Assembly (NCBI GenBank): GCA_963705115.1
Contig: CAVPIX010000016.1
Location: 579,051 to 643,050 of the forward strand
Length of the DNA: 64,000 nucleotides
DNA from: an uncultured delta proteobacterium
Lineage (GTDB): Bacteria > Desulfobacterota > Desulfobaccia > Desulfobaccales > 0-14-0-80-60-11
Reading direction: 5' to 3'
The notes under the pieces are model-generated. The model saw only the letters and a list, made by a program, of their open reading frames with translations, was not told where the DNA came from and ran no database searches. The translations under genes were made by a program, and so were the position numbers. Positions within the stretch are counted from its first letter, which is position 1, and each line of letters starts with the position of its first letter. Below, piece by piece: positions 1 through 64,000 of this stretch.

Positions 1-1
1 A

Positions 2-148
2 TTCTTGCCGGTGGAGTTGGGCCTGGCCAAGCACTTCGACGCCAAGGCCACCCGGTTCCCCATCTGGCTTTATTTTCATGTGCAGCACATCCTGGGCTGG
101 ATTTTGATCCCCATTGCCCTGGCCAGCATTTATACCCAGATTAAGTAA
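2..148 (+). CDS. 3' end of a gene entering from upstream of the window; hydrophobic C-terminal tail, product not identifiable
   Basis: Frame open from position 2 to TAA at 146-148; encodes FLPVELGLAKHFDAKATRFPIWLYFHVQHILGWILIPIALASIYTQIK*, a helix-like hydrophobic tail. Too short for a family call. Confidence 0.4.
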   Translation, partial: FLPVELGLAKHFDAKATRFPIWLYFHVQHILGWILIPIALASIYTQIK

Positions 149-160
149 GGGACTCCTGGG

Positions 161-364
161 CTAATCTTCCGGCCACCCTTCCCGGCAGCGCTTCTTGGCT
201 TCTTTGCCGCAGAGTTCCCAGATGAAGCAGGAGGGCCGGGTCTTGCAATATTGGCAGGGGTCGGTGCAGGCCCGGCATTGGTCCAAACATTCCTGGCAGT
301 AGTGGTATTCCATCTTGTCGCAGCGGTAGGGGGCCTCCCGCCCCGGATGAAAGCGGCAATCCAT
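161..364 (-). CDS. small cysteine-rich protein (67 aa, 12 Cys), function unknown
   Basis: ORF MDCRFHPGREAPYRCDKMEYHYCQECLDQCRACTDPCQYCKTRPSCFIWELCGKEAKKRC...; AAGGAGG/GAGGA purine-rich stretch just upstream of the ATG (complement of 365-390). The two overlapping longer ORFs (130..426, 141..899) have repeat-derived low-complexity translations. Confidence 0.5.
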   Translation of the reverse strand: MDCRFHPGREAPYRCDKMEYHYCQECLDQCRACTDPCQYCKTRPSCFIWELCGKEAKKRCREGWPED

Positions 365-406
365 GTTCCTCTTTTGTCCTCCTTGGGGTATATAATATCA
401 AACTGA

Positions 407-660
407 TTATGCCCTTTGCTCCGCAAAGAGAAAAAATATGTTTACGTGGGGGAAGGGCAGGGACCTGAGGTCCCTGCCCTCCCCCACACCCCCCTCCCAA
501 CCCGCAGAGGGTCCGAGAAAGGCGGGGCCATGGGCCCCGACTTTCTCGGGAAATACTCCCCGTAGGGGATTGGGGAGGGGGTGCGGGGGAGGGCTTGCAG
601 CCCTTAGCCCTCTCCCCCGCTAGACCTGCGATAATATCTTTTGCGGAGCAAAGGACATAA
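407..660. repeat. MITE-like nested-palindrome element, full copy with both terminal inverted repeats
   Basis: Left end TTATGCCCTTTGCTCCGCAAAG (407-428) is the reverse complement of right end CTTTTGCGGAGCAAAGGACATAA (638-660) apart from small differences. Interior: hairpin GGGCAGGGACCTGAGGTCCCTGCCC; C-rich arm CCCCCACACCCCCCTCCCAACCC pairing with GGGATTGGGGAGGGGGTGCGGGGG; central hairpin GAGAAAGGCGGGGCCATGGGCCCCGACTTTCTC; hairpin GGGCTTGCAGCCC. Related copies at 19354-19563, 32948-33175, 36941-37153. Confidence 0.75.
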
Positions 661-758
661 TCGAAAGAGCAAAAAGCCGGACGCCAGACCTTCTCCGGAG
701 TTGCTTCGGGGAAGCCGGCTGCATCCCGGCTACACAGCCGCGCAGGGGAGAGTAAACC

Positions 759-1442
759 ATGCCGGATGACAGGGACGACCCCTTTCTCGAAGCCCGGCGG
801 ATGATGGTGGAGACTCAGATCCGGCGACGGGGGGTCGCCGATGCCCGGGTGCTGGCGGCCATGGGCAAGGTGCCCCGCCACCGTTTCGTCCCCAGGCACC
901 TCTGGGAACAGGCCTATGGCGACTACCCCCTCCCCATCGGCGAGGACCAGACCATCTCCCAGCCCTATATCGTGGCCCTGATGACCGAGGCCCTGGAACT
1001 CAAAGGAAGGGAAAAAGTCCTGGAGTTGGGCACCGGCTCGGGCTATCAGGCCGCCGTCCTGGCGGAGATAGCCGACCGGGTTTACACCATCGAGCGCCTG
1101 CCCTCCCTGGCCCGCAGCGCCGAGCAGGTGTTAAACGCTTTGGGATACCAGAATGTGCAGGTGCGAGTGGCCGACGGCACCCTGGGGTGGCCCGAGGAGG
1201 CGCCCTTCGATGCCATCCTGGTCACCGCCGGCTCCCCCCAGGTGCCCGCCCCCCTGGTGGAGCAGTTGGCCATGGGGGGCCGCCTGGTAATCCCCGTGGG
1301 GGACCGCTACAGCCAAACCCTAACCAAAGTGCGCCGTTTGCCGGAAGGCCTGAAACAGGAATATTTAGGGGGCTGCCGCTTCGTCAAGCTCATCGGCAAG
1401 CACGGCTGGGAGGCGGAGAAAGGGTTGGAGACGGGCTTCTGA
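759..1442 (+). CDS. pcm: protein-L-isoaspartate O-methyltransferase
   Basis: 227-aa ORF with PIMT hallmarks ([24 protein letters not shown] motif [23 protein letters not shown]). Confidence 0.9.
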
Positions 1443-1628
1443 TACCAAGTCAAAGATGAGACCCCTGGGAAAAGCATTATGGTCATCCTGAGCAAAGCGA
1501 AGGATCTCATCTTGTCAAATAGTTATGCGATAAGATTCTTCGGTCGCTCCGCTCCCTCAGAATGACAGTTCTTAGGACTTTCCCAGTCGTTCCTGAGAGT
1601 TTGACTCTCTCAAAACCATAAAAGGATC

Positions 1629-1736
1629 GGTGGGGCGGGCTTCCCCGCCCGCCACTCGGTGCGCAGAGCGCACCCTACATCTTCTTTGAACCTTGAACTA
1701 TGAACTTTGAACTTTGAACTTTGAACTTTTCAAGGC
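1629..1736. repeat. composite intergenic repeat: GC hairpins followed by six tandem heptamers (YWTGAAC, 1685-1726)
   Basis: GGTGGGGCGGGCTTCCCCGCCCGCCAC hairpin, GGTGCGCAGAGCGCACC hairpin, then TTTGAAC CTTGAAC TATGAAC TTTGAAC TTTGAAC TTTGAAC. A second copy of the same module order, ending in CTTTGAACTTTTCCAAG, lies at 33974-34062. Confidence 0.8.
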
Positions 1737-1784
1737 AGAAGTCTTACAGTGGTAGCGGTGCAGTCCCCTTAACCCCGGCGGGCC

Positions 1785-3677
1785 TCACCTTTCCCGGGCC
1801 ATGTGGGCGTTGGCGAAGTAGCTGGCCAGAAACCGCCGGGCTATGGGCGCGGCCACCTCGCCCCCCTGGCCGCCGTGCTCGACGATGACGGAGACGGCCA
1901 CCTCGGGGTTGTCAGCCGGGGCATAGGCCACGAACCAGGCGTGGTTCTGGAACTTGCGGATACTCCTGCCGGCCTTCTCTTTTTCCAAGGAAACCACCTG
2001 GGAAGTGCCGGTCTTGCCCGCCACCTCCACATCGTAAAGAGCGGCCCGCCGGCCGGTGCCGCTGCGCACCACCCCCAACAAACCCCGGCGCACCGCCGCC
2101 AGGTTGGCGGGACTGGCATCCAGGCGGCCCTGCACTACCGGCTGAAAGCGGTAGAGAATTTCCCCAGCCGGGGTTTCCACTTTATCCACCAACTGGGGCT
2201 TGTAAACCGTGCCGCCGTTGGCCACGGTGGCGGCCATCCAGGCCACCTGCAAGGGCGTGGCCAGGTTGTACCCCTGACCGATGGACAGGTTCAAGGTGTC
2301 GCCCTCGGTCCAGGGGGCCCTGTAACGGGTGCGCTTCCATTCCGGAGTGCCGATCAGCCCCGGCAGTTCCCCCCCGAGCTTGAGCCCCGAAGGAACGCCC
2401 ATCCCGAATTTCTTGCCCCATTGGGCGATGCGCTCGATGCCCAGCCGGCGCCCCACCTCGTAAAAATAGACATCGCAGGACTGCACCAGGCCCTGATACA
2501 AGGCCACGCTGCCGTGCCCCGACTTTCTATGGCAGCCGAACTCATGATTGCCCACGGTGAGATACCCGGAGCAATGAAAAGTGGTGTGGGGAGTGATGAC
2601 CTTTTCCTCCAGGCCGGCCAACGCCATGAGAATCTTGAAGGTGGAGCCGGGGGGATACTGTCCTTTGATGGTGCGGTTCATCAGGGGATGGTTCTTATTG
2701 TCCAGGAGCTTCTGCCATTCCTCGGCTTTAACCCCCCCCTGGAAGGTTTCCTGGGAGAAACTGGGGGAGGAGGCCAGGACCAGAACCTTGCCGTTTTGGG
2801 GGTTGATGGCCGCAATGGCGCCCACCTTGCCCTGGAGGATGTTTTCGGCCTCCCGCTGCAAACGGGTGTCCAGGGTCAACCGGATGTTGGCCCCGGAGAT
2901 TGCGGCGGTTTGGTCCAGGCTGCCCAACTCCCGGCCAAAGGCGTCCACCTCGATGCGGCGGGAGCCCTGCCGGCCCCGGAGAGTGTCCTCCCAGGACGCC
3001 TCGATGCCGGAGCGGCCGATATAATCCCCCATCTTGTAGGAGGGGTAACGGCCGCTCTTGAGCTGGGGATCGGTGATTTCCCCGATGTAGCCCAATATAT
3101 GGCTGGCCACGGAGGGCTGATGATAGACCCTTTTAGCGGCAATGACGATGAACACCCCGGGAAGTTCGGCCTTATAGGTCTCCACCAGGGCCATCTCGTC
3201 CCAGGCAAGGTGGGTTTTGAGACGCACCTGGGTGAGACCGGCCTGGCGAGCCTTGTCAATCTGGGCGGTGATCACACTCCCGTCAATTTTCAGGAGCGAC
3301 CCCAGACGCCGGCCCAAAAGCTCCGGGTCCTGGATGTCTTCCAGGGTGGCCATGAGGTTGAAGCTGTGCTGGTTGTCCACCAGGACCGCGCCGCTCCGGT
3401 CCAGGATCATGCCCCGCCAGGAGGGCAGATCGAGAGAGCGGATGCGGTTGGATTCCGAACGGGTCTGGAGATACTCCCCCTGGACCAACTGGAGATACCA
3501 GAGGCGCAGAAAAAGAAGCCCAAAGAGCAGGAGCACCACCGGGGCCACCCTTATCAGGACCCGCCGGGAGCGCTCCAGCTCCTCCGGGGTCATGCTGTCG
3601 CCCAGGGGTTCTTCCTGGTAAGGGTATTGCAGCGGCTGGGAAGGTTTATCGAGCTTCATGTAACCATCATCAAGCAT
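1785..3677 (-). CDS. mrdA: penicillin-binding protein 2 (elongation-specific transpeptidase)
   Basis: 630-aa ORF; N-terminal TM helix, active-site STFK (PPGSTFKILMALAG), KTGT motif (VAGKTGTSQV); last gene of the mreBCD-mrdA string. Confidence 0.9.
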   Translation of the reverse strand: MLDDGYMKLDKPSQPLQYPYQEEPLGDSMTPEELERSRRVLIRVAPVVLLLFGLLFLRLWYLQLVQGEYLQTRSESNRIRSLDLPSWRGMILDRSGAVLVDNQHSFNLMATLEDIQDPELLGRRLGSLLKIDGSVITAQIDKARQAGLTQVRLKTHLAWDEMALVETYKAELPGVFIVIAAKRVYHQPSVASHILGYIGEITDPQLKSGRYPSYKMGDYIGRSGIEASWEDTLRGRQGSRRIEVDAFGRELGSLDQTAAISGANIRLTLDTRLQREAENILQGKVGAIAAINPQNGKVLVLASSPSFSQETFQGGVKAEEWQKLLDNKNHPLMNRTIKGQYPPGSTFKILMALAGLEEKVITPHTTFHCSGYLTVGNHEFGCHRKSGHGSVALYQGLVQSCDVYFYEVGRRLGIERIAQWGKKFGMGVPSGLKLGGELPGLIGTPEWKRTRYRAPWTEGDTLNLSIGQGYNLATPLQVAWMAATVANGGTVYKPQLVDKVETPAGEILYRFQPVVQGRLDASPANLAAVRRGLLGVVRSGTGRRAALYDVEVAGKTGTSQVVSLEKEKAGRSIRKFQNHAWFVAYAPADNPEVAVSVIVEHGGQGGEVAAPIARRFLASYFANAHMARER

Positions 3678-3740
3678 TTGTCGGGCGGGCGCCGCCTGCC
3701 GATTAATACAAAGTTGCGATCATAAAAAGCGAAAACGTTT

Positions 3741-4256
3741 TTACCAGGCGGCCGGGGTCTGGCTCCGGGGCCGGCCCAGGCGTCCCAGGTGGCGCTCCAG
3801 GGTCCGAATCAAGGCGAAAAACACCGGGGTCAGACCTGCCGTGACCAACATTTCCAACCCCCGGGACCAGGACAGATTCTCGAGAAACATATCCCGGGAC
3901 CACACCAAAGAAAGGATCAGCCGCGCCCCCAGTTCCTGGAGGACCATGGCCACCAGCATTGCCAGGATCAGAAAGGCGTTGCTTTTCACCAGGAAGGTTG
4001 GACGGACCAGACGGGCCAAACCCACCATAATCAGGGAACTCAGCAGATGCACCCCGAAGGGAGCCAAAGCGTAACTGTCCTGCAGCAGCCCCAGAAACAC
4101 CGCCAGAATCAGGGCTCGGGGCAGGGAGTCTCTGAGGCTGACGTAAAACAGCAAAGGCGCCAGGGGGCGGATATAAACCTGGGGGGCCAGCAAGACCTCG
4201 CTCAGGTAAAACATGCCCAGTCCCAGGAGCAGGAAAAAGCCGAGAGAGGAAAACAT
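3741..4256 (-). CDS. mreD: rod shape-determining protein MreD
   Basis: 171-aa polytopic hydrophobic protein starting at ATG (complement 4254-4256), 2 nt after the mreC stop. The 320-aa track ORF 3741..4703 is an artefactual 5' extension overlapping mreC in another frame. Confidence 0.8.
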   Translation of the reverse strand: MFSSLGFFLLLGLGMFYLSEVLLAPQVYIRPLAPLLFYVSLRDSLPRALILAVFLGLLQDSYALAPFGVHLLSSLIMVGLARLVRPTFLVKSNAFLILAMLVAMVLQELGARLILSLVWSRDMFLENLSWSRGLEMLVTAGLTPVFFALIRTLERHLGRLGRPRSQTPAAW

Positions 4257-4258
4257 GG

Positions 4259-5095
4259 CTAAGGGTTCAAAGAAAGCTTGGCGGTCTTGACGATGAGCAC
4301 TTCTTCCAGGGCGGAGAGGTTCTCCGCCGGGGCCACCATAATGTCCTGGAAAGGCCCGCCGCCGCTTTTGTCCACCTGGGTCACCCGGCCGAAGGTCTGA
4401 CCGGCGGGATAAATGCCCCCCAGCCCCGAGGCCAGCACCAGATCTCCCACCTCGACATCGGCATTTTTCGGGACATACTCCAGGGAGCAGCGGTTGCCCC
4501 CTTTGCCCTGAATAATGCCCCGCACCCGGTTGCGCTGGATGATGGCGTCGGCGCCGCTGTTGCGGTCCACGATGAGCATCACCTTGGCATAGTGGGGATA
4601 AGTTTCCACAATGCGGCCGACGATGCCGGCCGCGCTGAGGACGGGGAGCCCCACGGCCGCGCCTTCGCTTTTGCCCATATCGATGATCACGCAGCGGGAC
4701 CACTGGGAGGGGTCATAGGCCACCACCCGGGCCCCGGAGACCGGCAGGGCCAGTTGTTTTTTCAGATCGAGGAGGCCCTCCAGGCGCTTGGTCAGGAGCA
4801 GGGCCTCCTGGTAGCGCACCTCCTTCTGGTCAAGCTCTTCCAGGCGCCTCTTGAGTTCGGCGTTTTCCTGCTTGACCCCCACCAGATAAAAGTAATCCGA
4901 CCAGACGCGCTTTAAAGACCCGCCCACCAGGTTCAGGCCTTTGATGACCGGAGCCGTCCCGGAAATGACGACACCCTCCAGAGTCTTCACCACCGGCGAT
5001 TGTTTCAGGCTTAAGGACAGGAGAGCGAGAACAACAAACAGGGTGGCGGCGATTACCAGGGGGGTGCGCAACCGGGTTCTAAGACGCACATTCAT
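4259..5095 (-). CDS. mreC: rod shape-determining protein MreC
   Basis: N-terminal TM, coiled-coil segment (ENAELKRRLEELDQKE), C-terminal beta-rich domains typical of MreC. ATG at 5095 preferred over the TTG at 5104. Confidence 0.9.
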   Translation of the reverse strand: MNVRLRTRLRTPLVIAATLFVVLALLSLSLKQSPVVKTLEGVVISGTAPVIKGLNLVGGSLKRVWSDYFYLVGVKQENAELKRRLEELDQKEVRYQEALLLTKRLEGLLDLKKQLALPVSGARVVAYDPSQWSRCVIIDMGKSEGAAVGLPVLSAAGIVGRIVETYPHYAKVMLIVDRNSGADAIIQRNRVRGIIQGKGGNRCSLEYVPKNADVEVGDLVLASGLGGIYPAGQTFGRVTQVDKSGGGPFQDIMVAPAENLSALEEVLIVKTAKLSLNP

Positions 5096-5100
5096 GGGCC

Positions 5101-6266
<1,166 letters not shown>

Positions 6267-6403
6267 TTAAATTTTTCCCGGAAGGCGCTGGGAACCACAA
6301 CAGCCTTTGGTCATCAGGCTCAGGGGGGTATGGCGGGAAGGCTCAAGGGGCGGGCGGAGATTATCCCAGTCGCCTCTTATCCTTAATTTGGCCTATCGTC
6401 TCC

Positions 6404-6432
6404 TTGACAAAAGGGCGCTGAAATGGTTTATA
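6404..6432 (+). promoter_or_regulatory. candidate sigma70-type promoter of rpmH-rnpA
   Basis: TTGACA (6404-6409), 17-nt spacer, TTTATA (6427-6432); about 40 nt upstream of the rpmH ATG, which has its own AAGGAAG RBS (6459-6465). Confidence 0.35.
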
Positions 6433-6472
6433 AAAAGTTTGTGACAAAAAATGTCCTTAAGGAAGAATCTCC

Positions 6473-6607
6473 ATGAAACGAACCTATCAGCCGAGCAGAC
6501 GGCGCCGGTCCCGCACCCACGGCTTTCTGAGCCGCATGAGCACCAGGGGCGGACGCCGGGTGTTGCAAAATCGCCGGGCCAAGGGCCGCAAACGCCTCTC
6601 GGTGTGA
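6473..6607 (+). CDS. rpmH: 50S ribosomal protein L34
   Basis: Not in the ORF track (44 aa). Translation [44 protein letters not shown] is the canonical L34 sequence. Confidence 0.95.
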
Positions 6608-6623
6608 ACCAGAGGGAGCCTCG

Positions 6624-7016
6624 CTGACGCCTACCCCCGAGTCATCCAGTGACGAAGCCCCGCACACGGCCCGCTTTACCCGGGAGGAGCGGCTCCGCCG
6701 CCGCCGGGAGTACCTCAGGGCCCAGGCCCGGGGCAAAAGGCTTTACACGGCGCATTTCGGCGTCACCCTGGCCCCGGGAGAGGGGCAAGGCCCCCGCCTG
6801 GGGCTGGTGGCGGGACGCAAGATAGGCAAAGCCTGTCGGCGCAACCGGGTGAAGCGCCTCCTCCGGGAGTTTTTCAGACGCCACAAGGGGTTGCTGCCGC
6901 CCGGGGACATTATCATCATGGCCAAAAAAGGGGCTCCTGATTTGACCTATGCCCAGGTGCAGGCCGAGCTGGCCCGAATCCTGCTCCCCCGCACCCACCC
7001 TGATCGACATGACTAA
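6624..7016 (+). CDS. rnpA: ribonuclease P protein component; 5' end uncertain (no ATG/GTG/TTG available)
   Basis: RnpA-like sequence RFTREERLRRRREYLRAQARGKRLYTAHFGVTLAP...PRLGLVAGRKIGKACRRNRVKRLLREFFR. Frame is open from 6540. The only start-like codon upstream of the conserved part is CTG at 6624; the track ORF starts at an internal GTG (6807). Confidence 0.8.
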   Translation: MTPTPESSSDEAPHTARFTREERLRRRREYLRAQARGKRLYTAHFGVTLAPGEGQGPRLGLVAGRKIGKACRRNRVKRLLREFFRRHKGLLPPGDIIIMAKKGAPDLTYAQVQAELARILLPRTHPDRHD

Positions 7017-7218
7017 GCTGGCCCTGGGACTCATCCGAGCCTATCAACTGTTCATAGCACCCCTACTTCCCAACTGCTGCCGGTTTGTTCCGAGCTGCTC
7101 GCAGTATGCCGCGGAGGCCATAAAAATTTACGGCTGCGTCAAAGGCTTGGGGCTGAGCCTGAAAAGGCTCCTGCGCTGTCACCCTCTCCATCCCGGCGGT
7201 TGGGACCCGGTTCCCTGA
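7009..7218 (+). CDS. yidD: membrane protein insertion efficiency factor YidD
   Basis: 69 aa, MTKLALGLIRAYQLFIAPLLPNCCRFVPSCSQYAAEAI...CHPLHPGGWDPVP, canonical YidD. ATG overlaps the rnpA stop (ATGACTAA). Confidence 0.9.
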   Translation: MTKLALGLIRAYQLFIAPLLPNCCRFVPSCSQYAAEAIKIYGCVKGLGLSLKRLLRCHPLHPGGWDPVP

Positions 7219-7228
7219 GGAGCTTTCT

Positions 7229-8911
7229 ATGCAAACACGGACCATCCTGGCCGTGGTGCTGAGTTTTCTGGTCTTTTTCCTGTTCACCTATCTTGGTCAG
7301 AATTTCGGGCCCAAGCCGCCGGCGGAAGCTCCCGCGCCCCAGACGGCGGGGTTGGCCACACCCTCACCGTCCCCGGAGCCCAAACCGGTTGCGGCTACCG
7401 CAGCTCCGGCTCAACCGGCCTCCCCGTCCCGACCGGCCCGGGAGGTGGTGGTGGACACCGAACTCTATCGGGCGGTCTTCACAGAGCAGGGGGCCGGTCT
7501 CAAGAGCTTTCAGTTAAAAAATTTCAAGCACAGCCTGCCCATCGAGACCATCTCCAAATTCAGCCTGGGGCCGGTGAGCTTTGAGCTGGAACGCTTTAAG
7601 GACCAGGGACAGGCCGCGGCCAAACTGAAAGAACTGGTCACGGCCGACCCGGCTCAGGCCAGGCCCCTGAGCTTCTCCTGGGAAAGCCGCGACCTGACGG
7701 TGCCGGCCACGCTGTTTTATGAAGCCAGCGCTCCGGCCCTCACCCTGAAGGACGGCGACGCCGGCGCCCTGACCTTCAAGGGCGTTACCCCCGAGGGCTT
7801 GGAGATTACCAGGACCTACCAGTTTCAGGGGCAAAGCTATGTGTTTAACCTGAAAACCACGGTGGCCAACCGCACCTCGCAGAATCTGGAGGGCAAACTC
7901 AACCTGGCCCTTACCGGCACGGCCAGTGGCCAGCCCCAGGACGCCCAGGGCCTGGCAATTTTTGTGGACAAGGCCTTAAAGGAATTTAAGTCAGGGGAAC
8001 TCAAGGAACCCAAGGTTTTTGCCGACAAAGTTCAATGGGTGGCGTTAAACGAATTGTATTTCCTGGCCGCGGCGGTGCCGACGGACGCCCCCCAGGTGCA
8101 GGCCACCCTGGCGGAGACGCCCCCGAATCAACTGGCGGCCACCCTGAACCTGCCTGAGAAAATCAGCGCCGGCCAGGAGGGCCAGGCCGCCAATGCGTTT
8201 TATTTCGGCCCCAAGGACATTAGCGATCTTCGGGCTGCAAACCTGGGGCTGGACAGGGTGGTGGATTTCGGCTGGTTCGACTGGCTGGCCCGGCCCTGCC
8301 TCTACTTTCTCAAGTGGCTCAACAGCTATATCCACAATTATGGCTGGTCCCTGATTATCATCACCATCCTCCTGAGGGTGGTCTTCTTGTATCCCAACCA
8401 CAAGAGCTTTCAGTCCATGAAGACCATGCAGAAGATTCAGCCACGGGTGGCGGAAATCAGGGAGAAGTACAAGGATGACCGGGAGGCCATGAACCGGGAG
8501 CTCATGAACCTGTACCGCACCTTCAAGGTCAATCCCCTGGGGGGCTGCCTCCCCATGGCCCTGCAGTTGCCGGTGTTTCTGGCCTTGTACAATCTGCTCA
8601 GCAGTTCCATCGAGCTGCGGCACGCCTCTTTCATCCCCACCCTGCCCTTCACCAACATCGTCTGGCTGGCCGACCTGTCCGCCAAGGACCCGCTGCTCAT
8701 CACCCCCATCATCATGGGGGCCACCATGTTCATCCAGCAGAAAATGTCTCCTTCGCCGGGCGACCCCGCCCAGGCCAAGATGATGATGTTTCTGCCGCTG
8801 ATCTTTACCTTTCTCTTCCTCAATTTTGCTTCCGGCCTGGTGATTTACTGGCTGGTGAACAACGTTCTGGCCATCGCCCAGCAGTATTTCACCAACAAGT
8901 ATCTCAAATAG
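7229..8911 (+). CDS. yidC: membrane protein insertase YidC
   Basis: 560 aa; N-terminal TM, large periplasmic domain, C-terminal 5-TM core with conserved ...MQKIQPRVAEIREKYKDDREAMNRELMNLYRTFKVNPLGGCLP... Confidence 0.95.
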   Translation: MQTRTILAVVLSFLVFFLFTYLGQNFGPKPPAEAPAPQTAGLATPSPSPEPKPVAATAAPAQPASPSRPAREVVVDTELYRAVFTEQGAGLKSFQLKNFKHSLPIETISKFSLGPVSFELERFKDQGQAAAKLKELVTADPAQARPLSFSWESRDLTVPATLFYEASAPALTLKDGDAGALTFKGVTPEGLEITRTYQFQGQSYVFNLKTTVANRTSQNLEGKLNLALTGTASGQPQDAQGLAIFVDKALKEFKSGELKEPKVFADKVQWVALNELYFLAAAVPTDAPQVQATLAETPPNQLAATLNLPEKISAGQEGQAANAFYFGPKDISDLRAANLGLDRVVDFGWFDWLARPCLYFLKWLNSYIHNYGWSLIIITILLRVVFLYPNHKSFQSMKTMQKIQPRVAEIREKYKDDREAMNRELMNLYRTFKVNPLGGCLPMALQLPVFLALYNLLSSSIELRHASFIPTLPFTNIVWLADLSAKDPLLITPIIMGATMFIQQKMSPSPGDPAQAKMMMFLPLIFTFLFLNFASGLVIYWLVNNVLAIAQQYFTNKYLK

Positions 8912-8931
8912 GCCTCGGGGGGATCAGTATC

Positions 8932-9600
8932 ATGGATTTCGTGGAATTTGAAGGCAAAACCACAGAGGAGGCCATTGCCCAGGCCTGTGCCCATTTCCAA
9001 CTTCCCGCGGAGAGTCTGGACATCGAAATTATCTCCGTGGGTTCCCCGGGAATCTTCGGGATCGGCGGACGCAAGGCTCGAGTCCGGGTGAACCTGAAGG
9101 CCGAAGGCGACGATGATCTTTTGCCCCAGGCCCAGGAACTCCTGGAGCATATCCTGGAGCTGATGGGAGAAAAGGGCAAAGTCAAAGGCCGCTTTGACGA
9201 GGAAGAACGGCTCAGTTTGAGCGTCGACGCCGAGGACGCCGGGCTCCTCATCGGCAAACAGGGCCAGACCCTGGAAGCCCTGCAGTATCTCCTCACCAAA
9301 ATGATCGCCAAGAAGGCCCGCCGCAAGGTGCGGGTGTTCATCGATATCGAGTCCTACCGGGCCCGGCACCAGGAGGCCCTCACCCAGTTGGCCCTCAAAT
9401 CCGGGGAGAAAGCCAAGAGGAGCGGCAAGCCCATTACGCTGAACCCCATGAACCCCCATGACCGCCGCATCATCCACCTGGCCCTCCAGGGGGACAAGGA
9501 AGTCAAGACCATGAGCCGGGGTGAAGGCCTCTACAAAAAAGTGGTGGTTTACCCGGCCCGCAAGAAAGATATCCAGGAGAACAGCTCCAGCTCCCTATGA
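8932..9600 (+). CDS. jag: RNA-binding protein Jag/KhpB (Jag-N, KH and R3H domains)
   Basis: 222 aa; MDFVEFEGKTTEEAIAQA (Jag_N), KH-like GLLIGKQGQTLEALQYL, R3H-like LNPMNPHDRRIIHLAL; conserved position after yidC. Confidence 0.85.
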   Translation: MDFVEFEGKTTEEAIAQACAHFQLPAESLDIEIISVGSPGIFGIGGRKARVRVNLKAEGDDDLLPQAQELLEHILELMGEKGKVKGRFDEEERLSLSVDAEDAGLLIGKQGQTLEALQYLLTKMIAKKARRKVRVFIDIESYRARHQEALTQLALKSGEKAKRSGKPITLNPMNPHDRRIIHLALQGDKEVKTMSRGEGLYKKVVVYPARKKDIQENSSSSL

Positions 9601-10976
9601 CCTGGCCCGAGGCGGGGGACACCATTGCGGCCGTCGCCACGCCCCCGGGAGAGGCGGGCATCGGCATCGTGCGGCTGAGCGGCCCCCAGGCCGAGAGCAT
9701 CGCCCGCCGCCTCTTCCGCCCCCGCCGGCCCCGAGACTCCTGGCAATCCCACCGCCTGTACCTGGGGGACTTTCTTGACTCCCAGGGGCATGTCCTTGAC
9801 GAAGTCCTCCTTACCCTCATGCGGGCTCCCCAGAGCTACACCCAAGAAGATGTGGTGGAAATTCACTGTCATTCGGGGTATGCGGTTTTGCGGGCTGTAC
9901 TGGGAGAGGTTCTGGCCCAGGGGGCACGCCTGGCCCGGCCCGGGGAGTTCACCCTGCGGGCCTTTCTGTCCGGTCGCCTGGACCTCTCCCAGGCCGAGGG
10001 CGTTCTCGAAGTCATCCAGGCCCGGACCCAGGCCTCCCTGCGGGTGGCCGCAGCGCATCTGGGAGGCGGTTTGGCGCGGCCCCTGGGGGTGTTGCGGGCC
10101 GCGCTTTTGGGGGTACTGGCTCAAATCGAGGCCGCCCTGGACTTTCCGGAGGAGGCGGCTGAACTTTCGCCAGGGGCCTTGCGGGAAGAGTTGGCCGGTC
10201 CCCTAAAGGACTTGCAGCGCCTTCTGAAGACCTACCGGCAGGGGCGCCTGCTCAGGGAAGGGGTGAAGGTGGTCCTGGCCGGCCGCCCCAACGTGGGCAA
10301 ATCCAGCTTACTCAACCGGCTCCTGGACGCGGACCGGGCCATTGTCACCGATATCCCCGGCACCACGAGAGACGTAATCGAAGAAACCCTGACCCTCGGG
10401 GGCGTGGCCCTGTGTGTGAGCGACACCGCCGGGCTCAGGGAGGCCCGGGACCTGGTGGAAGAAATGGGCGTGGCCCGCTCCCGGGATCATATGTCCCAGG
10501 CCGACCTGATCCTCTATGTCGTGGACGGCAGCGAACCTCTCTCGGAGGAAGATGCCCGGGTTTTAGGGGAATTGGCTGAACGCCCCGTTTTGGTGGTGCT
10601 TAATAAGAGAGATTTGCCTGCAAAACTCAATGTCGATGACCTGCGTCGGTATTCCTCTCAGCCGGCGGTGGAGATTTCGGCCCTCACCGGCCAGGGACTG
10701 AAGAATCTCGAAGAGGCGCTGGTGGAACTGGTCCTGGGGGGCGGGGTGCAGACCGAGGGGGAGATCATCACCCAGTCCCGCCATGCCGGCCTGCTAAACC
10801 GGGCCGAGGAAGCCCTGGGGCGGGGTCAGGGGCTTTTGGAACAGGCCGGGCCCCCCTGGGAACTGGCCGCCCTGGAAGTCAAAGAGGCCCTCCTGGCCCT
10901 GGGGGAAATCACCGGAGAGGAAGTGGGGGACGCGGTCCTGGACCACATTTTTTCCCAGTTTTGTATTGGGAAATGA
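9597..10976 (+). CDS. mnmE: tRNA modification GTPase MnmE
   Basis: 459 aa; DTIAAVATPPGEAGIGIVRLSG N-terminus, G-domain GRPNVGKSSLLN / DTAG, C-terminal FCIGK. ATG overlaps the jag stop. Confidence 0.95.
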   Translation: MTWPEAGDTIAAVATPPGEAGIGIVRLSGPQAESIARRLFRPRRPRDSWQSHRLYLGDFLDSQGHVLDEVLLTLMRAPQSYTQEDVVEIHCHSGYAVLRAVLGEVLAQGARLARPGEFTLRAFLSGRLDLSQAEGVLEVIQARTQASLRVAAAHLGGGLARPLGVLRAALLGVLAQIEAALDFPEEAAELSPGALREELAGPLKDLQRLLKTYRQGRLLREGVKVVLAGRPNVGKSSLLNRLLDADRAIVTDIPGTTRDVIEETLTLGGVALCVSDTAGLREARDLVEEMGVARSRDHMSQADLILYVVDGSEPLSEEDARVLGELAERPVLVVLNKRDLPAKLNVDDLRRYSSQPAVEISALTGQGLKNLEEALVELVLGGGVQTEGEIITQSRHAGLLNRAEEALGRGQGLLEQAGPPWELAALEVKEALLALGEITGEEVGDAVLDHIFSQFCIGK

Positions 10977-11407
10977 GGGACGGGGCCAGGGGTCGCAGAC
11001 CCCTCTCCCTTCCTTCAAACTCCCCCACCCCATAATGCGGCAGCACGGGCTTCCAGCCCCTGCCGGCTCGGCCTAAATGCCCGGACTTCCAGCCTTAGCT
11101 CGGGAGCACAGGCATCCAGCCCATAAGCGCTAATTTAAACAATTTTTGTCATTCTGAACGGAGCGCAGCGGAGTGAAGAATCTCGATTCTCCAATGAAAT
11201 TAGAGATTTTTCGCTGCGCTCAGAATGACAAGATCTTAATGTTAGCGCCTATAGGCATCCAGTTTGTGCAGGAACAGGCAGGATGCCTGTTCTCCGATTA
11301 GAAGGGTTGGGAGGGGGTGCAGGGGAGAGGGCAGGCAAGGCCGGGTTTTAAACCCGCCCCTAAATCCCTGGCCCTCCCCCCCGAATGACCTTACGCATTC
11401 CTCAACT

Positions 11408-12064
11408 ATGAAAGATCCCCTGCTCCTGTTAGAGGAAGGCGCTGCGGACCTTGGCATAACGCTGCCCCAAGAGGCCATGTCCCGCTTTGCCGTTTATTTG
11501 CAGGAACTGCAAACCTGGAACGCCCGGGTGAATCTCACCGGCCTGAAATCCCCCCGGGATATTATAATCAAGCACTTTCTCGATTCCCTGGCCATCCTGC
11601 CCTTTCTTGACGATGCGGCCTCCCTGGCGGATTTGGGGAGCGGGGCCGGTTTTCCGGGGCTGGTGCTGAAATTGGCCCAGCCGAAGTTAGCCGTCACCCT
11701 GGTGGAGTCCCGGGGAAAAAAGGCAGCCTTTCTGGAGTATCTGGCGGGGCTCTGGCAGTTGCCCGGGGTGGAAATCATCCAGGCCCACCTGACCCCGAGA
11801 CTGGCGCAGGAATGGGGGCCCCGCTTTGCCGCGGTGACCTCCCGGGCCGCCTTTTCCCTGAAACATTTTCTGGAACTGGCCGCGCCCTTGCTCCTGCCGG
11901 GGGGGCGGGCCCTGGCCCTCAAGGGACCGGGGCTTTCGCCCCAGGAGATCCAGGGGGCGCAGAAACTGCTAACTAGGGTACAATTAGGAAGCCTGGAATT
12001 TACCGAAATTCAGTTGCCTATTTCCGGAGAGACGCGGCTGTTGGTCATAGCCAGGAAAAATTAG
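11408..12064 (+). CDS. rsmG: 16S rRNA (guanine527-N7)-methyltransferase RsmG
   Basis: 218 aa from ATG 11408; WNARVNLTGLKSPRDIIIKHFLDSL and SAM motif DLGSGAGFPGLVL. The upstream 48 codons of track ORF 11264.. translate repeat sequence. Confidence 0.9.
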   Translation: MKDPLLLLEEGAADLGITLPQEAMSRFAVYLQELQTWNARVNLTGLKSPRDIIIKHFLDSLAILPFLDDAASLADLGSGAGFPGLVLKLAQPKLAVTLVESRGKKAAFLEYLAGLWQLPGVEIIQAHLTPRLAQEWGPRFAAVTSRAAFSLKHFLELAAPLLLPGGRALALKGPGLSPQEIQGAQKLLTRVQLGSLEFTEIQLPISGETRLLVIARKN

Positions 12065-12090
12065 CCAATCGGTGTTCGTTCTTCTCTTTT

Positions 12091-12254
12091 CTCGTTCCCA
12101 AGTTTAACTTGGGAACGAGGTGAATAAAGGTCTTGAGTAGTGAGCTTTTCTCTTCTCGTCCCTTTCTTGTTCCCAAACTAAGCTTGGGAACGTTATTATA
12201 AGCCAAGCTGAGCTTGGCAGCCAGGTGCGCTCCCAAGTGCAACTTGGGAACGAG
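12091..12254. repeat. cluster of four related short hairpins (stem GTTCCCAAG...CTTGGGAAC)
   Basis: CTCGTTCCCAAGTTTAACTTGGGAACGAG (12091-12119), GTTCCCAAACTAAGCTTGGGAAC (12169-12191), GCCAAGCTGAGCTTGGC (12202-12218), CTCCCAAGTGCAACTTGGGAACGAG (about 12230-12254). Confidence 0.8.
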
Positions 12255-12397
12255 CCATTCAAAACCCCATCCAACCCCATCAATGGTAGCACGGGCATCC
12301 TGCCCGTGTCTGGACGGGCTGGAAGCCCGGCCTACCGGGCTTAGGTCTGATTGTGATAATAAGGTGCTTGAACTTTCTAAAAGAAGGATATTTCTAA

Positions 12398-12748
12398 ATG
12401 TCCCTTAAAATAATGTCAATCTTGCCTGTCTTATTACTCACAGCCTCCCTGACCATCCAGGGCTGCACCGCCGCCGCGGTGGCTTATGGGGTCAGCAAGA
12501 TGACCGAGCCTAAGACTCAATCTCCTCAACCGCCGCCCCGGGCCGCGGAACTGCGCACCTATCCCGAGTACGTCACGGAAATGGAACGGATTAATCTGGA
12601 GCGGGAGAAAGCCGGTCTGCAACCCCGTCCCATCATGACCCAGGATGAGTGGGCCTCGGCCCAGAAGGCCGGCAGCCCGCCCGTGCCGCCGGCTCCCCCC
12701 GTCCCACCTGCTGAACCACCCGGAAAAGCGGTTGAATATAAAGAATAA
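12398..12748 (+). CDS. small putative lipoprotein with proline-rich C-terminus
   Basis: 116 aa; signal-like N-terminus ...ILPVLLLTASLTIQGC (lipobox-like), then EPKTQSPQPPPRAAE... and PPVPPAPPVPPAEPP. No family recognised. Confidence 0.55.
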   Translation: MSLKIMSILPVLLLTASLTIQGCTAAAVAYGVSKMTEPKTQSPQPPPRAAELRTYPEYVTEMERINLEREKAGLQPRPIMTQDEWASAQKAGSPPVPPAPPVPPAEPPGKAVEYKE

Positions 12749-12915
12749 TGCATCATTAAGAGAAGACTTGTTATATTGAGTTGCGTTCTTCTGAGCTATT
12801 TTTGTAGCCGCAGGCTTTAGCCTGCGCCTGCACAGGCTGGAAAGCCTGTGCCACCGTTTGCTGGTATGGATAGACAAATTCACCCAGAGACCTCCTGTCC
12901 TTCAAACCGAAAACC

Positions 12916-13641
12916 ATGAACCATACAATTTTTCAGGCTTTGGGACTGATGCTCCTGTCCGTGATTGGTTTTAAGGAGGCAGTGGCGTCAGGCCCAGATT
13001 CCTTTGCCACAGAACGGCAGGCCATGGTGGCCCAGCAGCTCAAGGCCCGGGACATCACCGATCCCCGGGTGCTGGCGGCCATGGCAAAGGTCCCCCGGCA
13101 CCGGTTCGTGCCGGATTATCTCAGCCATCAGGCCTACGGCGACCATCCCCTGCCCATAGGCTCCGGCCAGACTATTTCCCAGCCCTATATCGTGGCCCTC
13201 ATGTCCCAGTGGGCCGAGGTCAAGCCCGGAGACAAGGTCCTGGAGGTGGGCACCGGCTCGGGGTATCAGGCGGCCATCCTGGCCGAACTCACGGAGCGGG
13301 TTTTCACCATGGAACTGCTCCCCGAATTGGCCGAAGCCGCGGGACGCCGCCTCCGGGCCCTGGGGTATGAACGCATCCAGGGGCGGGCCGGCGACGGCTA
13401 TCAGGGCTGGCCCGAGGAAGCCCCGTTTGATGCCATCCTGGTCACGGCCACCGCGCCGGAAATCCCCAAGGCATTACAGGAACAGCTCAAAGAGGGGGGC
13501 CGCCTGGTCATCCCGGTGGGACCCCAGGGGAGCGTGCAGCAACTCCTGCGCCTGCGCAAGGTGAAGGGTGAACTTAAAGAGGAAGAGCGCGTTCCCGTCC
13601 TTTTCGTGCCCCTGGTGAAGCCCGGGGAGGGGAAGAGGTAA
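12916..13641 (+). CDS. pcm: protein-L-isoaspartate O-methyltransferase paralogue with N-terminal signal peptide
   Basis: 241 aa; same PIMT motifs as 759..1442 ([36 protein letters not shown]), preceded by MNHTIFQALGLMLLSVIGFKEAVA-SG. Confidence 0.9.
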   Translation: MNHTIFQALGLMLLSVIGFKEAVASGPDSFATERQAMVAQQLKARDITDPRVLAAMAKVPRHRFVPDYLSHQAYGDHPLPIGSGQTISQPYIVALMSQWAEVKPGDKVLEVGTGSGYQAAILAELTERVFTMELLPELAEAAGRRLRALGYERIQGRAGDGYQGWPEEAPFDAILVTATAPEIPKALQEQLKEGGRLVIPVGPQGSVQQLLRLRKVKGELKEEERVPVLFVPLVKPGEGKR

Positions 13642-13650
13642 AGGGATATT

Positions 13651-13712
13651 GGGGGAAGGGCCAGGGACCTGAGGTCCCTGCCCTCCCCCCAAGCCCCCCA
13701 CCCAACCCGCAG
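13651..13712. repeat. partial copy (first modules only) of the MITE-like element
   Basis: GGGGGAAGGGCCAGGGACCTGAGGTCCCTGCCCTCCCCCCAAGCCCCCCACCCAACCCGCAG, starting 10 nt after the pcm-2 stop. Confidence 0.7.
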
Positions 13713-13717
13713 AAGGG

Positions 13718-13755
13718 GCTGGCAAGTCAGAACCCTGACTTGCCAGCTATTTTTC
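13718..13755 (+). terminator. rho-independent terminator candidate after pcm-2
   Basis: 13-bp perfect stem GCTGGCAAGTCAG / CTGACTTGCCAGC with 4-nt loop, followed by TATTTTTC. Confidence 0.6.
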
Positions 13756-13912
13756 AGTCCCCTTAAAGGATTGGACGGGCTTCCAGCCCGTCCGGGCACG
13801 GGCTGGAGGCCTGTGCTCCTGCTCTAATGTGAGCGATTGTAGAGGAAGCTCGCCGGAGGGGGCAGGGGGCCGCGACCCCTGGCCCCCTCCCTCAAGTGCA
13901 TTGCCATGCTCC

Positions 13913-14848
13913 TTAGCCCCCTCCCCCACTCTTCACGGCCATCTCCAGGGCCCGGATGAGTTGGGTGAGGCAGTGGTTCACCGGCGCGGCGATGCCGTGT
14001 CTTTCCCCCCGGGCCGCGACCTGGGCGTTTAAGGCCTCGATTTCGGTGCGGCGGCCGGCCGCGGCGTCCTGGAGCATGGAAGAGCGGTTCTGGGCCGTAG
14101 CCGTGCAGACTTCTTTGAGGCGCTTTTCGGGATCTACGGTCAGATTGATGCCGCTGGCTAGGGCCACGGCCTTGGCTTCGGCGGCTGCAGCCACGGCCAG
14201 GTTCCAGGCCGGGGGCAGGTTCAAGAGCTCGCCGTTATTTACCCGCAACAGGGCCGTGAGGGGATTGATGCCCACGTTTACCAGGAGCTTTTCCCAGAGA
14301 GCGGCTTCGATATCGCCTCGCACTTCGCAGGGCAAACCGGCCCGCCGGAAGAGGTCCGCCACGGCCTGCACCTCGTCAGGGGCAACTTGGGAGCCTGACG
14401 GCGGGCCCACATAGGTTGGGCCCAGGCCGGCCAGATACACCTCGCCCTCGCCCAGTTTGGTGACCCCCAAAATACTGCTCCCCCCCAACAGGCGACCCCA
14501 GCCCACCACCCGGGCCATTTCCTCCAGATTCCCCAGACCGTTTTGCAAGGTAAGGGCCACGCCCCCGGCGCCCAGGAGCAGGGGCAGGCTCTCCACCGCG
14601 GCCGCGGTCTGATGGGCCTTGACCGTGAGGACGGCCAGGTCCGACAGACCCACATCCCCAGGCAAGGCGGCGGGGACTTTCACCACCTGGTCCGGTCCCG
14701 CCGGCGTCTTCAGGAGAAGACCCCGGCGATGCAAGGATTCAGCCCGCGCCGGCCGGTAATCCACCAGCCAGGCCTCTTCCCCGGACAAGGTGAATTTGGC
14801 GGCCAAAAGACAACCCAGGGCGCCGGGGCCGATAACGGCAATTTTCAC
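13913..14848 (-). CDS. panE: 2-dehydropantoate 2-reductase (ketopantoate reductase, ApbA/PanE family)
   Basis: 311 aa; N-terminal Rossmann MKIAVIGPGALGCLLAAKF, C-terminal ApbA-type domain (...RSSMLQDAAAGRRTEIEALNA...). Confidence 0.85.
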   Translation of the reverse strand: MKIAVIGPGALGCLLAAKFTLSGEEAWLVDYRPARAESLHRRGLLLKTPAGPDQVVKVPAALPGDVGLSDLAVLTVKAHQTAAAVESLPLLLGAGGVALTLQNGLGNLEEMARVVGWGRLLGGSSILGVTKLGEGEVYLAGLGPTYVGPPSGSQVAPDEVQAVADLFRRAGLPCEVRGDIEAALWEKLLVNVGINPLTALLRVNNGELLNLPPAWNLAVAAAAEAKAVALASGINLTVDPEKRLKEVCTATAQNRSSMLQDAAAGRRTEIEALNAQVAARGERHGIAAPVNHCLTQLIRALEMAVKSGGGG

Positions 14849-15029
14849 AGGTTGAACTCCGGAGAGTAATGACTGAAAAATTGTTTGCCCGTCACAAGCT
14901 GCACATTATGTTTTAGTTTCATATAATTTCGATGCAAAATTGGTTAAAGTTATTTGAAATCTCACCGAGTTAAGATACTATAACTGAAAATTACGGAATG
15001 GGGGAAAAAGGGGTTTGGCGGCCGCAACC

Positions 15030-15719
15030 ATGCCCAGGCAATTGGATCGAGAATTAAATGCTCTCAAGCAAAAGCTCCTCATCATGGCCACCAAGGCGGA
15101 AGAGGCAGTGCAGAAGAGCTTGTTTTCCGTCATCCACCGCAACTCCGATTTGGCCCGGGATGTCATTACCGATGACATTCAGTTGAATCAAATGGAGTTG
15201 GAAATCGAAGAACAGGCCTTCAAACTCCTGGCCCTACGGCAACCGGTGGCCACCGATTTGCGTCTGATCATTGCCACCATGCGCATCGCCACCACCCTGG
15301 AACGGATCGGCGACCAGGGAGTGAATATCGCCGAGCGGGCCCTGGAGCTCAACAACGCCCCCCCCGTGGAACTGCCCATCGACATGAAGATGCTGGGTGA
15401 CATGGCCTTTGGCATGGTGCGCACCAGCATCGACGCCTTTGTGCAGCAGGACCCCAAACTGGCCATCCAGGTGTGCCAGCGGGACACCGAGGTGGACCTT
15501 CTGGACGACGAGTACACCCAGAAGATCCTGGACACCATGATCAGCGAGGCCCGCTGGGTGATGCGCCTGCATCACTTCATTATTGTCATGCGGAATCTGG
15601 AGCGCATCGCCGATTTGGCCACCAACATCGCCGAGGACATTGTCTTCATTGTGGAAGGCCGGGTCATCAAGCACAGGTGCGAGGACTGGTTTCTGACCGG
15701 GAATCCAACCTCATCTTAG
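15030..15719 (+). CDS. phoU: phosphate signalling complex protein PhoU
   Basis: Two PhoU repeats (ERIGDQGVNIAE and ERIADLATNIAEDI). ATG at 15030 preferred over the TTG at 15015. Confidence 0.9.
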   Translation: MPRQLDRELNALKQKLLIMATKAEEAVQKSLFSVIHRNSDLARDVITDDIQLNQMELEIEEQAFKLLALRQPVATDLRLIIATMRIATTLERIGDQGVNIAERALELNNAPPVELPIDMKMLGDMAFGMVRTSIDAFVQQDPKLAIQVCQRDTEVDLLDDEYTQKILDTMISEARWVMRLHHFIIVMRNLERIADLATNIAEDIVFIVEGRVIKHRCEDWFLTGNPTSS

Positions 15720-17046
15720 CCTGGGCCATCTTTTCCTCTAAAAATTTTACTTCCTGCTCCAAACGGGGCTGCAACTGGCGATCACGCTCCAGGGTCTGGA
15801 GGGCATGGACCACGGAGCCGTGGCTCCGCTGGAAAAGGCGTCCCAGTTCCACCACGGTCTTCATGGTATAGAGGCGGGAAAAGTAAAGGCCGACCTGCCG
15901 GGCCCGCACCAGCTTTTTCTGCCGGCCGCGCCCTAATAACTCCCTGACGTTGATCTGGTAATAATCGCAGACAATTTTCTGGATCTGGCCGACGCTCAGA
16001 CGGGGGGCCACGGCCTTTAAATCGTGGAGGACTTCCTGGGCCAGGGGCAGGCTCACGGGCTGCCCCAGGAGGGTGGAGCGGGCCACCAGGCAATCCAGGG
16101 CGCTTTCCAGACGGCGCACGTCGCCGCTGATATGCTCTGCCACGTGCTCCATCACCGGGGTGGGCACCTTGACGCCCCGATCCTCCGCTTTTCTGGTCAA
16201 AATCTCCACCCGGGTGGCAAAGTCCGGGGGGGCGATGGGCGTGATGAGGCCGCCGGTGAACCGGGAGCGCAGTTCCTGGGACAGCTGGCTGATTTCACCG
16301 GGAAGGTAACAACTGGTGAGGACCAGCTTTTTGCGGCGGTCCAGCAGGGTGTCCAGGGTATAGCACAGTTCAGCCTGGATCTTCTCCTTGCCCGCGAGAA
16401 ACTGCACCTCTTCCATGAGGAGCACATCGCACTCACCCCGGTAGCGCTCCTTGAACCGGGACATCTGGTCCCCTTTCAGGGCCTTGACCATGTCATTGGT
16501 AAAATCCTCGGCAGTTACATAACGAACGGACGGTTGGGGCGCGGCGGCCAGGAGGCAGTTGCCCACGGCCTGGGCGAGATGGCTCTTCCCCAAGCCGGGG
16601 TTGGCCGTGAGAAACAGGATGCCGCTGAAAAAGGTGTCTTTGCGGGCCAGGGCCTCGGCGGCCCGGAAAGCCAGGCGGTTGGAGCCCCCCACCACAAAAT
16701 TATTGAAGGTGAATTCCCGATTCAGGCTGCGCCCCTGGGGGCGGGCCTGGCCGGGAAGAGGAAGGGTCAGCTGCCCGGCCGCGGGCATCGGCGCCAGGGG
16801 GCGGGGGCGGGACGGGGCCGAGGTCAGCTTTACCGGCAGGGGATGGCCTGCCTGGGTCAACACCTGGCTGATATGGGGGAGATAATGGGACTTGACCCAA
16901 CGAAGCGCAAAAGGATTGGGACAGATGAGCTGGAGTTCACCTCCGGACCCCTGGTCCACCTCCAAGGGCTCAATCCATAAAGAAAATCCTGACGGGGAGA
17001 TGTGGTCCTTCAGATCAGCTTTGACGACTTCCCAAATTTCCTGCAT
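15667..17046 (-). CDS. dnaA: chromosomal replication initiator protein DnaA
   Basis: AAA+ Walker A (NPGLGKSHLAQAVGN), Walker B (LLMEEVQFL), C-terminal DNA-binding helix region (RARQVGLYFSRLYT...LGRLFQRSHGSVVHA). ATG at 17046 preceded by AGGGGG. The 3' end overlaps phoU by 53 nt. Confidence 0.95.
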   Translation of the reverse strand: MQEIWEVVKADLKDHISPSGFSLWIEPLEVDQGSGGELQLICPNPFALRWVKSHYLPHISQVLTQAGHPLPVKLTSAPSRPRPLAPMPAAGQLTLPLPGQARPQGRSLNREFTFNNFVVGGSNRLAFRAAEALARKDTFFSGILFLTANPGLGKSHLAQAVGNCLLAAAPQPSVRYVTAEDFTNDMVKALKGDQMSRFKERYRGECDVLLMEEVQFLAGKEKIQAELCYTLDTLLDRRKKLVLTSCYLPGEISQLSQELRSRFTGGLITPIAPPDFATRVEILTRKAEDRGVKVPTPVMEHVAEHISGDVRRLESALDCLVARSTLLGQPVSLPLAQEVLHDLKAVAPRLSVGQIQKIVCDYYQINVRELLGRGRQKKLVRARQVGLYFSRLYTMKTVVELGRLFQRSHGSVVHALQTLERDRQLQPRLEQEVKFLEEKMAQAKMRLDSRSETSPRTCA

Positions 17047-17464
17047 ATTTCCCCCTATGTTGAGCCGCATATTACTTATCATCTCCCTTGATCGTCAAAG
17101 TCGGTATCTCGAAATAGAGGTTAGCGCCCACAGGAATACACCTTGAGGTAAGGGCCGTTAAACCTCAAGCTTGGCCTCAGCGAACGGAGTAAGGAAATTC
17201 CTTATGGAAGAAAACTCTGATTTAGCCGGTTCTTGGGTCAATTAACCCCGCAAACCTGCCTTCCTAGTAATCTCGCGTTTGCTGCTTTTTTTACGCTTTT
17301 TTATAGGGGAACGCTCAAAGAGGTTACAAAAATTGGTAAGGCGTTAAATTTCCATAAGGATGACTTAACATCTTTTTAATTATAGTTATATCAATACGTT
17401 AATTAAATTAATAGCAACCCTGGGAGCTTCTCTGACAGAGGTCTGGGGAGGCTCTATGGTTCCC

Positions 17465-17492
17465 TTGACAAATCCGGCGCAGCGGCTATGAT
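17465..17492 (+). promoter_or_regulatory. candidate sigma70-type promoter of the GNAT gene
   Basis: TTGACA (17465-17470), 16-nt spacer, TATGAT (17487-17492). If used, it excludes the ATG at 17488 as start and favours the ATG at 17524 (RBS AGGGGA). Confidence 0.3.
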
Positions 17493-17523
17493 GCTAGAAA
17501 GCGCTGAAACTCAGGGGAAAGCC

Positions 17524-18093
17524 ATGTTCAATTATGCGGCCTATCGCAAGTTCGTGACTTTGCAAGACGGCAAGCGGGTGATGTTCCGTTTTCTCAATGA
17601 ACAGGACCGGGAGGAATTGATCCGCCTCTTCCAGGAAGCCCCGGAAGAAGATCTGCGCTTCCTCAAACAGGACGTCAGAGACGCGAAACTGGTGAATTTC
17701 TGGGTGGACAACCTGAACTATAACAAAATCCTGCCGCTGGTGGCCGTGAACCTGGAGGGCAACCGGCTGATTGCCGACGCCACCCTGCACCGGGGCAAAC
17801 ACGCGGCCAAACACATCGCCGAGGTGCGCATTTTTGTGTCCCGGCCCTTCCGCAACCTGAGTTTGGGGTCCCTGATGCTGGAGGAGCTCGTCAACCTGTC
17901 GAAAAAAGAGGGCCTCCACTGGCTCAGAGCCGAAATTGTGGCGGACCATAAGAAAGTAATCAAGGCCTTTCGCAGCAAGGGTTTCGAGATTCGGGCCACC
18001 CTGGAGGACTACTTTATCCGGAAAGACGGCATCACTCACGACGTGGTCCTCATGCTGCGCCCGGTGCAGAAGCGGGAGGAGGCCGAGTTTTAG
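17524..18093 (+). CDS. GNAT-family N-acetyltransferase
   Basis: Acetyltransferase-fold pattern (...AEVRIFVSRPFRNLSLGSLMLEELVNLSKKEGLHWLRAEIVADHKKVIKAFRSKGF...). Start could also be 17488. Confidence 0.7.
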   Translation: MFNYAAYRKFVTLQDGKRVMFRFLNEQDREELIRLFQEAPEEDLRFLKQDVRDAKLVNFWVDNLNYNKILPLVAVNLEGNRLIADATLHRGKHAAKHIAEVRIFVSRPFRNLSLGSLMLEELVNLSKKEGLHWLRAEIVADHKKVIKAFRSKGFEIRATLEDYFIRKDGITHDVVLMLRPVQKREEAEF

Positions 18094-18177
18094 GGGCAAA
18101 CACCTCAAGGGTTATGCTGTTTTTGAGGGAGGGAGGGGGAAGGTGCACCTGGCCCTCCCTTTTGGTTTGAGAATACT

Positions 18178-19353
18178 ATGAGTGCGGTGATTTCCGGATT
18201 AGAGGTTTTTCTGCAATCCCCCCCGTCATGGGCCGCCGGGGCCGACCTGGGGCTTTTGTGCCATCCCGCCAGCGTGGACCGCAACTTCCGGCCCGCCCCG
18301 GAGCTGGTGGTCCGGCGCTTTCCCGGCCGCCTGCGGGTGCTTTTTTCTCCCCAACATGGCCTCAAGGGCGAAAAACAGGACAACATGGTGTCCTCCCCTG
18401 ATTTTGAGGACCCCTTGCTCGGCATACCGGTGGTCAGTCTTTACGGCCCCCGCCTGGACCCGCATCAGGAAGCCCTGCAGGGCCTGGATGTCTTGCTGGT
18501 GGACCTCCAGGATGTGGGCACCCGGGTGTACACCTACGGGGCCACCCTGGCCCGGGTCATGGCCGCGGCCGCCCAAGCCGGGGTGAAGGTGGCAGTGCTG
18601 GACCGGCCTAATCCTGTGGGGGGCCTCCAGGTTGAGGGCAATATCCTGCGCCCCCAGTGGGCCTCCCTGGTGGGCCCTTACCCCTTGCCCATGCGCCATG
18701 GCTTCACCCTGGGGGAGTTGGCCCGTTATTACAACGCCACGCAAAACCTTGGCTGTGATCTCGAAGTAGTCCCGGCCCGGGGTTGGCGCCGGGAGGACTA
18801 CTTCGACGCCGCCGGTCTTCCCTGGGTGCTGCCCTCCCCCAACCTGCCCACCCTGGAGGGGGCCATCGTCTATCCCGGCCAGGTGCTCCTGGAGGGCACC
18901 AATCTTTCCGAAGGCCGGGGCACCACCCGCCCCTTCGAGTTGTTCGGCGCCCCCTTTCTGGAACCCCGCCGCCTGCGGCACGAACTCTGGGACACCCCTC
19001 TGCCGGGGGTCATTCTGCGGGAGGTGGGTTTTGAGCCCACCTTTCACAAATGGGCCGGGGAGCTTTGCCATGGTTTTCAGCTCCACGTCACCGACCGGGA
19101 GGCCTTCAAGCCCTATTACACCACCCTGGGCCTGCTCGCGGCCATCCGGCGCCTCTACCCGGAGCAGTTCGCCTGGCGCCAGCCTCCCTATGAATATGAA
19201 ACCGAGCGTCTGCCCATTGATTTACTGACCGGGGACGCGGCCATCCGGGAAGGCATTGACACGGGCCGGGCTGTTCCTGAGCTGGAGGCTGCCTGGCAGC
19301 CCGGCCTCAAGGACTTTGCCACGGCCAGCCGAGAGTTTTGGTTGTATCGATAG
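18178..19353 (+). CDS. DUF1343 family protein (YbbC/NamZ-like exo-beta-N-acetylmuramidase family)
   Basis: 391 aa; matches my recollection of the family pattern: ...FSPQHGLKGEKQDN..., VVSLYG, LVDLQDVGTRVYTY, VLDRPNPVGG, PMRHGFTLGELA. Confidence 0.8.
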   Translation: MSAVISGLEVFLQSPPSWAAGADLGLLCHPASVDRNFRPAPELVVRRFPGRLRVLFSPQHGLKGEKQDNMVSSPDFEDPLLGIPVVSLYGPRLDPHQEALQGLDVLLVDLQDVGTRVYTYGATLARVMAAAAQAGVKVAVLDRPNPVGGLQVEGNILRPQWASLVGPYPLPMRHGFTLGELARYYNATQNLGCDLEVVPARGWRREDYFDAAGLPWVLPSPNLPTLEGAIVYPGQVLLEGTNLSEGRGTTRPFELFGAPFLEPRRLRHELWDTPLPGVILREVGFEPTFHKWAGELCHGFQLHVTDREAFKPYYTTLGLLAAIRRLYPEQFAWRQPPYEYETERLPIDLLTGDAAIREGIDTGRAVPELEAAWQPGLKDFATASREFWLYR

Positions 19354-19563
19354 TGGGGGGAGGGCCAGGGACCTGAGGTCCCTGCCCTCCCCCCACACCC
19401 CCCTCCCAACCCGCAAAGGGGCCGAGAAAGTCGAGGTCTTACTCTCGACTTTCTCGGGAAATTCTCGCCATAAGGGATTGGGGGAGGGGGTAAGGGCCCA
19501 CCGGCCCTTAGCCCCCTCCTCCGCAGAGATTCGATGATTGCTTTTGCGGAGCAAAGGACATAA
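19354..19563. repeat. MITE-like element copy lacking the left terminal repeat
   Basis: Begins directly after the stop at 19353 with GGGGGGAGGGCCAGGGACCTGAGGTCCCTGCCC..., has the same module order as 407-660, and ends in CTTTTGCGGAGCAAAGGACATAA. The central hairpin has a different sequence but the same structure (GAGAAAGTCGAGGTCTTACTCTCGACTTTCTC). Confidence 0.75.
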
Positions 19564-19658
19564 TCGAAAACAGAAAAACCTGCTTGCCTTGTGAAAAAGA
19601 CGGAAAAGGTATACCATGAAGCCAAGGTCCTGGTTTTATTCCAGGAAAAAGGACCCTT

Positions 19659-20612
19659 GTGAACAACCGATTGATGAAAAAAAGTATGAGCTTACCCCTG
19701 GTGATCCTCTGGCTCTGGGCCGTCCTGTTCCTGGCCGGTTGCGGCGAAGGGGAACCCATTAAAAAGATTGATTTGTCGCAGCGGGAGGAGGTCACGGTCC
19801 GTGGGCCTGAGAACGCCATCACCTATGCCTATCTCCCCCAATATGCCCACACGGTGTCTTATGAACGGCACCACCTGGTGGTGGACTATCTGAGCCGCGC
19901 CACCGGCCTGGCCTTCCGCCAGGTGTTTCCCGACACCTTTGACGAACACATGAACATGGTGGGAAGGGGCCTCATCGACATCACCTTCAGCAACCCCTTT
20001 ATTTATGTGAAGATTGCCGACCTCTACGGGGCCCGGGCCTTTGCCCGCATCGTGGAAGACAAGGGCAAGGAAAATTTCCGCGGCCAGATTATTGTCCGGG
20101 CCGACAATCAGCAGATAAAGACCCTGACGGACATAAGGGGCAAGCGCCTGATTGCCGTGGACCCCACCTCCGCCGGGGGGTTTCTCTATCCCTGGGGTTT
20201 GATCCTGGAGCAGGGCATCCGCAAGGAAGATCTGGCGGAAATCGCCTTCGCGCCGGGACCCGGGGGCAAACAGGAAAAGGTGGTCATGGCGGTGTTGTCG
20301 GGCAAATACGACGTGGGCATCATCCGGGAAGGGACCCTGGATATCATGGCCGGCAAGATCGACCTCAACCGCATCCGGGTGCTGGCTCACTCCCATTGGT
20401 ACCCGGGGTGGGTCTATGCGGCGAGGCGGGGGCTCGACCCAGGTGTGGTGGACAAAATCAGAACCGCACTGCTGGAGCTGAACGCAGACAATCCCGAACA
20501 CGCCGCCATCCTTAAAAAGGCCGGCTTCATGGCCATTGTTCCGGCCAGGGATGAGGATTTCAACCCGGTGCGGCGCCTGGGCCAGTTCGTGGTAACCGGC
20601 GAAAAACCCTGA
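19659..20612 (+). CDS. PhnD-like (phosphonate/phosphate ABC-type) periplasmic substrate-binding lipoprotein
   Basis: 317 aa; lipobox LFLAGC; PhnD/SsuA-type binding fold pattern (YLPQY..., FRGQIIVRADN..., GGFLYPW...). No ABC permease or ATPase adjacent; the next gene is a sensor kinase. Confidence 0.75.
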   Translation: MNNRLMKKSMSLPLVILWLWAVLFLAGCGEGEPIKKIDLSQREEVTVRGPENAITYAYLPQYAHTVSYERHHLVVDYLSRATGLAFRQVFPDTFDEHMNMVGRGLIDITFSNPFIYVKIADLYGARAFARIVEDKGKENFRGQIIVRADNQQIKTLTDIRGKRLIAVDPTSAGGFLYPWGLILEQGIRKEDLAEIAFAPGPGGKQEKVVMAVLSGKYDVGIIREGTLDIMAGKIDLNRIRVLAHSHWYPGWVYAARRGLDPGVVDKIRTALLELNADNPEHAAILKKAGFMAIVPARDEDFNPVRRLGQFVVTGEKP

Positions 20613-20641
20613 CCCGGCCCGAGGCCGGCAGCATTGGCATT

Positions 20642-22744
20642 ATGGGCATCATACGGTTTCTCAACAGATTATCCCTGCGAAATAAGATTGTTATCGGCAT
20701 CAGCGCCATAGTGATTATCTTCGGGGTGCTGTCGGCCCTGTTTGCCAGCCGTATTGCCGGCAGCGCCATGTTGGAGGAAATCAAAAAGCGCGGCCGGGTC
20801 ATGAGCCTCGGCCTGGCGGCCCGCATTGCCGATCCCATGCTGGCGTTAGACTTTCTCCGTCTGAAAAACATGGTGGACGAAGTCGATGAATCAAGTGACG
20901 ACATCGTCTATGTCTTTGTTCAGGATAAAGACGGCCGGGTCTTATCCCATTCTTTTAAGGGGGGGTTCCCGGTTAACCTGAAGGATGCCAACCAGGCGCC
21001 GCCGGGCGCCGCGGAGCATATTCACCTGCTGGAAATTGACGAAGGGGAACGGGTTTATGATTTCGCCATCCCCGTCACCATCAGTCATGAGCGCCTGGGC
21101 ACGGTAAGACTGGGGCTTTCCCAGAAGGAGGCTCAGGCCGCGGTCTCAAGGCTCCTGTTCATCATCTTTGGGGCCTCCCTGGGCGCGGGCCTGCTGGCCA
21201 TCGTTCTGGGCACCCTTTATGCCGGCACCGTCACCCGCCGCCTGGACATCCTGAGGAAATCTGCGGAAGAGATCGTCAAGGGGAACCTTGATGTGCAGAC
21301 CGGGCCTCAACTCCCGCGCAACTGCTGGGACCTCAAAAATTGTCAGCAACCGGAATGCCCGGCCTACGGCGACACCCGCCGGCGCTGCTGGTATCTGTCC
21401 GGCACCTTGTGCCCGGAATGCGCCGCGGGCGGGTTTGAACAAAAAATCAAGGCTTGTCAGGACTGTCAGGTCTTTTGGGAAAACAGCGGCGATGAAGTCC
21501 AGGGGCTGGCCGAAGATTTTGATTACATGGCCCTCAGTCTGCGCTCCTACATCGCCAGTCTCAAGGCCGCGGAGGCCAATATCGCCAGGCAGCAGCAAGT
21601 GACCAAGACCATTATGGAAGTCAACCCCGACCTGGTGAGCCTCCAGGACGCAGGGTTGCGCTACCAGGCCGTCAACCCCGCGTTTTGCCAATATTTCACC
21701 CTGCAGGAAAGAGACATCATCGGCAAAACTGAGGCGGAGATCTTCCCCCCGGACAAGGCTGATGTCTTCACAGCCGAAGACCGGGAGATTCTCAGGACCG
21801 GCAGGCCGCTATCCAAGGAAGTCCTCATCAGCAAAGGCAACGACAAGCACTGGTTCCACATCGTCAAGGTGCCCGTGTACGATGAGGACCAAATCGCAGG
21901 ACTCCTGCTCACGGCCCGAGATATCACCGCCATGAAAAAATTTCAGGAAAAGCTCATTCAGGCCGTCAAAATGGAGGAACTGGGCAAGCTGGCCGGGGGG
22001 GTGGCCCACGAAATCAACACTCCCTTGGGCATTATCCTGGGGTATGCCCAGATGCTCATAGAGGACCTGCCCCAGGACACGGAAAGTCACGAATTTCTGA
22101 AGATAATTGAGAAGCAGGCGCAGATCTGCCGCCACATCGTGGCCGATCTCCTGAGTTTTTCCCGGGTCAGCGAAAGCCGCATGGCAGAAATGAATCTCAA
22201 TCAGTCCATTGAGGAGGTGCTGACCCTGGTGCGCCAAATTTTCAGGCAGAACTGGGTGGACGTGGAGGTCTCTCTTGATCCCCACATTCCCCCCATCCGC
22301 GGCGACCGGGAAAAACTCAACCAGGTCTGGCTTAATCTCCTGAATAACGCCTTTGAATCCATCGGCCGGGAAGGCGCCATCCGCCTAACCTCAAAGTTGT
22401 GCCCCCAGGGCAATCATGTCTTGGTGACCGTGGCCGACACCGGCGCGGGCATCAATGACCAGGACCTGGAGAAAATTTTTGAGCCTTTCTTCAGCACCAA
22501 GGCCCCGGGAATGGGCACCGGCCTGGGGCTGTCGGTTTCTTTCGGCATTGTCCGGGAGCATCAGGGCAAAATTTTTGCGCTGAGTCCGGCCCCGCCGAAA
22601 TTTTTGGGGAATGCCGACAAACACAAGGGGCCGGGCGCCCTGTTTGTGGTGCTCTTGCCGGTGGACTGGGAGAAACCCGTGGCGGATGCCTGCGAGGAAC
22701 TGGCGGGCTTCAATATGCAGGATATACGATGGGCCACCGGTTAG
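20642..22744 (+). CDS. sensor histidine kinase (TM, HAMP, Cys-rich two-CW-like insert, PAS, HisKA, HATPase_c)
   Basis: 700 aa; H-box [14 protein letters not shown] boxes ([22 protein letters not shown]). Cys-rich segment [53 protein letters not shown] (about 21320-21478). Confidence 0.9.
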
Positions 22745-22752
22745 GGGGATGA

Positions 22753-23136
22753 ATGGGACGGATACTGGTGCTGGATGATGTCCTGGATGCCGGCGTCATG
22801 ATCAAGCGCATCCTGGAGCGCAAGGGCCACCAGGTGGCGGTCTTCACCGATGAACAGGAAGCCCTAAGGTATGCGGCTTCCTCACCGGTGGAGGTGGCCA
22901 TTCTGGATATCCGGCTCAAGAACATGAGCGGCGTCGATGTCCTGGAAGAACTGAAAAAAATTTCCCCCCGGACCCAGGTGATCATGCTCACCGGTTATCC
23001 CACCCTGGAAACGGCGCGCCAGGCAGAGGCGTGGGGAGCCTTTGACTATTGCGCCAAACCCATCGACAAGGATGAACTGGAAGAAAAGGTGGCCGCGGCC
23101 CTGGCCGCGGGGGCTGCCTCTGTCAAGTCCGCATGA
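22753..23136 (+). CDS. single-domain response regulator (CheY-like receiver)
   Basis: 127 aa; ILVLDD..., phospho-acceptor D in AILDIRL, conserved MLTGY and K in CAKP. Confidence 0.9.
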   Translation: MGRILVLDDVLDAGVMIKRILERKGHQVAVFTDEQEALRYAASSPVEVAILDIRLKNMSGVDVLEELKKISPRTQVIMLTGYPTLETARQAEAWGAFDYCAKPIDKDELEEKVAAALAAGAASVKSA

Positions 23137-23461
23137 ATCTTATTCCAAGTCGTCATCATATCAGTAGTTGCTAAGGTATCTGCCAGGCAGGTTCAATAGA
23201 TTCGTAGAACTGATGAAACTGAGAGGAAGACAAATCCCCCCTGCCCCCCTTTAATAAAGGGGGGTTCAAGATATCGGCAAGCCCAAGTCCCCCTTTGCTA
23301 AAGGGGGATTTAGGGGGATTTGATAAGCGGGGAAACGCGGGATGCGCTCATACCGAGTTGTGTTCTAAGAGCAATTTTTCATAGCCACAGGCTTCAGCCT
23401 GTGCCACCGTTTGACTGCAAACTGGTATCAGCTTTCCCGCCCGACGACCTGAGATAACCCC

Positions 23462-24935
23462 TTATTTCTTTTCCGCCCCCCGGTTAATTTCACCTCGAAC
23501 GTTTGGTTGCAGGCCGGCAGGTTCGCCGGCGGTCTGCCAGCCGCCGCCCAGGGACCGGTAGAGGGCGATGACCGCCAGGAGCTCATTGGCCTGGGCCTGG
23601 GTGAGGCGCAACTGGGACTCAAAAAGCTGCCGGTCTGAATCCAGGACCTCAAGATAAGGGGTGACGCCCCCAAAATAGCGCTGATAGGCCAGGTCGGTTT
23701 GCTGTTTCAGGGCCTTGACCTGCTTTTCGGCTTCGATGCGCACCTCACGGAGGCGCTGCACTGCGATGAGGGCGTCAGAGACGTCCTGGAAGGCCTGCTG
23801 AATGGATTTTTTGTAGGTCAGGATCAGCTCTTCTTTTTGGGCCTCTGTCAGGCGGACCCCGGCCCGGAGCCGACCGCCCTGGAAGAGGGGCTGCACCACA
23901 ATGGGAGAAAGGAGGTCCCAGAAGCTGGCGGGTCCGGTGAACAGGCTCTTCAGGGCCGCGGACTCCCAGCCCGCCACCCCGGTAAGCCGGACATTGGGGA
24001 ACAGGAGGGCCTTGGCCTCCCCCACCCTGGCGTTGCCCGCCACCAACTGCTGCTCCGCGGCCCGGATATCGGGACGGCGCTCCAGCAAGCGAGGAGGGGA
24101 GACCCGGCGGCACGGTGACCGTCAGGTCCTGCTCCAGGAGAGACTTGCCCCGGAGGATGGGCCCCGGGTTGCGCCCGATGAGCACACTGAGCAGGTTTTC
24201 CTTCTGCTCGATGGCCCGCTTGGCCTCAGGCACCACAGCCCGGGCCCCGTAAAGCAAGTTTTCGGTCATGAGCACCGGGGTGAGGGAATCCCAGCCGTAG
24301 CTGAAGCGCGCCTTCACCAGGGTGAGGGAATCTTCCCGGGTTTTGACGGTGCGTTCGCTGATATCCAGCTGCTGGTCCAGGGCCCGCAGTTCGATGTACG
24401 CCCGGGCCACATCGCTGATGAGGGTCTGGATGACGAATCTGCGGTTCTCTTCGGACGCGAAAAATTCAGCCCGGGCCGCTTCCGTGGCCCGACGGATGCG
24501 GCCGAAGAAGTCGATTTCCCAGGAGAGGTCCCCGGTCACCAGCCCCACCATGCGGTCATAGCGCGGCGTCCCCGAGGTCAGGCCTCTTTCGGAGGTCCGC
24601 ACCGCCTCCATCTGGCCCCCGGCGTTCACCGAAGGAAACAGGAAGGACCGCTGAATGGTGACCCGCTCCCGGGCCGCCAGCACCCGTTGAGCCGCGATCT
24701 GGACGTCGTAGTTTTCTTTCAAGGCAATGGTTATGAGTTCCTGGAGCTTGGGGTCCTTGAAGACCTCAAACCATCTCAGATCTCCGAAGGAGACCCCGGC
24801 CGGCTGGGCGGGCAGGTCCGGCCCCTGGCCCCGGAAAGTTTCCGGCGTAGGATAAGGAGGCCTCTGGTAATTGGGGCCCACCTTGCAGCCCCAGAGCAGC
24901 CCCAGGGTCAACAGGGCGATCAACCAGGTCCTCAT
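23462..24935 (-). pseudogene. RND efflux outer-membrane factor lipoprotein (NodT family), frame broken by a 1-nt indel near 24086-24105
   Basis: ORF 23775..24935 gives lipobox LLWGC and the first TolC-like repeat up to ...VPPGLPSS. ORF 23462..24088 continues in another frame with LLERRPDIRAAEQQLVAGNARVGEAKA.... Together they make one normal-length OMF. Confidence 0.85.
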
Positions 24936-27900
24936 GACTTTTCTCCTTGCTCACCTAAGGGATTGGCCACGGGGGCGGCAGGCGGCGGATGTTCCGGGCT
25001 TTTGCGGTGGGACCATTTTTCCACCACATAGAAGGTTACCGGAATGAGGAAAATGGCGATGATGGTGGCCGCCAGCATGCCCCCGATCACCGAGGTGCCC
25101 ATGACCTTGCGGGCGATGGCCCCGGAGCCCGAGGCCAGGGCCAGGGGCACGCACCCCAGGATAAACGCGAAACTGGTCATGAGAATGGGCCGGAGCCTGA
25201 GGCGCGCCCCCTCCAGGGCCGCGTCGGCCACATCCCGGCCTTTGTCATATTCCATCTTGGCGAATTCCACGATAAGGATGGCGTTTTTGGCTGCCAGGCC
25301 GATGAGCATAACCAGGCCGATCTGGGCATAGAGATTGAGCTCCATACTGCGCATGAAAATTCCCAGAAAGGCCCCGAAAACCGCGATGGGCGTGCCCAAT
25401 AGCACGCTGAAGGGCAGCGACCAGCTCTCGTACTGGGCCGCCAGGATCAAAAAGACAAAGGTCAGGGACAGGGCGAAAATGACCCAGGTGGGCACCCCCT
25501 CCTGGGCCTTTTTCTCCTGGAAGGACATGCCCAGGTAGTCATAGCCCATCTCCGGCGGCATGGTTGCCTTGAAGACCTCCTCCAGGGCCCGCATGCCCTG
25601 GGCGGAACTGAAGCCAGGGGCATTGACCGCGTTGATCTGGACGGCCCGGTAGAGGTTGTAGCGCATGGTGAACTCCGGCCCGGAGCGCTGCTCCAGGCTG
25701 GTGAGGGCGCTCAAGGGCACCGCGTCGCCGTTCTTGTTGCGCACATAGAACTGGCCCAATTGTTGGGCCTGGACCCGAAATTCCCCCTCGGCCTGGACGT
25801 ACACCTGCCACTGGCGGCCGAAGCGGTTGAAGTAATTGACGAAATAGCCGCCCATGAAGGCCTGCAGCACCCGGTAGACCTCGCTGATGTCCACCCCTTG
25901 TTTGAGGACCTTGTCCCGGTCCACCTTGACGAAAATCTGGGGCACGGTGGGCACAAAAGTGGTGGTCACCCGGGACAGTTCCGGCCGTTGTTTGGCCGCG
26001 GCCAGGAATTTCTGGGTATTCTCCCAGAGAAAGTTGATATCCTTGCCGGCCCGGTCCTCCAGGATGAAGGTGACCCCGCCGGCGGTGCCGATGCCGGGGA
26101 TGGCCGGGGGCGAAAACGCGAAGGCGGTGCCCTGGGGGAGTTGGGCCAGCTTCTGGTTCAGGCCGGCCATGATGGCTTCGTATTTTTCTTCAGGCTTATG
26201 GCGCTCATGCCAGGGCTTGAGGGTCACGAAGAAAAAGCCGCTGTAGGTGTTGGTAACCCCGCTGAGCATGCTGTAGCCGATGACCGAGGTGACATACTCC
26301 ACCCCCGGGGTCTTCGCCATGATTTCTTCGATATCTCGGCAGACCTCGCTGGTGCGCTGCAGGGAGGAGGCGTCAGGCAACTGCACCCCGGCATAGAGAT
26401 AGCCCTGGTCCTCCTCCGGCAGGAAGCCCCCGGGGAGCCGGCCCCCCAAAAAGCCCGTGAGCACCGTCACCAGGACCAGAAAAAGTAGGCTCATGCCGGC
26501 CTTCCGGATAAACACGCCGCACCAGCGGACATAGCCGTTGGTGGCCTTGCCGAAAAAGTCGTTGAACCAGCGGTAAAAGCGGCTAAGCGGGCCCCGGGAT
26601 TCCTTTTTGGGCCTTAAAATCATGGCAGCCAGGGCCGGGGACAGGGTCAAGGCGTTGAAGGCGCTGATGAGCACGGAGATGGCGATGGTGATGGCGAACT
26701 GCTGGTAGAGCCGGCCGGTGATCCCCGGAATAAAAATGGTGGGGAGAAAGACCGCGGAGAGGACGAGGGCGATGGCCACCACCGGTCCGGAGACCTCTTC
26801 CATGGCCTTGAAGGTGGCTTCCTTGGGAGAAAGCCCATGCTCGATGTGGTGCTCCACGGCCTCTACCACCACGATGGCGTCGTCCACCACCAGGCCGATG
26901 GCCAGCACCAGCCCCATCAAGGCAATGGTGTTGATGTTGAAGCCGATGAGGGGAAAGAAAGCAAAGGTGCCGATCAGTGACACGGGCACGGCCAGGGCCG
27001 GGATGAGGGTGGCCCGCCAGCCCTGGAGAAAGATAAAGACCACGATGATAACCAGGATGAGGGCTTCAAACAGGGTGTGGAGGATTTCTTTGATGCCCTC
27101 CCGCACCGCCTGGGTGGTGTCCAGGGCAATGACGTAATCCATGTCCGGCGGGAAGGATTTTTTGGCCTGCTCCATGAGGGCCTTCACCCCGTCCACGGCC
27201 TGGATGGCGTTGGTGCCAGGGAGTTGGTAGAGGGCCAGGACCGCAGAGGCCTTGCCGTTCAGGCGGCCCTCGAGGGCGTAGGTCTGGGCCCCCAATTCGA
27301 TCCTGGCCACATCCCGTAAGCGTACCAGCGACCCGTCCGGGTTGGCCCGCAGCACAATCCGGGCAAACTCCTCGGGGTCCTGCAGGCGGCCCTGGGAACG
27401 GATGGCATAGGTGTATTCCTGCCCCGGCGGCGCCGGTTCCGCGCCCACCTGCCCCGAGGGGTTGACGGTGTTCTGCTTCTGGATGGCATCAACGATCTCG
27501 GGGATAGTGATGTTCAGCTTGGCCAACTGGTCGGGCCTGACCCAGAAGCGCATGGCATATTGGCCGGCCCCGAAGACGGTGACGCTGGCGATGCCGGACA
27601 CCCGGGTGATCTGGTCATTTAAGTTGATGTAGGCGTAGTTGGCCAGGAAGATGGCGTCGTAGGTGCCGTTGGGGGAAATGAGGTCCACCACCATCAGGGG
27701 CGCGGCGGTGGATTTTTTGATGGTGACGCCGTAGTTGCGCACGTCCGACGGCAGCTTGGCTTCGGCCTGGCTCTCCCGCATCTGGGTCAGCACCTGGTCG
27801 ATGTTGGGGTCGGTTTTGACATCAAAGTTCACGTACAGCTTGAGCTCGCCGTTGTTGGCGTTCAAGGAGTACATGTAATTCATGTTGTCCACGCCGCTCA

Positions 27901-28105
27901 TCTCCTGCTCGATGGGCGTGGCCACGGATTGCTCCACCGTCTGGGCGTCGGCCCCCACGTAGGTGGTGTTGACGAAGATTTCCGGCGGCACGATGTTGGG
28001 GTATTGGGAAATGGGCAGGCCCAGGAGGGCCACCACTCCCACGATCACCATGACGATGGCGATGACGATGGCCACGATGGGGCGGTTGATGAAAAAGCGC
28101 GCCAT
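24932..28105 (-). CDS. RND multidrug efflux permease (HAE1/AcrB family)
   Basis: 1057 aa; MARFFINRPIVAIVIAIVM..., 12-TM architecture with two large periplasmic loops. Start of the OMF gene overlaps its stop (ATGA). Confidence 0.95.
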   Translation of the reverse strand: MARFFINRPIVAIVIAIVMVIVGVVALLGLPISQYPNIVPPEIFVNTTYVGADAQTVEQSVATPIEQEMSGVDNMNYMYSLNANNGELKLYVNFDVKTDPNIDQVLTQMRESQAEAKLPSDVRNYGVTIKKSTAAPLMVVDLISPNGTYDAIFLANYAYINLNDQITRVSGIASVTVFGAGQYAMRFWVRPDQLAKLNITIPEIVDAIQKQNTVNPSGQVGAEPAPPGQEYTYAIRSQGRLQDPEEFARIVLRANPDGSLVRLRDVARIELGAQTYALEGRLNGKASAVLALYQLPGTNAIQAVDGVKALMEQAKKSFPPDMDYVIALDTTQAVREGIKEILHTLFEALILVIIVVFIFLQGWRATLIPALAVPVSLIGTFAFFPLIGFNINTIALMGLVLAIGLVVDDAIVVVEAVEHHIEHGLSPKEATFKAMEEVSGPVVAIALVLSAVFLPTIFIPGITGRLYQQFAITIAISVLISAFNALTLSPALAAMILRPKKESRGPLSRFYRWFNDFFGKATNGYVRWCGVFIRKAGMSLLFLVLVTVLTGFLGGRLPGGFLPEEDQGYLYAGVQLPDASSLQRTSEVCRDIEEIMAKTPGVEYVTSVIGYSMLSGVTNTYSGFFFVTLKPWHERHKPEEKYEAIMAGLNQKLAQLPQGTAFAFSPPAIPGIGTAGGVTFILEDRAGKDINFLWENTQKFLAAAKQRPELSRVTTTFVPTVPQIFVKVDRDKVLKQGVDISEVYRVLQAFMGGYFVNYFNRFGRQWQVYVQAEGEFRVQAQQLGQFYVRNKNGDAVPLSALTSLEQRSGPEFTMRYNLYRAVQINAVNAPGFSSAQGMRALEEVFKATMPPEMGYDYLGMSFQEKKAQEGVPTWVIFALSLTFVFLILAAQYESWSLPFSVLLGTPIAVFGAFLGIFMRSMELNLYAQIGLVMLIGLAAKNAILIVEFAKMEYDKGRDVADAALEGARLRLRPILMTSFAFILGCVPLALASGSGAIARKVMGTSVIGGMLAATIIAIFLIPVTFYVVEKWSHRKSPEHPPPAAPVANPLGEQGEKS

Positions 28106-28110
28106 GACCC

Positions 28111-29322
28111 TTACCTCGGCTGCTTCTCAGGGGCGGTCCCGGCCCCGGAACCGGCGGCCGGCCCCTCTTCAAAGGGCTTGGGGATGACCGGCAGCCCGGC
28201 TTTGACTTTCTGGATCCCCTCCACGATGACCCGTTCCCCAGGCTGAAGGCCCTCGGTTATCACCCACATGGAGCCGGTGCGCTCCCCCACCTTGACCCAG
28301 CGCAGGTCCACCTTGTTGTCCGGACCCACCACGGCCATCTGGTATCTCCCCTGGATTTCGGTGACCGCCCGCTGGGGCACCAGCAACGCCCCTTTCTGGG
28401 TTTCGATCAGGGCCCGCACCTTGGCGAACTGGCCCGGACGCAGGAGATTGCCGGGATTGGGGAAAAGAGCCGCCACCTTGATGGTGCCGGTGCCTTGGTC
28501 CACCTGGCGGTCGGCGAAAAAAAACTTGCCCTTGTGGGGAAAGACGGTGCCGTCAGCCAGGATAAGCTCCAGGTTGGCCTCTTTGGGTTGAGTGTTGTCC
28601 CTGGCTGCGCCCTCCCGTGTGAAACGCATATATTCCTGCTCACTAATGGGGATGTACACCTTGATGGGGTCCAGGACCGAAACGGTGGTGAGCTCGGGGC
28701 CTCCGGGTTTACCCACCAGGTCGCCGAGTTGCGCCTGGGCGATGCCGGCGATGCCCTCGATGGGGGAGGTGATCCTGGTGAAGCTGAGATCGATGTCGGC
28801 TTTGCGCACCGCAGCCTTGGCGGCCTGCACCGCCGCCCGGGCCGAAGCCTCCCGGCCGATGGCGTCATCCAGGTCTTTTTTGCTCACCGCGTTCACCGCC
28901 GCCAAAGGCCTGATCTTTTCCAGATTGGCCTTGGCGGTGTACAGTTGTCCATCAGCGACGGCCAGTTCCCCTTTAGCCTGCTCCAGGACCGCCTGGAAAG
29001 GCCGTTGGTCGATCTCAAAGAGGACCTGGCCCTTCTTCACCAAGGAGCCCTCCCGATAGTTCTGTTTGATGAGATACCCCTGAACCTGGGCATTGATTTT
29101 GGCGTTCACCAGGCCGTCGGTGGTGCCCACCCACTCCCGCACGATGGGCACGTCTTTAACCATCACATTGGCCACTTCCACCGTGGGCACGGGCGGAGGG
29201 GCGGGCTGTTTTTCCCCGCAGCCGCCCGCCAGGCCAATCCACAGGCAGGCTGCTGCCAGAACAGGAATAACATACTGGGCGCTCCGGGCCTCATGACTCC
29301 GACTCATAGGGCTTGACCTCAT
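28111..29322 (-). CDS. RND efflux periplasmic adaptor (membrane fusion protein) lipoprotein
   Basis: 403 aa; lipobox GLAGGC, coiled-coil hairpin and beta-barrel pattern (ADIDLSFTRITSPIEGIAG...). Start may be the ATG at 29307. Confidence 0.9.
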   Translation of the reverse strand: MRSSPMSRSHEARSAQYVIPVLAAACLWIGLAGGCGEKQPAPPPVPTVEVANVMVKDVPIVREWVGTTDGLVNAKINAQVQGYLIKQNYREGSLVKKGQVLFEIDQRPFQAVLEQAKGELAVADGQLYTAKANLEKIRPLAAVNAVSKKDLDDAIGREASARAAVQAAKAAVRKADIDLSFTRITSPIEGIAGIAQAQLGDLVGKPGGPELTTVSVLDPIKVYIPISEQEYMRFTREGAARDNTQPKEANLELILADGTVFPHKGKFFFADRQVDQGTGTIKVAALFPNPGNLLRPGQFAKVRALIETQKGALLVPQRAVTEIQGRYQMAVVGPDNKVDLRWVKVGERTGSMWVITEGLQPGERVIVEGIQKVKAGLPVIPKPFEEGPAAGSGAGTAPEKQPR

Positions 29323-29340
29323 ATCTTTCAGGATCTCAAA

Positions 29341-30033
29341 TCACGGTTTTTCTTTGGGGGACATAACCGCCAAGGCCACCAGCCGGGCGATGGTGATGGC
29401 CAGGAAAAGCTGGCCCGTCAGGGCCTCGAACATGGTCAACATCTTGGCCACCGGGTGGACCGGGGTGATATCGCCATACCCGGTCGTGGTCAAGGTGATG
29501 TAACTGAAATAGGTCAACTGCCGCTGGAGCGCGTCCGGATCGCTCCCAGCCAAATCTTCCGGCAGGCGAAAGGCCTGGGGGATGGTGAGGGCCACCACCT
29601 GGTAGAGCAGGGCCCATATAACCCCCAAAAGCAGGTATACTACGATGGCACCGCGAATCCGGTGACCGGTCACCGGCCCCTCCCCGAAGACCTGCATGCC
29701 CACTACGGCCACTAAGAACCCCGAAAAAATCAAGCTGAGGCTGGTATTCAGGACGTTCAAGGCGACCCCTGGCCGGAATTCCTCCACCCAGGTGAGGACC
29801 AGGATGGCCGCTGCCAGGATGATGGCGAAGCTGTGCAGCCACCGTTGTCTAAAGGTGGTCACCACCCCGGTGACAATGATGAGAGAAAAAAAGAGGCGGG
29901 CCAACAACCTGCCGAAACCGAACTCACCCAGGGAGTTAACGACGATGAGATACCCTACAAAAAAAATCAGCAAGCCGGTGAGACCGGTTTCGTCTGACCA
30001 GAAATGCCGGGGGTGGACCTTTTTAAGATTCAT
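29341..30033 (-). CDS. two-TM-type potassium channel protein
   Basis: 230 aa; K+ selectivity filter TLTTTGYGD, flanking TM helices. Confidence 0.85.
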   Translation of the reverse strand: MNLKKVHPRHFWSDETGLTGLLIFFVGYLIVVNSLGEFGFGRLLARLFFSLIIVTGVVTTFRQRWLHSFAIILAAAILVLTWVEEFRPGVALNVLNTSLSLIFSGFLVAVVGMQVFGEGPVTGHRIRGAIVVYLLLGVIWALLYQVVALTIPQAFRLPEDLAGSDPDALQRQLTYFSYITLTTTGYGDITPVHPVAKMLTMFEALTGQLFLAITIARLVALAVMSPKEKP

Positions 30034-30199
30034 GGGTATTTTTTAGCGGTCGCTTCACGTCCCCTATAATACCAAGATCAGGTTGAGATACAATAACTCA
30101 TGTCGTTAACTTACTGATACCTAATAACTATTCAACCGATACCAAATACCATAGAACACGGTCGGACCAAAGGTAAAGCCAGACCCTGACCTTCCTCCC

Positions 30200-31285
30200 C
30201 TACTTGGAGCCGGGCAAGAAATAAAACATGATGGCCATAATGACATAAACCGCAATTAACTGCACTCCTTTAAACCAGTTGGCTTTGCCGTCTCCCGCCA
30301 CCATGGCCCCGATCAACACGGTAAAAAAGACGGTCCACAACAGGGTCGGGTTAAAAACCAGATTGAGGGGCTGGGGGGCCATGAAGTAGCTGGCCAGCAC
30401 CAAGACCGGGGCCACGAACAAGGCTATCTGGATGGAGCTGCCGATGGCTATGGAAACGCTGAGGTCCACGCGGTTTTTCACTGCCATGACCACGGCCGAG
30501 CTGCTCTCTGCCGCGCCGCCCACTACCGCGATAACCACGATGCCGATAAAGGCCTGGGACATGTGAAGGGCCTTGGCGGTTTCCTCCACCGCGCCCACCA
30601 GAATCTCGCTCATGAAGGCCACCAGGATAGAGGTCAAGAGAAGAGTGGCCGCGGCCCGGGTCAGGCTCCATTTTCCTTCGTGGCCGGGTTCGCCGCTCTC
30701 TCCCATGCTTTCAAAAAAATCGGGGTGGGTTTTCAACATGAAAACCAGGCTCAAAAAATAAGTGACCAGCAGCACCACCGCCACGGCCAGGCTGACGTAT
30801 TGTTCATGCTTGATGGTGTCGGCGGTGACAAAGTTGTGGAACGTGCTGGGAATGGCCAGGCTGATGACCGCGAGCAACATCATGGTCATGTAATTGCGGG
30901 TGGCTGCCGGATTAAACTCCTGCACGTGGCGTTTCAGTCCACCCAAGAGAAAAGCGGTCCCCAGCCCTAAGAGCATGTTGGCCAGGATGGCGCCGATGAT
31001 GGAGGCCTTGACCATTTCGTACAGCCCGGCCTTGAGGGCCACAAGCGCGATGATGAGCTCCGGGGCATTGCCGAAGGTGGCGTTCAGGAGGCCGCCGATG
31101 GTGTCCCCCGTGTAGGTGGCCAACTGCTCGGTGGCCTGCACCAAAAGCGCCGCCAGGGGGAAGATGGCCAGCGCGGCCAGGAAAAACAGCGCCGGCTGGG
31201 GCACGCCGCCCACCCGGTCAAGGACGATGGTCAAGGGGATGAGAAGCAGGGCCAGCCCGAACAATATTTTTTGCAGGTTCTTCAT
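30200..31285 (-). CDS. calcium/proton exchanger (CaCA family, CAX/ChaA-like)
   Basis: 361 aa; two alpha-repeat signatures GNAPELIIALVA and GGAAESSSAVVMA. Confidence 0.9.
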   Translation of the reverse strand: MKNLQKILFGLALLLIPLTIVLDRVGGVPQPALFFLAALAIFPLAALLVQATEQLATYTGDTIGGLLNATFGNAPELIIALVALKAGLYEMVKASIIGAILANMLLGLGTAFLLGGLKRHVQEFNPAATRNYMTMMLLAVISLAIPSTFHNFVTADTIKHEQYVSLAVAVVLLVTYFLSLVFMLKTHPDFFESMGESGEPGHEGKWSLTRAAATLLLTSILVAFMSEILVGAVEETAKALHMSQAFIGIVVIAVVGGAAESSSAVVMAVKNRVDLSVSIAIGSSIQIALFVAPVLVLASYFMAPQPLNLVFNPTLLWTVFFTVLIGAMVAGDGKANWFKGVQLIAVYVIMAIMFYFLPGSK

Positions 31286-31426
31286 AGCATTTTATCCCTG
31301 AGCTATCTAGCCCAGCCTTAGGCAACACCAAGAGCGTGAAGCGGATCATGGCTTGCCTGCCATGATCTCCGCCATGGTTTTTTCCGGGGGGCGCACCAAA
31401 CCCCTGATGATGAGAACCACCAGGGC

Positions 31427-31711
31427 CTAGTCGCCGGCATTGACCACCTGGCGAGAGACCCGGGGCGGAATAATCAACGTGGTGTTGGGGGCAAGATTAA
31501 AGCTGTCCTGATCTATAACGGCGCGTCCAACTCCTTGGAGGGTTATACAGACAACCTCGCCATAATGTTGGCCAACCGGGGATTCTGACCCGGGAGGCAG
31601 GGTGAGAAGCCAGACCTCCAGGGTTTTTAAACCCTGCCTTTCTCCCGCCAGGGTTTGGTGGACCAAGCCCATGAGAGGAATTTTATCGACGTTGGCGTTT
31701 TCTATGAGCAT
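31427..31711 (-). CDS. cupin-domain protein, apparently truncated by an in-frame TAG (reading frame continues 28 codons to 31346)
   Basis: 94 aa with cupin beta-barrel pattern. After TAG (31427-31429) the same frame reads ALVVLIIRGLVRPPEKTMAEIMAGKP*, which looks like the missing last strand. Confidence 0.7.
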   Translation of the reverse strand: MLIENANVDKIPLMGLVHQTLAGERQGLKTLEVWLLTLPPGSESPVGQHYGEVVCITLQGVGRAVIDQDSFNLAPNTTLIIPPRVSRQVVNAGD

Positions 31712-31799
31712 CTATTACCGTCTCCCTTTGTCAATATGGGACAGGGAACTTTTTAAAACAAGGGGAAAGGCTTGCTCTCCGGCTGGAAATGATTAGGGT

Positions 31800-32936
31800 A
31801 TGGGTATTATGGGAAAACATCTGGTTTTAGTGGGCGCGGGACATGCTCACCTGACCTGTCTGAAAAGCCTCCCGGACTTTGTCTCCCGGGGGCATCAGGT
31901 GACGGTCATCGGGCCAGCCATTCACCATTATTATTCCGGCATGGGGCCGGGCATGTTGGGCCAGACTTACCGGCCCCAGGAAATCCGCTTTAACAGTCAA
32001 CGGATGGCCGAAGCCGGGGGAGCCCGCTATGTCATGGGGATGGTGTCCCGGGTGCAGCCCCGGGAGCGGCGGCTGGTGCTGGCTTCGGGGGAGGAAATCG
32101 CTTATGACGCAGTGTCCTTCAACATCGGCAGCGGCATCCCCAAAGAGAAAGTCGATATCCAGGACGACGCCAACGTCTTCACCGTCAAGCCCATTGAACA
32201 GCTCCGCCGGGCCCAGGAGGCCATTTTGGGGCGCGTCGGGGCCAAGCCGCTGGCAGCGGTGGTGGTGGGAGGCGGGCCTGCAGGGGTGGAGATTGCCGGC
32301 AACCTCTGGCGCCTGGTAACCAATAACCAAGGGACCGTCAACCTCACCCTGGTGGCCGGGCGGCGGCTCATGGCCGATTTTCCCGACAAGGTGCGGGGGC
32401 TGGCCCTGGCCTCTTTTCAAGGCCGGGGCATCCGCGTCCTGGAAGGCGCGCATCTCCAGGAGATTCAGGCCGGCCGGGCCGTGCTCGCCAACGGCCAGGA
32501 ATTGCCCTTTGATTTCCTCTTTCTGGCCCTGGGTGTGAAGCCCCCCAGCCTGTTTCAGGATTCCGGCCTGCCCACTGGACCGGACGGCGGTCTCCTGGTA
32601 AATGAATGCCTGCAATCCGCGGCCTTTCCGGAGATATTCGGCGGGGGCGATTGTATTTATTTCCAGCCCCAACCTCTGGATAAGGTGGGGGTCTACGCGG
32701 TGCGGCAAAACCCAGTGTTGCGGGACAACCTCATGGCCGCCCTGGAGGGCCGCCAGTTCACACCTTTCCGCCCCGGCGGCGCCTATCTTCTCATCTTCAA
32801 TCTGGGAAACGGGCGTGGAATTTTTACGAAAAAACCACTGGTCTTTGACGGCCGCCCGGCTTTCTGGCTGAAAGATTTCATCGACCGCCGCTTCATGCGC
32901 AGCTTTCAGATATCGGGGGAACTGAACGAGGTGTGA
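31800..32936 (+). CDS. FAD-dependent pyridine nucleotide-disulfide oxidoreductase family protein
   Basis: 378 aa; N-terminal dinucleotide fold KHLVLVGAGHAH, second fold AAVVVGGGPAGVEIAG, FGGGDC near the C-terminal third. Confidence 0.8.
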   Translation: MGIMGKHLVLVGAGHAHLTCLKSLPDFVSRGHQVTVIGPAIHHYYSGMGPGMLGQTYRPQEIRFNSQRMAEAGGARYVMGMVSRVQPRERRLVLASGEEIAYDAVSFNIGSGIPKEKVDIQDDANVFTVKPIEQLRRAQEAILGRVGAKPLAAVVVGGGPAGVEIAGNLWRLVTNNQGTVNLTLVAGRRLMADFPDKVRGLALASFQGRGIRVLEGAHLQEIQAGRAVLANGQELPFDFLFLALGVKPPSLFQDSGLPTGPDGGLLVNECLQSAAFPEIFGGGDCIYFQPQPLDKVGVYAVRQNPVLRDNLMAALEGRQFTPFRPGGAYLLIFNLGNGRGIFTKKPLVFDGRPAFWLKDFIDRRFMRSFQISGELNEV

Positions 32937-32947
32937 TGGGTATCCGA

Positions 32948-33175
32948 TTATTCCCTTTGCTCCGCAGAGGGAATAAAGTTGTTCACGTGGGGGGATGGCC
33001 AGGGACCTAAGGTCCCTGCCCTCCCCCCACACCCCCCTCCCAACCCGCAGATGGTACGAGAAAGGCGGGGCCAAAGCCCCGCCTTTCTCGGGAAATACTC
33101 CCCTTAAGGGATTGGGGGTGGGGGTGCGGGGGAGGGGGTAAGGGCTTGCAGCCCTTAGCATCCTTCCCCGCTAAG
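32948..33175. repeat. MITE-like element copy lacking the right terminal repeat
   Basis: Starts TTATTCCCTTTGCTCCGCAGAG, then GGCCAGGGACCTAAGGTCCCTGCCC, CCCCCCACACCCCCCTCCCAACCCGCAG, central hairpin GAGAAAGGCGGGGCCAAAGCCCCGCCTTTCTC, GGGATTGGGGGTGGGGGTGCGGGGGAGGG, GGGCTTGCAGCCC. Confidence 0.75.
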
Positions 33176-33184
33176 CTTCGAAAT

Positions 33185-33742
33185 TTAGAGACTGTAAGCT
33201 CCCAACCCGCTCTCAGAATCCCGAACCATACCAATTTTCCCCTCCCGCAATTCCGCCAAAACCACCTCATCCGTGGGGAAGGCCAGGGGCGCCGGCGGAC
33301 TCGTCAGCGGGAAAAAGTCCACCCGGTCCAGGTCGTCCGCCGGCGCGAGAGTCCCAGCCACCACCTGGCCGGCAAACCAGAGGCCCACGGTAAGGCGTTC
33401 CGGGTCGTGAAAGTTGGATTGCACGGACAGGATGGGGCCCAACTCCACGATAAGGCCGGTTTCCTCCTGAAATTCCCGCACCGCCGCGTTCCGCACCTCC
33501 TCACCCCATTCCACATAGCCGCAGGGGATGCACCAGTGCCCGGCGTAAGGCCCCCCTGTGCGCCGGCCCCAAAGAATGTCCTTACCCCGACGCACCACCA
33601 CCGCCACCCCCACCGCAGGGTTCAGGTAGAGGATCTGGCGGCAATGTTTGCAGACCAGGCGCGGGTGGCCGCCTCTTACTTCGTTGGCCAAAAGCCCCCC
33701 GCAACAGGGGCAAAAACGATAATGCGAAGGGGTGCAGGACAC
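33185..33742 (-). CDS. NUDIX hydrolase with N-terminal zinc-ribbon
   Basis: NUDIX box GYVEWGEEVRNAAVREFQEETGL; N-terminal CPCCGG...CKHC. GTG at 33742 proposed as start. The track ORF's further 60 N-terminal codons lie in repeat sequence. Confidence 0.8.
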   Translation of the reverse strand: MSCTPSHYRFCPCCGGLLANEVRGGHPRLVCKHCRQILYLNPAVGVAVVVRRGKDILWGRRTGGPYAGHWCIPCGYVEWGEEVRNAAVREFQEETGLIVELGPILSVQSNFHDPERLTVGLWFAGQVVAGTLAPADDLDRVDFFPLTSPPAPLAFPTDEVVLAELREGKIGMVRDSESGLGAYSL

Positions 33743-34145
33743 ATATTTGTCAATGAAAGGTGGGAAAGGAATCCTGGAAGTGCCGGCCCAGCCTGGAAGC
33801 CTGTGCCACCGGCCCCTGCCCTCTCTCCGAAAATCAGGCTCCTGCCTTAAGCGGGAGGACAGGCGTCCCGCCTTTGCACACAGGCATAAAGCCTGGCCTT
33901 CCCCCACTAAGACCGGTAGCACGGCATCCTGCCCGTGCCGGACGGGTTGGCGCCTCTCAAATAGTTAAAAGACGGTGAGGGGGGGTCTCGCCCGCCATCA
34001 TGGCGCGCAGTGCGCACCCCTCCCCACTTGGAACCTTCCTTGCACTTTGAACTTTTCCAAGCACCCACACTATAATTGAGGTTGCAAGGAAGGGCAAATT
34101 CATTTACAAAAAGCGAGGTTTCTTTGCTTTTCGGGGGATAATGGC

Positions 34146-36185
34146 GTGGCGCCGGGTGTAAAGCTGCAAAACCTCCGCAACATCGGGATCATCGCTCACA
34201 TTGACGCGGGGAAGACCACCCTCACCGAGCGCATCCTCTATTATACGGGCCGCACCCACAAGATGGGGGAAGTGCACGACGGCGCGGCCACCATGGATTG
34301 GATGCCCGAAGAGCAGGAGCGGGGCATTACCATCACCGCGGCGGTGACCACCTGCCACTGGAAAAACGCGGTGTTCAATCTCATCGACACGCCGGGGCAT
34401 GTGGACTTCACCATTGAGGTGGAGCGCTCCCTCCGGGTCCTGGACGGGGCCATCGGGGTCTTCGACGGGGTGGCCGGGGTGGAGCCCCAGTCTGAGACGG
34501 TGTGGCACCAGGCCGACCGTTACCGGGTCCCCAAGCTGGCCTTCATCAACAAGATGGACCGGCCCGGGGCTAATTTCTGGGCGTCCATAGAGAGTCTGAA
34601 GGAAAAGTTGGGGGTCCACCCCCTCATCCTCACCATTCCCTGGGGTGAGGCGGACCAGTTCGGGGGGGTCATTGATGTTCTGCACCTGAAGGCCATCCGC
34701 TGGCGGGAGGAAACCTTGGGGGCCGAATTCGATGAACTGGAGATCCCCGCCGACCTCCAGGAAGAGGCCCTGCAGCGCCGGGAAGCCCTGGTGGAGGCCC
34801 TGGCCGAAGTGGACGACCAACTGCTGGAAGACTTTCTGGCTGAAAAACCTTTGGGTTTGGATGATCTTAAGGCCGCCATTCATCGAGTCACCCTGGGTTT
34901 GAAGGGGGTGCCGGTTTATTGCGGCGCGGCCCTGCGCAACAAGGGCATCCATCCTCTGCTGGACGGCATCAGGGACTTTCTGCCCAACCCCATGGAAGTG
35001 CCGCCCATCCGGGGCGAAAACCCACGGACGGGGAAAACCGAGACCCGGGAAGCGGAACTGGACGCCCCTCTGGCCGGCCTGGCTTTTAAGATTCAGGTGG
35101 ACCAAAGCCAGCGTCTCACCTATGTGCGCCTCTATTCCGGGCGCCTCAAGGTGGGCCAGGAGATTTTCAACCCCGTGAAAGGGGTCACCGAAAAAGTGTC
35201 CCGCATCCTGGGCATGCACGCCAACAAACGGGAGCGCCTGGAGGAGGCCCTGGCCGGCAGCATCGTGGCCTTGATGGGCCTCAAGGTGGCCACCACCGGG
35301 GACACCTTGTGCGACCAGGACCATCCCATCATCCTTGAACAAATTTCCTCTTATGTCCCGGTAATTTCCCTGGCCATCGAGCCCGAAACCCGGGAAGACC
35401 AGGAGCGCCTGGGGCCGGTCCTGACCCGCTTGGCGGAAGAGGATCCCAGTCTCGGAATCACCACCGACGAAGAGACCGGTCAGACTCTCCTTTCCGGCAT
35501 GGGGGAACTGCACCTGGAAGTGACCCTGCACCGTTTGGAGCGGGATTTCAACACGCGCCTCAGGGCCGGGCGGCCCCAGGTGGTGTATCGGGAAACCATT
35601 ACCGAAACCGCCTCAGGGACGGGGAGCTTTGACCGGGAGTTGGCGGGCAAGCAGCATTTCGCCCAGGTAAAGCTCGGCGTCCGGCCGCGCTCCCGGGGGC
35701 GGGGCATCCTGTTTTTCTCCGGCCTCCCGGAAGAACACCCCGCCCAAGGCTATGTACCGGTGATCAAGCAGGCGGTGGAGGAGGCCATGGAAGGCGGCCC
35801 CATCTACGGCCACCCCGCAGTGGACATCGCCGTCACCCTGGAAGACGCGGTCGTCAAAGAAGGCCAGGCCTCGGAAATGGCCTTCCGCATCGCCACCATG
35901 GCTGCGGTGAAAGCGGCCATGCAGGAGGGCCGGCCCCTGCTCCTGGAGCCCATCATGAAAGTGGAAATCATCGCCCCGGAGGAATTCACCGGGGAGGTGC
36001 TGGGGGACCTCCACGCCCGCAAGGGGAAAACCGAGCAACTGGCGGCCAAGGGGCCGGTGCGCCTCGTTACGGCCCGTGCCCCCCTGGCCGAAATGTTCGG
36101 CTACGCCACCACCCTGCGCTCCCTCACCCAGGGCCGGGGCACCTTTACCCTGCAGTTCGACCATTACGGGAAGGTGGAGCGGTAG
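34146..36185 (+). CDS. fusA: elongation factor G (stand-alone copy, not in an rpsL-rpsG-fusA-tuf context)
   Basis: 679 aa; G1 [10 protein letters not shown]3 DTPGHVDF, G4 NKMD, domains II-V recognisable. Confidence 0.9.
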
Positions 36186-36190
36186 CTTGC

Positions 36191-36252
36191 GGGAGGAGGG
36201 CCAGGGACCGACGATCCCTGCCCTCCCCCCACACCCCCCTCCCAACCCGCAG
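36191..36252. repeat. partial copy (first modules) of the MITE-like element
   Basis: GGGAGGAGGGCCAGGGACCGACGATCCCTGCCCTCCCCCCACACCCCCCTCCCAACCCGCAG, starting 6 nt after the EF-G stop. Confidence 0.7.
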
Positions 36253-36515
36253 ATACTTGGCGGCTAACAGCGAGGGTTTCAACCAAATGTCCCAATGAAG
36301 TTGGCTATTTAGCAGGATTGGGGAAAGAGTTTTGTTTTTTAAAAGATAAAACCTTGCGTTACCTTCATACCGATTTAGTAGGCAAACTTTATAAAGATTT
36401 TGATCCACAAAATCCAGACGAAACAATTCCGCCTAATTTGATAAAATCCTTACAAGATAAAGGGATATCCTAAGGCATGAAAGCTTTATCAAAAAACTAT
36501 CCAGAGAGTTAAGTT

Positions 36516-36935
36516 ATGGCAACCGAAAGAACATTATCCCTCATCAAGCCCGACGGCGTGTCCCGGGGTCTCATGGGCGAGGTCATCGGCCGTTTTGAGA
36601 AAGCGGGCCTGAAAATCCGGGCCCTGAAAATGATTCACCTCACCCGGGAACAGGCCCGGGGGTTTTATGCGGTTCATAAGGAGCGGCCCTTTTTTGACAG
36701 CCTCACCGCGTTCATGAGCTCCGGCCCCATTCTCGCCATGATCCTGGAGGGCGACAACGCCATTCAGAAAAACCGGGACCTCATGGGGGCCACCGACTAC
36801 CGGCAGGCAAAGCCTGGGACCATCCGGGCCGATTTCGCCCGGGACATCGAGGCCAATATCGTCCACGGCTCGGACGGGCCCGATACCGCCAGGACCGAAA
36901 TCGCCTTTTTTTTCAATGCCCTGGAAATAGTATAA
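36516..36935 (+). CDS. ndk: nucleoside-diphosphate kinase
   Basis: 139 aa; [12 protein letters not shown]..., active-site NIVHGSD. Confidence 0.95.
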
Positions 36936-36940
36936 TTCGA

Positions 36941-37153
36941 TTATCTCTTTTGCTCCGCAAAAGGCATAAATTAGCGGGGGAGGGGGCTAAGGGCCGGCGG
37001 GCCCTTACCCCCTCCCCCACACCCCCTCCCCCAATCCCTTAAGGGGTTTATATAGTGTATGGGGCCAGGCCTAAGGCCCGGCCCCATACAACCTCTATAG
37101 CGGGTTGGGAGGGGGGTGTGGGGGGAGGCCAGGGACCTCAGGTCCCTGGCCCT
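36941..37153. repeat. MITE-like element copy in inverted orientation, with a different central hairpin
   Basis: TTATCTCTTTTGCTCCGCAAAAGGCATAA..., GGGGGAGGGGGCTAAGGGCCGGCGGGCCCTTACCCCCTCCCCC..., central TATAGTGTATGGGGCCAGGCCTAAGGCCCGGCCCCATACAACCTCTATA, GGGTTGGGAGGGGGGTGTGGGGGG, GGCCAGGGACCTCAGGTCCCTGGCC. Confidence 0.7.
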
Positions 37154-37184
37154 TCACCCACAACTCCATCCGGTTGATAATCCC

Positions 37185-38210
37185 ATGACTCGCCCTCCAT
37201 CCGGTGAAATTGAACTTATCCAGCGCCTGGCCGCCATCTTCGGGGCTGCGCCTCCGGGAGTGGCCCTGGGGATTGCCGACGACTGCGCCGCCCTGGACCT
37301 GGGGGGGCCGGATTATCTGCTGTGGACCGTAGACACCCTGATTGAGGGAGTCCACTTCGACCTGGCCTCCATCTCCCTGCACCAGTTGGGCAGAAAATCC
37401 CTGGCCGTGAATTTAAGCGACATTGCGGCCATGGGCGGGGAGGCCCTGTATGCGCTCCTGTCACTGGGGTGGCCGCCGGACCGGGATTTGGCTCAAGCCC
37501 TGGAATTCGGCCAGGGGTTGGCGGCCTGCGCCCGGGATTACGGGACCGCGGTCATCGGCGGGGATACGGTGTCCTCCCCGTTGGGGCTGGCCATTACCCT
37601 GACGGTCCTGGGCCAGGTGCCCAAAAACCAGATGCTGCGGCGATCCGGGGCCCGGCTCGGCGATCTGGTCTATGTCACCGGCCCTTTGGGGGAATCAGCC
37701 GCAGGGCTGGAAATTTTGGGGCGCCAGTTAGAGATAGACCCGGCCCTGTCCCAGCCCCTAATCAGGGCGCACCTCGATCCTAAGCCCCAGTTAGCAGCAG
37801 GCCGCGTCTTGGCCCAGCAGGGTTTGGCCACCGCCTGCATCGACCTTTCGGACGGGGTGGCTTCCGACCTCAGGCACATCTGCCGGCTGAGCCGGGTGGG
37901 CGCATGCTTGTTCGCAGAGAACCTGCCTATTGCCGAAGGGGTCAGGGCCGTGGCCCGGATGGTGGGCCAGGACCCGGAGGAGTTGGCCCTGCAGGGAGGG
38001 GAGGATTATCAGCTCCTAATCACATGTGCTCCGGAGCAGGCCCCCAATCTTGCCGCAGTTTTTGCGCAAGCCGGGCTCGAAGCTCCCATCCGGATCGGCG
38101 AAATCGTCCCCGGAGACGAACTGATTTTAATTATTGGAAAAAGAGAAAAAATCATCTCGGGGTCGGGATACGAACATTTCCGACTTGACCCCAGGAAAAG
38201 TTCGGATTAA
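37185..38210 (+). CDS. thiL: thiamine-monophosphate kinase
   Basis: 341 aa from ATG 37185; GEIELIQRL..., DDCAAL, AIR-synthase-like N and C domains (NLSDIAAMGG). Upstream 23 codons of the track ORF are repeat sequence. Confidence 0.9.
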   Translation: MTRPPSGEIELIQRLAAIFGAAPPGVALGIADDCAALDLGGPDYLLWTVDTLIEGVHFDLASISLHQLGRKSLAVNLSDIAAMGGEALYALLSLGWPPDRDLAQALEFGQGLAACARDYGTAVIGGDTVSSPLGLAITLTVLGQVPKNQMLRRSGARLGDLVYVTGPLGESAAGLEILGRQLEIDPALSQPLIRAHLDPKPQLAAGRVLAQQGLATACIDLSDGVASDLRHICRLSRVGACLFAENLPIAEGVRAVARMVGQDPEELALQGGEDYQLLITCAPEQAPNLAAVFAQAGLEAPIRIGEIVPGDELILIIGKREKIISGSGYEHFRLDPRKSSD

Positions 38211-38211
38211 C

Positions 38212-38460
38212 ATGCGAAAAATTAATTGCAACCTAACACCAAATTTCCAACCCATGCCCGTAAACAACGAAAAAAACCAGTTAAGGGTTTGCTGCACCTG
38301 TGGATACTGGTCCTTCCAGCACAAGGGCTTCTGCCACCGCCTCGAGCAGGGGGCCGGCAAGTTCTGGATGTGCGAGGACTGGCGCCATGGCGCAGCCGAA
38401 GCCGAAGATTCCCTCCCCGACGCCCTGAACACCGCCCAGGTCGGGGGCGCCCTGGGGTAA
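38212..38460 (+). CDS. small Cys/Trp-containing protein (82 aa), CxxCxYW...GxC pattern
   Basis: MRKINCNLTPNFQPMPVNNEKNQLRVCCTCGYWSFQHKGFCHRLEQGAGKFWMCEDWRH...; ATG 1 nt after the thiL stop. No family call. Confidence 0.4.
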   Translation: MRKINCNLTPNFQPMPVNNEKNQLRVCCTCGYWSFQHKGFCHRLEQGAGKFWMCEDWRHGAAEAEDSLPDALNTAQVGGALG

Positions 38461-38584
38461 GGGACACCGGTTTTCCCGGCGGCTTCAAAACCTGAATCTT
38501 CGTTTTCTTAGACACCCAGAGCCATCCTCAGGGCGGGATATTCCTGGCCCATATAACTCACATCGGCTGCGGGAGGTGCTCAGC

Positions 38585-39043
38585 ATGCAGAATATTGCCT
38601 TCACGGCCCTGGTGCACGGCGTCTATGTGATCACCACCCGCCTGGGGGAACGCCTAAACGGCATGACCGCCGCCTGGGTGTCCCAGGTGTCCCTGAGCCC
38701 GCTTCTCCTCATGGCCTCCATTGCCCCGCCCCGCTATTCACATGATCTCATCAAGGAGAGCAAGGTTTTCGCGGTCAACGTCCTGGCAGCAGACCAGATT
38801 GACCTGGGGAAGCGCTTCGGTTTTGCCAGCGGCCGCCGGGTGGATAAGTTCGCCGGGCTGGAATACCTTACGGCGGCCACCGGCTCACCCATCCTGCCCG
38901 AAGCCTACGCGTATTTCGACCTGAAGCTGGTGGACACCTTTCCCGCCGGGGACCATAGCCTGTTCGTGGGGGAGGTCCTGGATGCCAAAATCCTCCAACC
39001 CGAAAAGCAGCCGCTGATTTTTTCTAAAAAAGATTTCTTCTAG
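38585..39043 (+). CDS. flavin reductase-like (FMN-binding split-barrel) protein
   Basis: 152 aa; ...VYVITTRLGERLNGMTAAWVSQVSLSPLLLMASI...; GGGAGG RBS 8 nt before ATG 38585. Confidence 0.8.
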   Translation: MQNIAFTALVHGVYVITTRLGERLNGMTAAWVSQVSLSPLLLMASIAPPRYSHDLIKESKVFAVNVLAADQIDLGKRFGFASGRRVDKFAGLEYLTAATGSPILPEAYAYFDLKLVDTFPAGDHSLFVGEVLDAKILQPEKQPLIFSKKDFF

Positions 39044-39167
39044 AAAAAGAATTGGCAATTTGTGAAAATTGTTTTATGTTGGTTAGACATTCACCAAAAT
39101 AAAATCTAACCTTGGGGTAAACCTGAGGAGATGGTTCCCGGGTTACCACCTCAAGAACGGGCTCCAC

Positions 39168-39356
39168 ATGAATTTTGATGAAGTTGGGGTAATCTGCCTT
39201 AACCGCGAGATCAGGGAAGAATGTCAGAATTGCCTGTGGTGGGAGTGGGACTCGCATAACCAGTGCTGTTGCAATTACAGCAGTCCCATTTGCTCCTTAT
39301 CCCGGGGCCAGTTTTTTTGGCGCTCCCCTCAATCTTCTCCGCCAGCCGTAGCTTGA
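39168..39356 (+). CDS. possible small Cys/Trp-containing protein (62 aa)
   Basis: MNFDEVGVICLNREIREECQNCLWWEWDSHNQCCCNYSSPIC...; shares a CxxCxWW...C pattern with 38212..38460. The 3' end overlaps nfi by 28 nt. Weak. Confidence 0.25.
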   Translation: MNFDEVGVICLNREIREECQNCLWWEWDSHNQCCCNYSSPICSLSRGQFFWRSPQSSPPAVA

Positions 39357-40012
39357 AACTCCCGCCGTCTCTGCCGACTCAAGCGGTCGGCCCGGCGTAG
39401 GGGTTCAGGCATCCGGTATTTTCCGGCGCAGCCCAGGACTATCTCCCGGCAGTCCGCCAGGCTCACCCGATTCCCCGGGGAGACAAAAAGGGGCTTGACC
39501 CCCGTGCGGCTGCGGAGAATCCAGCCTACCACCTGCCCCTCCCAGTACAAGGGGGCGGCCGACCCGGCCTCTGCTTCAGGCTCTTCTCCTTCTCCCACCA
39601 ATCTGCTTTTGGCTACGCCAATGACGGGGACATTCAAGAGCAAGCCCAGATGTGCGCCAAGGCCCAGACCCCGGGGATGAGCGATGCCCTGGCCGTCCAC
39701 CAAAAGGACATCCGGCCGCCGGGTGAGCTTTTTCCAAAGCTCCACAATAATGGGAGCCTCCCGAAAGCTCAAGAGCCCCGGTATGTAGGGAAAGGGGCAG
39801 GGGCCTTCCAGAACGGCCTCCTCCACCAGGGTGAGATCCGGATAGGTGACCACCACCAACGCCCCAAAAACGCGCTTTTCCGCCCGATCATAGGAGGCAT
39901 CCGCGCCTCCCACCAATTTTGGGGGCCGGGGCAAGGGCGTTAGCATCACCTCTCCCTGCCTGGCCTCCTGCCAGGCCACGGCCTCGTGATAGTCTTTGGG
40001 GTAAGTAAGCAT
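39329..40012 (-). CDS. nfi: endonuclease V (deoxyinosine 3' endonuclease)
   Basis: 227 aa; VGGADASY..., LLVDGQGIAHPRGLGLGAHLGLLLNVPVIGVAKS. Confidence 0.9.
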   Translation of the reverse strand: MLTYPKDYHEAVAWQEARQGEVMLTPLPRPPKLVGGADASYDRAEKRVFGALVVVTYPDLTLVEEAVLEGPCPFPYIPGLLSFREAPIIVELWKKLTRRPDVLLVDGQGIAHPRGLGLGAHLGLLLNVPVIGVAKSRLVGEGEEPEAEAGSAAPLYWEGQVVGWILRSRTGVKPLFVSPGNRVSLADCREIVLGCAGKYRMPEPLRRADRLSRQRRREFQATAGGED

Positions 40013-40233
40013 TGATAATTGATAAGGGATTTATGAGGGGAGGGCTGGGGGAGCGGCGGCTCCCCCACCCTCCCCTCATACTCCCCTCCCAACCCCCTAT
40101 TAGTAGGCCGGGAGAGTCGGGGAAATCTCCCCGACACCCCGGCAAATTTTAAGCTAATCAAAGGGTTGGGGGAGAGGGCTTGGGAGAGGGGGCAGGGACC
40201 CTCTGGTCCCTGGCCCCCTCTCCCAAAATCTTT

Positions 40234-41436
40234 TCAATTTCTCACCAACTCAGCACTATACAGGAAGGCGCCGTCCCGTTTGGTGAAATGACCCCCGTGG
40301 TTCTCAATAATCCAGCCGCTGGCGCCCTTGCCGCCGAAGGGCAGGCGCAGGGGGGTGAACAGAAATTCCGGGTTATCGTAGGTCATGCCGAAGGTGTCCA
40401 CGAGGGTCTCTTTGGCTCCCAAAGGCGGGGTCCCGAACCAGGCCACCAGGAAAGGGTAGCGGCTTTGCTGCACGCGGTCCACGGCTTCGGTGTCACTTCT
40501 TACCGGCACCAGGGCCAGAAATGGCCCGAAGAGCTCCAGGTCAGGGGGGTCGGCCACCTCCATGAGGAAGGGCCCCTGCCACTCCCCTTCCCGGCGGTGG
40601 GGCCAGAGGAAATGGGGCTGGGTGAGGGCCGCCAGAGCCCGGTCCAACAGCACCCGGGTGCGCGCCACTTTAAGGGGGCCGATCCAGATGGCGGGGTCAG
40701 AGGGATCCCCCACCTTGAATTCCGGCATCATTGCCAAAATGAGTTTTTTGGCTTCCTGGTAAATGTCCTGATGGATATACAGCCGTTTGATGGTGGTGCA
40801 GTATTGGCCGCCGTTCAGGAAAGCCCGGCGCCCCACGAAATGCACCGCTTGTTTTAGGGGGGCGTTCCGGAAAAGGATGGCCGGGGGCAGGCCGCTGGGC
40901 CCCGCAAAGAACACCTTGTCAAAATGCGCGGCCTCGGCCTCATAGATTGCTCCCACCTCGCCGCCGCCGGAAATGAACAAAACCCTGACCGCCGGGTCAA
41001 GGACGGCCCGGCGGCCGAAATCTTTGTTGCTCATGCCGGTGATGAGCTCAATATCCGGAAAAGGAGCCACCACCTCCCCCATGACCGCGGCGGTACGGGG
41101 CGTTTGGGACGAGCAACTAAAGCGGAAGCGGTTGCCCCCGAGGATGGCCGCGCCTCCCACCCGGGCCAGCATCACCGGGGCGGCGTCATAGGGGAAGATG
41201 GCGGCTACCGTGCCGTAGGGGGCCTGGCCCTGCACCTGGGGAATTTCCTCCTCCATGGACAGGAGGTGCTGCACCGCCAGGTCCACTTCCATACCGGCGA
41301 CGGTGCAGGGGGCGCCCGTGTCTTCGCCGGCGGCCTCGACTAGCGTCCGGCGGTGGTCTGCCAGCCGGTCTCCCAGACGGCGCAGGGATTCGAGTCTTTC
41401 CACCGGTTCATCAAGTGTGGCGCGCATTGGCAACAT
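40234..41436 (-). CDS. aldehyde dehydrogenase family protein (short form); start uncertain (41427, 41436 or 41496)
   Basis: Catalytic-Cys context FLNGGQYCTTIKRLYIH, ALDH-like Rossmann pattern. Divergent from the HdrD-like gene. Confidence 0.75.
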   Translation of the reverse strand: MLPMRATLDEPVERLESLRRLGDRLADHRRTLVEAAGEDTGAPCTVAGMEVDLAVQHLLSMEEEIPQVQGQAPYGTVAAIFPYDAAPVMLARVGGAAILGGNRFRFSCSSQTPRTAAVMGEVVAPFPDIELITGMSNKDFGRRAVLDPAVRVLFISGGGEVGAIYEAEAAHFDKVFFAGPSGLPPAILFRNAPLKQAVHFVGRRAFLNGGQYCTTIKRLYIHQDIYQEAKKLILAMMPEFKVGDPSDPAIWIGPLKVARTRVLLDRALAALTQPHFLWPHRREGEWQGPFLMEVADPPDLELFGPFLALVPVRSDTEAVDRVQQSRYPFLVAWFGTPPLGAKETLVDTFGMTYDNPEFLFTPLRLPFGGKGASGWIIENHGGHFTKRDGAFLYSAELVRN

Positions 41437-41734
41437 GCCCCCCCATATTGCCAAATAATACCAGAATGTAAGGGGAATGCGCTGAAGATCCATCATCTCT
41501 GTGATAACTAATCATCGTGGTGGCCTTCATGTGAAAAAAAGCATTTTCCATTTGACATGGCTAGTGGTGGTTATATAATCTTTGGGGTAGGAAATTTTCT
41601 TGTTTTCTGGTAGAAATTTCTTATAAAGGCAATTATGTAAAGATGTAGGAAAATCGGCCACCTGGCGGCCGGACTGATAGGAATGACACCATTTTTTGGG
41701 AATTAAGCCCAAAACCGAATCAGGTGGAGGAACT

Positions 41735-43099
41735 ATGGCAGAAGAAGTAAAAGAAATCAAAGTCAGCCGAAAGGACCGCAAAATAGGCGGCATCGCCCCT
41801 GAACTGGCGGATCGCTGTTATACCTGCGGAACCTGCTCCGGCGGCTGCCCGGCCACAGGTCTGCTGCCCATTGAAGGCGGCGCCGGCACCTGGGACCCCC
41901 GCAAGGCCATCCGGGCTATTGTCTTCGGCATGGAGCAGGAAGTCATCGACTCCAAATGGCCCTGGGTATGCACCGGCTGCGGCCGTTGTCAGTACCAGTG
42001 CCCCATGGGCATTCAGCTCATGCGCACCTTCCGGGCCTGCCGCACCCACCGGAACCGGGACAAGGTCCCCGGCCCCATCCACAAGGGCACCATGATGAAC
42101 CTGGAGCGGGGCAACAACCTGGGCATCCCCAAGGACGACTTCCTTTTCCTGTTGGCCGAGTTGGGCAAGGAGATGGAAGAGGAATGCTGCCCCGGCTTCT
42201 ATGTGCCGGTGGACAAGGAAGGGGCCAACGTCATCATCACCATCAACTCCAAGGAACCCTTCGGCGAACCGGACGACATGAAGTTCTGGTGGAAAATTTT
42301 CTACGCCGCCAAAGAGGACTGGACGGTATCCTCGGTAAACTGGGAAGGGGTCAACTGGGGGCTTTTTTCCGGCGACGACCCGGCCTGGAAGGAGCAAACG
42401 CACCGGGTCCTCGACAACGCCCGACGATTAAAATGCAAAACCCTTTTGCTCCCGGAATGAGGGCACGCATACTTTGCAACCCGGGCCGGGTTCAAAAATT
42501 GGTTTCCTGAAGCGTTTGAAGAATTCAAGGTGGTCAGTGTCCAGGAACTCCTGAAAGAGTACATTGAGGAGGGCCGGATCAAGCTCGATCCCTCCGTCAA
42601 CCATCACACCATTACGGTGCACGACCCCTGCAACTATGTGCGCAAGTCCCAGATAACCTTTGGCGACCACATGGGGGAACTCAACCGCTGGATCACCCAG
42701 CAGTGCGTCGATCCCTCCCTGTACCGGGAAATGTGCGACGATCCCCTGAACAACCACTGCTGCGGCGCCGGCGGCGGCGCCTGGGCCATGCCCTACGACA
42801 ACGAGCGCCTGGCTTACGGCAAAGTCAAGGTCGACCAGATTCGGGATACCGGGGCGCAGATCGTCATGGCCCCCTGCCACAACTGCCGGGACCAGATCAT
42901 GAAGGGTCTGGCCGGCGAGTTTAAAAAGGGCACGGAAGGCTTTGACATGGGCAACTACGAAGAAACCTTATATCTCTGGGAGCTGGTGGCCAACACCCTG
43001 GTGGTGGAGCCCTGGAGCGAGGAGGAGATCGAAGCCGCCCATGCGCTGCGGGACGCCCAGTTCGAGCGGGACGGCATCGAGCTCGAGGAAGAAGAATAA
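41735..43099 (+). CDS. HdrD/DsrK-like Fe-S CCG-domain oxidoreductase, read through in-frame TGA (42458-42460) as selenocysteine
   Basis: Track ORFs 41696..42460 and 42530..43099 share one frame; the 23 codons between them are open. Motifs: CYTCGTCSGGCP and CTGCGRCQYQCP (2x[4Fe-4S]), LLLPE-TGA-GHAYF, then CCG domain PCNYV...HCCGAGGG...PCHNCRDQ. GGTGGAGG RBS before ATG 41735. Confidence 0.75.
42473..42496 (+). promoter_or_regulatory. candidate bacterial SECIS hairpin for TGA 42458
   Basis: UUUG(C)AACCCG-GGC-CGGGUU-CAAA: about 10 bp with one bulged C, starting 12 nt after the UGA; apical loop 27-29 nt from the U of UGA. Confidence 0.5.
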
Positions 43100-43130
43100 C
43101 TTACCGGATTGTTTGAATAATCACGCCAAA

Positions 43131-43163
43131 GCCTGGTGGACTTGAGTTCACCAGGCTTTTTTT
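43131..43163 (+). terminator. rho-independent terminator candidate after the HdrD-like gene
   Basis: GCCTGGTG-GACTTGAGT-TCACCAGGC followed by TTTTTTT. Confidence 0.6.
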
Positions 43164-43636
43164 CTGCACTGGCCGTGCGCCTTTGTTTTATTACTAAGCT
43201 GCGTTAAAAAGTAATGGTGATAACCATCAGCATTTCCCACACAAATTCCCCTTAATCCCAGCAGTGTCCGGTAGGAATCTTTCAAGGGACGAATTTTCAA
43301 GCCCCCTCCCCACGGTGGAAGGGGGTTAGGGGGAGGGGGATTGAGCAGAAAACATGCTGAATTTGCAAAAGAAGTTGCCACCCCCACTTTAGCCCTCCCC
43401 CATCAACGGGGAGGGAGGTTCAGGCCAATGGATTCCCTATCCAAGGGCAATAAGCCAGCCCATGTCCAAATTGCTCTCACAATGAGAGAAAGCCTTGGTG
43501 GCACAGGCGTCCCGCCTGTGCTGACTCAGGCAAAAGCCTGCGCCTTTTTCTTTTGAGGTTTAACAATAAATGCCAAAAGCTTAAAGGGCACTAGGCGGGC
43601 AGGATGAATTGGGCATCACCTCGGACGCGAGTTCCC

Positions 43637-44756
43637 TCACCCAGATACATCCTCGCCGGGGTTCAGCAAATAGGCCTCCACGAAACCCTGGAGGTCGCCG
43701 TTCAGCACCCGGTCCACGTCCCCTTCTTCGTGTTTGGTGCGGTGGTCTTTCACCATGCGGTAGGGCTGGAGCACATAGGAGCGTATCTGGCTGCCCCAGG
43801 CGATGTCCTTCTGGGTCTCCTGGAGTTCCTGGCGCTTTTCATCCCGCTTGCGCCGTTCCAGATCATAGAGCCGGGCCCGCAGGACCTTCATGGCCAGTTC
43901 CCGGTTGCGGTGCTGGGAACGCTCGCTCTGGCTGATGACCACGATGTTGGTGGGCAGGTGGGTGAGGCGCACCGCGGAGCTGGTCTTATTGACGTGCTGG
44001 CCCCCGGGGCCGCTGGCCCGGAAGGTGTCCACCCGCAGGTCCTTGTCCTGGATTTCAATGCTTATGCGGTCGTCCACTTCCGGAAGCACCTGCACCGCGG
44101 CAAAGGAGGTGTGGCGACGGCCGCTGGCGTCAAAGGGAGAAATGCGCACCAGGCGATGAATGCCGTGTTCGCTCTTAAAATTGCCGTACGCGTATGGACC
44201 GCTGGCCGAAAAAGTGGCGGACTTTACCCCGGCCTCGTCCCCTTCCTGGAGGTCGATGGTTTCCGTCTTGAAGCCCTTGATTTCCGCGTAGCGCAGATAC
44301 ATGCGCAGGAGCATTTCGCACCAGTCCTGGGCCTCGGTGCCGCCGGCGCCGGCGTGAATGGTGATGATGGCGTTTCTCTGGTCGTCTTCGCTCCCCATGA
44401 GGAGCTGCAGCTGCCATTCCTTGAAGTCCCGGTCGAGGGTGGCCAGCCCCGCGGCCACCTCCTGCATGGACTGGAGGTCTTCCTCCTCCCGGGCCAACTC
44501 CAGGAGCACCTCCAGGTCCTCCACCTGGCGAGCCTGGCGGTCATAGCCCTCTAAGGCGTTGATGAGGCCGCTTCTCTCCCGCTGGACTTCAGCCGCAGCC
44601 TGGGGGTCTTCCCAAAACGCGGCCTCAGCCATGATCTTATCTATTTCAGCCAGGCGCGCCTGTTTTTTGTCCAGCTCAAAGAAAACTCCGCAGGGCCGCA
44701 AGGCGGTCCTGGTATTCAGCCAACTTGGACTTGTATTCTCCGTAGAATTCCAGCAT
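43637..44756 (-). CDS. prfB: peptide chain release factor 2, with programmed +1 frameshift
   Basis: Frame 0: ATG (44754-44756) MLEFYGEYKSKLAEYQDRLAALRSFL then TGA. The +1 frame continues ELDKKQARLAEIDK...SPFDASGRRHTSFAAV...GPGGQHVNKTSSAVR.... AAGGAG RBS upstream. Confidence 0.95.
44676..44681 (-). promoter_or_regulatory. RF2 autoregulatory +1 frameshift site CUU UGA G
   Basis: mRNA ...GCGGAGUUUUCUUUGAGCUG...: slippery CUU + UGA, with an internal SD-like GGAG 4 nt upstream, as in the classical prfB site. Confidence 0.9.
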
Positions 44757-45105
44757 ATTTTCTCCTTGCCTTTACCGTGAAAGTCCCTGGTAGGGGCGAC
44801 GCATGCGTCCCCCTGTAACAAATTTTTGTTTTCGGGGGGGGCGCCAATGCAGGGTGGGCACCGCCCACCAATAATGGCGGGCAGGGAGGCCCGCCCTACC
44901 GACCTTTCCATTATGTGATTCAACGGACCTTGGCCTGGCTCGTGAGCAAGACCGAAGTCTTAAATTCCCTTTGAGATATTGGAAACGAAATGCTGACGGG
45001 CAACAAGATGAGCTGGCGTCCTGGCGACCGTCGTCACCCGGGCGTCACAGGCCGGACCAGTTATGCAGAATGAGAATTGCTAAGGCGAACATATTGTTAA
45101 TGTTA

Positions 45106-45882
45106 TCAAGAAAAGCCCGGAAAAGAAATCCCTGCCAGCAATGAACCCAAAAGGACCGTGAGTCCCAGAACCAGGGTCTCCAGGATTTCATTTACCGCGC
45201 CGTAAACGTCGCCGGTAATGCCGCCGAGGCGCCGCCGGAAATACCGGCTGAAACCCAATACCGCCAGCCCCCCCAAAACCAGGCTGATCAGCCCTACGGC
45301 TCCTCCCGCCAAGAAAGCCAGGAAACCGCCGGCTATGGTCGCTCCCGCCACCAGTTGGGGGGTAGCGCCCTCGGTCATGGCCTGGCCCAAGCCACCGCCG
45401 GGCCGGGCATAAGGGGCCGATGAGGCCAGAAACACCAGGCTCCAGCGGCTCACCAGGGGAAAGAGCATGAGGCTGCGGGCCATGCCCCGGTCCAGGAGAA
45501 CCAGGATAAAAGAAAATTTCAGAAGGAGCACCAGCACCAGAACCACGGCCCCGAAGGCCCCCAGCCGGGAGTCCTTCATGATCGCCAGGCGGGCCTCCGG
45601 GGTGCGCCCGCCCCCCAAACCGTCCACGGTGTCGGCCAGGCCGTCCAGGTGCAGGCCCCGGGTGAGAATTACGGTGAGGGTCAGGAACAGCGCCGCCGCG
45701 GCAGGGGGAGGAAAGAGCCCGGCCAGACCGGCCCCCGCCCCCCAGTACCCCAAACCGAGGATGGCCCCCACCCAGGGGAACCAGTACAGGGACCGGGCCA
45801 GGTCCCCGGAGGTCACCTCACCCAGGCGGGGCCAGGGAAAGATGGTGAGGAAGGTGAGAGCTAAGGGGAAGGTGCATTTCAT
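45106..45882 (-). CDS. cobS: adenosylcobinamide-GDP ribazoletransferase (cobalamin synthase)
   Basis: 258 aa from ATG 45882; MKCTFPLALTFLTIFPWP..., ...HLDGLADTVDGLGG..., polytopic membrane protein. Confidence 0.9.
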   Translation of the reverse strand: MKCTFPLALTFLTIFPWPRLGEVTSGDLARSLYWFPWVGAILGLGYWGAGAGLAGLFPPPAAAALFLTLTVILTRGLHLDGLADTVDGLGGGRTPEARLAIMKDSRLGAFGAVVLVLVLLLKFSFILVLLDRGMARSLMLFPLVSRWSLVFLASSAPYARPGGGLGQAMTEGATPQLVAGATIAGGFLAFLAGGAVGLISLVLGGLAVLGFSRYFRRRLGGITGDVYGAVNEILETLVLGLTVLLGSLLAGISFPGFS

Positions 45883-46234
45883 GACAATTTCTCTGGTGGT
45901 CGGCCAGTGGCGTAGGGGCGGGTTTGAAACCCGCGCCTGCTGGTTCTCCTCCCTCATCCCACCCAGCCGCTTCGGCCGGTAGCACGGGAATCCTGCCCGT
46001 GCCTTGACGGGCTGGAAGCCCGTTCTACCGCGCTATACTAAGTTGCGATCATAAGAGTAAAGTTATAATTATTTGCTATACCTATCAAATCCCCCTAAAT
46101 CCCTCCCAAGTTGATTGTAGGGGCTTGTTTTATCAAGCCCTAAGGGCGCAATAACTTGCGCCCCTGCGGGGTTGGTAGAGGGGTTTTGGTGAGGGGGGGC
46201 AGGGGCTTGCGACCTCTGGCCCCCTCCCCTGTCT

Positions 46235-47296
46235 CTAATCCTTCTTCCCCGCCACGCCGGCCTCGGCGAAGGTGGCCATTTCCCGGTAAATGCGCCAGCC
46301 CGCCTCCAGGAGGCCCATGCCCAGGACGGCGCCGGTGCCCTCCCCCAGGCGCATGTTCAGATTAAACAAGGGTTTTAAGCCCAGGTGGTCCAGCATGATC
46401 TGGTGGCCGGGCTCCACCGAGCGGTGCGCGGCGATGAGGTAATCCGTCACGGCCGGGACCATCTGGGCGGCCACCAGGGCCCCGGCGGTGGCGATAAAGC
46501 CGTCCAGCACCAGGGGACGCCGGGCCGCGGCGGCTCCCAGGATGAGGCCGGCAATGCCGGCGATTTCCAGGCCGCCCACCCCGGCCAGGGCCCCCACGGG
46601 ATCATCTGGGGTGGCCTTGTTCAGGGCTATGGCCCGATTGATCACCGCCACTTTGTGGGGCACACAGGAAATGTCAATACCGGTGCCCCGGCCGGTGGTG
46701 GCCCCCGCCGGCCTGCCGGTGAACACCGTGGCCAGGGCCGCGGCCGCGGTGGTGTTGCCGATGCCCATGTCACCCGCGGCCAGGACATGCACGCCGTCCT
46801 CCACCGCGTCCTGGGCCCGCTCCACCCCCACCCACAGGGCCCGCAAGGCCTCTTCCCGGGTCATGGCGGGTTCCTGGGCCATGTTGCGGGTGCCGTAGGC
46901 CACCTTGCGGTAAACCAGGTTGAGGTTCGGTTCAAAGTCGTAATTGACCCCGATGTCCACCACCTCCACCCGGGCTCCGGCCTGCCTGGCCAGGACATTG
47001 ATGCCCGCGCCCCCCTGGATGAAATTGTAGACCATCTGGAAGGTGACCTCCTGGGGATAGGCGCTCACCTTTTCGGCCACCACCCCGTGGTCCCCGGCAA
47101 AGACCACCACCCTTTTGATATCCAGAGGCGGAAACATCTCCTCCCGGATGGCCACATATCTGGCGGCCAACTCCTCCAGCTTGCCCAGGCTGCCTGGGGG
47201 CTTGGTGAGGGAATCCAGGTGCTCCTGGGCCCGGGCGGTCCATTCGGGGTCCAGGGGCTTGATCTGCGAGGTGAGTTGGGCCAGTTCATATTCCAT
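46235..47296 (-). CDS. cobT: nicotinate-nucleotide--dimethylbenzimidazole phosphoribosyltransferase
   Basis: 353 aa; KPPGSLGKLEELA..., VFAGDHGV..., GDMGIGNTT..., MRLGEGTGA. Confidence 0.95.
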   Translation of the reverse strand: MEYELAQLTSQIKPLDPEWTARAQEHLDSLTKPPGSLGKLEELAARYVAIREEMFPPLDIKRVVVFAGDHGVVAEKVSAYPQEVTFQMVYNFIQGGAGINVLARQAGARVEVVDIGVNYDFEPNLNLVYRKVAYGTRNMAQEPAMTREEALRALWVGVERAQDAVEDGVHVLAAGDMGIGNTTAAAALATVFTGRPAGATTGRGTGIDISCVPHKVAVINRAIALNKATPDDPVGALAGVGGLEIAGIAGLILGAAAARRPLVLDGFIATAGALVAAQMVPAVTDYLIAAHRSVEPGHQIMLDHLGLKPLFNLNMRLGEGTGAVLGMGLLEAGWRIYREMATFAEAGVAGKKD

Positions 47297-47852
47297 GTTG
47301 TTCTCCCTTCCCAGGGGCTGCTTTGAGGGTCAAGGGGAGCCCCGCCACCAGGAGCACCACCAGATCAGCGGACGCAGCCAGAAGCTGGTGCAGCCAGCCG
47401 GCCCAGTCGCGAAACTCCCTGGCCAGGGGGTTTTCGGGGACGATGCCCCAGCCTACTTCATTGCTTACCAGAATCGTGGGCGCGGTGGCTTGCCCCACGG
47501 TGTCGGCCAGTTCCAGGATCACTTTCTTAAGAGCCGCAGCGTCCTGCCCCCGCAGGAGCCTGTTGGTGAGCCACAGGGTAAGGCAGTCCACCAGGATGAC
47601 CCCATAGCGCCCCTGGGCCTGGGCGATGGCTGCCGCCAGGTCCAGGGGGACTTCCTGGGTCTCCCAGCCCGCACCCCGGTCCCGGCGGTGCTGGGCGATG
47701 CGGGCCGCCATCTCCTCATCCCCGGCCTCGGCCGTGGCCAGATACAGGCGGGGCGGAGGAAAATGTTTCGCCAGTTCCAGAGAATAGCTGCTTTTACCGC
47801 TTCTGGCCCCCCCCAAGATAAGGGCTCGGCGGAAATGGGTCCCTGCACTCAA
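47286..47852 (-). CDS. cobU: bifunctional adenosylcobinamide kinase / adenosylcobinamide-phosphate guanylyltransferase
   Basis: 188 aa; P-loop LILGGARSGKSSYS. TTG start with GAGG 7 nt upstream; 3' end overlaps the cobT start. Confidence 0.9.
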   Translation of the reverse strand: MSAGTHFRRALILGGARSGKSSYSLELAKHFPPPRLYLATAEAGDEEMAARIAQHRRDRGAGWETQEVPLDLAAAIAQAQGRYGVILVDCLTLWLTNRLLRGQDAAALKKVILELADTVGQATAPTILVSNEVGWGIVPENPLAREFRDWAGWLHQLLAASADLVVLLVAGLPLTLKAAPGKGEQHGI

Positions 47853-48053
47853 GACAATACCTCAAGGTTCCTTTGCTGACCTGAGATTTGCGGTTGACCA
47901 CCCCAGGCAAATTTGGAATGATATCATAACAACTGGAAAAAGCTGCATGATAAATGTAACACCGGCTCACCTGACAGTCCAGGGAAATGCCGGGGACGGG
48001 GCCAGGAGACGTTCCCTCAATCCGCCCCTCAAAATCAACCCAAAGGGAGCCTC

Positions 48054-48590
48054 ATGACCCAGAAGCGCTTGCAGCAAGGTCTCATTCAGGTTTACACCGG
48101 GGAGGGCAAGGGCAAGACCACCTGTGCTTTGGGCCTGGCCCTGAGAGCCGTGGGCCAGGGTTTCAAGGTTTTCATGGTGCAGTTCCTCAAAACCGACGAC
48201 ACCGGCGAAGCCAAGGCGGCCCGTCGCCTGGCCCCGGAATTTACCATGCAGACCTTTGGGGTGCCGGGTTTCCCCAGCCTCACCAATCCCGATCCCAGGA
48301 CCCTGGCGGTGGCCCGGCAGGCCTATGACCTGGCTCGGGAAATCATCCTGGCCGGCGAGTACGATCTGGTCATCCTGGATGAGGTCAATCTCTCACTGAC
48401 CTACGGCTTGGTGCCCCTGGCCGAGATGCTGGAGGTCCTGCGCCGGCGTCCGCCGTATGTGGAAGTGGTCCTCACCGGCCGCAGCGCCCCGGCGGAATTG
48501 GTGGAAATGGCCGATCTGGTCACGGAAATGCGCCCCGTGAAGCACTATTATGAGGCCGGGGTCAAAGCCCGCCGGGGCATTGAGTGGTGA
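48054..48590 (+). CDS. cobO: cob(I)yrinic acid a,c-diamide adenosyltransferase (CobO/BtuR type)
   Basis: 178 aa; GLIQVYTGEGKGKTTCALGLALRA..., VILDEVN.... Confidence 0.9.
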   Translation: MTQKRLQQGLIQVYTGEGKGKTTCALGLALRAVGQGFKVFMVQFLKTDDTGEAKAARRLAPEFTMQTFGVPGFPSLTNPDPRTLAVARQAYDLAREIILAGEYDLVILDEVNLSLTYGLVPLAEMLEVLRRRPPYVEVVLTGRSAPAELVEMADLVTEMRPVKHYYEAGVKARRGIEW

Positions 48591-48821
48591 GAGGAATCTT
48601 TTGAAGGACAATTTCTCATGATCCCTTGGCTCGCAAAATCACTAAGTTTTCGGTAGGGCGGGCCTCCGTGCCCGCCATCATGGTACGTAATACCTGTCTG
48701 CGGTCAGACAGTGGCACAGGCTGAAGCCTGCGGCTACAAAAAAATTGCATATAAAATGCAACTGTTATAAGACGCATCCTACAGATCGAAACTCGAAACT
48801 TTTACAGAGGATCAACTATAA

Positions 48822-49082
48822 ATGGAGAAGGACTTTTTAACCACCCTCACCTTTGCGGTAGCCGGCATGGAGGAACAGGGCGGCTTTCTCTGAGTGGGCT
48901 GTCCCGACGCCGTGTGCGGCGAGATCAAGAATATTCCGGGGGTCACCCGGGTGGAGTTCGACCAGGAAACCCGCCTGTTTCAGGTGGATTTTCATAAACG
49001 CTTTGTGACCCCGGCAGACATTTTCGTGGCGGTCTGGGAGGCGGGGAAGAAAATGGGAAAGGAGTACCTCCCCAGACTGTAA
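48822..49082 (+). CDS. small HMA-fold-like protein read through in-frame TGA (48891-48893) as selenocysteine, giving a U-V-G-C motif
   Basis: ATG 48822 MEKDFLTTLTFAVAGMEEQGGFL-TGA-VGCPDAVCGEIKNIPGVTRVEFDQETRLFQVDFHKRFVTPADIFVAVWEAGKKMGKEYLPRL*. The track ORF starts at the GTG immediately after the TGA. The beta1-like TLTFAVAGM lies upstream of the TGA in the same frame. Confidence 0.55.
48908..48921 (+). promoter_or_regulatory. candidate SECIS hairpin for TGA 48891
   Basis: CGCCG-UGUG-CGGCG, 5 G:C-rich bp; loop contains GU and lies 23-26 nt from the U of UGA. Short, so only suggestive. Confidence 0.35.
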
Positions 49083-49096
49083 GCTGACAGCCTTTT

Positions 49097-50110
49097 TCAG
49101 GCCCACACCCCATCAATGGCCGCCTGGCATTTGGGGCACTTGCCGTCCTGCAAAATGAACCCCTTGATGGCATACCCCAGGCGCTCGATCAGGAGTTCCC
49201 CGCAGCTGTAGCAGTAGGTGTTTTCCCCGCCCTGCCCCGGAATGTTCCCCGTATAGACATAGCGTAGGCCGGCTGCGACACCGATGTCCCGGGCTTTGAG
49301 CAGGGTCTCCGCCGGGGTGCGGGGCCGGTCCAGCATCTGGTAGGTGGGGAAAAAGGCGCTCACATGCCAGGGGATCTCCGGCCCCACCCCCTTGATGAAC
49401 TGGGCGATGTCGGTAAGCTCCTCCGTGGAGTCATTGTGTCCCGGGATCACCAGGGTGGTGACCTCGAGCCACACCCCCAACTTTTTCAGGCGCTGGATGG
49501 TGTCCAGGACCGGCTGCAGGCGGGCCTTGCAGACCTTGCGGTAAAAGTCGTCCCGGAAGCTTTTGAGATCAACGTTGTCCCCGGCCACGACCTCGGCCAT
49601 AGCGGTGGCCGACTCCTCAGTCATGAAGCCGTTGCTGACAAAGACATTGCGGATGCCTTGCTCCTTGGCCAACCGGGCCGTGTCCAGGGCAAACTCCATG
49701 AAAATGGTGGGCTCGGTGTAGGTATAGGAAATGGTGGCGCAGCGGTTGGCCTGGGCTTCCCGGACAATCGCCTCCGGGGAGCGCTCCATGCCGGGGATTT
49801 TTCCCTGGTGCCGTTTGGGGAACTGGGAAATGTCGTAGTTCTGGCAATGGAGGCACATGAAGTTGCAGCCCGCGGTGGCGATGGAGTAAGAGCGGGATCC
49901 CGGCAGGAAATGGAACAGAGGCTTTTTCTCGATGGGGTCGATATTTTCCGCCACCACCATGCCGTACACCAGGGAGTAGAGGGTGCCGTCCTGATTCTCC
50001 CGCACGTGGCAGAGTCCCCGTTTCCCCGGATCGATTTTGCATTCATGGGCGCACAGGTGACACTGGACCTTGCCTTCCTCCACCTTGTCGTAAAACCTGG
50101 CTTCGTGCAT
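49097..50110 (-). CDS. AmmeMemoRadiSam-system-type radical SAM enzyme (PFL-activase-like)
   Basis: 337 aa from ATG 50110 (GGAG RBS); MHEARFYDKVEEGKVQCHLCAHECKIDPGKRGLCHVREN..., radical-SAM cluster motif CNFMCLHCQN. Confidence 0.85.
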   Translation of the reverse strand: MHEARFYDKVEEGKVQCHLCAHECKIDPGKRGLCHVRENQDGTLYSLVYGMVVAENIDPIEKKPLFHFLPGSRSYSIATAGCNFMCLHCQNYDISQFPKRHQGKIPGMERSPEAIVREAQANRCATISYTYTEPTIFMEFALDTARLAKEQGIRNVFVSNGFMTEESATAMAEVVAGDNVDLKSFRDDFYRKVCKARLQPVLDTIQRLKKLGVWLEVTTLVIPGHNDSTEELTDIAQFIKGVGPEIPWHVSAFFPTYQMLDRPRTPAETLLKARDIGVAAGLRYVYTGNIPGQGGENTYCYSCGELLIERLGYAIKGFILQDGKCPKCQAAIDGVWA

Positions 50111-50260
50111 GGTGTTCTCCATCTTTTGGTCTTTAGTTAATAAAGTATGCCTTGCCCGGGTCATTGTAAAGGGTGCAGATCTTTTCCGGGGCGGGCGATT
50201 ATTTCTCCGTGGATGCTTTCCTTGCCGAGAAGATGCGTTTATGATACATCTAAACCGGAT

Positions 50261-50338
50261 GGTGGGCGTAGCTCAGTTGGTTAGAGCACCGGGTTGTGGC
50301 CCCGGAGGCCGCGGGTTCAAGTCCCGTCGCTCACCCCA
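50261..50338 (+). tRNA. tRNA-His (anticodon GTG) with encoded G-1 and CCA
   Basis: Manual cloverleaf: G-1; acceptor GTGGGCG/CGCTCAC; D arm GCTC-AGTTGGTTA-GAGC; anticodon arm CCGGG-TTGTGGC-CCCGG; variable AGGCC; T arm GCGGG-TTCAAGT-CCCGT; discriminator C; CCA. Confidence 0.95.
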
Positions 50339-50349
50339 ATGATTTCAAA

Positions 50350-50383
50350 GGGTTAGGCTTATGGCCTAGCCCTTTTCTTTTTC
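50350..50383 (+). terminator. rho-independent terminator candidate after tRNA-His
   Basis: GGGTTAGGC-TTATG-GCCTAGCCC (9 bp incl. one G:U) followed by TTTTCTTTTTC. Confidence 0.6.
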
Positions 50384-51110
50384 TTCCCCACATTATTCCC
50401 CACAGCATATTGAAAATTCAGGGTAATTCTTGTGGGATTATGCGCTTATGAAAGGTTTTCTCAAAACAGCTTGGGACTCCTGGCCGAGACCCGCCCCCCT
50501 ATACCTTCCCATAGGATTTATGGGCGGGGGTATGTCATAAGTAGGTTGCCACCCGTGCTATTGACTTAAAAACTGGTTGGGAAAATTCCAGAAATACAAA
50601 AAAGGCAGATCCATCTAGTCGCCAAAAGCCATTCTTTCCCGTTACTCCCCACTCTAACAAGCCATTTTTTCACGAAACTTATCAGGCGAAGGGTAAGGTA
50701 AGGGGTCGGAGTTTTTCTCTCGAAAATTGACGTTTAATTTGGGTTGAAACCTTCTTAGGGGGGTGTGCGGGTCAATCCAGGGGTGAGAAGTGAATTGTCA
50801 ATCCCCTCTAAAAATTTTAGAAAAACAAAAAAGGGTTGTCTATCGCAAATCTTCTTCAGCAAATCACTGGCCGCTTCAGTCCAGGTGCTTCCTCTGCCCC
50901 TCTCCCACCTTTCGCCTTGGTGGGCGTCTCATCCATCTGATGCATCTCTATTCCTTTGGGGGCGAACCCTCAAGTTCTTATAAGATGGTATGAGCTATCT
51001 GGTGACAGACGATGGGCTCAGATGTTGTAAGTCTGAAATCCGAAAAAATTAGTTTTTAAAGGAAACTTTTGCTACCATGGTTTACTGAAATCAAGGTAGG
51101 CGGGGTGCTC

Positions 51111-51962
51111 ATGGTTCAGGATGTTTTCCCTCATCTCCGAAATTTATTGGTTTGCACTGATGGCTCTCCTGCCAGCGATGGGGCAGTGAATGCCGGGCTA
51201 CAACTGGGAACCCTCACCGATGTCAAGATATGTTTGCTCGAGGTAATAACTTCTCCCGTGGCCTATGAACCCATCCCGGACCTGATATTGTCAGGGTGGG
51301 AAGAACAAGCGCGACAGCGGATGAGGACATATCAGGAAAAAGCAGCGAAGACCGGAGTGGCCCTGGAGGGTGCAGTGCGCACCAGTATATCCGTCCCTGA
51401 AGGCATCATGGAGGAGGCAGACGCCAGAAAGCCAGATTGGATTATTATGGGCCGCAAGGGGCTAAGCGGCATAAAACGTCTATTCATGGGAAGTGTGACT
51501 CGTCGGGTGATCGGCTCCAGTCATTATCACGTCTTGGTGGTGCCTCGGGAAGCCAACCTGGAGTTCAAAACAATCATGATCGCCCACGACGGCTCTGTCT
51601 TTGGAGAACATGCCTGGCGGCAGACGATTCTGTTGGCTGAAAAGGCCAACTCTGAAGTGATCGCCGTGTCGGTGGCTCGGGATAAATCTCGTCAAATAGA
51701 ATGCCAAATGGTTTTGCAACACCTGGAAGCCTCCGCCGCACGCCATGGTATAACTTTGCGATCCTTATTGCTTGAGGGTCGCCCTTTTGAACAGATCATC
51801 CAAGCCGCCCAGGAGGAAAGGGTCGATTTGATTGTTCTGGGCAGCCACGGTCGGTCGGGCTTAGACCTTCTATTAATGGGAAGCGTTGCGGAGCGGGTGA
51901 CCGGCACAGTCAGGTGTCCGGTTCTGGTAACGAAGTTCCCAATGAAGGAGGTGATGGTCTAA
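51111..51962 (+). CDS. universal stress protein, tandem UspA domains
   Basis: 283 aa from ATG 51111; two USP repeats each ending in the ATP-binding-type motif (IIMGRKGLSGIKRLFMGSVTRRV and LIVLGSHGRSGLDLLLMGSVAERV). Confidence 0.85.
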   Translation: MVQDVFPHLRNLLVCTDGSPASDGAVNAGLQLGTLTDVKICLLEVITSPVAYEPIPDLILSGWEEQARQRMRTYQEKAAKTGVALEGAVRTSISVPEGIMEEADARKPDWIIMGRKGLSGIKRLFMGSVTRRVIGSSHYHVLVVPREANLEFKTIMIAHDGSVFGEHAWRQTILLAEKANSEVIAVSVARDKSRQIECQMVLQHLEASAARHGITLRSLLLEGRPFEQIIQAAQEERVDLIVLGSHGRSGLDLLLMGSVAERVTGTVRCPVLVTKFPMKEVMV

Positions 51963-52139
51963 GCCATGTCTTCTGATAGACACTCCTTCTTTAGCCCCGC
52001 CACGATCGCCTCACTATGGGCTTCTGGTGGGGAAATTTCAAACTTTAGGCTCTCAATCTTTTTATAGAGGTATTTTAGGGGTCAATTTGAGCATGTTTTA
52101 ATGCCAACATACACTCTACTGTAAGTCCAAGCATTTATT

Positions 52140-52547
52140 TCAAACAAAAACACAATTCCTTCCTATAGACCTCTTAGCTTTATCAAGTCTCAAAGGAATT
52201 ATTGCAACCTTATGTGACCCAGGCTCAAATTCCCTATTAATAAACAATGAGATTGCATCATTACACTTATTATTAAATTCTGAGTCGCAGTTATCATCAT
52301 GTTCAGATTCTTCAAAAATAACCTTAGCCATTTCATCCTTTAAATAACTCTTTGCAAAATCCTCGCTTAAATATATCCAGAAATTATTGGGCTCGACTCC
52401 TTCTCCAAAAACAAACTCGACGTGAGGACAATAACGAAAAGATTCATCAACTATATCAATTAATGCTCCACAAACCGGACAGAAAAAGGGTATCCCTATC
52501 TCTATGGTTAACCTTTCTTCAGGGTTGAGCTTTTTATTCATATCCAT
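52140..52547 (-). CDS. AT-rich orphan gene, 135-aa protein with N-terminal zinc-ribbon-like CPVCG...CPH
   Basis: Uninterrupted ORF in a strongly AT-rich stretch (20 G+C in the 60 nt 52141-52200). Acidic middle (EESEHDDNCDSEF). No family recognised. Confidence 0.6.
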   Translation of the reverse strand: MDMNKKLNPEERLTIEIGIPFFCPVCGALIDIVDESFRYCPHVEFVFGEGVEPNNFWIYLSEDFAKSYLKDEMAKVIFEESEHDDNCDSEFNNKCNDAISLFINREFEPGSHKVAIIPLRLDKAKRSIGRNCVFV

Positions 52548-52632
52548 AACTTAAAAATCCATGCCGTGAAATTATTTAGAATAAGTGTACCTCTAATTTT
52601 CCAAGGGCTAATAGACTTGCCAACATCAATTA

Positions 52633-53586
52633 TTAACTTGTTGTTTTCAAAATGTGATCTCTTACCATTTTCGGCACAAATTCATATTGAATTGTGGGAA
52701 TATTTTTAGCTTTTCCAGTTCCTTTAATTCTGCGCAATAGTGGTTTTGGCAGAAAGTCATCAAAAAAATCATCCGTGTCAAAATCATCAGACTTTATGTT
52801 CTTTTTACATAAATATAACTCACACCATTCCATACCATTAGCACTTTTAAAATCTTGAAGACTTATTCTAGCCATTTTTGTAAGCGGATGGATGAACCAA
52901 GGCTCAACCTGAAAGAAACTTAATTCTGACTCTACATAATTAAATCCTTCTGGTGTAATGAAATAATAAAAAGATATTTTGCCATCAACGCCGCTCAATG
53001 CTACTTCGAGACAATATGGCTCCGTTGGAAGAGTAATATCTATAAACCCTGAGGTTATGCTTGCAGTGCCGTCATGAGTAGTATGATTCCCAATGATTAC
53101 TTGTGTAAGCCCTGGAATAACCTTTATATTTTTAAATTTTAGCTGAAATGGATTAAATGGATATAGCATCCCACCACATGCGCACGTTGGATTCTCAAAA
53201 TTAATGTCTCGCTTGTGCCATTTATCATCTTTTTGCAGCGCCTTAAAACCTTCTTTGTCCTTCATATAGAAATGGGAAGGCAACAAGAATCGTCCTGATA
53301 GGCAAGAAAAAAATATTATTGGCAAATTATCGTCAAGTATTGCAGATGAAAAATGATCAATGCTGGCAATTTCAACAAGTGAAAATCCGGCTGGAGAATC
53401 TATACGAAATATTTCAGTCTCTTCTGTATCCTCTGATTTTGCCTTATTCGTAGCTTCTTTTTTAGATGAATAAAGCAATAGCTGCCCTTGGGTATTCCCC
53501 AGAAAACCCATTTTTTTCCCCATGAAGACATTCTTTGGGCAATTTGCTATGAAGTCAGGTTTAACCCGCAAGGCATAAAAACTCAT
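52633..53586 (-). CDS. AT-rich orphan gene, 317-aa protein, no recognisable domain
   Basis: Uninterrupted 317-codon ORF despite AT-rich composition (stop-rich background), which argues for real coding. Starts 35 nt downstream of the methyltransferase stop on the same strand. Confidence 0.6.
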   Translation of the reverse strand: MSFYALRVKPDFIANCPKNVFMGKKMGFLGNTQGQLLLYSSKKEATNKAKSEDTEETEIFRIDSPAGFSLVEIASIDHFSSAILDDNLPIIFFSCLSGRFLLPSHFYMKDKEGFKALQKDDKWHKRDINFENPTCACGGMLYPFNPFQLKFKNIKVIPGLTQVIIGNHTTHDGTASITSGFIDITLPTEPYCLEVALSGVDGKISFYYFITPEGFNYVESELSFFQVEPWFIHPLTKMARISLQDFKSANGMEWCELYLCKKNIKSDDFDTDDFFDDFLPKPLLRRIKGTGKAKNIPTIQYEFVPKMVRDHILKTTS

Positions 53587-54584
53587 TCTTCACCTCAGGT
53601 CTAAATGTGGAACTCCTCGGGTTAATTGTTCCCCTTTCCCTGGAAGGCATCCGGCCAGCCGCCGTGCAGGTTGATGACTTCGTCGATTTCCTTCATGAGG
53701 CGGATGGTTTCGTGGAGGGCGATGACGATGCGGTGGTAGTGGGTGAGGTCGTCTGCCGAGAGGGTTCGGCCCTTACGGTCCTTGAGCCATTTCTGGCAGA
53801 CTTGATAGCCGCCGATGTGGAAGCTCCAGACCTCTTCGGGGACGCCGTGGAAACCGATGGAGCCGGTCACGGCATCGTTGGGGCCGCCAGGGCCGCCCTT
53901 GGCCTTCTTGGATTTGACCGCGTCCAGCCAGACCGTGTCGTCCGACCGCCCCACCTTCTCGACGACAGGACCAACGGGGCCGGTGAAGGTAAGGACCACG
54001 GGCAGTCGGTGACCAGGGGCGATGTCGTAGCGCCACGCCTTGGCGGGTTGGTCGTAGCGGGCGTGGAGAGCCTGTTGCATCGGGGCCTCAACCAGGTGAA
54101 GGGATACGAGTTCGCCGCCTAACTGGGCCAAGGCGTGGAATAGTTCGAGGCTCGACGCAAGCGGTAGGCGGGGGAAATCGATTTTCAGAAACTCTGAATA
54201 TCGGGATCTGTATTTGGGGCTGTGAAGCACCGCATATGCATAATGGAAGATGTCCTCAGGTGTTAAGCCTTGAGGCAAACCATGGGGGACTGCTTGAGGA
54301 ACACTAAGATTATTAGCCAATGATCTCAAGAATTCCGGCCTGAGGTTGGGTTGTCGTTTATATGATAGCGCCAAGGCTTTTCCGTCTGGATAAAGCCAAA
54401 AGGGGAAAGAGATAGTTTACCTCTTTCAAGGACACCGAATGACTCTCTGTCATTATCCTCGTGATTTTGCTAACCTAAAAATGACCCCCCTGGGGAGGTT
54501 TTGGGAACCCAAAAGTGACCCCCCTGACACTGACTTCTGATACCACTGGTGACCATCACCAAAGTGGGATCAGAGGTGGAAGGG

Positions 54585-56078
54585 ATGATCAGGATGGATC
54601 AGTATGGGTATATCCGCACCGCGCACCGGGTTTACCAGAAGAGCATCAAGCAGATTTGCCGGGAGACCGGTCATTCCCGGAAAACGGTGAGAAAGGTCCT
54701 CCGGAGTGAACCATGTGGCTATGCCCCCAGGACTGAGCAACCGTATCCAGTGTTGGGGCCCTACCTCCAGGTCATTGATCAGTGGCTGACAGAGGATAGA
54801 GCCAGGCCCAGGAAGCAACGGCACACCGCCAAGCGTATTTATGACCGCTTGGTGCGGGAACTGGGCTTTCAGGGCCATGACTCCACGGTGCGGCGCTATG
54901 TCCGCCAGGCCAAGAGGCGTTTGGGAGTGCAGGTGACGCCGGCTTTTATCCCCCTGGATCCGGAAGTGGGCCGGGAAGCCGAGGTAGACTGGGGTGCAGC
55001 CACAGCCATCATCGCCGGCGAGAGGATAACGATAAAATTTTTCTGCATGCGGTCCAAGTTTTCCGGGAAGCATTTCGTGCGCTGCTACCCTTGTGAGCGG
55101 CAGCAAGCCTTCCTGGACGGTCATCTCCATGCCTTTGCCTTTTTCAAGGGCATCCACGCCGTTCTGGTCTATGACAACCTGACCTCGGCAGTGAAGAAGG
55201 TCTGCCGCGGCAAAGTGCGTATCGAGCAGGAAGAGTTTGCCAAGTTCCGGGCCTACTATAATTTTACGGCGCGCTTTTGCAACCCTGACGGCGCCCACGA
55301 GAAGGGCGGGGTCGAAGGACTGGTGGGTTACGTGCGGCGGAACTACCTGGTGCCGGTGCCTGAGGCCGAGAGCCTGGAAGCCTTGAATGACAGACTTCTG
55401 GAGGAGTGTCTGGCCTATGGCGAGCACCGGATCAGGGGCCGGGAAGGCACCGTCAACGAGTTGTTTGCCGGGGAGCAGGGCCGTCTGTTACCGCTCCCGG
55501 CCGCACCCTTCAGCCTCACACAGATCACCTCCGGCAAGGTGGACGCCTATGCCACGGTGATCGTGGACAAGAACCGCTATTCCGTGCCCAGTGTCTACGC
55601 GGGGTTAAGAGTCCAGGTGCAGTTATCCGTGACTCACCTGGAGATCTTCCATAACGGCAAGAAGCTGGCCAGGCATCCCCGGGTCTTTGGTAACAACAAG
55701 TGGCAGCTTGACCCGGACCACTACCTGGAGCTGATTCAGCAAAGACCTGGCGCCTTTCACGACGCCCGGCCGCTGCGCCGCTGGCGGGAGACCTGGCCTC
55801 CCTGCCTGGAAAAACTTTTGGCCAGGTTCCAGGAGAATCAGGGAGAAACCGCGGGCATCAAGGATTTTATCTCGGTGCTGATGCTCTATCGGGAGCATCC
55901 GGGTGAGGCGATTGCGGCCGCGGTGGAACTGGCCTTGAAGAACCACCTCAGTTCCAGCCAAGGGGTGAAACATCTCCTGCAGCAGAGCAAGGTGGAACGC
56001 TCGGCGCCTCTTCCGCAATGGCCGGCGACCTTGGTGCCCGACCTCTCCGTTTATGGCCAGTTGGGAGGGGTGTCATGA
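54585..56078 (+). CDS. istA: IS21-family transposase IstA
   Basis: 497 aa; N-terminal HTH (KQICRETGHSRKTVRKVL), DDE integrase-core region; stop overlaps the istB ATG (ATGA). Confidence 0.9.
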   Translation: MIRMDQYGYIRTAHRVYQKSIKQICRETGHSRKTVRKVLRSEPCGYAPRTEQPYPVLGPYLQVIDQWLTEDRARPRKQRHTAKRIYDRLVRELGFQGHDSTVRRYVRQAKRRLGVQVTPAFIPLDPEVGREAEVDWGAATAIIAGERITIKFFCMRSKFSGKHFVRCYPCERQQAFLDGHLHAFAFFKGIHAVLVYDNLTSAVKKVCRGKVRIEQEEFAKFRAYYNFTARFCNPDGAHEKGGVEGLVGYVRRNYLVPVPEAESLEALNDRLLEECLAYGEHRIRGREGTVNELFAGEQGRLLPLPAAPFSLTQITSGKVDAYATVIVDKNRYSVPSVYAGLRVQVQLSVTHLEIFHNGKKLARHPRVFGNNKWQLDPDHYLELIQQRPGAFHDARPLRRWRETWPPCLEKLLARFQENQGETAGIKDFISVLMLYREHPGEAIAAAVELALKNHLSSSQGVKHLLQQSKVERSAPLPQWPATLVPDLSVYGQLGGVS

Positions 56079-56869
56079 AAGCCACCACGGAGATGGTGCT
56101 CACCGACAACCTGCAGACGCTCAAGCTCTCCCATATGCTGCGCCACCTGGAACCGCAACTCCGCCAGGCCCGGGAACAGAGCCTGGACTACGGCGACTTC
56201 CTGCTCTCCTTAACAGAGCTCGAACTGGAGGGGCGGGCCGAGAACCGCCTGAGACGGCGGCTAAGGGAGGCCAAGTTCCCGCTGCTGAAGACGCTGGAGA
56301 TGTTTGACTATCATGCCGCCCCGGGTCTGGACCGACGTCTGCTGCACCAACTGGCTTCGGGGGAATATATCAGCCAGCCGCGCAACGTCATCTTTTTGGG
56401 CAAAAGCGGCACGGGCAAAACCCACCTGGCTACAGGCCTGGGTGTGGAGGCCTGCCGCCAGGGTATTACCACCCGCTTTGTCACCGGCTGCGGTCTGGCC
56501 AACGAACTCCTGGAGGCACGCCAGGGGCTCGCCCTGAGCCGCATCATTAAACGATATGCGCGCTATGGTCTGCTCATCCTCGATGAACTGGGATATGTCC
56601 CCTTCTCCAAAGAAGGCGCCGAATTGCTCTTCCAGGTGTTGGCGGAACGGCATGAACGGGGGTCGGTGATCATTACGTCCAACCTGGGCTTTGCCGACTG
56701 GACCCAGGTTTTTGGCGAGCCCACCCTCACTGCGGCGTTGTTGGATCGCCTGACCCATAAAGCCCATATTATCACCTGTGACTGGGAAAGCTTCCGGCTC
56801 CAAGAGAGTTTGAAAGTGAAAGGTGGAGCAGCCAAAGAGAAATCGAGGCAGGCCAGCCTTGGCCGGTAG
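56075..56869 (+). CDS. istB: IS21-family ATP-binding helper protein IstB
   Basis: 264 aa; Walker A FLGKSGTGKTHLATGLG, Walker B LLILDELGY. Confidence 0.9.
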   Translation: MKATTEMVLTDNLQTLKLSHMLRHLEPQLRQAREQSLDYGDFLLSLTELELEGRAENRLRRRLREAKFPLLKTLEMFDYHAAPGLDRRLLHQLASGEYISQPRNVIFLGKSGTGKTHLATGLGVEACRQGITTRFVTGCGLANELLEARQGLALSRIIKRYARYGLLILDELGYVPFSKEGAELLFQVLAERHERGSVIITSNLGFADWTQVFGEPTLTAALLDRLTHKAHIITCDWESFRLQESLKVKGGAAKEKSRQASLGR

Positions 56870-59725
56870 AACGTTCACGGCAGGATGGCAGGGCGCGCTC
56901 GGCCTGCCCTGCATGTCCCTGGTGCCGGCAGGCCGAGCACGCTTTGCCCCGGCCCGTCTGGCTTACAAACTTCAACTAACCAGACAAGAGGGGGGGTCCC
57001 TTTTCGGTTCCCACAGGGGGTCACTTTTAGGTTCCCATTTACAATCCTCGCACAAATCACATGGCTGAAAGCGCCCACTTCCACTTTTCGAGTGGTCATC
57101 AAGCCCACATTTTGATTGTCAATCATATTTGACATGATAGCGGTTGCCGGCCGCGCAATGAAACCTTTGGTTCTGCCAGTGTAGTAGATGAAACGTTTAT
57201 CGAAGGGGCGATATAGAATTGGTTTGATCAGAGCCTTAGACAAGGGACTTGACCGAATATCCCTCCTTGGGCGAGCGCAACCTTCCAATCTTGCACATCA
57301 TTTCTAAGGTTAAACTCCTCACGCGCTTGCTCCTCGTCTAGTTCGGCAAATCTCTGGACACGCGTCCAAATCTCGTCGAGATTAATGGCAATCGTTAAAT
57401 GATCTCTTAGCTGTTACAACCCCCACAGAATGGAGAATCGTTGCCTCTGAAAGCAAAGGCATAAGCTCAAATTCTTCTCGGTGTGTTTGATCTTGGGCAA
57501 TAAAAAGGTAGAATGGGTTGCTTGGCCAGAGCTTATCGCACACAAGTGAATGCACTGAACTGGTAGTGAGGGAAAGATATTTCTTTCGCGACTGCCAAAT
57601 AAATCACCATGCATTACTGACGTATTTGATGATTTTGCTACCAACGTTCTGACAAAAAGGCCGACGGCAACCCCTTGCTGAATGTCAAAAACGTTTGCAT
57701 CGGGAGTTCCATCTGGGGCTGTTTCCTTTTTTTTGGTGTTGCCGTGGAGGTTGATTAACTGGCACCGCTGGAATGAGTTCAACAAACTCTTCCTCATCCC
57801 CCTGAATGTTGGATTATCCAAATACCCGTGATTTGTTATGTAGCCAAGGACTCCATGGCCAGCGTGTTCAACAAGTAGTTGGCCCAAACGGATAAACTTT
57901 ACATAATCATCTTGAAGCCAGAGTTTCTTCTCGCCAAGAGGTTCTCCATCGATGGTCTTGTAGGAATCGACCAAATGAACAGCATGTTCAGAATTGTTTG
58001 ATGAAACACCCGCATACGGCGGATTGCCAATGACAACGGTGAAGCGCTGGCAACGTTTGATGGTATTGACTGCTTGGGCTTCGTGGTCAAGGGCGGGTAT
58101 CATAGAAGCAAATCGGCCCGAGAAGTCATGAGCCGGCTCCAAGGCGTTCGTCAGGTAGACGCGCACGCGCTCCATCGCTACCGAAATGGTAACCCGTCTC
58201 ATAAAGCTTGAGCCCGATCTTCATGTGGGCAACGGCGTAGGGGGCCATGAGCAGTTCGTAGCCGTAAAGCCGAGGGAGGAGGTTCCGAGGGACATAGTCA
58301 TTCCAGAGGTGTTCGATTTCTCTGGGGCTGCACCCCTGGTCCTGCCACTTCTTAGTCATGGTTTTATGGATGAGGTCGATGACCTCCACGATAAAAGTGC
58401 CGGTGCCGGTGGCCGGGTCCAGGATTTGGACGAAGGGTTCCTCGGGCTTGGTGCCTTCCGGGATGGTGAGGCCCTCGTGACGCTCTACCATTTCACCCCA
58501 GGTGGTCGTGTCGGCAAGGCCGTCGGTCAAGCCAAATTCGGTGCGCAAGAGATCATCTACCGAACGGACAATATAGGAGACCACCGGCCGGGGGGTATAA
58601 AAAATTCCCCGTTTCATCTTCTGTTCGGCATCATATTCCTTCAGGAAGAGTTCGTAAAAGTGGATGACCGGGTCCTCTTCGGGCTTTAAGTCTCCGAAAT
58701 CCCGGACCACGGCTTCCATGTTGGCGGCGTCCAAGAGCTCCACCACCTCGCTCACCCCAAGCTCATCGAAGTCGATACCAGGGCCCTTGCCGACCTTCCC
58801 TTTGCGGCCCCCCACGTCCAGAAAGGTCTCCATGAGCTCTTTAAGGAAGGGATTGGTGACCGGCATCTGAGCTGCCAGATCGTCGGCGGTCTTGCCCTGA
58901 GGGTTTTCTACCCGAGCCGAGAGGAGGCCGTAAGCGATAGTTTGGGCATACATATCCGCAAAGCCTTCAGCGTCCAAGTCGTGGACCAGGGCCTCCTGGA
59001 AAGCCTTCATGATTTTGGTCAAGGGGCCATCCTTGGTTTCGATCTTCAGGATGGTCCTGATGCGGTCCCGGATGGCCCGGGCCAGTTCAGCCAAGCTTAC
59101 GGCCAAATCCCGGGAAGTATTAATAACCTCCTGGTGGCGCAGGGTGAAAGCCTCCCGCCAGATCCTGCGCCAGTCTTCCAAATCATCCGGATCATCCGGC
59201 CAGGATAGCCTTCCAACCAGCATTTTCGCCACATGGTCGAGGTGGAGAGGAGTGTCCAGGTTGTCCCAGCCGAGGACCTTGAGGGTGGGCAAATCATTCT
59301 TCCGGCCATGCTGGGCGAAGTGCGCAAAGCTGATGTGCCGGTCGCCCCCCTCGCCGTAGTTGGAGATAAAGAGCAAGTCGTCAGCCTGCCAGGCGGCGCT
59401 CTCAGCCCTGTTGGCCGAAGCCCGCTTCTTCAATACTACCCGGCTCAGGATGCGCCGCAGGGCCACAACGGGAAGGCGCTTGGGCTCAAACTTGACGAAG
59501 AAGATGCCCCAGGGCTGGTTTACATCCAAGGGGCGCAGACGTTTGATCTCCTGGATCTTGGCGGCGTTGGCTGGGTCGATGCCGAGCTCCTCGGGGGAGT
59601 AATCGAAGGTCAGTTCCTCGAAGTCCTCGTCAAGAATCGGCCAGTCCAGTTCATCCCGCAGGAACTTGATCAGGGACGGAAAGGTGCGAATCTGCCGCAA
59701 TCTCTCCCGGTAATCCGTCATTGGT

Positions 59726-62700
59726 TCACCCCTCGTTCAGCTCCATCCAACACCTGAGCTTCGGCTTGACCCCAACGGGGGCGTCAACCCGCTTGAGATA
59801 GGTATTTTTGATGTGCTTGAGCATCTTATTCCGGAGGTCTTTCAGGGTCTTTTGTTCGGTAACGCACTTGCGGGGAGTGCCGGGCTTGGAGCGGATACTG
59901 TCGATGATCTCCCCTGGCTCTTCGAGGATGGTATCCCGGTCCAGGTCATAGAGATACCAGCGGGTTGTCCCGGCTTCCTCGGTGAACTCGCCGGTCTCTT
60001 TGTCCAACGCGGGTAGGCCATAGCAGAAAAAGACGCCCCTGACCCCTTTGGCGGGACGTTTGCGACCGCTGAAAATGGCACCTGGAAAGCCGTTCAGGAT
60101 GCCGATGAGATCAGGATTTTCCTGAATCAGGGCCTGATACTCAAGATGCATCTCCTCGACGGCGGTCTTGGTTCCCTCATAATCGTGATTGAACTCTTTG
60201 AGAGCCTCAAAGTCGTCCTCAGGTCTGAGCAACTTCTTGCCCTCGATGCCCATGGTCTTGGAGATTAAAAGAGTTTTTTGGGTGACGATGCGGTAAAGCG
60301 CCAGGATGGCGTTCAGCTCATCCGGAGGCAGGAAGTTCCAGAAGGACACTCTGCCCCGGGACGCAGCGACCTCAGGATGGTCCTGAGTCAGTTTCTTTTC
60401 CACCGCGGGACTCATGCGCCGGTCCACGCGGCCGATGCGCTGCATAAGGCGGACTGGATTCCAATGAATATCATAGTTGATCATCCGGGAAGCATCCTGG
60501 AGGTTAAGACCTTCAGAAAGGACGTCGGTGGAGATGAGGACGCGGGTCTCCGTTAGGCCCTTGGCCTTGAGTTCGGCGGAAGTGGCGCCGTTGTAATAGG
60601 GGGAAAAGCTCCGAATGATGTCGGCCCGGTTGCCCTTGCTGGAGCTGTCGACCTGGGCCACTCCATCGATACCCGCTTCCTGGAGTTGGCGGTGGAGATA
60701 GCGGGCCGTATCCGCGAACTCGGTGAAGATGAGGACCTTTTGGCCTTCCAGGTCTTTGGATTTGAGGAGACGGATGAGCTTTTTCAACTTATCATCATGT
60801 CGGGGCTCAAACTTTCTGGTCTCCTCAAGAAAGCTGGCGATCTGATCGAGATCCAGAAAGGTCTCCTGCATAATCTCAACGACCTCGTATTCGTCGCGGC
60901 TCAGCTTAGTAACGGCTTCGAGGAGTTCCTGCGGGACGATATCCTCGTCCACGTCTTCAAGTTCCTCCTCGTCCCAGAACGAACGCTGTCGCTGATGAAC
61001 ATAGCCCAGGACCTCGGCGTGCTGCTGCTTCCAACGCTCCAGGCGCTTCTTCTCGGCATCTGTTTCGCTGTGGACCTCTAAAAAAGCCAGTAGCTTTTTG
61101 AGCAAGCGGTCACAGGAAAACTCAAAGGCATTGACGGAACTTTCAAACCGTTTCAGGAACTGGGTGCGGATCAGGCTGATTACCTGCTTTTGGCGATTCT
61201 CCACCCAGGGATCGATGCTCTTATCGTCGCCTTTGTAATACGCCAAGGGGTAATAAATCGGGAGGCTAAACAGAGGATTCTTCTTGGCGAAGGCCTTCTC
61301 GAAGAGCTCCAGGAGACGGCCATAGGTCTTGCGAATGGAATACTCGGCTACGGCCGGGGCTTTCCTCTCCGGAAAAGCGGCAGACGCACCGGTCTCTCGA
61401 ATCTGGCTTTCGCGGGCATAGGCCCGGCTGCGCTGAACAACAAGATGCCGGAAAATATCATCGCCAGCCAGGGTCTTCTGGGCCTCGGCTAAATTCTCCC
61501 CAAGATCCAATCCATCTCCACCAAGGCGCTTATTGAGTTCTCCCTCCATGCGGTTGAAATGAGCGCGCAGATTGTGCACGCCTAAGGTTCGGGCAAAGTA
61601 GGCTTCGTCCCTCCGGGTAAAGAGCTCGGCCATGTGGCGAAAATCGGCGAGCCTATTATTAATCGGCGTGGCCGTCAGCATGAAGACTGTCTTCGGCCGA
61701 ATGGAGTCGTCAAGCAGATCGAAGAGCTTGTAATAACGTGACCGGAAATCGTCATTTTCAGAGCTCCCTTGCCTACCGGGGTTTCGAAAGTGGTGGGCCT
61801 CGTCGATGATGACTGCGTCTGCGAGCTCGGCGATGCGAAGAAACCTCTCTGGAAAGTCGCCCTTCCGGCCAAGGTCCGTGTGGCTGAAAACCGCGAGATT
61901 ACTGAAATCGGCTCCGCCCCCAACCCCTCCGATGTGAGGAAGATACTGGTGCAAATGCGGCTCCCAGACACCTTCCTTGGTGGGCTTTGGGGCAAAGAGG
62001 ACAACACGTTTCCCCTCATGCAAAATCAGGCGCTCGATGAGCATCAGCCCCACGAAGGTCTTGCCGAGGCCCACCCCGTCGCAGAGGAAGGCGCCACCAT
62101 GTTGTCGGGCGATCTTTACCAGAGCCCAGTAGGCTTCTTTCTGATAGCGGTCGAGCCTCCCAAACATCTTAGAGCGGGCCTCTTCCCACTCGCTGGCGGT
62201 TATCTCGTGCCCACGAAAGAACTCATGCAGGGCTTTGGCATAAATGTCAAAGGGAGTATAGGCGTGAATGTGCCGGGAGATGAGACTCAGCACGTCATCG
62301 GTGATTTCCTTTGCCTCCTCCCAATGGTGATCGAACCAATCTTGAAGCTGAGCAACCTCCCGACCGCTCTGAATTTGGACATTGAGCTCTATGTTTTCGG
62401 TAAGTCCCGGCCGGGTGAAGTTGCTGGATCCAACCAGAGCCTGTGCACCGACCACGTCAAGTTTGGCGTGGGTGATATAGGCCTTGGCGTGGAACTTATC
62501 TCGGTCATAGACTCGACACTCGATTTGGCGTGACTTGAGGGCCTTGGTGATCGCCGGGACCCCATCAAGGAACGGATTGGCTTCCTTCTCGGCTTCAAGG
62601 CTCTCGTCCAGACTCTCAGTGGCCTTTGCCTTAACGGCCTCGAGAAGAGCCTTCCTCGTGCGTTGGGTCGTCTCGGCGCCCATTAAGACACGGATCTTCT

Positions 62701-62875
62701 CCAACCCTTGCCATTTGCCATCAAGTTCGAGCAAAGAGCCGATCTCGAAGAATCCTGTGCAAATATCGAAACTCTTGGCGATCCCCGTCCATTCCTCGAG
62801 GTAACGGAGACCGGTCCAGCCGGATACACTGTTGTCGACGATGAAGAGGGCGCCGCCTTTCCGCTCGATTAACAT
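59726..62875 (-). CDS. PLD-family nuclease domain fused to SNF2/DEAD-like helicase (YeeB-like partner of the methyltransferase)
   Basis: 1049-aa uninterrupted ORF; HKD motif FHAKAYITH...GSSNFT; helicase motif I DGVGLGKT, motif II IIDEAHHFRN, helicase-C (HWNPVRLMQRIGRVDR). Stop is 4 nt before the methyltransferase ATG. Confidence 0.9.
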   Translation of the reverse strand: MLIERKGGALFIVDNSVSGWTGLRYLEEWTGIAKSFDICTGFFEIGSLLELDGKWQGLEKIRVLMGAETTQRTRKALLEAVKAKATESLDESLEAEKEANPFLDGVPAITKALKSRQIECRVYDRDKFHAKAYITHAKLDVVGAQALVGSSNFTRPGLTENIELNVQIQSGREVAQLQDWFDHHWEEAKEITDDVLSLISRHIHAYTPFDIYAKALHEFFRGHEITASEWEEARSKMFGRLDRYQKEAYWALVKIARQHGGAFLCDGVGLGKTFVGLMLIERLILHEGKRVVLFAPKPTKEGVWEPHLHQYLPHIGGVGGGADFSNLAVFSHTDLGRKGDFPERFLRIAELADAVIIDEAHHFRNPGRQGSSENDDFRSRYYKLFDLLDDSIRPKTVFMLTATPINNRLADFRHMAELFTRRDEAYFARTLGVHNLRAHFNRMEGELNKRLGGDGLDLGENLAEAQKTLAGDDIFRHLVVQRSRAYARESQIRETGASAAFPERKAPAVAEYSIRKTYGRLLELFEKAFAKKNPLFSLPIYYPLAYYKGDDKSIDPWVENRQKQVISLIRTQFLKRFESSVNAFEFSCDRLLKKLLAFLEVHSETDAEKKRLERWKQQHAEVLGYVHQRQRSFWDEEELEDVDEDIVPQELLEAVTKLSRDEYEVVEIMQETFLDLDQIASFLEETRKFEPRHDDKLKKLIRLLKSKDLEGQKVLIFTEFADTARYLHRQLQEAGIDGVAQVDSSSKGNRADIIRSFSPYYNGATSAELKAKGLTETRVLISTDVLSEGLNLQDASRMINYDIHWNPVRLMQRIGRVDRRMSPAVEKKLTQDHPEVAASRGRVSFWNFLPPDELNAILALYRIVTQKTLLISKTMGIEGKKLLRPEDDFEALKEFNHDYEGTKTAVEEMHLEYQALIQENPDLIGILNGFPGAIFSGRKRPAKGVRGVFFCYGLPALDKETGEFTEEAGTTRWYLYDLDRDTILEEPGEIIDSIRSKPGTPRKCVTEQKTLKDLRNKMLKHIKNTYLKRVDAPVGVKPKLRCWMELNEG

Positions 62876-62928
62876 TGGGTCTCTTTTCTCAGTCCCGTTT
62901 GGATTTAAAAATTAGTAGTCGTCACTCA

Positions 62929-63069
62929 TCATGTAAACCGGCAAGCCGAGGCCCTATTACTTCCGCAACTCTGGGGGTGCGTGATAGGGGCAACCAGCTT
63001 GGCCTTGGTTTCGGCTTCACTCAGGCACACATTCAACACACTCTTGGACTTGGTTTGGTTTTTCAGCAT
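62929..63069 (-). pseudogene. 46-codon fragment resembling the N-terminus of type I/III restriction-enzyme R subunits
   Basis: MLKNQTKSKSVLNVCLSEAETKAKLVAPITHPQSCG...; the SEAETKAKLV-P-I string matches the HsdR_N-type opening (SEA-TRAKLIDP) as I recall it, then the frame degenerates and stops. Confidence 0.3.
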
Positions 63070-63404
63070 CTTCTACTAATTACTTTATGCCCCAGTATAG
63101 GGTCGGTGGTCAAATTATTTTAAGAAGTGGCTTATGGCGGGCTTGATTCGGTCAGTCACTGATCCCCGGTCCCCTTTTCTTGCCATCGCGTCAATCGGCC
63201 CTCCCGGGGGTTTCCACCCAGTCAGTCGGGGTATCATGAGCAAGGAAGACAGGACAAAAATGAGATGTTTTTCTCGTCATCCGGAAGTTGATTGTTCCCC
63301 CTGGCAAAGGAATTAGTGTCTACCCTGGCAAGACCCAACCTCATTGACAACCTCTCCAGTTGTGAAATAAGTGGAGCTACTATCTCTTATAAAGTTCAAA
63401 ATCC

Positions 63405-64000
63405 ATGAAAGTCTGCCCATCCTGCAAAGCCAGATATTCGGATGAAGACCAATTTTGTTCCAGGTGTGGTTCCAATTTGGTCCAGAAACCCTTGGAGGAA
63501 CAAGAACCTTTTAGGCAGGGGAAAAGAGTCAATTTATTCCTGATCTATGTGCTTCCCACCATTCTTCTTGTATCTATTGTGGCCGGGGTTTTTTTCTACC
63601 TAAATTACGGACCCAGTAAGACTCTTCCAGTTCATCAACCAGAAAAGTCAGAGGAGACAGATAGTTCCAAGGCAAAACCCAAGGTTGTCCCAGAAATAAC
63701 TTCTGAAGGTTACGCTCGCCTCATAAAAGAAGTACAGCCCGCTATTGTCACCATAAAAACTTATGATCGATCAGGCGAAAAACGAAGCCTTGGCAGTGGA
63801 TTTTTTATCAATGATAAAGGACACTTAATTACAAACTATCATGTATTAAAGGATGCTTATTATGCCATCATAAAGTTTCCAGATGGCAGGGAAATCAAAA
63901 TCTATACAGATAAGGCGATTGGAATAGATCGAGAGGCAGATTTGGTAAAGATTAAAGTTAAGTTACAAAAGCCTTCTCTCAATTACTTAAAGATAGCCGA
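63405..64000 (+). CDS. zinc-ribbon / single-TM / trypsin-like (S1C, HtrA-like) serine protease, 3' end outside window
   Basis: Not in the track (no stop in window). MKVCPSCKARYSDEDQFCSRCGSNL (zinc ribbon), TM LFLIYVLPTILLVSIVAGVFFYL, then protease-domain start AIVTIKTYDRSGEKRSLGSGFFINDKGHLITNYHVLKD...DLVKIKV. Confidence 0.75.
   Translation, partial: MKVCPSCKARYSDEDQFCSRCGSNLVQKPLEEQEPFRQGKRVNLFLIYVLPTILLVSIVAGVFFYLNYGPSKTLPVHQPEKSEETDSSKAKPKVVPEITSEGYARLIKEVQPAIVTIKTYDRSGEKRSLGSGFFINDKGHLITNYHVLKDAYYAIIKFPDGREIKIYTDKAIGIDREADLVKIKVKLQKPSLNYLKIA

Follow-up and report, generated by a model that had tools for sequence, protein, structure and literature searches.

The window, the whole 64-kb stretch of DNA analysed here, holds near its start a palindromic repeat at positions 404-663. 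This index copy is among the rare members of its family that lie in a spacer between divergent genes. Its parts are as follows.

404-438, plus strand: left terminal hairpin (H4), TGATTATGCCCTTTGC-TCC-GCAAAGAG..., holding the left 'TIR' of the sequence-only reading
446-489, plus strand: hairpin H1, GTGGGGGAAGGGCAGGGACC-TGA-GGTCCCTGCCCTCCCCCAC, whose apical stem covaries across the family
488-503, plus strand: C-rich arm, ACCCCCCTCCCAACCC, predicted to pair with the G-rich arm
513-549, plus strand: variable central hairpin, CCGAGAAAGGCGGGGCC-ATG-GGCCCCGACTTTCTCGG, all 18 pairs compensatory in 71 copies
565-582, plus strand: G-rich arm, GGGGATTGGGGAGGGGGT, partner of the C-rich arm
583-621, plus strand: hairpin H3, GCGGGGGAGGGC-TTGCA-GCCCTTAGCCCTCTCCCCCGC, whose apical stem covaries
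630-663, plus strand: right terminal hairpin (H4), GATAATATCTTTTGC-GGA-GCAAAGGACATAATCG, holding the right 'TIR'

The true ends of the element, 404/405 and 663, lie 2-3 nt beyond those first proposed. H4 is a 35-nt self-complementary terminal hairpin, CGATTATGYCCTTTGC-loop-GCAAAGGRCATAATCG, just outside the core described below, and the 'TIR' is one H4 arm with its loop, approximately 20 nt outside the core. The two 'TIR' ends of the index copy match over 21 nt with one Y position and pair in the fold. In the MFE fold the left H4 (404-438) pairs with the right H4, the two outer units closing the structure. The first hairpin is present, as had been described, at five sites in the window, but its stem of approximately 19 bp (GGGGGGAGGGCCAGGG...CCCTGCCCTCCCCCC) is longer than described. 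The G-rich arm and the 5' arm of H3 together make a canonical G4 motif in the index copy.

Conservation among 90 copies has sharp edges and delimits a core of approximately 190 nt, which consists of H1, the C-rich arm, the variable central hairpin, the G-rich arm and H3. The core consensus is TGTGGGGGGAGGGCCAGGGACCTGAGGTCCCTGCCCTCCCCCC ACA CCCCCCTCCCAACCC - variable hairpin - AAGGGATTGGGGGAGGGGG TNT GGGGGAGGGGGTAAGGGCC...GGCCCTTAGCCCCCTCCCCC AAAA. The profile of its 5' flank is T (52%), T (53%), G/T and T (87%), then a G-run, and reads T-K-T-GGGGGG. Each half of the core is the reverse complement of the other, which makes the core an inverted doublet of a ~65-nt unit. nhmmer matches every full copy on the opposite strand too, which also indicates an inverted-doublet core. 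The core resembles REP and REPIN sequences in that its two units are inverted and combine into a long hairpin.

Copies in the window

An nhmmer profile built from the 90 aligned copies was used for the window and for other genomes. It found six full copies in the window, at 447-618, 13649-13895, 19353-19522, 32987-33169 and 40034-40227 on the plus strand and at 36976-37162 on the minus strand. Altogether the window has 9-10 copies or fragments, about one per 6-7 kb, and a separate repeat search recovered the same families. The motif positions given in the sequence-only reading are correct, and the motif counts are far above chance. The C-arm CCCCCAMRCCCCCCWCCCAACCC occurs in six exact copies (0.02 expected), and the 'TIR' TTATGYCCTTTGCTCCGCAAA occurs five times, at 407 (+), 640 (-), 19543 (-), 32948 (+) and 36941 (+) (0.01 expected). 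The copies and fragments other than the index copy are listed here.

10973-11381, minus strand: split copy, with model positions 68-188 at 10973-11076 and 4-71 at 11294-11381, and ~218 bp inserted centrally
13649-13895, plus strand: full copy between convergent genes; its G-arm is interrupted by a GTAG-type REP pair (13769-13825)
18094-18178, plus strand: single H-like hairpin and TTTT, terminator-like
19353-19566, plus strand: core (19353-19522), linker and right H4 (19532-19566)
32945-33180, plus strand: left H4 (32945-32978) and core (32987-33169) with GCTAAGCTTCGA linker; right H4 missing
36190-36334, plus strand: partial copy, H1 and C-arm and then diverged, starting 5 nt past a stop codon
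36938-37162, minus strand: full core (36976-37162), with H4 (36938-36971) beside the H3 end
40034-40227, plus strand: full but diverged copy (nhmmer 92 bits), included in the MAFFT alignment
46091-46229, plus strand: partial copy, centre and H3, found by nhmmer

Three window copies besides the index copy carry H4 at one end only. The adjacency to stop codons reported for 13641, 19353, 32936 and 36185 is real; the copy at 19353-19566 begins at the final base of a stop codon, and the split copy at 10973-11381 overlaps the stop codon of gene 9597-10976. The orthologous site of the split copy in locus L009 also carries the element. Some of the copies need to be redrawn. The items at 13651-13712 ('partial') and 13850-13900 ('distant') both belong to the family, but they are the two ends of a single REP-interrupted element. 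The 'distant relative' at 10975-11010 is indeed related, but belongs to the split copy on the minus strand, as its H3 end, and the one at 18125-18160 is just one G/C hairpin followed by TTTT, at a site where locus L022 has a full element. GTAG-type REPs form a family of their own in this genome, and nest inside loops of the H-hairpin element.

The recurrent pseudo-peptides noticed in the open reading frames are, as had been suggested, mere translations of the repeat. The lengths of the indels between copies, among them a block of ~17 nt in the alignment, are not divisible by three, and no conserved frame is possible. A coding element was rejected because these indels break every frame.

Distribution, folding and gene context

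The proposed search for further copies in other genomes was productive. A scan of one genome per species found at least 102 loci in at least 27 assemblies (species-level MAGs), and among the matches listed all are in MAGs labelled Desulfobaccales, Desulfobaccia or 'uncultured delta proteobacterium'. In 776 kb nhmmer gave 183 non-redundant matches, 85 of them full length, and other genomes have about one further copy per 10 kb beyond the seeding match. There was no match to the C-arm or to the H4 unit in viral contigs, nor to the long form in plasmids. The metagenome contig L120 (Ga0209254_10022480) is identical to window positions 19463-19640, and therefore the organism of the window is present in that sample. 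A look-up of contigs encoding one of the window's proteins gave no record. Identity with the Geobacter 'multicopy nucleotide sequences' was considered and dropped, as the genome scan placed the family in Desulfobaccales. A literature search found no description of this repeat family. In phages assigned to Desulfobaccales, 25 MITEs have been counted without detail (PMC11602168), and this was the sole paper found that ties Desulfobaccales to MITEs.

The core folds on either strand into three very stable domains. The mean predicted folding energy of full copies is -132 kcal/mol for 186 nt. The index copy folded as DNA gives -95 kcal/mol (z = -13.5), and its opposite strand folded as RNA gives z = -12.2. 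Covariation was assessed in a sequence-based MAFFT alignment of 71 full copies, with the structure taken from one member. Standard pairs were found in 87.9% of cells, compared with 81.1% in column shuffles, a control without correction for relatedness, and 44-64% with slid partners, a control that corrects for it. Compensatory changes exceeded chance, with 377 cells changed on both sides, compared with 128 ± 9. The earlier observation that the central hairpin differs between copies and yet always folds was borne out by compensatory change in 18/18 pairs, and such changes extend to the apical stems of H1 and H3. The pairing of the C-arm with the G-arm is almost invariant and hence carries no covariation information.

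The more stable strand was plus in 35 copies and minus in 49 (p = 0.07), and the G-U pairs on the two strands numbered 270 and 332. A strand-specific RNA would be expected to fold better on one strand, to tolerate G-U pairs and to keep a fixed orientation, and this was not the pattern found. Strand symmetry fits palindromic DNA and not a transcript selected on one strand. Covariation in the hairpins is strong, and given the balance of strands, of G-U pairs and of sense and antisense copies, the suggested selection on secondary structure cannot be taken for selection at the RNA level.

Genes were called with our own simple codon model. By these calls, 73 of 76 full copies (96%) abut a gene 3' end. 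The 85 full copies include 24 in convergent spacers, 49 in co-directional spacers and 3 in divergent spacers, and 9 have one called neighbour. Orientation is unbiased, as the co-directional spacers hold 28 sense and 21 antisense copies. The nearest stop codon is at a median of 6-7 nt from either element end and the start codon is approximately 20 nt from the element; the element is therefore usually the entire spacer. Of the 85 copies, 67 have G4 motifs on both strands. Elements contain 9/11 of the canonical G4 motifs on the plus strand of the window and 9/14 of those on the minus strand. The outer-arm motif GAGMYCTCTG was considered as a possible translation-start signal, for which its gene context is inconsistent.

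A role as terminator had also been proposed for the repeat. No terminator-like or promoter-like sites were found in the scanned regions 300-800 and 19250-19700, and the window copies have no hairpin followed by a T-run. Only 1/65 copies has five or more T among the 8 nt that follow the central hairpin or H3, and the flanks of the copies are T-rich on the 5' side and A-rich on the 3' side, the reverse of what a terminator requires. A canonical Rho-independent terminator was rejected in either direction. The other proposed role, as an mRNA stabiliser, may be considered by analogy.

Termini, target sites and mobility

The 'TIR' occurs five times in the window, but 712 kb of sequence from other genomes yielded just three occurrences. 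When metagenomes were scanned for it, 36 loci emerged, and in all of them it is part of the 35-nt H4. In 36/36 of these loci H4 is directly outside an H-type hairpin, to which a conserved linker joins it, and similarity ends at ...CATAATCG. The consensus ends CGATTATGYCCTTTGC and GCAAAGGRCATAATCG recur in the 36 loci, as the terminal inverted repeats of a MITE do. The 'TIR' was also considered as a promoter or operator. It always points to a gene start in the window, but has no sigma-70 consensus, and the metagenome loci identify it as the repeat's physical end.

Double-ended elements, bounded by H4 on either side, occur in two forms. The long form, ~255 bp, is represented by window 404-663, L109 (identical to L130) and L106, and the short form, ~125-135 bp with a single H hairpin, by L110, L119 (identical to L129), L122, L126, L135 and L137. 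A direct repeat is present on each flank of L109 (AAAATCATAA), L110 (ATTAGGGTTTT), L119 (TTATATTAA) and L122 (AAAAAATAT), and the flanking repeat of L106 matches in 9/10 bases. A junction match of at least 7/8 was observed in 9/12 double-ended copies (7/10 distinct loci), where 1.6 would be expected and none of 500 shuffles exceeded 5. For the 12 copies the junction match averaged 7.17, compared with 5.13 ± 0.32 for shuffles. The flanking direct repeats are 8-11 bp long and AT-rich, and constitute target duplications at the level of the family, resting on 10 distinct loci. The H4-bounded copies are MITEs in the strict sense, and the flanking repeats are their ~10-bp target-site duplications. 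The index copy itself, placed at 407-660 by the first reading, has no convincing duplication, its flanks ATATCAAAC and AAAGAGCAAA matching in 6/8 at best. The missing duplication fits an old copy, and is not positive evidence.

Core-only copies, which are the majority, have no flanking direct repeats at the core ends, at any offset or within 60 nt. The same is true of a within-genome pair of core-only copies that are 89% identical. Most core copies in other genomes are without H4. The terminal inverted repeats that had been described are thus found at the ends of double-ended copies, as part of H4, but are not a general feature of the family. The description as a multicopy, palindromic family of non-autonomous elements is supported, and the MITE reading holds for the TIR-bounded copies.

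Comparison of orthologous sites reveals presence and absence of the element. L041 has an element where L071 shows overlapping stop and start codons, and full elements in L022 and L084 stand where the window (18094-18178) and L081, respectively, have a single hairpin, followed by TTTT in the window. After the pcm paralogue, the window (13649-13895), L009 and L106 all carry the element, with conserved arms and unrelated central hairpins. An empty window site for the L106 MITE was sought, and the spacers were too diverged to align. In MAG MFD04408.bin.1.59, four copies are 93-97% identical, including the central hairpin, and have unrelated flanks, which means recent spread. This sub-family has different outer inverted arms, GAGAGCTCTG... 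and ...CAGAGGTCTC, and two of the four copies carry 7-nt flanking repeats.

A transposase with ends matching the 'TIR', which the sequence-only reading had suggested as a check, did not emerge from ~950 kb, plasmids or viral contigs. No inverted H4 pair in the ~950 kb encloses a transposase, and the pattern of the metagenome scan needed a hairpin-form end and would miss an autonomous IS with a plain TIR. The open reading frames between distant H4 pairs are housekeeping genes, with no transposase among them, and a partner-transposase search gave no multicopy protein clusters. A 16-mer of the end had only single, chance-level matches in viral contigs.

Interpretation and comparison with known systems

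The repeats are a genuine and very abundant family of small non-coding mobile elements made of nested G/C-rich hairpins, spread among uncultured relatives of sulfate reducers in the order Desulfobaccales. Taken as a whole, the data are probably best explained if 404-663 (254-260 bp) is one of the long-form copies in a Desulfobaccales family of non-autonomous DNA transposons (MITEs). The direct evidence consists of the family and its anatomy, the covariation, the strand symmetry and the location at gene ends, together with terminal repeats and target duplications in the H4-bounded copies, presence and absence at orthologous sites and recent spread in one genome. The long form (~255-260 bp), the short form (~125-135 bp) and the core (~190 nt) are non-coding and within the size of bacterial MITEs (below ~600 bp), and the many dispersed copies and their presence or absence between genomes are also as in MITEs. 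The kind of element is well known, and the family is a fresh example of that kind. It is unusual in that every terminus is itself a hairpin, and in that the interior is kept across an order and the termini differ by lineage. A conserved inside with variable ends is the opposite of a typical MITE family and counts against the MITE reading.

On the MITE reading, the outer arms of the 35-nt hairpins H4, CGATTATGYCCTTTGC and GCAAAGGRCATAATCG, would function as terminal inverted repeats. A trans-acting transposase, presumably of the DDE type, would bind and cut at the H4 ends, and the element would insert into AT-rich sites, duplicating ~10 bp. Duplications of 9-11 bp are typical of some DDE families, for example IS4-like or ISAs1-like ones, and this is a lead only. 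In genomes of ~60% G+C, AT-rich sites would mostly be found in short spacers and in the first few bases past stop codons, and the copies may lie 0-12 nt past genes because such targets are concentrated there. The cargo would be the older ~190-nt core, conserved order-wide, in which two inverted copies of a G/C-rich hairpin unit enclose the variable hairpin. Because the core is also widespread without H4, and has other arms in one genome, either more than one system moves it or something at the level of the host favours keeping it. By analogy alone, 3' hairpin protection, a block to read-through and G4 formation are plausible effects on nearby genes; for the first two, which concern transcripts, the analogues are REP, ERIC and Correia elements (PMC10969869, PMC3184786). 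Any host function of the element is inferred.

Very stable folds and abundant compensatory changes would also be produced by structured non-coding RNA genes or cis-regulatory RNAs, but we regard this explanation as very improbable. The sole Rfam match at gathering score in the window is a tRNA at 50262, and a relaxed search of 380-700 gave only generic hairpin models of the miRNA-precursor type, at 36 bits or less compared with cut-offs of at least 42 bits. The two strands are alike in fold stability and in G-U count, orientation to genes is unbiased, the scanned regions 300-800 and 19250-19700 have no promoter-like site, and copies have transposon-like ends with target duplications. An RNA gene was rejected on the Rfam searches and the strand symmetry. 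The inverted doublet, with its alternative local or long hairpin folds, speaks for another explanation, in which the core is REP/REPIN-like, is moved as single-stranded DNA by a domesticated HUH/Y1 transposase of the RAYT type, and is inherited vertically without duplications, the H4 copies being a secondary capture. Core-only copies without target duplication, the existence of singlet hairpins, the position at gene 3' ends with over-representation of convergent pairs (24/76), and persistence across at least 27 species with elements at orthologous sites are all consistent with it. Nevertheless, a 20-40-nt palindrome with a 5' GTAG or CGTC tag was not found in the core, the 5' ends of the hairpins lacking either tag, orientation to gene direction is unbiased (28 and 21), and the H4-bounded members do duplicate their targets. 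REPINs flank a single-copy RAYT gene, and such a flanking arrangement was not seen in the one gene that could be examined: the RAYT-like gene at 2998-3474 of L071, the sole one available, is flanked by TAGGGCGGGCCGTGCCCGCC REPs, of the TAGGGCGGGCC type, and not by H hairpins. An association with RAYT was rejected, as the one gene detected flanks another REP family; the query was an E. coli RayT sequence, and only the strong match with E = 3e-37 was trusted. We consider the REP/REPIN-like explanation quite unlikely.

The position of the copies may also mean that the host keeps the element as a module with a structural or regulatory function at the ends of genes, mobility being secondary. The element could act as a non-canonical terminator or insulator, or could stabilise mRNA at the 3' end. 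Alternatively, it could form a cruciform, G-quadruplex or i-motif to which nucleoid or topology proteins bind, as they do at BIMEs. The 73/76 full copies that lie against the 3' end of a gene, with a median gap of 6-7 nt, the many convergent genes with the element as their only spacer, and the G4 motifs on both strands in 67/85 copies, with elements supplying most of the window G4 motifs, all speak for such a module. So do the G and C runs, which are near-invariant across species where loops and apical stems vary, and the one orthologous site at which three species have conserved arms and unrelated centres. Conservation of the arms, however, would result equally from recent common descent or from gene conversion among copies, and location at gene ends is also expected from purifying selection against harmful insertions. 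Orientation is unbiased, and no hairpin is followed by a U-tract in either direction. A host-kept module is unlikely as the primary explanation. A combined form of the idea, rather doubtful in our view, is that the core is a host-retained module punctuating gene ends, as a cruciform, G-quadruplex or i-motif site or as a U-tract-independent barrier to transcription or RNA decay, and has been repeatedly re-armed with lineage-specific transposon ends, H4 in the clade of the window and GAGAGCTCTG arms in MFD04408.bin.1.59. If true, this would explain both the order-wide inside with its changing ends and the turnover of centres between stable arms at orthologous sites.

With a copy roughly every 7-10 kb, the family would count among the major structural features of Desulfobaccales genomes. 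Many short Illumina-assembly loci carry a copy at their very end, and for this reason the family may add to contig breaks. Translations of the repeat produce spurious ORFs and 'peptides' in MAG annotation, and a profile of the element would improve gene calling and offer a lineage marker. The family raises the questions of how a highly structured core persists while its transposition ends are exchanged, and whether stable hairpins or G4 structures free of U-tracts at gene ends alter termination or mRNA decay in GC-rich anaerobes. The current understanding of MITEs and REPs is unchanged unless a host function is demonstrated.

Several known systems resemble the Desulfobaccales element in part. 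The Chunjie MITE of Geobacter uraniireducens comes from a neighbouring 'deltaproteobacterial' lineage and has many partial copies without TIRs or direct repeats (cited in PMC10969869). The likeness lies in these features, and nothing points to homology. Pneumococcal BOX, RUP and SPRITE are modular small repeats that cluster and insert into one another (PMC3049150, PMC10969869), as the GTAG-type REPs do in the Desulfobaccales element. Their sequences are unrelated to it, and SPRITE is terminator-like with a T-run, which the Desulfobaccales element lacks. ERIC/IRU and YPAL of Enterobacteria are imperfect palindromes of ~127 bp that are inserted after genes, are co-transcribed and affect mRNA decay (PMC10969869, PMC3184786). 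Their sequences are also unrelated, and the effect of ERIC depends on orientation, whereas the Desulfobaccales element has no orientation bias.

The REP/BIME and REPIN-RAYT systems of Proteobacteria are likewise extragenic palindromes at gene 3' ends (PMC3116915, PMC3337134, PMC3733652). Common features are an inverted doublet that folds as two hairpins or one long one, prolonged vertical persistence, core-only copies without target duplication and mosaic nesting with other repeats. The Desulfobaccales element differs from them in having no GTAG/CGTC tag and a far larger unit (~65 nt per half, 190 nt in total). In addition, the RAYT gene in a relative flanks other REPs, and H4-bounded members duplicate their targets.

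Correia elements are ~100-200 bp long, with simple 26-bp TIRs and a TA duplication. The Correia elements of Neisseria (CREE/NEMIS) are bacterial MITEs, with outward promoters, an IHF site and RNase III cleavage (PMC10969869). Like the Desulfobaccales element they are small and non-coding, occur in hundreds of copies with terminal inverted repeats and target duplication, form long hairpins when transcribed, and are intergenic and near genes. In contrast to Correia elements, the Desulfobaccales element showed no promoter consensus in 300-800 and 19250-19700, each of its ends is a 35-nt hairpin, its target duplication is ~10 bp, and its interior is a G/C-rich nested palindrome found order-wide.

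Genes and a terminator-like hairpin beside element copies

A copy of the G/C element, a MITE-like palindromic repeat, directly adjoins each of two paralogous genes for protein-L-isoaspartate O-methyltransferase (window 759-1442 and 12916-13641), which share 73-79% nucleotide identity across several blocks; the gene at 759-1442 matches PF01135. The index copy (window 404-663) has a small ORF of 67 amino acids on its left (window 161-364, minus strand). The coding score of this ORF is weak and a Pfam search with it gave no match, so the placement of the index copy between divergent genes is tentative.

Window 18094-18178 holds one G/C hairpin (GGGAGGG...CCCTCCC) followed by TTTT, with the appearance of an ordinary terminator, and the matching site in a related genome (locus L022) holds a full element. 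This suggests that the H unit, the G/C-rich hairpin of the element core, is related to local terminators or that terminators are favoured targets.

G-quadruplex and outer-arm motifs

A canonical G-quadruplex motif was present on the plus strand in 69 of the 85 full-length copies and on the minus strand in 83. The G-quadruplex tracts of element copies are also mirror repeats, and the elements supply most G-quadruplex motifs of the window. Examples in the index copy are:
565-600, plus strand, G-quadruplex motif
447-503, minus strand, G-quadruplex motif

In MAG MFD04408.bin.1.59, one sub-family that spread recently has outer inverted arms reading GAG(A/C)(G/C)CTCTG(C/A)(G/A)AAA, and strings resembling this motif occur near certain gene starts elsewhere. 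The motif or a similar string lies at these positions of the compared loci:
L007, 6309/6521
L101, 1274/1488 and 2524
L090, 4772
L060, 2496
L085, 2299

Matching contigs and a low-G+C island

Metagenome contig Ga0209254_10022480 (L120) is identical to window 19463-19640, so the two derive from the same organism. Metagenome contig Ga0078972_1000169 (L106) is syntenic with window 11667-19353 at approximately 77% identity; one spacer contains a MITE bounded by the terminal hairpin H4 in L106 and a GTAG-type REP pair instead in the window.

An island of low G+C (41-50%) at approximately 50262-54400 follows a tRNA gene and looks like a decayed integrated element. Features of this region are:
50262-50335, tRNA gene
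51069-51962, universal stress protein gene, inside the island
53622-54374, minus strand, Type ISP restriction enzyme fragment, matching the C-terminal specificity domain only, inside the island

GTAG/TAGGG-tagged REP families

Classical REP palindromes that carry a GTAG/TAGGG tag, such as GGTAGCACGGGCATCCTGCCCGTG, are also present in the window and form families separate from the G/C element:
11039-11095, 12285-12341, 13769-13825, 33759-33815 and 45978-46034, REP palindromes
23375-23428/48690-48743, further REP palindromes
44871-44902/48650-48681, further REP palindromes

REPs of this kind were found nested within the G/C element and its relatives, and they also flank a RAYT-like gene, of the transposase type associated with REP palindromes, at 2998-3474 (minus strand) of L071, a related locus.

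Follow-up and report, generated by a model that had tools for sequence, protein, structure and literature searches.

The window (the whole 64,000-nucleotide stretch of DNA analysed) contains two adjacent open reading frames, 41696..42460 and 42530..43099, which share a frame and are split by TGA 42458-42460. The question is whether they are two genes or a single gene in which the UGA is read as selenocysteine (Sec). A sequence-only reading had proposed the second, and our analysis supported this interpretation of the two ORFs as one 454-residue Fe-S oxidoreductase gene. Together with the mechanism proposed below, we consider it highly probable that 41735..43099 is one monocistronic gene for a soluble member of the HdrD/DsrK/HmcF/TmcB superfamily with Sec at codon 242. 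The sequence statements of the earlier reading were all borne out, with a slight correction of the hairpin limits. The features are summarized in Table 1.

Table 1. Positions in the window of the features assigned to the locus.
Feature	Position	Strand	Basis
Promoter-like site: TTGACA, 16-nt spacer, TATAAT; 12/12 consensus matches	41552..41579	+	Consensus scan only
Ribosome-binding site GGAGG, 4 nt before ATG	41726..41730	+	Read in sequence
Single CDS (very probable), 454 codons + TAA, HdrD/DsrK-like Fe-S selenoprotein	41735..43099	+	Frame, domains, homologues, dN/dS
Ferredoxin-like domain, residues 25-93, HdrC-like, two CxxCxxCxxxCP	41807..42013	+	Pfam Fer4, PDB HdrC matches, invariant Cys columns
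UGA codon 242, very probably read as Sec in LLLPE-U-GHAYF	42458..42460	+	Cys homologues, TGA orthologues, DsrK-like alignment
bSECIS-type hairpin UUG-(C bulge)-AACCCG, loop GGC, CGGGUU-CAA	42474..42495	+	Folding, conservation, recoding, bSECIS filter
CCG domain, residues 294-388 (C299, C342-C343, C381, C384)	42614..42898	+	PF02754, invariant Cys columns, HdrB/EtfD fold matches
Intrinsic terminator-like site: 14-bp stem then T7	43128..43166	+	Scan

Reading frame and gene boundaries

The TGA is the sole stop from ATG 41735 to TAA 43097-43099 and the sole separator of 41735..42457 and 42461..43099, which lie in one frame on the forward strand. Read through, the product has 454 aa, with Sec as residue 242. 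The start codon lies 155 nt downstream of the promoter-like site, which was found by consensus scan, and 29 nt separate the stop codon from the terminator-like site. Between the two half-ORFs the terminator scan found none.

The suspected splitting by automatic gene calling was confirmed in two public metagenome annotations, which give 241-aa and 189-aa products; the identical N-terminal product is found in ENA ERZ27247859 contig k141_932796 and in JGI 3300027897 Ga0209254_10106537. Taken at face value, these annotations describe a true stop and two subunits, a ferredoxin-like protein and a CCG protein. The two halves do resemble HdrC and HdrB of methanogens, which are separate polypeptides, and gene callers do return two ORFs. 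However, the earliest codon at which the second ORF could start is GTG 42530, which follows the TGA by 23 codons and is preceded by no visible Shine-Dalgarno sequence. The intervening 23 codons encode GHAY[FY]ATRxG[LF]..W[FY]P, among the most conserved motifs of the family, and are in frame in 121 of 121 genes. Additionally, all 120 homologues listed are fused single chains of 437-513 aa that span the junction, and the downstream hairpin described below is linked to TGA, not to TGY. Two separate subunits are therefore very unlikely.

Conservation of the UGA codon

Among the 120 full-length homologues listed, the residue aligned with U242 was Cys in 99, Ser in 13 and another residue in eight. 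The Cys in a PE-C-GH context, which the sequence-only reading had ascribed to the family, is thus real, whereas the 21 homologues with Ser or another residue indicate that not every paralogue needs it to fold. At the DNA level, the pattern PE-TGA-GHAY[FY]A matched at least 120 further genome contigs, against an estimated chance expectation of about 0.5 matches. Nearly all of these genomes belong to sulfate-reducing or syntrophic Thermodesulfobacteriota. In every match the frame was open on both sides, with 173-212 open codons past the TGA, and the nearest relatives (78-87% identity) all carry the TGA.

From a single sequence, a one-base change of TGC or TGT to TGA would look alike, and the TGA might mark a pseudogene, or a Cys codon misread in sequencing or assembly. 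Against this, at least 120 independent genomes share the TGA, as do the two independent metagenome assemblies with the identical N-terminal product. Purifying selection also acts alike on either side of the TGA, with equally low dN/dS ratios (0.09-0.33 downstream vs 0.12-0.22 upstream, at dS 0.6-1.0). Conservation effectively refutes gene decay or sequence error, the probability of which we regard as negligible.

Public pipelines thus split the gene into two truncated products and hide a full-length redox enzyme. In at least 120 other genomes the relative is probably split in the same way, and such splitting undercounts the selenoproteins of sulfate-reducing and syntrophic bacteria.

Hairpin downstream of the UGA codon

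A hairpin of about 10 bp had been noted at 42473-42496, starting 12 nt after the UGA. The hairpin is present, but it spans 42474-42495 and starts 13 nt past the UGA. Its lower stem of 3 bp (UUG/CAA) is separated by the bulged C42477 from an upper stem of 6 bp (AACCCG/CGGGUU), which is capped by a GGC loop starting 23 nt past the UGA. These values agree with the bSECIS criteria, which are an apical loop of 3-9 nt, an upper stem of 4-16 bp, a G in the first two loop positions and a loop 16-37 nt from the UGA (PMC13188914).

Compared with dinucleotide shuffles, the 76-nt fold alone was not unusual (z = -0.17). From 1000 synonymous recodings of the window peptide, only 1.8% were as stable as the hairpin, which is kept in about 120 orthologues. 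The fold energy was -9.64 +/- 1.34 kcal/mol for the Sec genes, -5.22 +/- 2.36 kcal/mol for the synonymous recodings and -5.59 +/- 2.03 kcal/mol for Cys homologues with the ATRxG[L/F] peptide (Mann-Whitney p = 1.6e-10). The hairpin of the Sec genes is therefore about 4 kcal/mol more stable than that of synonymous recodings or of Cys homologues with the same peptide. The strict bSECIS filter was passed by 108 of the 121 Sec genes vs 4 of 18 Cys controls, and in the Sec genes that passed, the loop was fixed 22-23 nt past the UGA. The bSECIS-type analysis suggested by the sequence-only reading showed a hairpin that tracks the TGA, not the peptide. A fossil of the hairpin is seen at one locus, L138.

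Compensatory changes were observed, for example C:G to U:A (columns 24/31) and A:U to C:G (columns 25/30). Covariation counts gave no double changes in the register i+j=56 and three pairs with double changes in the register i+j=55; since two stem registers are in use among the orthologues, however, counts in a single one are ambiguous. The case for the hairpin was accordingly built on the energy, recoding and Cys-control tests rather than on single-register covariation. An Rfam scan of 42300-42700 at E <= 10 returned no SECIS family and only a chance snoRNA match. The 121-gene set offers a clean case of a coding-region hairpin kept through two stem registers.

The hairpin also bears on how the UGA is decoded. 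Some bacteria reassign UGA, and a reassigned code (UGA as Trp or Gly), or unspecific near-cognate read-through, would likewise extend the frame. However, UGA ends ordinary genes of the window (mrdA at 1785 and mnmE at 10974), and a full RF2 gene, prfB, lies 0.5 kb downstream (502 bits vs a cut-off of 370). Homologues have Cys at the aligned position, the signature of a Sec/Cys pair, and a reassigned UGA would need no dedicated hairpin. Decoding as anything other than Sec is thus extremely improbable.

Domain organization of the product

The 454-aa product carries two CxxCxxCxxxCP motifs (C28-C38 and C79-C89), then LLLPE-U-GHAYF, then a complete CCG set (PCNYV / HCCGAGGG / PCHNC), in the order given by the sequence-only reading. 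The ferredoxin-like domain is predicted to hold two [4Fe-4S] clusters and the CCG domain one non-cubane [4Fe-4S] cluster; these cluster types are deduced from the motifs. A single five-Cys motif is present in the invariant Cys set of the family alignment, and Pfam recognizes one CCG domain. The protein ends in an acidic tail of about 35 residues and, unlike its Desulfobulbaceae-type relatives, it has no N-terminal HTH_17 domain.

Searched as a single sequence against the PDB, the protein gave HdrC-type matches only, restricted to the N-terminal half. The family profile added weak matches to HdrB and EtfD and matched no DsrK chain. In the comparison with methanogen heterodisulfide reductase (HdrC and HdrB; PDB 5ODC, 7BKB, 8RVU), the profile matched HdrC to the N-terminal half at E = 1e-19, and Foldseek matched the fold of HdrB to the C-terminal half (E = 6e-5 to 6e-4). 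HdrB and HdrD share the CCG-type non-cubane cluster motif with the window protein; however, they have two CCG motifs and two non-cubane clusters, whereas the window protein has one complete motif and a lone Sec in place of the second. What is divided between two chains in methanogen HdrC and HdrB is fused here into one.

As a structure model we used the AlphaFold model of a 66%-identical Cys homologue (P0001), standing in for the window protein. Its best match among solved structures was Mycobacterium smegmatis EtfD (PDB 9OJN; E = 7.6e-13, query-normalised TM-score 0.66), covering the fused HdrC-like and HdrB-like soluble module. EtfD differs in being a membrane-anchored protein of about 1000 residues that links beta-oxidation to the respiratory chain; it has no Sec and is 16% identical.

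Relation to known families

The window protein matches the 'Fe-S oxidoreductase (GlpC)-like' selenoprotein family, which has reportedly been known since the work of Kryukov and Gladyshev in 2004; the result is therefore a sound correction of annotation, not a discovery. The family named in the sequence-only reading is indeed catalogued, as Fe-S oxidoreductase (GlpC) with the Sec motif UGH (PMC13188914), and is a selenoprotein family of deltaproteobacteria (Zhang et al. 2006, PMC1794560). Like the window gene, its members have one Sec in U-G-H, Cys homologues at the same position, a bSECIS directly past the UGA, and sulfate-reducing or syntrophic deltaproteobacterial hosts. 'GlpC' is only a historical COG label of this family: against the models of GlpC proper, the anaerobic glycerol-3-phosphate dehydrogenase subunit C, the window protein scored 26.9 vs 278 (NF008369) and 19.6 vs 279.9 (TIGR03379).

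The best NCBIfam similarities were to DsrK, HmcF and TmcB, the cytoplasmic catalytic subunits of the DsrMKJOP, Hmc and Tmc membrane complexes of sulfate reducers. These proteins also have two ferredoxin-type clusters and a single CCG motif, and a conserved ECGH Cys precedes their first CCG Cys by about 55 residues, where the window protein has PE-U-GH. In the alignment with a DsrK-like protein (E = 1e-39, 30% identity across 400 residues), U242 falls on the PECGH Cys. The scores were far below the cut-offs of the equivalogs NF045796, NF045711 and NF045724 (138.5 vs 400, 182.2 vs 750 and 138.6 vs 735), and the window protein is a superfamily relative of DsrK/HmcF/TmcB, not an orthologue. These subunits have Cys where the window protein has Sec, and no gene for a cytochrome b or membrane partner lies next to that of the window protein.

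The ECGH Cys of DsrK/HmcF/TmcB has been proposed to be catalytic for DsrC trisulfide reduction (PMC10861901); in the text of that paper that was searched, 'selenocysteine' does not occur. The Sec of the long-known GlpC-like family thus falls on the Cys recently proposed as catalytic in DsrK, which serves sulfate respiration as its terminal reductase subunit. In this respect our result goes slightly beyond the catalogue, as Sec takes the place of the [G/T]ECGH Cys that is proposed to be catalytic, and Sec at this site gives independent support for a nucleophilic redox role.

Proposed mechanism

We propose that, while the ribosome pauses at the UGA, the hairpin recruits SelB with its Sec-tRNA(Sec), and that translation would therefore go on into the CCG domain. 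In the folded protein, the two ferredoxin-type [4Fe-4S] clusters of the HdrC-like half would feed single electrons to the non-cubane [4Fe-4S] cluster. The U242 selenol sits at the conserved Cys position of the [G/T/P]ECGH motif, and this Cys is the remnant of a lost second CCG cluster. U242 is probably the catalytic residue and would most likely attack an S-S bond in its substrate, a disulfide or trisulfide, forming a Se-S intermediate that the non-cubane cluster could resolve in two one-electron steps. We infer both the substrate and the electron donor of this reaction.

Gene neighbourhood

The gene is placed between an aldehyde-dehydrogenase-like gene and prfB, and its neighbours further include endonuclease V, flavin reductase and cob genes. 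This synteny is common to the window, L039 (Desulfobaccales), L076 and L117, and in part to L085. The neighbour genes of the relatives were counted by BLAST against references. In Desulfotalea-, Desulfopila- and Syntrophobacteraceae-type genomes, the relatives adjoin hdrA and mvh, as described for the family. The window copy differs from the glpC-hdrA-frhD-frhG-frhA operon of the GlpC-like family in being a stand-alone gene, apparently monocistronic and outside the usual hdrA-mvh operon. At the window locus there are no HdrA/Mvh, AsrAB-like or acyl-CoA dehydrogenase neighbours of the kind seen in relatives, and neither a membrane-bound cytochrome b nor another partner subunit of the complexes (DsrM, HmcE, TmcC) is encoded beside it. 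This stand-alone context is the second point slightly beyond the catalogue.

The stand-alone clade is of Desulfobaccales/Syntrophobacterales-type origin, with a possible promoter of its own (a consensus match only) and a terminator-like site; it has neither the HTH domain nor hdrA-mvh neighbours.

It is conceivable, though rather doubtful, that the clade represents a soluble, ferredoxin-fed disulfide/trisulfide reductase working without a membrane or Hdr/Mvh partner, possibly as a cytoplasmic bypass for reduction of DsrC trisulfide or of other protein persulfides or disulfides. If true, the Sec/Cys/Ser series would be direct evolutionary evidence that the ECGH Cys of DsrK/HmcF/TmcB is a nucleophilic catalyst, not a cluster ligand, and a ready experimental handle on the role of this cysteine. 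The soluble relatives of DsrK are offered for testing the ECGH-Cys mechanism.

Selenocysteine machinery and other candidates in the window

Because no selA, selB, selD or tRNA-Sec lies within the 64-kb window, Sec decoding in the source organism rests on indirect evidence. The SelD candidate ORF 37116-38210, with AIRS domains, was classified as ThiL (295.7 bits vs a cut-off of 184), and the large ORFs considered by size as SelA or SelB candidates proved to be MrdA, EF-G, a histidine kinase, MnmE, DnaA and YidC. A second Sec candidate of the sequence-only reading, 48822-49082, had no Pfam match when read through. The TGA scan of the window yielded 78 other in-frame candidates, mostly shadow frames of GC-rich DNA.

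Reading Frame and Homologues

The target gene was read from ATG 41735 to TAA 43097-43099, a frame in which TGA 42458-42460 is the sole interruption and to which both listed ORFs (41696..42460 and 42530..43099) belong. Read-through yields a 454-residue product with UGA as codon 242 (U242), comprising two CxxCxxCxxxCP motifs, then LLLPE-U-GHAYFATR, and then one complete CCG motif (PC299NYV, HC342C343GAGGG, PC381HNC384). Pfam placed the 4Fe-4S dicluster families at residues 25-93 and one CCG domain at residues 294-388. The frame reading and Pfam bear out the sequence-only reading, which had described same-frame ORFs, a single TGA and this motif set.

We searched a 5.8-billion-protein collection, which returned 2750 matches, and analysed the best 120 of them. 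All 120 are single polypeptides of 437-513 aa that span both halves, rather than two separate chains. In the MAFFT alignment of these 120, the U column holds Cys in 99 and Ser in 13, the remaining 8 differing from both, and the context LLLPE[C]GHAY[YF]ATR is near-invariant. From this alignment, the U242 column is read as a classical Sec/Cys pair. The 8 homologues with neither Cys nor Ser show Gly, Leu, Ile, Ala, Val or Thr there; in Ser/other forms such as the homologues P0011, P0024 and P0037, the remaining motif is intact (LLLPESGHAY). These proteins may be paralogues that lack catalytic activity or have diverged in function.

As an alternative, the TGA could be a true stop between two subunits; however, the earliest possible restart lies 23 codons 3' of it, and the stretch between holds a motif that is among the best conserved in the family. 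Nothing terminator-like was found between the half-ORFs. On two metagenome contigs, public annotation divides the identical sequence into a 241-aa and a 189-aa gene, which shows that automatic gene calling splits the gene, as had been inferred. The features of the region are summarized in the table; a 12/12 match to the sigma-70 consensus is rare.

Coordinates of the target gene, its signals and other genes in the window
Feature	Position	Strand	Description
mrdA	1785-3677	-	
yidC	7229-8911	+	
mnmE	9597-10976	+	
dnaA	15667-17082	-	
Candidate promoter	41552-41579	+	Sigma-70 consensus TTGACA-16-nt spacer-TATAAT, 12/12 match, 155 nt upstream of start codon
GGAGG	41726-41730	+	Precedes ATG 41735
Target gene	41735-43099	+	
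Hairpin	42474-42495	+	6-bp upper stem AACCCG/CGGGUU, GGC loop, bulged C, 3-bp lower stem
Candidate terminator	43128-43159	+	14-bp stem and T7 tail
Release factor 2 (prfB)	43637-44923	-	Mechanical ORF of 428 aa; the 353-position prfB model covers residues 78-419 only

Conservation of the TGA

The TGA was surveyed with a DNA pattern encoding P-E-TGA-G-H-A-Y-[FY]-A, using one genome per species. The pattern matched at least 120 contigs, against about 0.5 chance matches estimated from its specificity. All 120 listed contigs carry family members, with 173-212 codons open 3' of the TGA and, in those listed loci that are not truncated, 228-441 open codons 5' of it. Nearly all of these carriers are Thermodesulfobacteriota (Desulfobulbaceae, Desulfocapsaceae, Syntrophobacteraceae, Desulfobacterales, Desulfatiglandales, Desulfobaccales and Desulfarculales), and the cultured ones include Desulfogranum marinum, Desulfopila aestuarii, Desulfofustis glycolicus and Desulfacinum hydrothermale. 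Among the matches listed, the closest relatives of the window gene (78-87% identity) all have the TGA, and the closest Cys form shows 66% identity.

Compared with eight orthologues (dS 0.6-1.0), dN/dS was 0.12-0.22 5' of the TGA and 0.09-0.33 3' of it, which indicates that both halves are translated, in this frame. A pseudogene or sequencing error is excluded by these values, by the conservation of the TGA in at least 120 genomes and by the identical product on two independent metagenome contigs. Reassignment of UGA in the genetic code is a further alternative, against which stand mrdA and mnmE, both ending at UGA within the window, and the complete RF2 gene. RF2, the UGA-reading factor, is thus encoded adjoining a UGA-recoding gene; its extra N-terminal region probably reflects either a start called too far upstream or the programmed +1 frameshift that is usual for this gene.

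SECIS Hairpin

The window hairpin alone was no more stable than dinucleotide shuffles (z = -0.17), so its significance must rest on comparison across genes. A hairpin occurs at the same place in every Sec gene folded, in two stem registers: GCAACCCGG-UCC-GGGUUG, the window's type, and GCGACCAGG-CU-UGGUCUGC. Compensatory substitutions in the stem are partly synonymous (Arg CGG/AGG versus Gly GGG/GGU; Thr ACC/ACU versus GGU/AGU), with further pairs at columns 24/31 (C:G to U:A) and 25/30 (A:U to C:G), although single-structure covariation counts are ambiguous because the register shifts between orthologues.

The decisive tests were the energy comparison and the bSECIS filter. The hairpin energy was -9.64 +/- 1.34 kcal/mol in 121 Sec genes, whereas synonymous recodings of the same peptides gave -5.22 +/- 2.36 kcal/mol and 18 Cys-type genes with the same ATRxG[L/F] peptide gave -5.59 +/- 2.03 kcal/mol (Mann-Whitney p = 1.6e-10). 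For the window sequence, 1.8% of 1000 synonymous recodings matched the stability of the real hairpin. In the published bSECIS model, the loop measures 3-9 nt, has G in its first two positions and lies 16-37 nt from the UGA, on a stem of 4 bp or more (PMC13188914). A strict version of this model was passed by 108/121 Sec genes, in which the loop is fixed at 22-23 nt from the UGA, against 4/18 Cys controls. Rfam gave no relevant match in the hairpin stretch. Overall, the sequence-only finding proved correct, and its selenoprotein interpretation is supported.

One of the four Cys controls that passed is L138 (metagenome contig Ga0187771_10007985, LYPECGHAYYATRFGF), the nearest Cys homologue among the matches listed, whose Cys codon region retains a full GCAACCCGG-UUC-GGGUUC hairpin. 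This is an apparent fossil SECIS, which would imply a recent Sec-to-Cys conversion.

Protein Identity and Known Family

The top NCBIfam similarities were HmcF, TmcB and DsrK (residues 66-396), far below the equivalog cut-offs, and GlpC proper had next to no score. In the family profile, the N-terminal half matches HdrC and the C-terminal half weakly HdrB and EtfD. AlphaFold modelled the Cys homologue of 66% identity with confidence (pLDDT 89.3, pTM 0.90); the closest structure to this model is M. smegmatis EtfD (E = 7.6e-13), followed by LutA and HdrB.

The 2024 study of DsrMKJOP describes one CCG motif each for DsrK, HmcF and TmcB, together with a strictly conserved Cys within a [G/T]ECGH motif that is proposed to be catalytic (PMC10861901). 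BLASTP aligned the product with a DsrK-like sequence over 400 residues (30% identity, E = 1e-39); U242 falls opposite the cysteine of ISPECGHAY, and the CCG cysteines are likewise all aligned. The observation added here is that, as aligned, the family's Sec occupies the position of the Cys proposed to be catalytic in DsrK-type proteins. Electrons would enter via the two cubane clusters and pass to the non-cubane cluster, and the U242 selenol would attack a disulfide or trisulfide substrate.

The family named in the sequence-only reading, GlpC-like Fe-S oxidoreductase selenoproteins, is confirmed by the literature. 'Fe-S oxidoreductase (GlpC)' has been listed since Kryukov & Gladyshev 2004, occurs in Syntrophobacter fumaroxidans, Desulfotalea psychrophila and Desulfovibrio vulgaris, and has the typical operon glpC-hdrA-frhD-frhG-frhA (PMC1794560). 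Its Sec motif is tabulated as UGH in a 2026 review (PMC13188914), and Sec-HdrD4 is present in D. autotrophicum (PMC2702500). Since the family is already known, the gene adds only one more member, belonging to a stand-alone subtype.

Gene Neighbourhoods

Neighbours were counted in the 120 related Sec loci listed, each limited to 8 kb. An HdrA-like gene occurs in 43 loci (in 31 directly downstream), a hydrogenase maturation protease lies upstream in 30, and acyl-CoA dehydrogenase (13), MvhG (12), AsrAB-like (9-12) and MvhA (9) genes are also found; the window copy has none of these neighbours. Its synteny of flavin reductase, endonuclease V, a divergent aldehyde-dehydrogenase-like gene and then the target is common to loci L039 (Desulfobaccales), L076 and L117, and partly L085.

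In many Sec and Cys orthologues, the Fe-S enzyme is fused at its N-terminus to an HTH_17/MerR-like DNA-binding domain (35 bits versus a cut-off of 27), which the window copy lacks. Loci of this kind are L013:4471-5397 (reverse strand) and about 35 others of Desulfobulbaceae type, most with 309 open codons 5' of the TGA. In HTH_17-type Sec loci, hdrA-mvhG-mvhA follows directly after the gene and the maturation protease precedes it, and the HTH_17-bearing selenoprotein may be a redox-sensing regulator. Additionally, L012:5901-7251 (forward strand) and similar loci have, downstream of the Sec gene, an MvhA-type [NiFe] hydrogenase large-subunit ORF with a C-terminal ...RAYDP and a stop codon directly after. 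This stop codon would agree with the expected Sec position of [NiFeSe] hydrogenases and with the four-selenoprotein operon of the literature.

The presence of dnaA, yidC, mnmE and mrdA places the window in the region around the chromosome's origin of replication, in a Thermodesulfobacteriota-like genome. Neither Sec machinery nor tRNA-Sec was found within the 64 kb; the only AIRS-family ORF in the window is ThiL and not SelD. Upstream of thiL, 36960-37150 (forward strand) is G/C-rich; runs of the GGGGAGGGGG/CCCCCTCCCCC type recur in it, and it has inverted segments, GGGCCGGCGGGCCC and GGGGCCAGGCCTAAGGCCCGGCCCC.

Second Candidate

The short ORF at 48822-49082 (forward strand) contains an in-frame TGA at 48891-48893 (MEKDF...GMEEQGGFL-U-VGCPDAVCGEIKNIPGV...). 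Its read-through product had no Pfam match. A hairpin, CGCCG-UGUG-CGGCG, begins 17 nt 3' of the UGA, and its fold is not unusual (z = -0.05). The layout of the predicted product resembles a small beta-alpha-beta metal-binding domain.

What the first reader, a model, noticed from the sequence alone, without database searches (positions are those of the whole stretch)
48822..49082. Small HMA-fold-like protein with an in-frame UGA creating a U-x-x-C redox/metal motif
Seen in sequence:
- An ATG at 48822 opens a frame that runs 23 sense codons to TGA (48891-48893). It then continues without interruption for 62 more codons to TAA at 49080-49082.
- The read-through product is MEKDFLTTLTFAVAGMEEQGGFL-U-VGCPDAVCGEIKNIPGVTRVEFDQETRLFQVDFHKRFVTPADIFVAVWEAGKKMGKEYLPRL.
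- A G:C hairpin CGCCG-UGUG-CGGCG starts 17 nt after the U of UGA.

Established knowledge:
- Heavy-metal-associated (ferredoxin-like) domains have the pattern beta1-GMxCxxC-helix-...GV-beta2.
- Here the second Cys of UVGC sits 13 residues before the GV of IPGV, as in HMA domains. The only beta1-like strand (TLTFAVAGM) lies upstream of the TGA.
- UxxC is the classical selenoprotein version of CxxC.

Inference: this is a selenoprotein rather than the 62-aa GTG-initiated ORF in the track. I do not recall an HMA-type selenoprotein family being well described, so it may be new.
Basis: partly seen in the sequence, partly recalled or inferred. Interest (0 to 1): 0.75.

Follow-up and report, generated by a model that had tools for sequence, protein, structure and literature searches.

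The report
Mis-annotated small HMA-fold selenoprotein gene
This is a real 86-residue selenoprotein gene that databases record as a truncated 58-64-residue ORF: selenocysteine replaces the first metal-binding cysteine of a copper-chaperone-like (HMA) fold, and the family is missing from current selenoprotein catalogues, although related HMA-type selenoproteins are already known.

Summary
ATG 48822 opens a frame with one in-frame TGA (48891-48893) that ends at TAA 49080-49082.

The TGA almost certainly encodes selenocysteine:
- All 18 distinct related loci with readable DNA keep a TGA in that column.
- The 22 codons upstream evolve like coding sequence.
- The codon after the TGA is often not a start codon.
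- One full-length homologue has Cys (TGT) there.
- A divergent branch has two in-frame TGAs (UxxU).
- Another gene in the same window has a TGA that aligns with a Cys in 99 of 120 homologues, so this genome decodes Sec.

Profile alignment places U24 and C27 on the two Cys of the HMA motif GMTCxxC. An AlphaFold model of a family member matches CopZ, MerP and ATP7B domains.

The SECIS evidence is weaker. There is only a 5-bp conserved hairpin with no covariation. However, synonymous sites in codons +2 to +9 are nearly frozen.

The novelty claim is only partly right. HMA-type selenoproteins already exist (NF041115 UxxU, the MerT/CopZ fusion NF045683, Sec-containing P-type ATPases). This extended-loop family (GGΦxUxGCPDAV…KMGKEYLP) reaches no Pfam or NCBIfam cut-off and is not among the 119 families in a 2026 inventory.

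The function is probably soft-metal or metalloid binding. This is inferred, not shown.

The parts
48806..48811 (+). Shine-Dalgarno-like AGAGGA, 10 nt upstream of the ATG
   Evidence: Read directly from the sequence. Relatives have AGGAGG- or GGAGGA-like motifs before the equivalent start.
48822..49082 (+). Full coding sequence of the 86-residue selenoprotein (ATG to TAA, with Sec at codon 24)
   Evidence: The upstream 22 codons differ between relatives at codon positions 1/2/3 by 0.27/0.18/0.50. The 60 nt before the start differ by 0.71/0.73/0.72.
48891..48893 (+). In-frame UGA, read as selenocysteine (U24). It is equivalent to the first Cys of the HMA motif GMTCxxC.
   Evidence: TGA is present in all 18 distinct relatives with DNA. 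The Cys homologue P0122/L026 has TGT here. Alignment to HMA CxxC is shown.
48900..48902 (+). Cys27 codon (TGT), the second ligand of the U-x-G-C motif. It is itself TGA in the UxxU branch.
   Evidence: Invariant Cys in alignment A2. It is TGA in L027-L030.
48897..48920 (+). Codons +2 to +9 after the UGA, where synonymous variation is almost absent. This indicates a constraint at the nucleotide level, probably the Sec-insertion element.
   Evidence: GGC 16/17, CCC 15/17, GAC 17/17, GCC 15/17, GTG 17/17, TGC 11/11, GCC 11/11. Mann-Whitney p = 0.003 against other four-fold codons of the gene.
48905..48921 (+). Conserved SECIS-like hairpin CG-A-CGC[CGUGU]GCG-N-CG. Its loop begins 17 nt after the UGA.
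   Evidence: RNAalifold consensus over 17 sequences has 5 pairs. All are invariant except two C-to-U wobble changes at column 15, and there is no covariation. In L002 the internal mismatch becomes an A-U pair.
48054..48590 (+). cobO/cobA (cob(I)yrinic acid a,c-diamide adenosyltransferase), the conserved upstream neighbour on the same strand. This is context only and is not shown to be functionally linked.
   Evidence: NCBIfam NF004637 scores 203 bits against a cut-off of 185. It lies upstream in 17 related loci, with gaps of 5-231 nt.

Best explanation
Window 48822-49082 encodes one 86-residue cytoplasmic selenoprotein.

**Translation.** It starts at ATG 48822. UGA 48891 is recoded to selenocysteine by the SelB/tRNA-Sec machinery. 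A short G+C-rich hairpin immediately downstream (48905-48921), lying in a stretch whose synonymous sites are frozen, probably guides the recoding.

**Fold.** The product folds as a heavy-metal-associated (ferredoxin-like, beta-alpha-beta-beta-alpha-beta) domain. Sec24 and Cys27 occupy the positions of the two metal-ligand cysteines of CopZ, MerP and Atx1. They sit at the end of a loop lengthened by about 7 residues (GM-EEQGGFL-U-VG-C).

**Likely function.** The protein most likely binds a soft metal or metalloid ion, of the Cu(I), Hg(II) or As(III) kind, between a selenolate and a thiolate. It would then hand the ion to a partner, as a metallochaperone does.

**Shown versus inferred.**
- Shown here by comparative sequence analysis: the reading frame, the conserved UGA, the Sec/Cys pairing, and the sequence alignment to HMA.
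- Predicted: the fold.
- Inferred: the metal-binding role and the identity of the ligand.
For: **Reading frame and recoding**
1. TGA is in the same column in all 18 distinct related loci, including relatives only 47-48% identical. The upstream peptide xGM(E/V)(E/Q)xGGhx is conserved.
2. The upstream 22 codons show coding periodicity: pairwise differences are 0.27/0.18/0.50 at codon positions 1/2/3. The 5' non-coding DNA is about 0.72 at all three positions.
3. The codon after the TGA is GTG, GCN, ATG or AGC, so the annotated GTG start is not conserved.
4. The full-length homologue P0122 has Cys (TGT) at the Sec column: GGFT-C-VGCPEAV.
5. A divergent branch has TGA at both ligand positions: GGFT-U-IG-U-PDAI. 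Reinitiation after a stop cannot explain this.
6. Database entries that span the site carry W there, which comes from translating TGA with genetic code 4.

**Sec decoding in this genome**
7. The Fe-S/CCG protein gene at 41735-43099 has an in-frame TGA at 42458. This aligns with Cys in 99 of 120 full-length homologues (LLLPE-C-GHAY). It also matches the catalogued 'Fe-S oxidoreductase-like, UGH' selenoprotein family.

**HMA identity**
8. The profile of the family aligns gGfl-C-vG-C-Pdav onto xGMT-C-xx-C of ATP7B, CopA, MerP and CopZ without gaps.
9. The AlphaFold2 model of family member P0075 has pLDDT 80. Its best PDB matches are HMA domains only, with target-normalised TM 0.77-0.86.

**Sec-insertion element**
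10. Synonymous sites in codons +2 to +9 are nearly invariant, and a conserved 5-bp hairpin overlaps them.

**Context consistent with metal or metalloid handling**
11. A UxxU member lies next to a bona fide NF041115 MerP-like selenoprotein.
12. Group-b members lie inside an ACR3-ArsM-...-ArsE-like cluster.
Against: - selA, selB, selC and selD are not in the 64-kb window, so Sec decoding is inferred from a second selenoprotein gene rather than observed.
- The hairpin is short. It shows no compensatory changes and folds no better than shuffled sequence. No Rfam SECIS model matches.
- The window protein scores below the Pfam HMA gathering threshold (18.2 against 24.8 bits) and far below every NCBIfam cut-off.
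- The structural model is of a 42-45% identical relative with Trp at the Sec position, and confidence is lowest around the loop (pLDDT 64 for residues 31-40).
- No metal ligand is identified.
- Gene contexts differ between clades (cobO; RidA and class II RNR; ars/lipoyl cluster), so none pins down the function.
- There are no expression or protein data.
Confidence: 0.9

Rival explanations
1. The gene is a selenoprotein, as above. However, the U-x-x-C pair acts as a redox couple (selenenylsulfide/selenol-thiol) in thiol-disulfide or peroxide chemistry, not as a metal site. Confidence refers to function only, given that it is a selenoprotein.
For: - Most UxxC selenoproteins are thought to be redox proteins (PMC13188914).
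- Group-b members are flanked by thioredoxin, CcdA/DsbD, two DGC-domain proteins, OsmC, dihydrolipoyl dehydrogenase, LipA/LplA and an ArsE-family thioredoxin-like protein.
- L028 has a TlpA-like redoxin upstream.
Against: - The fold is HMA, not thioredoxin-like.
- HMA CxxC sites are known as metal sites (established knowledge of CopZ, MerP and Atx1).
- The same group-b cluster also carries ACR3, ArsM and ArsP, which handle a thiol-binding metalloid.
- L027 pairs a family member with a MerP-like selenoprotein.
Confidence: 0.3
2. UGA 48891 is an ordinary stop. The locus encodes a 23-residue leader peptide and a separate 62-residue protein that starts at GTG 48894, as in the existing annotation.
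For: - Gene callers produce this model for every database entry: 58-64 aa, named 'copper chaperone CopZ' or 'hypothetical protein'.
- TGAGTG would allow termination-reinitiation in this window.
Against: - In many relatives the codon after TGA is GCG, GCA or AGC, which are not starts.
- The upstream segment is conserved as protein and supplies beta-strand 1 of the fold.
- There is a Cys (TGT) homologue with an uninterrupted frame.
- The UxxU relatives have a second TGA 9 nt further on, which would end any reinitiated ORF.
Confidence: 0.03
3. UGA is read as a standard amino acid (Trp or Gly, genetic code 4 or 25) or by near-cognate read-through, not as Sec.
For: Some database translations show W at this site.
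Against: - TGA terminates ordinary genes in the same window, for example cobO at 48588-48590 and the radical SAM gene at 49097-49099.
- The site pairs with Cys in a homologue and aligns with a metal-ligand Cys. This is the Sec/Cys signature, not Trp or Gly.
- The lineage is Desulfobaccales, which is not known to use code 4 or 25 (established knowledge).
Confidence: 0.02

Closest known systems
NCBIfam NF041115 'UxxU_metal_bind' metal-binding (seleno)protein, listed as 'putative mercuric reductase' N-terminal-like in PMC13188914 Table 1
   Same: Both are small HMA-fold proteins in which Sec replaces the metal-ligand Cys of GMTCxxC. A bona fide member (118.7 bits) lies directly beside a UxxU member of the present family in L027.
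   Different: - The window protein scores 12.9 bits against a cut-off of 95, and other members of its family score 20-46 bits.
- NF041115 has the compact GMT-U-xx-U loop. The L027 example also has a signal peptide.
- The present family has about 7 extra residues (xxxGGhx) before the Sec, a U-x-G-C-PDAV motif, and a conserved C-terminal AG(K/R)KMGKEYLP.
CopZ, MerP, Atx1 and the HMA metal-binding domains of P-type ATPases (Pfam PF00403). [quoted passage not shown]
   Same: - The fold is the same beta-alpha-beta-beta-alpha-beta.
- The two ligand positions and the spacing to the 'GV' before strand 2 align without gaps.
- UxxC in an HMA domain is already known from the ATPase family.
   Different: - The window protein is below the Pfam gathering score (18.2 against 24.8) and far below the CopZ and MerP NCBIfam cut-offs.
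- It has Sec instead of the first Cys, a longer loop, and is a stand-alone protein rather than a domain of a pump.
- No copA, merA or merT neighbour is present in this window.
NF045683 MerT/CopZ fusion-like heavy metal transport selenoprotein, and MbdU (NF045648) metal-binding double selenoprotein
   Same: Both are selenoproteins proposed to bind heavy metals through Sec.
   Different: - The window protein has no detectable match to either model at E <= 10.
- A related family member scores 12.4 bits against a cut-off of 375 for NF045683.
- The architectures and motifs differ (membrane fusion; CU dipeptide).

Membership tests
Bacterial selenoprotein gene (UGA recoded to Sec) | In-frame UGA conserved among homologues, with protein-level conservation on both sides | tested here: met
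   18 of 18 distinct loci carry TGA in the same column. Upstream codon-position differences are 0.27/0.18/0.50, against about 0.72 in non-coding DNA.
Bacterial selenoprotein gene (UGA recoded to Sec) | Homologues with Cys aligned to the UGA | tested here: met
   P0122/L026 has an uninterrupted 83-aa ORF with TGT at the site. At a greater distance, it aligns with the first Cys of the HMA CxxC. Only one Cys-form cluster was seen among the best 150 representatives.
Bacterial selenoprotein gene (UGA recoded to Sec) | SECIS stem-loop immediately 3' of the UGA | tested here: inconclusive
   There is a conserved 5-bp hairpin at 48905-48921. Its loop has G at the second position and begins 17 nt after the UGA. 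From my memory of the published bacterial SECIS consensus, this spacing fits. Synonymous sites are frozen. However, there is no covariation, the energy is no better than shuffles, and there is no Rfam hit.
Bacterial selenoprotein gene (UGA recoded to Sec) | Sec machinery (selA, selB, selC, selD) in the same genome | not testable with these tools
   These genes are not in the 64-kb window: the only tRNA is tRNA-His, and none of the ten large ORFs scanned is SelA, SelB or SelD. There is indirect support. A second gene in the window has a TGA aligned to Cys in 99 of 120 homologues and matches the known 'UGH' Fe-S oxidoreductase selenoprotein family.
HMA domain (Pfam PF00403) | Score at or above the Pfam gathering threshold | tested here: not met
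   18.2 bits against 24.8, E = 0.0034, covering residues 23-57 only. One group-b relative (P0088) has a precomputed PF00403 hit.
HMA domain (Pfam PF00403) | beta-alpha-beta-beta-alpha-beta ferredoxin-like fold | tested here: met
   The AlphaFold2 model of family member P0075 has strands 18-29, 33-35, 53-59, 64-70 and 95-99, and helices 40-48 and 76-89. The top 50 Foldseek PDB matches are all HMA domains. This is a model of a relative, not of the window protein itself.
HMA domain (Pfam PF00403) | GMxCxxC metal-binding motif at the junction of loop 1 and helix 1 | tested here: inconclusive
   U24 and C27 align with the two Cys. The canonical GM (G15-M16) is separated from them by a 7-residue insertion, and the residues aligned to 'GMT' are G-F-L. 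Metal binding was not tested.
NF041115 UxxU metal-binding (seleno)protein | Score at or above the curated cut-off (95 bits), with the UxxU motif | tested here: not met
   12.9 bits, and the motif is UxxC. The positive control, L027 gene 1, scores 118.7 bits.
CopZ / MerP (NF033795, TIGR02052) | Score at or above the curated cut-off | tested here: not met
   24.3 bits against 91 for CopZ, and 23.4 against 92.55 for MerP.

The most novel reading that the evidence does not exclude
The extended-loop U-x-G-C protein is a dedicated selenium-based chaperone for a specific pathway rather than a generic metal buffer. One possibility is an As(III)/metalloid carrier that feeds ArsM or ACR3 and protects lipoyl dithiols, as suggested by the group-b ACR3-ArsM-GcvH-DGC-DGC-[gene]-OsmC-Lpd-LipA-LplA cluster. 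The other, in Desulfobaccales, is a partner of the corrinoid adenosyltransferase CobO, directly downstream of which it sits in 17 loci. That partner would be a cobalt/corrinoid-handling selenoprotein.
Probability: 0.15. Interest if true: 0.7.

Novelty: new member of a known kind. Interest (0 to 1): 0.45.

Why it matters
**Annotation.** Several hundred database entries for this family are truncated at the UGA. The profile search found 423 clusters at E <= 1e-3, and the top hits are recorded as 58-71 residues and named 'CopZ' or 'hypothetical'. Those entries lack beta-strand 1 and the selenocysteine ligand.

**Cataloguing.** The family reaches no Pfam or NCBIfam cut-off and is not among the 119 prokaryotic selenoprotein families listed in a 2026 review. 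Adding a model would correct the annotation of Desulfobaccales and related genomes.

**Biology.**
- It adds a third ligand arrangement (U-x-G-C, with C-x-G-C and U-x-x-U sister forms) to the HMA-type selenoproteins.
- This gives a natural series for asking what selenium contributes at a soft-metal site.
- It occurs in a sequence that UniRef assigns to the cultivated sulfate reducer Desulfobacca acetoxidans, so it can probably be tested at the bench.

Tried and rejected
**Searches that found nothing useful**
- Rfam at gathering threshold over the whole window, and at E <= 10 on 48560-49100, gave no SECIS family, only noise.
- The hairpin's thermodynamic stability is not distinguishable from shuffles in any of 5 sequences.
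- The promoter and terminator scan around the gene was uninformative.
- Literature searches for an HMA/CopZ/metallochaperone selenoprotein of this type, or for selenoproteins of Desulfobacca or Desulfobaccales, found nothing specific.

I used database proteins that span the site with W instead (alignment A3).
- The look-up of encoding contigs returned no DNA for P0064 and P0094, and only a 794-nt contig for P0001.

**Ideas tested and rejected**
- The tandem-Usp gene of this window might be a remnant of the group-b cluster. It is not: only 22% identity.
- L003 was a false relative, matching only a PGVTRVEFD word.
- A PDB sequence search for the Fe-S protein did not reach its CCG domain.
- A scan of the window for other in-frame-TGA genes found only the Fe-S/CCG gene convincing.
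- Reinitiation at GTG 48894 and a code-4 reading of TGA were both considered and rejected (see rival explanations).

Full report
**1. The observation**

The coordinates are exact.
- ATG lies at 48822-48824.
- TGA lies at 48891-48893, after 23 sense codons.
- 62 further codons follow, then TAA at 49080-49082.
- The translation is MEKDFLTTLTFAVAGMEEQGGFL*VGCPDAVCGEIKNIPGVTRVEFDQETRLFQVDFHKRFVTPADIFVAVWEAGKKMGKEYLPRL.
- AGAGGA lies at 48806-48811, 10 nt before the ATG.

The mechanical ORF list contains only the 62-aa GTG ORF at 48894-49082.

**2. Is the UGA read through? Comparative evidence**

*Database entries are all truncated.* A search of 5.8 billion proteins with the read-through sequence (U written as C) returned 22 close homologues. 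All were 58-64 residues and began at or after the TGA position.

*The DNA tells a different story.* Fetching DNA from genome and metagenome collections gave 23 relevant loci, 18 of them distinct. Every one has TGA in the same column, preceded by a conserved peptide: M-x-x-D-F-L-x-x-h-T-F-x-V-x-G-M-E-E-x-G-G-h-L. This includes L020-L022, which are only 47-48% identical to the window protein (GMVQxGGF[VT]-TGA-MGCPDAV), and L025 (GMLQRGGFV-TGA-SGCPDAV).

*The annotated start is not conserved.* The codon after the TGA is GTG, GTC, GCG, GCA, ATG or AGC. Where it is Ala or Ser, gene callers fell back to a GTG seven codons further on, giving the 58-aa 'VCDEIK…' entries.

*The upstream segment evolves as coding sequence.* Among the 14 close loci, pairwise differences in the 22 codons before the TGA are 0.27, 0.18 and 0.50 at codon positions 1, 2 and 3. 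The 60 nt before the start codon differ by 0.71-0.73 at all three positions.

*Longer database entries are mistranslations.* A profile search found six longer entries (100-142 aa) that span the site with W. The DNA of one of them (L025) shows that the W is TGA translated with genetic code 4.

*Cys and double-Sec forms exist.* An exhaustive HMMER search of 1.84 billion cluster representatives added two informative forms.
- P0122 is an uninterrupted 83-aa ORF with Cys, GGFT-C-VGCPEAV, and the codon is TGT in L026.
- A divergent branch has both ligand positions as TGA: GGFT-U-IG-U-PDAI in L027, and similarly in L028-L030. A second in-frame TGA 9 nt after the first cannot be reconciled with 'stop and reinitiate'.

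**3. Does this genome decode Sec?**

The window holds no tRNA-Sec. None of the ten large ORFs I scanned is SelA, SelB or SelD.

The window does hold a second candidate selenoprotein gene. The frame 41696/41735-43099 is interrupted only by TGA at 42458-42460.
- The read-through product is an HmcF/DsrK/TmcB-like Fe-S protein with CCG domains. One HMM stretch spans the TGA.
- Among the 120 best full-length homologues, the column opposite the TGA is Cys in 99 (LLLPE-C-GHAY).
- 'Fe-S oxidoreductase-like protein, motif UGH' is a catalogued selenoprotein family (PMC13188914 Table 1).

TGA also ends ordinary genes here, such as cobO and the radical SAM gene, so a reassigned genetic code is excluded.

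**4. The recoding signal**

RNAalifold on 17 sequences gives a consensus hairpin in columns 15-31 (window 48905-48921): ((.(((.....))).)), with loop CGUGU.
- All five pairs are invariant, apart from C-to-U at column 15 in two sequences, which keeps a G-U wobble. There is no covariation.
- In L002 the internal mismatch becomes an A-U pair.
- Folding energies are not better than shuffles, and Rfam has nothing.

Independent support comes from synonymous sites. Codons +2 to +9 are almost fixed: GGC 16/17, CCC 15/17, GAC 17/17, GCC 15/17, GTG 17/17, TGC 11/11, GCC 11/11. Four-fold codons elsewhere in the gene average about 1 bit of codon entropy. The Mann-Whitney test gives p = 0.003.

I therefore treat the element as probable but unproven.

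**5. What the protein is**

*Scores against curated models.* The window protein is a weak HMA match in Pfam (E = 0.0034, below the gathering score). In NCBIfam it is a weak match to CopZ, MerP and NF041115, all far below their cut-offs.

*Profile-level homology.* The family profile finds ATP7B (E = 3e-15), CopA, MerP (7e-6) and CopZ in the PDB. The alignments are gap-free from gGfl-C-vG-C-Pdav on xGMT-C-xx-C through helix 1, 'GV' and strand 2. Thus Sec24 corresponds to the first ligand Cys and Cys27 to the second.

It has pLDDT 80.
- The order of elements is beta-alpha-beta-beta-alpha-beta.
- An extra short strand (GFV) is formed by the ~7-residue insertion between the canonical G-M and the Sec.
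- Confidence is lowest in that loop.
- Foldseek against the PDB returns only HMA domains, including 2l3m, MerP 1osd, HMA7 and ATP7B, with target-normalised TM 0.77-0.86.

**6. Context and function**

*Close Desulfobaccales relatives.* The gene lies 5-231 nt downstream of cobO on the same strand (17 loci). It is convergent with an AmmeMemoRadiSam radical SAM gene (12 loci). cobU, cobT and cobS lie beyond cobO. These genomes are closely related (neighbour proteins are 74-92% identical), so this may be inherited gene order rather than functional linkage.

*Group b (44-48% identical).* These members sit in a co-directional cluster with the following gene order:
1. ACR3-type SBF
2. Usp
3. thioredoxin
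4. CcdA/DsbD
5. ArsM (313.9 bits against a cut-off of 263)
6. thioredoxin-like protein
7. GcvH
8. DGC
9. DGC
10. the gene studied here
11. OsmC
12. dihydrolipoyl dehydrogenase
13. LipA
14. LplA
15. ArsE-family thioredoxin-like protein

L032, from Desulfobacca sp. RBG_16_60_12, carries an ArsP permease gene. Another group-b member, L020, instead follows RidA and a class II ribonucleotide reductase.

*UxxU forms.* Several have lipoprotein signal peptides. One lies beside a bona fide NF041115 MerP-like UxxU selenoprotein, and one beside a TlpA-like redoxin.

*Reading.* The common thread is thiophilic metal or metalloid handling and thiol redox chemistry. I therefore favour a soft-metal/metalloid-binding, chaperone-like role (about 0.55) over a purely redox role (about 0.3). 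Neither is demonstrated.

**7. Comparison with what is known**

That is not so.
- NCBIfam has NF041115 (UxxU metal-binding selenoprotein) and NF045683 (MerT/CopZ fusion selenoprotein).
- The 2026 inventory of 119 prokaryotic selenoprotein families lists these, a Sec-containing cation-transporting ATPase (UxxC), a mercuric transport protein, and MbdU.

The present family is none of them. It scores 12.9 bits against 95 for NF041115, while a true member scores 118.7. No NCBIfam or Pfam model reaches its cut-off for any form I tested. No table entry matches its motif. Literature searches found no description.

The profile search returned 423 sequence clusters at E <= 1e-3. Some of the weaker ones may be ordinary HMA proteins. 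One is a sequence that UniRef assigns to Desulfobacca acetoxidans, annotated as a 64-aa 'heavy-metal-associated domain-containing protein'.

**8. Verdict**

- The selenoprotein reading is strongly supported (0.9).
- The HMA-like fold and the U/C ligand positions are supported.
- The SECIS is plausible but weak.
- The function is inferred.
- Novelty: this is a new, uncatalogued family of an already known kind (Sec in the metal site of an HMA-fold protein). It has an unusual extended loop and natural CxGC, UxGC and UxxU variants.
- Interest is moderate. It is useful for annotation and as a model for selenium at soft-metal sites, but it would not surprise a selenoproteome specialist.

Noticed in passing
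window 41696 (or ATG 41735)..43099, + strand; TGA at 42458-42460: This is a second selenoprotein gene, encoding an HmcF/DsrK/TmcB-like Fe-S protein with CCG domains (KTLLLPE-U-GHAYF). The TGA aligns with Cys in 99 of 120 full-length homologues. The motif matches the catalogued 'Fe-S oxidoreductase-like, UGH' family. A hairpin (UUGC.AACCCG-GGC-CGGGUUCAA) follows 15 nt after the UGA.
   Followed up: yes
L027 33-332 and 371-664 (NCBI GCA_044344285.1, 784-nt contig): Two adjacent double-Sec HMA genes. The first is a signal-peptide MerP-like protein, GMT-U-AS-U-P, and is a bona fide NF041115 member (118.7 bits). The second is an extended-loop GGFT-U-IG-U-PDAI protein of the family studied here.
   Followed up: partly
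L034 1-10210 (also L035, L022, L032): A long co-directional cluster joins arsenic genes (ACR3-type SBF, ArsM, ArsE-family thioredoxin-like protein, and ArsP in L032) to a lipoyl module (GcvH, dihydrolipoyl dehydrogenase, LipA, LplA). It also contains two DGC-domain proteins, OsmC, thioredoxin and CcdA, with the HMA-like selenoprotein in the middle. This is an unusual pairing of arsenic resistance with a dedicated lipoyl-protein system.
   Followed up: partly
window 48591-48821; core 48654-48679 (+) and 44873-44898 (-): The cobO-to-gene spacer is 231 nt here, against 5-105 nt in most relatives. It folds into a row of hairpins (z = -3.6). Its 26-nt palindromic core TAGGGCGGGCCTCCGTGCCCGCCATC recurs, with 2 mismatches, upstream of prfB. 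It looks like a REP-like intergenic repeat. A separate inverted repeat, TTGCAT-ataaa-ATGCAA, lies at about 48747-48763.
   Followed up: partly
window 43637-44923, - strand: A peptide chain release factor 2 (prfB)-like ORF. Its listed N-terminal extension looks out of frame, as expected if the usual programmed +1 frameshift is present. I did not verify this.
   Followed up: no
window 54549-56869 (+), flanked by 53622-54374 (-) and 56875-58202 (-): This pair of ORFs (509 aa and 283 aa, the second with a P-loop GKSGTGKT) resembles, by eye, the two genes of an IS21-family insertion sequence. It appears to be inserted between fragments of a methyltransferase/restriction-type gene on the opposite strand. 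No family search was run on these ORFs.
   Followed up: no
window 31800-32936, + strand: A pyridine nucleotide-disulfide oxidoreductase that matches TIGR03169 'Nterm_to_SelD', the domain fused to SelD in some species. It scores 252 bits, below the cut-off of 310. This may be a faint link to selenium metabolism. SelD itself is not in the window.
   Followed up: no
window 7229-17082: yidC, mnmE and dnaA are present, so the window lies next to the chromosomal replication origin region.
   Followed up: no
L026 2381-2632: The Cys form (TGT) of the family keeps 4 of the 5 hairpin pairs seen in the Sec forms, with a C-G to G-C swap at alignment columns 18/28. This rests on a single sequence and may be chance or a relic of a Sec ancestor.
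   Followed up: no

Follow-up and report, generated by a model that had tools for sequence, protein, structure and literature searches.

A probable decaying restriction module beside an independent, low-GC gene pair in an uncultured delta proteobacterium

Type ISP restriction enzymes, whose motor is switched on only once the methyltransferase and its recognition domain have recognised the target (PMC7049714), are among the described systems closest to the locus considered here. Another is DnmA(YeeA)/YeeB/YeeC of Bacillus subtilis, in which a methyltransferase from the IIG/IIL lineage, devoid of a nuclease, lies beside a helicase and which has been proposed to be a Type I-like system (PMC7261158, PMC2731913); deletion of dnmA/yeeA, the analogous gene, caused no growth defect (PMC7261158). 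Additionally, the C3a139 'HKD+Snf2' proteins form a candidate type III CRISPR accessory family with no demonstrated function (Shah et al. 2018, PMC6546367).

We analysed a 64,000-nucleotide stretch of DNA from an uncultured delta proteobacterium (the window), in which a helicase gene, methyltransferase remnants and two orphan genes, orf317 and orf135, follow one another in that order on the minus strand. The features of the region are:

50262-50338, plus strand, tRNA-His (GTG), landmark of a presumed island, 1.8 kb from orf135
51069-51962, plus strand, usp, a tandem-domain universal stress protein gene (Pfam Usp 1.5e-47), convergent with orf135, context only
52140-52547, minus strand, orf135, small acidic protein of 135 aa (pI 4.7) with a zinc-ribbon-like motif
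52633-53586, minus strand, orf317, 317 aa, member of a rare uncharacterised family (11 members, AlphaFold2 model)
53622-59721, minus strand, N6-adenine methyltransferase/specificity pseudogene (Eco57I-type methyltransferase and Type_ISP_C; Pfam/PADLOC, frame analysis)
59721-58126, 58202-57414, 57288-57051 and 54374-53622, minus strand, methyltransferase fragments
59726-62875, minus strand, PLD(HKD)-nuclease and SNF2 helicase, 1049 aa, intact (Pfam and PADLOC matches)

These coordinates were exact when checked, and the ORFs of an earlier note on this DNA, its gaps (4 nt from helicase stop to methyltransferase start, 35 nt from methyltransferase to orf317, 85 nt from orf317 to orf135) and its jump in base composition were all reproduced. 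Specifically, GC content is 35.7% in orf317 and 34.6% in orf135, against 55% in the helicase gene, 57-58% in the methyltransferase ends and 60% in the remaining window, such that the two orphans occupy a low-GC segment of ~1.5 kb with a drop of ~20 points relative to its surroundings. The usp gene sits between tRNA-His and orf135, an arrangement repeated in a near-identical sister contig, L001, which differs from the window by at most 0.4% across the segment and likewise keeps the orphans beside the helicase and methyltransferase genes. Positions 50000-64000 hold neither an integrase nor a repeat of the tRNA 3' end that would mark the borders of the presumed island. Our reading of the whole, held with moderate confidence, is of a decaying restriction module beside an independently acquired pair of defence-island cargo genes.

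The helicase carries the following motifs:

62477-62494, minus strand, FHAKAY
62414-62431, minus strand, GSSNFT
62057-62077, minus strand, Walker A, GVGLGKT
61790-61804, minus strand, DEAHH
60419-60442, minus strand, motif VI, QRIGRVDR

Pfam matches were to PLDc_2 (2e-11), ResIII and Helicase_C (6e-19), and the top PADLOC model was 'HKD+Snf2' (8e-55). The protein aligned end to end with its relatives at 68-87% identity and departed from 5 of 424 near-invariant positions, the family median being 4. The earlier note had called it intact, and no catalytic-motif mutation relative to the family emerged: all 16 residues checked (HKD His/Lys, GSSN, Walker A, DEAH, motif III and motif VI) were identical to those of all 80 family sequences. 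By its sequence, then, the gene is intact, with complete catalytic motifs and no excess of substitutions, and its product is predicted to be competent.

The methyltransferase/specificity gene, in contrast to intact relatives that form single ORFs of 1125-1516 aa beginning 4 nt past the helicase, is dead in this genome. Its fragments match Pfam N6_Mtase, Eco57I and Type_ISP_C (PF18135, 2.4e-44 and 1.1e-11), while an intact relative matched the solved structures 7lo5 (5e-33), LlaBIII (2e-24) and LlaGI (4e-21), in each case over their methyltransferase/recognition portions. At least three frameshifts were found, near 58173, ~57590 and ~54400, the first of which is a +1 insertion relative to L003 and parts motif I (DPATGTGTF, 58393-58419) from motif IV (GNPPY, 58014-58028). 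Moreover, the gene is split by a complete insertion sequence:

54455-54461, strand not applicable, left copy of the 7-bp target-site duplication ATCCTCG
54462-57043, plus strand, complete IS21-family insertion sequence, 2582 bp
54549-56078, plus strand, istA, 509 aa (NCBIfam transpos_IS21, NF033546, 254 bits, cutoff 160)
56018-56869, plus strand, istB, 283 aa (Pfam IstB_IS21, PF01695, 1e-73, 248 bits)
57044-57050, strand not applicable, right copy of ATCCTCG

Errors of assembly might, in principle, account for the frameshifts, but not for the insertion. The earlier note was thus right that the methyltransferase is wrecked, and had overlooked the element inside it. With IstA over its cutoff, an IstB ATPase, multiple terminal inverted repeats, ends that start with TG and bear repeated AACCTAAAAGTGACCCCC motifs, and a short target duplication, the element belongs to the IS21 family and shares all of these traits with it, being an ordinary member with nothing unusual. 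It is present in a single copy within the window, its two genes are oriented opposite to the interrupted methyltransferase, and its insertion site is empty in L001. Its relevance here is solely as the agent of gene disruption, and it now stands between the orphan genes and the helicase promoter.

Among the species representatives of GTDB, 446 relatives were found, spread over many phyla. In most of these loci the methyltransferase starts 4 nt past the helicase, and it was intact in 56 of the ~67 that were informative. A conserved third gene was not found, the largest flanking cluster reaching 12 of 62 loci. The two genes therefore constitute a widespread, horizontally mobile and self-contained module, and the view of the earlier note that they form a restriction-like defence module is borne out. 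The same note had regarded the loss of the methylase alone as self-toxic so long as the nuclease remained active. A dead methylase beside an intact nuclease poses no paradox, since target recognition resides in a domain of the methylase. Type ISP motors await such recognition (PMC7049714), and the dnmA/yeeA deletion is harmless (PMC7261158). In 5-8 of the ~67 module relatives, likewise, the helicase is full-length while the methyltransferase is broken or absent. Specifically, the nuclease motor would need the methyltransferase/recognition subunit both to locate target sites and to be activated on them, and the loss of that subunit would therefore disarm restriction together with modification. 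By analogy with Type ISP, this dependence is probably the reason that the intact helicase is tolerated.

Both orphans are real genes, orf317 on the grounds of its 11-member family and confident AlphaFold2 model, orf135 on those of its own family. The earlier note had recognised no domain in either, and models from Pfam, PADLOC, NCBIfam and PHROG indeed matched neither orf135 nor orf317, nor any of the 11 orf317 family members. Sequence comparison likewise gave no significant match, and what the orphans have in common with described families is generic. The orf317 family comprised 11 cluster representatives among 1.84 billion, at 27-41% identity and with 12 invariant positions; orf317 aligned with it over its full length and kept every invariant residue, including S94-C95 and H105 (FFSC..G..LPSHFY, 53266-53313) and C135-x-C137-G (53170-53184). 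These probably form a predicted Cys-His-Cys-Cys metal site. The model (pLDDT 87.8, pTM 0.84) had an N-terminal alpha/beta domain, a beta-sandwich at ~160-262, an acidic disordered linker at 263-283 and a C-terminal helix. The fold search that the earlier note had proposed returned no Foldseek match to the orf317 fold in PDB or BFVD; the Ig-like beta-sandwich weakly resembled ApaG, TTHA0547 and the Ig domain of GUS (E no better than 0.04). An SD-like GAGGTG lies upstream of the gene.

For orf135, an N-terminal CPVC-x13-CPH-xx-FV motif (52470-52481, 52407-52433) is zinc-ribbon-like and suggests metal binding, and its CPxC...CxH core was invariant across five aligned family sequences. A family HMM built from three relatives outside the window (the 109-aa and 132-aa proteins of L085 and the 101-aa protein of L095) found orf135 among 8490 ORFs at E 6.6e-6, the next unrelated match being at 0.079, and orf135 was 74% identical in the comparison with P0002. 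Matches to Zn_ribbon/CPXCG models were sub-threshold and confined to a paralogue, and the AlphaFold2 model of orf135 was unreliable (pLDDT 42).

The earlier note had preferred to place the orphans within the PLD-SNF2/methyltransferase system, as accessories, effectors or immunity factors of a variant not described before and co-transcribed with it. Such a role would fit the co-directional genes with short gaps, the lack of a terminator-like site past the methyltransferase, the arrangement kept in L001, and the position of zinc-ribbon paralogues in L085, which likewise follow a methylase/helicase-type system, Hma. However, when 80 further PLD-SNF2/methyltransferase loci were surveyed, each including flanks of up to 10 kb, orf317 or orf135 relatives were recovered in none of them (0/80; tblastn with all family members, and the family HMM); the module lacks a conserved third gene, the orphans differ from it by 20 points of GC, and their relatives are found beside unrelated systems or on their own. 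The neighbourhood survey thus largely refutes an accessory role, which we regard as highly improbable. The alternative that the same note had offered, a two-gene module acquired independently and inserted here, holds on the survey and on the contrast in GC (35% versus 55-60%).

The pair is independent of the helicase/methyltransferase module and recurs in defence neighbourhoods, its relatives lying adjacent to each other or at most 2 kb apart beside unrelated defence systems. The earlier note had reckoned with homologues never being found in such contexts. Most orf317 relatives lie on contigs of 1-5 kb; the only three long contexts, independent of one another, were all defence neighbourhoods (3/3). 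In L095, the orf317 relative P0010 (3816-4718) is followed after 80 nt by a zinc-ribbon gene (4799-5101) whose product has a pI of 4.5, downstream of ARPP-1 (3e-84) and a PD-(D/E)xK/Cas4-like nuclease; the literature places ARPP in predicted antiviral systems (PMC9503650). In L085-L089, a ThsB-like TIR gene, a 217-aa gene and P0006 are convergent with an array that holds a couple of zinc-ribbon paralogues immediately behind HmaB/HmaC (1552 and 1170 bits). On the P0002 contig the pair is arranged likewise, 77 nt separating the genes. Pairing is facultative, with another or no downstream neighbour in L082, L084, L091, L096 and P0008. A family of 157/158-aa small proteins (pI 4.1-4.2) was present in both L085 and L095, and L085 has a resolvase gene close by.

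We also considered whether the orphans derive from variable arrays of small acidic counter-defence or immunity-type inhibitors, that is, anti-restriction or antitoxin-like binders borne on mobile elements, rather than from defence effectors. The acidity of orf135, the L095 zinc-ribbon protein and the 157/158-aa family, the shuffled co-directional arrays of uncharacterised small genes, the two contexts that abut methylase/helicase restriction-like systems, the resolvase gene and the lack of any detected enzyme domain are consistent with such an origin. It remains doubtful in our judgement, as relatives were absent from IMG/VR viral contigs, INPHARED phages and PLSDB plasmids, acidity in the orf317 family is slight (pI 5-6.4), and the intergenic regions show no integron attC folding. 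Integron gene cassettes were rejected as a class, the intergenic regions folding no better than shuffles (z -1.2 to +1.5) and holding no attC-like sites.

Alternatively, the orphans could be inert hitchhikers on recently transferred AT-rich DNA, silent or decaying and at present without a role. Promoter and terminator scans at the orphans stayed at chance level, and the absence of a convincing promoter, the extreme compositional mismatch, the interruption by the insertion sequence of any read-through from upstream and the decay of the neighbouring system all point that way, as does the fragmentation of orf317 in L001 by single-base indels that reflect either genuine decay or faulty sequencing. 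Yet both ORFs are intact in the window, orf317 with all its invariant residues, and the family is clearly under purifying selection outside this genome. Moreover, the difference from L001 is so small that the segment has had little time in which to decay, whichever reading holds, and inert status seems decidedly unlikely.

Of these readings we prefer stand-alone cargo. The orphans form a conserved gene pair on a low-GC segment that was acquired separately, and the products of the pair, a putative binder or sensor protein and a small zinc-ribbon-like partner, may act in conflict with phages or mobile elements. With low confidence, we infer that these proteins are expressed and active in defence; as they have no recognisable enzyme domain, the mechanism is conjecture. 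As a tentative possibility, an orf317-family protein, with or without the CPxC...CxH partner and the 157-aa family, would constitute an unrecognised and very rare anti-phage or conflict module, with a fold unmatched by Foldseek in PDB and BFVD, which travels alone between defence islands.

Among known systems, the C3a139 'HKD+Snf2' model covers helicase residues 59-820 and leaves the last 230 outside, and that family has a candidate link to type III CRISPR, whereas the present locus is without CRISPR-cas genes. MANTIS (Gao_RL) MtsD, SauUSI and the Type-2 BREX-related HKD+Swi2/Snf2 effectors have in common with the module a PLD-nuclease with an SF2 helicase and an adenine methyltransferase marking self DNA. 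However, MANTIS/Gao_RL comprises four genes, the AAA+ MtsA (DUF499), MtsB, the DUF1156-type methyltransferase MtsC and the PLD-helicase MtsD, and was rejected, the module having only a PLD-helicase and a methyltransferase of another type, without DUF499, DUF3780 or DUF1156 partners. The PADLOC PLD_Helicase model matched the helicase at 2e-22 over residues 668-819 only, its helicase C-domain. Also rejected were NCBIfam NF042964 'phospholipD_antiphage' (145 bits, cutoff 1100) and DISARM DrmD (NF038317; 127 bits, cutoff 610), with no DrmA/B-like genes flanking the pair.

The label 'YeeA/YeeB-like' given by the earlier note is only loosely right, in that DnmA(YeeA)/YeeB/YeeC shares a nuclease-less IIG/IIL-lineage methyltransferase adjoining a helicase. 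It fails in gene order, which is methyltransferase, helicase, YeeC in that three-gene system as opposed to helicase, methyltransferase here; in the lack of a YeeC-like gene; and in methyltransferase family, DnmA(YeeA) being MmeI-family while the module has Pfam matches to Eco57I/Type_ISP_C, the sole trace of MmeI being a fragment in L001 flagged 'faint' for MmeI_Mtase. The best sequence match of the methyltransferase was to Type IIL/IIG (7lo5; PADLOC REase_MTase_IIG, PDLC03610; 208, 198 and 128 bits across fragments). Because this match begins at model position 144 (7lo5 residue 280), the module lacks the fused N-terminal nuclease of Type IIL/IIG, and the PLD-SNF2 protein would supply nuclease activity in trans. 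Finally, the module has the logic of Type ISP (LlaGI, LlaBIII), namely a nuclease, an SF2 motor, an N6-adenine methyltransferase and a recognition domain, and has the C-terminal specificity domain on its methyltransferase (PF18135; LlaBIII/LlaGI matches of the intact relative). Type ISP enzymes are single polypeptides with an Mrr/PD-(D/E)xK nuclease, whereas the module, here and in relatives, consists of two ORFs 4 nt apart with a PLDc_2/HKD nuclease and an SNF2-like motor weakly similar to solved structures (RapA 1e-7). On these features, it is best described as a restriction-like, 'split Type-ISP-like' restriction-modification system with a predicted gamma-class N6-adenine methyltransferase that bears a target-recognition domain.

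The region combined a helicase-methyltransferase module with two downstream AT-rich orphan genes, and was laid out as follows.

62875-59726, minus strand: PLD-nuclease/SNF2 helicase ORF (1049 aa)
59721-53622, minus strand: methyltransferase, its ORF starting 4 nt past the helicase stop and methyltransferase-like fragments extending down to 53622
53586-52633, minus strand: orf317 (317 aa), preceded by a 35-nt gap
52547-52140, minus strand: orf135 (135 aa), preceded by an 85-nt gap
51069-51962, plus strand: two-domain usp gene, between tRNA-His and orf135
50262-50338, plus strand: tRNA-His (GTG)

The ORF positions reported in the earlier note all proved exact on re-checking, and an IS21-family element was added to that description. 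GC content jumped sharply across the segments, from 60.2% in window positions 1-50000 to 55.4% in the helicase, 57-58% in the ends of the methyltransferase gene, 47% in its middle (the variable recognition region), 35.7% in orf317 and 34.6% in orf135. The cassette flanks (50339-51068 and 62876-64000) also had lower GC (39-52%) and lacked convincing ORFs. Up to the window end, we found no integrase; the AT-rich segment had no flanking repeats, and the tRNA-His 3′ end was not repeated.

Both orphans are real genes. For orf317, a word-indexed homology search returned no relatives, so that an exhaustive HMMER search was needed, which recovered 11 matches among 1.84 billion cluster representatives. 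A profile built from the alignment of 11 family sequences retrieved only one relative (P0013) and a fragment from the sister metagenome contig L001 out of a 5.8-billion-protein set, while a hand-made degenerate DNA pattern detected only the known contig of another relative (P0006) and two chance matches. The aligned sequences shared 27-41% identity and invariant S94-C95, L102-P103, H105-F106 and C135-x-C137-G138, residues that provide four candidate metal ligands. The AlphaFold2 model from this 11-sequence alignment (pLDDT 87.8, pTM 0.84) began with an alpha/beta domain at the N-terminus, which was followed by a beta-sandwich (approximately 160-262), an acidic linker predicted to be disordered and a helix at the C-terminus. 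Foldseek searches of PDB and BFVD yielded nothing under E 0.01, returning only Ig-like sandwiches; the profile had no match among PDB sequences, and no family member matched Pfam or PADLOC. The idea that orf317 is a DNA mimic was rejected, the orf317 family being only mildly acidic (pI 5-6.4). For orf135, one relative (P0002) had 74% identity, and the zinc-ribbon-like motif CPxC-x10-13-CxH-xx-FV was common to orf135 and three small proteins from other loci. An HMM built from those three alone recovered orf135 at 6.6e-6 among 8490 ORFs, with the next unrelated match at 0.079. Its AlphaFold2 model was too poor for a fold search.

The orphans could have been components of an undescribed variant of the helicase-methyltransferase system, as the earlier note proposed, or a module that arrived separately, which was its alternative. 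Across the other 80 helicase-methyltransferase loci, searches using tblastn with every member, together with a family HMM, detected no relatives of the orf317, zinc-ribbon-like or 157-aa families. This result makes it very improbable that the orphans are true accessories of the system, and favors the alternative. We hold the independence of the orphans from the module with high confidence, as we do the anatomy of the region and the gene lesions.

Relatives of the orphans were instead located beside other systems. In the P0006 locus (L085-L089), a resolvase, a DrmC-like PLD protein, a ThsB-like TIR protein and a 217-aa membrane-anchored protein were followed by P0006, and this run converged on an array of six small uncharacterised genes, two of them zinc-ribbon-like paralogues, placed directly after HmaB (1552 bits) and HmaC (1170 bits). 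In L095, the locus of another orf317 relative, the order was ARPP-1 (3e-84), a 125-aa protein, a PD-(D/E)xK/Cas4-like nuclease, a 267-aa protein, a 158-aa protein, the relative itself (P0010) and, after an 80-nt gap, a zinc-ribbon gene. The literature places ARPP in predicted antiviral systems that also contain REase-fold nucleases (PMC9503650). The L095 zinc-ribbon protein was 49% identical to a 109-aa protein of L085, and the 158-aa protein 57% identical to the product of the gene that immediately follows HmaC in L085. The 267-aa protein, considered as a distant orf317 paralogue, was rejected (hhalign probability 0.4%). In the P0002 contig, P0002 lay 77 nt beyond an incomplete upstream gene, and the remaining contexts were 1-3 kb contigs with varied neighbors or none. 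The pair thus recurs, though facultatively. The small-gene arrays of L085 (10905-13482, minus strand) and L095 (2385-5101, plus strand) encoded mostly acidic products and had at least three families in common (157/158-aa, orf317-like and CPxC...CxH), in differing order.

A defence neighborhood was present in all of the long contexts, which number just three, and the orphan family recurs next to three different defence systems. With moderate confidence, we consider the orphans a mobile module resident in defence islands. Viral contigs, phage genomes and plasmids contained no relatives of orf317, orf135 or the 109-aa and 158-aa proteins, and the region was unmatched in E. coli genomes. An origin as integron cassettes was rejected because the intergenic regions lacked attC-like hairpins; scans for promoters and terminators, like intergenic folding, gave no informative signal. 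A defence function of the module in its own right is a low-confidence reading, under which orf317 would be a metal-stabilized binder or sensor predicted to act via its Ig-like domain, with the small zinc-ribbon-like protein as its partner. A role of the orphans as counter-defence or immunity-type small acidic proteins appears unlikely, and we doubt still more that they are inert hitchhikers. The orphans are a rare uncharacterised family that offers no evidence for a new helicase-methyltransferase variant. Being well modelled, unmatched in the searched libraries and found beside three defence systems, they make an inexpensive candidate for phage-challenge screening; their value is that of a lead, and the family's rarity restricts the generality of any result.

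Turning to the module, the methyltransferase gene was interrupted by the following features.

54462-57043: IS21-family element (2582 bp)
54549-56078, plus strand, inside the methyltransferase gene: istA, IS21 transposase (254 bits, cutoff 160)
56018-56869, plus strand: istB (IstB_IS21, 1e-73)
54455-54461 and 57044-57050: target duplication ATCCTCG, on either side of the element

The element ends were TGATTTTGCTAACC... and TGTAAATGGGAACC... (the latter reverse-complemented), and motifs were repeated at both termini. The near-identical contig L001 had the same gene order as the window with the insertion sequence absent. After removal of the element and one duplication copy, three frame changes remained. 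The first, close to 58173, is a +1 insertion when compared with L003, a locus with an intact methyltransferase, and parts AdoMet motif I (58393-58419) from the catalytic NPPY (58014-58028). The middle of the gene (57051-58173), the presumed recognition region, had 27-66% identity to relatives, against 67-86% in the N-terminal region; low GC and divergence of this kind are typical of hypervariable specificity domains.

Comparison with L001 revealed a mosaic, in which divergence was at most 0.4% at 51000-53500 and 61500-63500 and reached 14-22% at 58000-60500 (L001 approximately 4600-7100), spanning the helicase C-terminus and methyltransferase N-terminus. This divergent tract looks like an allelic replacement within the cassette. 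In L001 (8959-9915 and 10001-10366), orf317 was cut into three ORFs and the orf135 C-terminus was changed, owing to single-base indels at short A runs that could be either true decay or sequencing errors.

The helicase was intact. All 16 catalytic residues checked (HKD, GSSN, Walker A, DEAH, motifs III and VI) were the same in 80 of 80 relatives, and the window protein deviated at five of 424 near-invariant positions (family median four; 26th of 80). No decay of the helicase following methyltransferase loss was seen, there being no excess of substitutions. The earlier note called the combination unusual, expecting methylase loss to be self-toxic beside an active nuclease. The recognition domain, however, resides in the dead gene, which removes the apparent paradox. 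In Type ISP enzymes, the ATPase stays off until the methyltransferase and its recognition domain have recognised the target (PMC7049714). The analogous DnmA/YeeB/YeeC system of B. subtilis has been proposed to depend on its methyltransferase in a Type I-like manner, and dnmA deletion left growth unimpaired (PMC7261158, PMC2731913). By analogy, we infer that the PLD-SNF2 protein would be inert without its methyltransferase partner. A full-length helicase also accompanied a damaged or absent methyltransferase in 5-8 of approximately 67 relatives (L007, L024, L027, L053, L063 and possibly three more), some of them being long-read MAGs in which assembly errors are possible. The cassette shows that such systems may lose the methyltransferase/specificity gene without host death.

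Scanning a single genome for each GTDB species identified at least 446 helicase relatives. The best 80 aligned from end to end with 68-87% identity and came from Acidobacteriota, Chloroflexota, Actinomycetota, Spirochaetota, Proteobacteria and other phyla. Against plasmids, the helicase had just 25-27% identical matches lacking useful annotation. The methyltransferase (1125-1516 aa) typically started 4 nt past the helicase stop and was a single intact ORF in 56 of approximately 67 informative loci. Such identity across very distant phyla, with the 4-nt gap kept (L002-L081; helicase at approximately 10001-13147 in most), indicates an unusually recent and wide horizontal spread. Clustering of flanking ORFs exposed no third conserved gene (the biggest cluster covered 12 of 62 loci), and the recurrent neighbors were other mobile or defence items, including transposases. 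An RVT_1 reverse-transcriptase protein of approximately 1283 aa lay directly 3′ of the pair on the same strand in nine of 62 loci (L052:10016-13867 and eight others), which could reflect either a neighboring DRT-like system or a genuine association. A HigB-like toxin/HTH pair was upstream of the helicase in eight loci (L007:7688-8170 and seven others). The restriction cassette belongs to an already-known kind, of which it is an ordinary, degraded representative, and its value is clarification; the family is very widespread but experimentally uncharacterised, and with at least 446 relatives among species representatives this two-gene, split Type ISP-like family is perhaps worth characterising.

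The helicase carried PLDc_2, ResIII/SNF2 and Helicase_C domains, and its top PADLOC model was 'HKD+Snf2' C3a139 (8e-55). It scored far under the curated cutoffs of named anti-phage helicase models (NF042964, 145 versus 1100 bits; DrmD, 127 versus 610 bits), and solved structures included only weak relatives (RapA, 1e-7). The methyltransferase fragments matched N6_Mtase, Eco57I, the Type ISP specificity domain (2e-44) and PADLOC REase_MTase_IIG, the last beginning at model position 144. The intact L003 relative matched 7lo5 (5e-33), LlaBIII (2e-24) and LlaGI (4e-21), in each case confined to the methyltransferase/recognition parts of those enzymes. The module does not belong to Type ISP, YeeABC, DISARM or MANTIS; taken together, the structure and domain matches indicate that it would act like a Type ISP/IIL enzyme split in two proteins, with a PLD nuclease.
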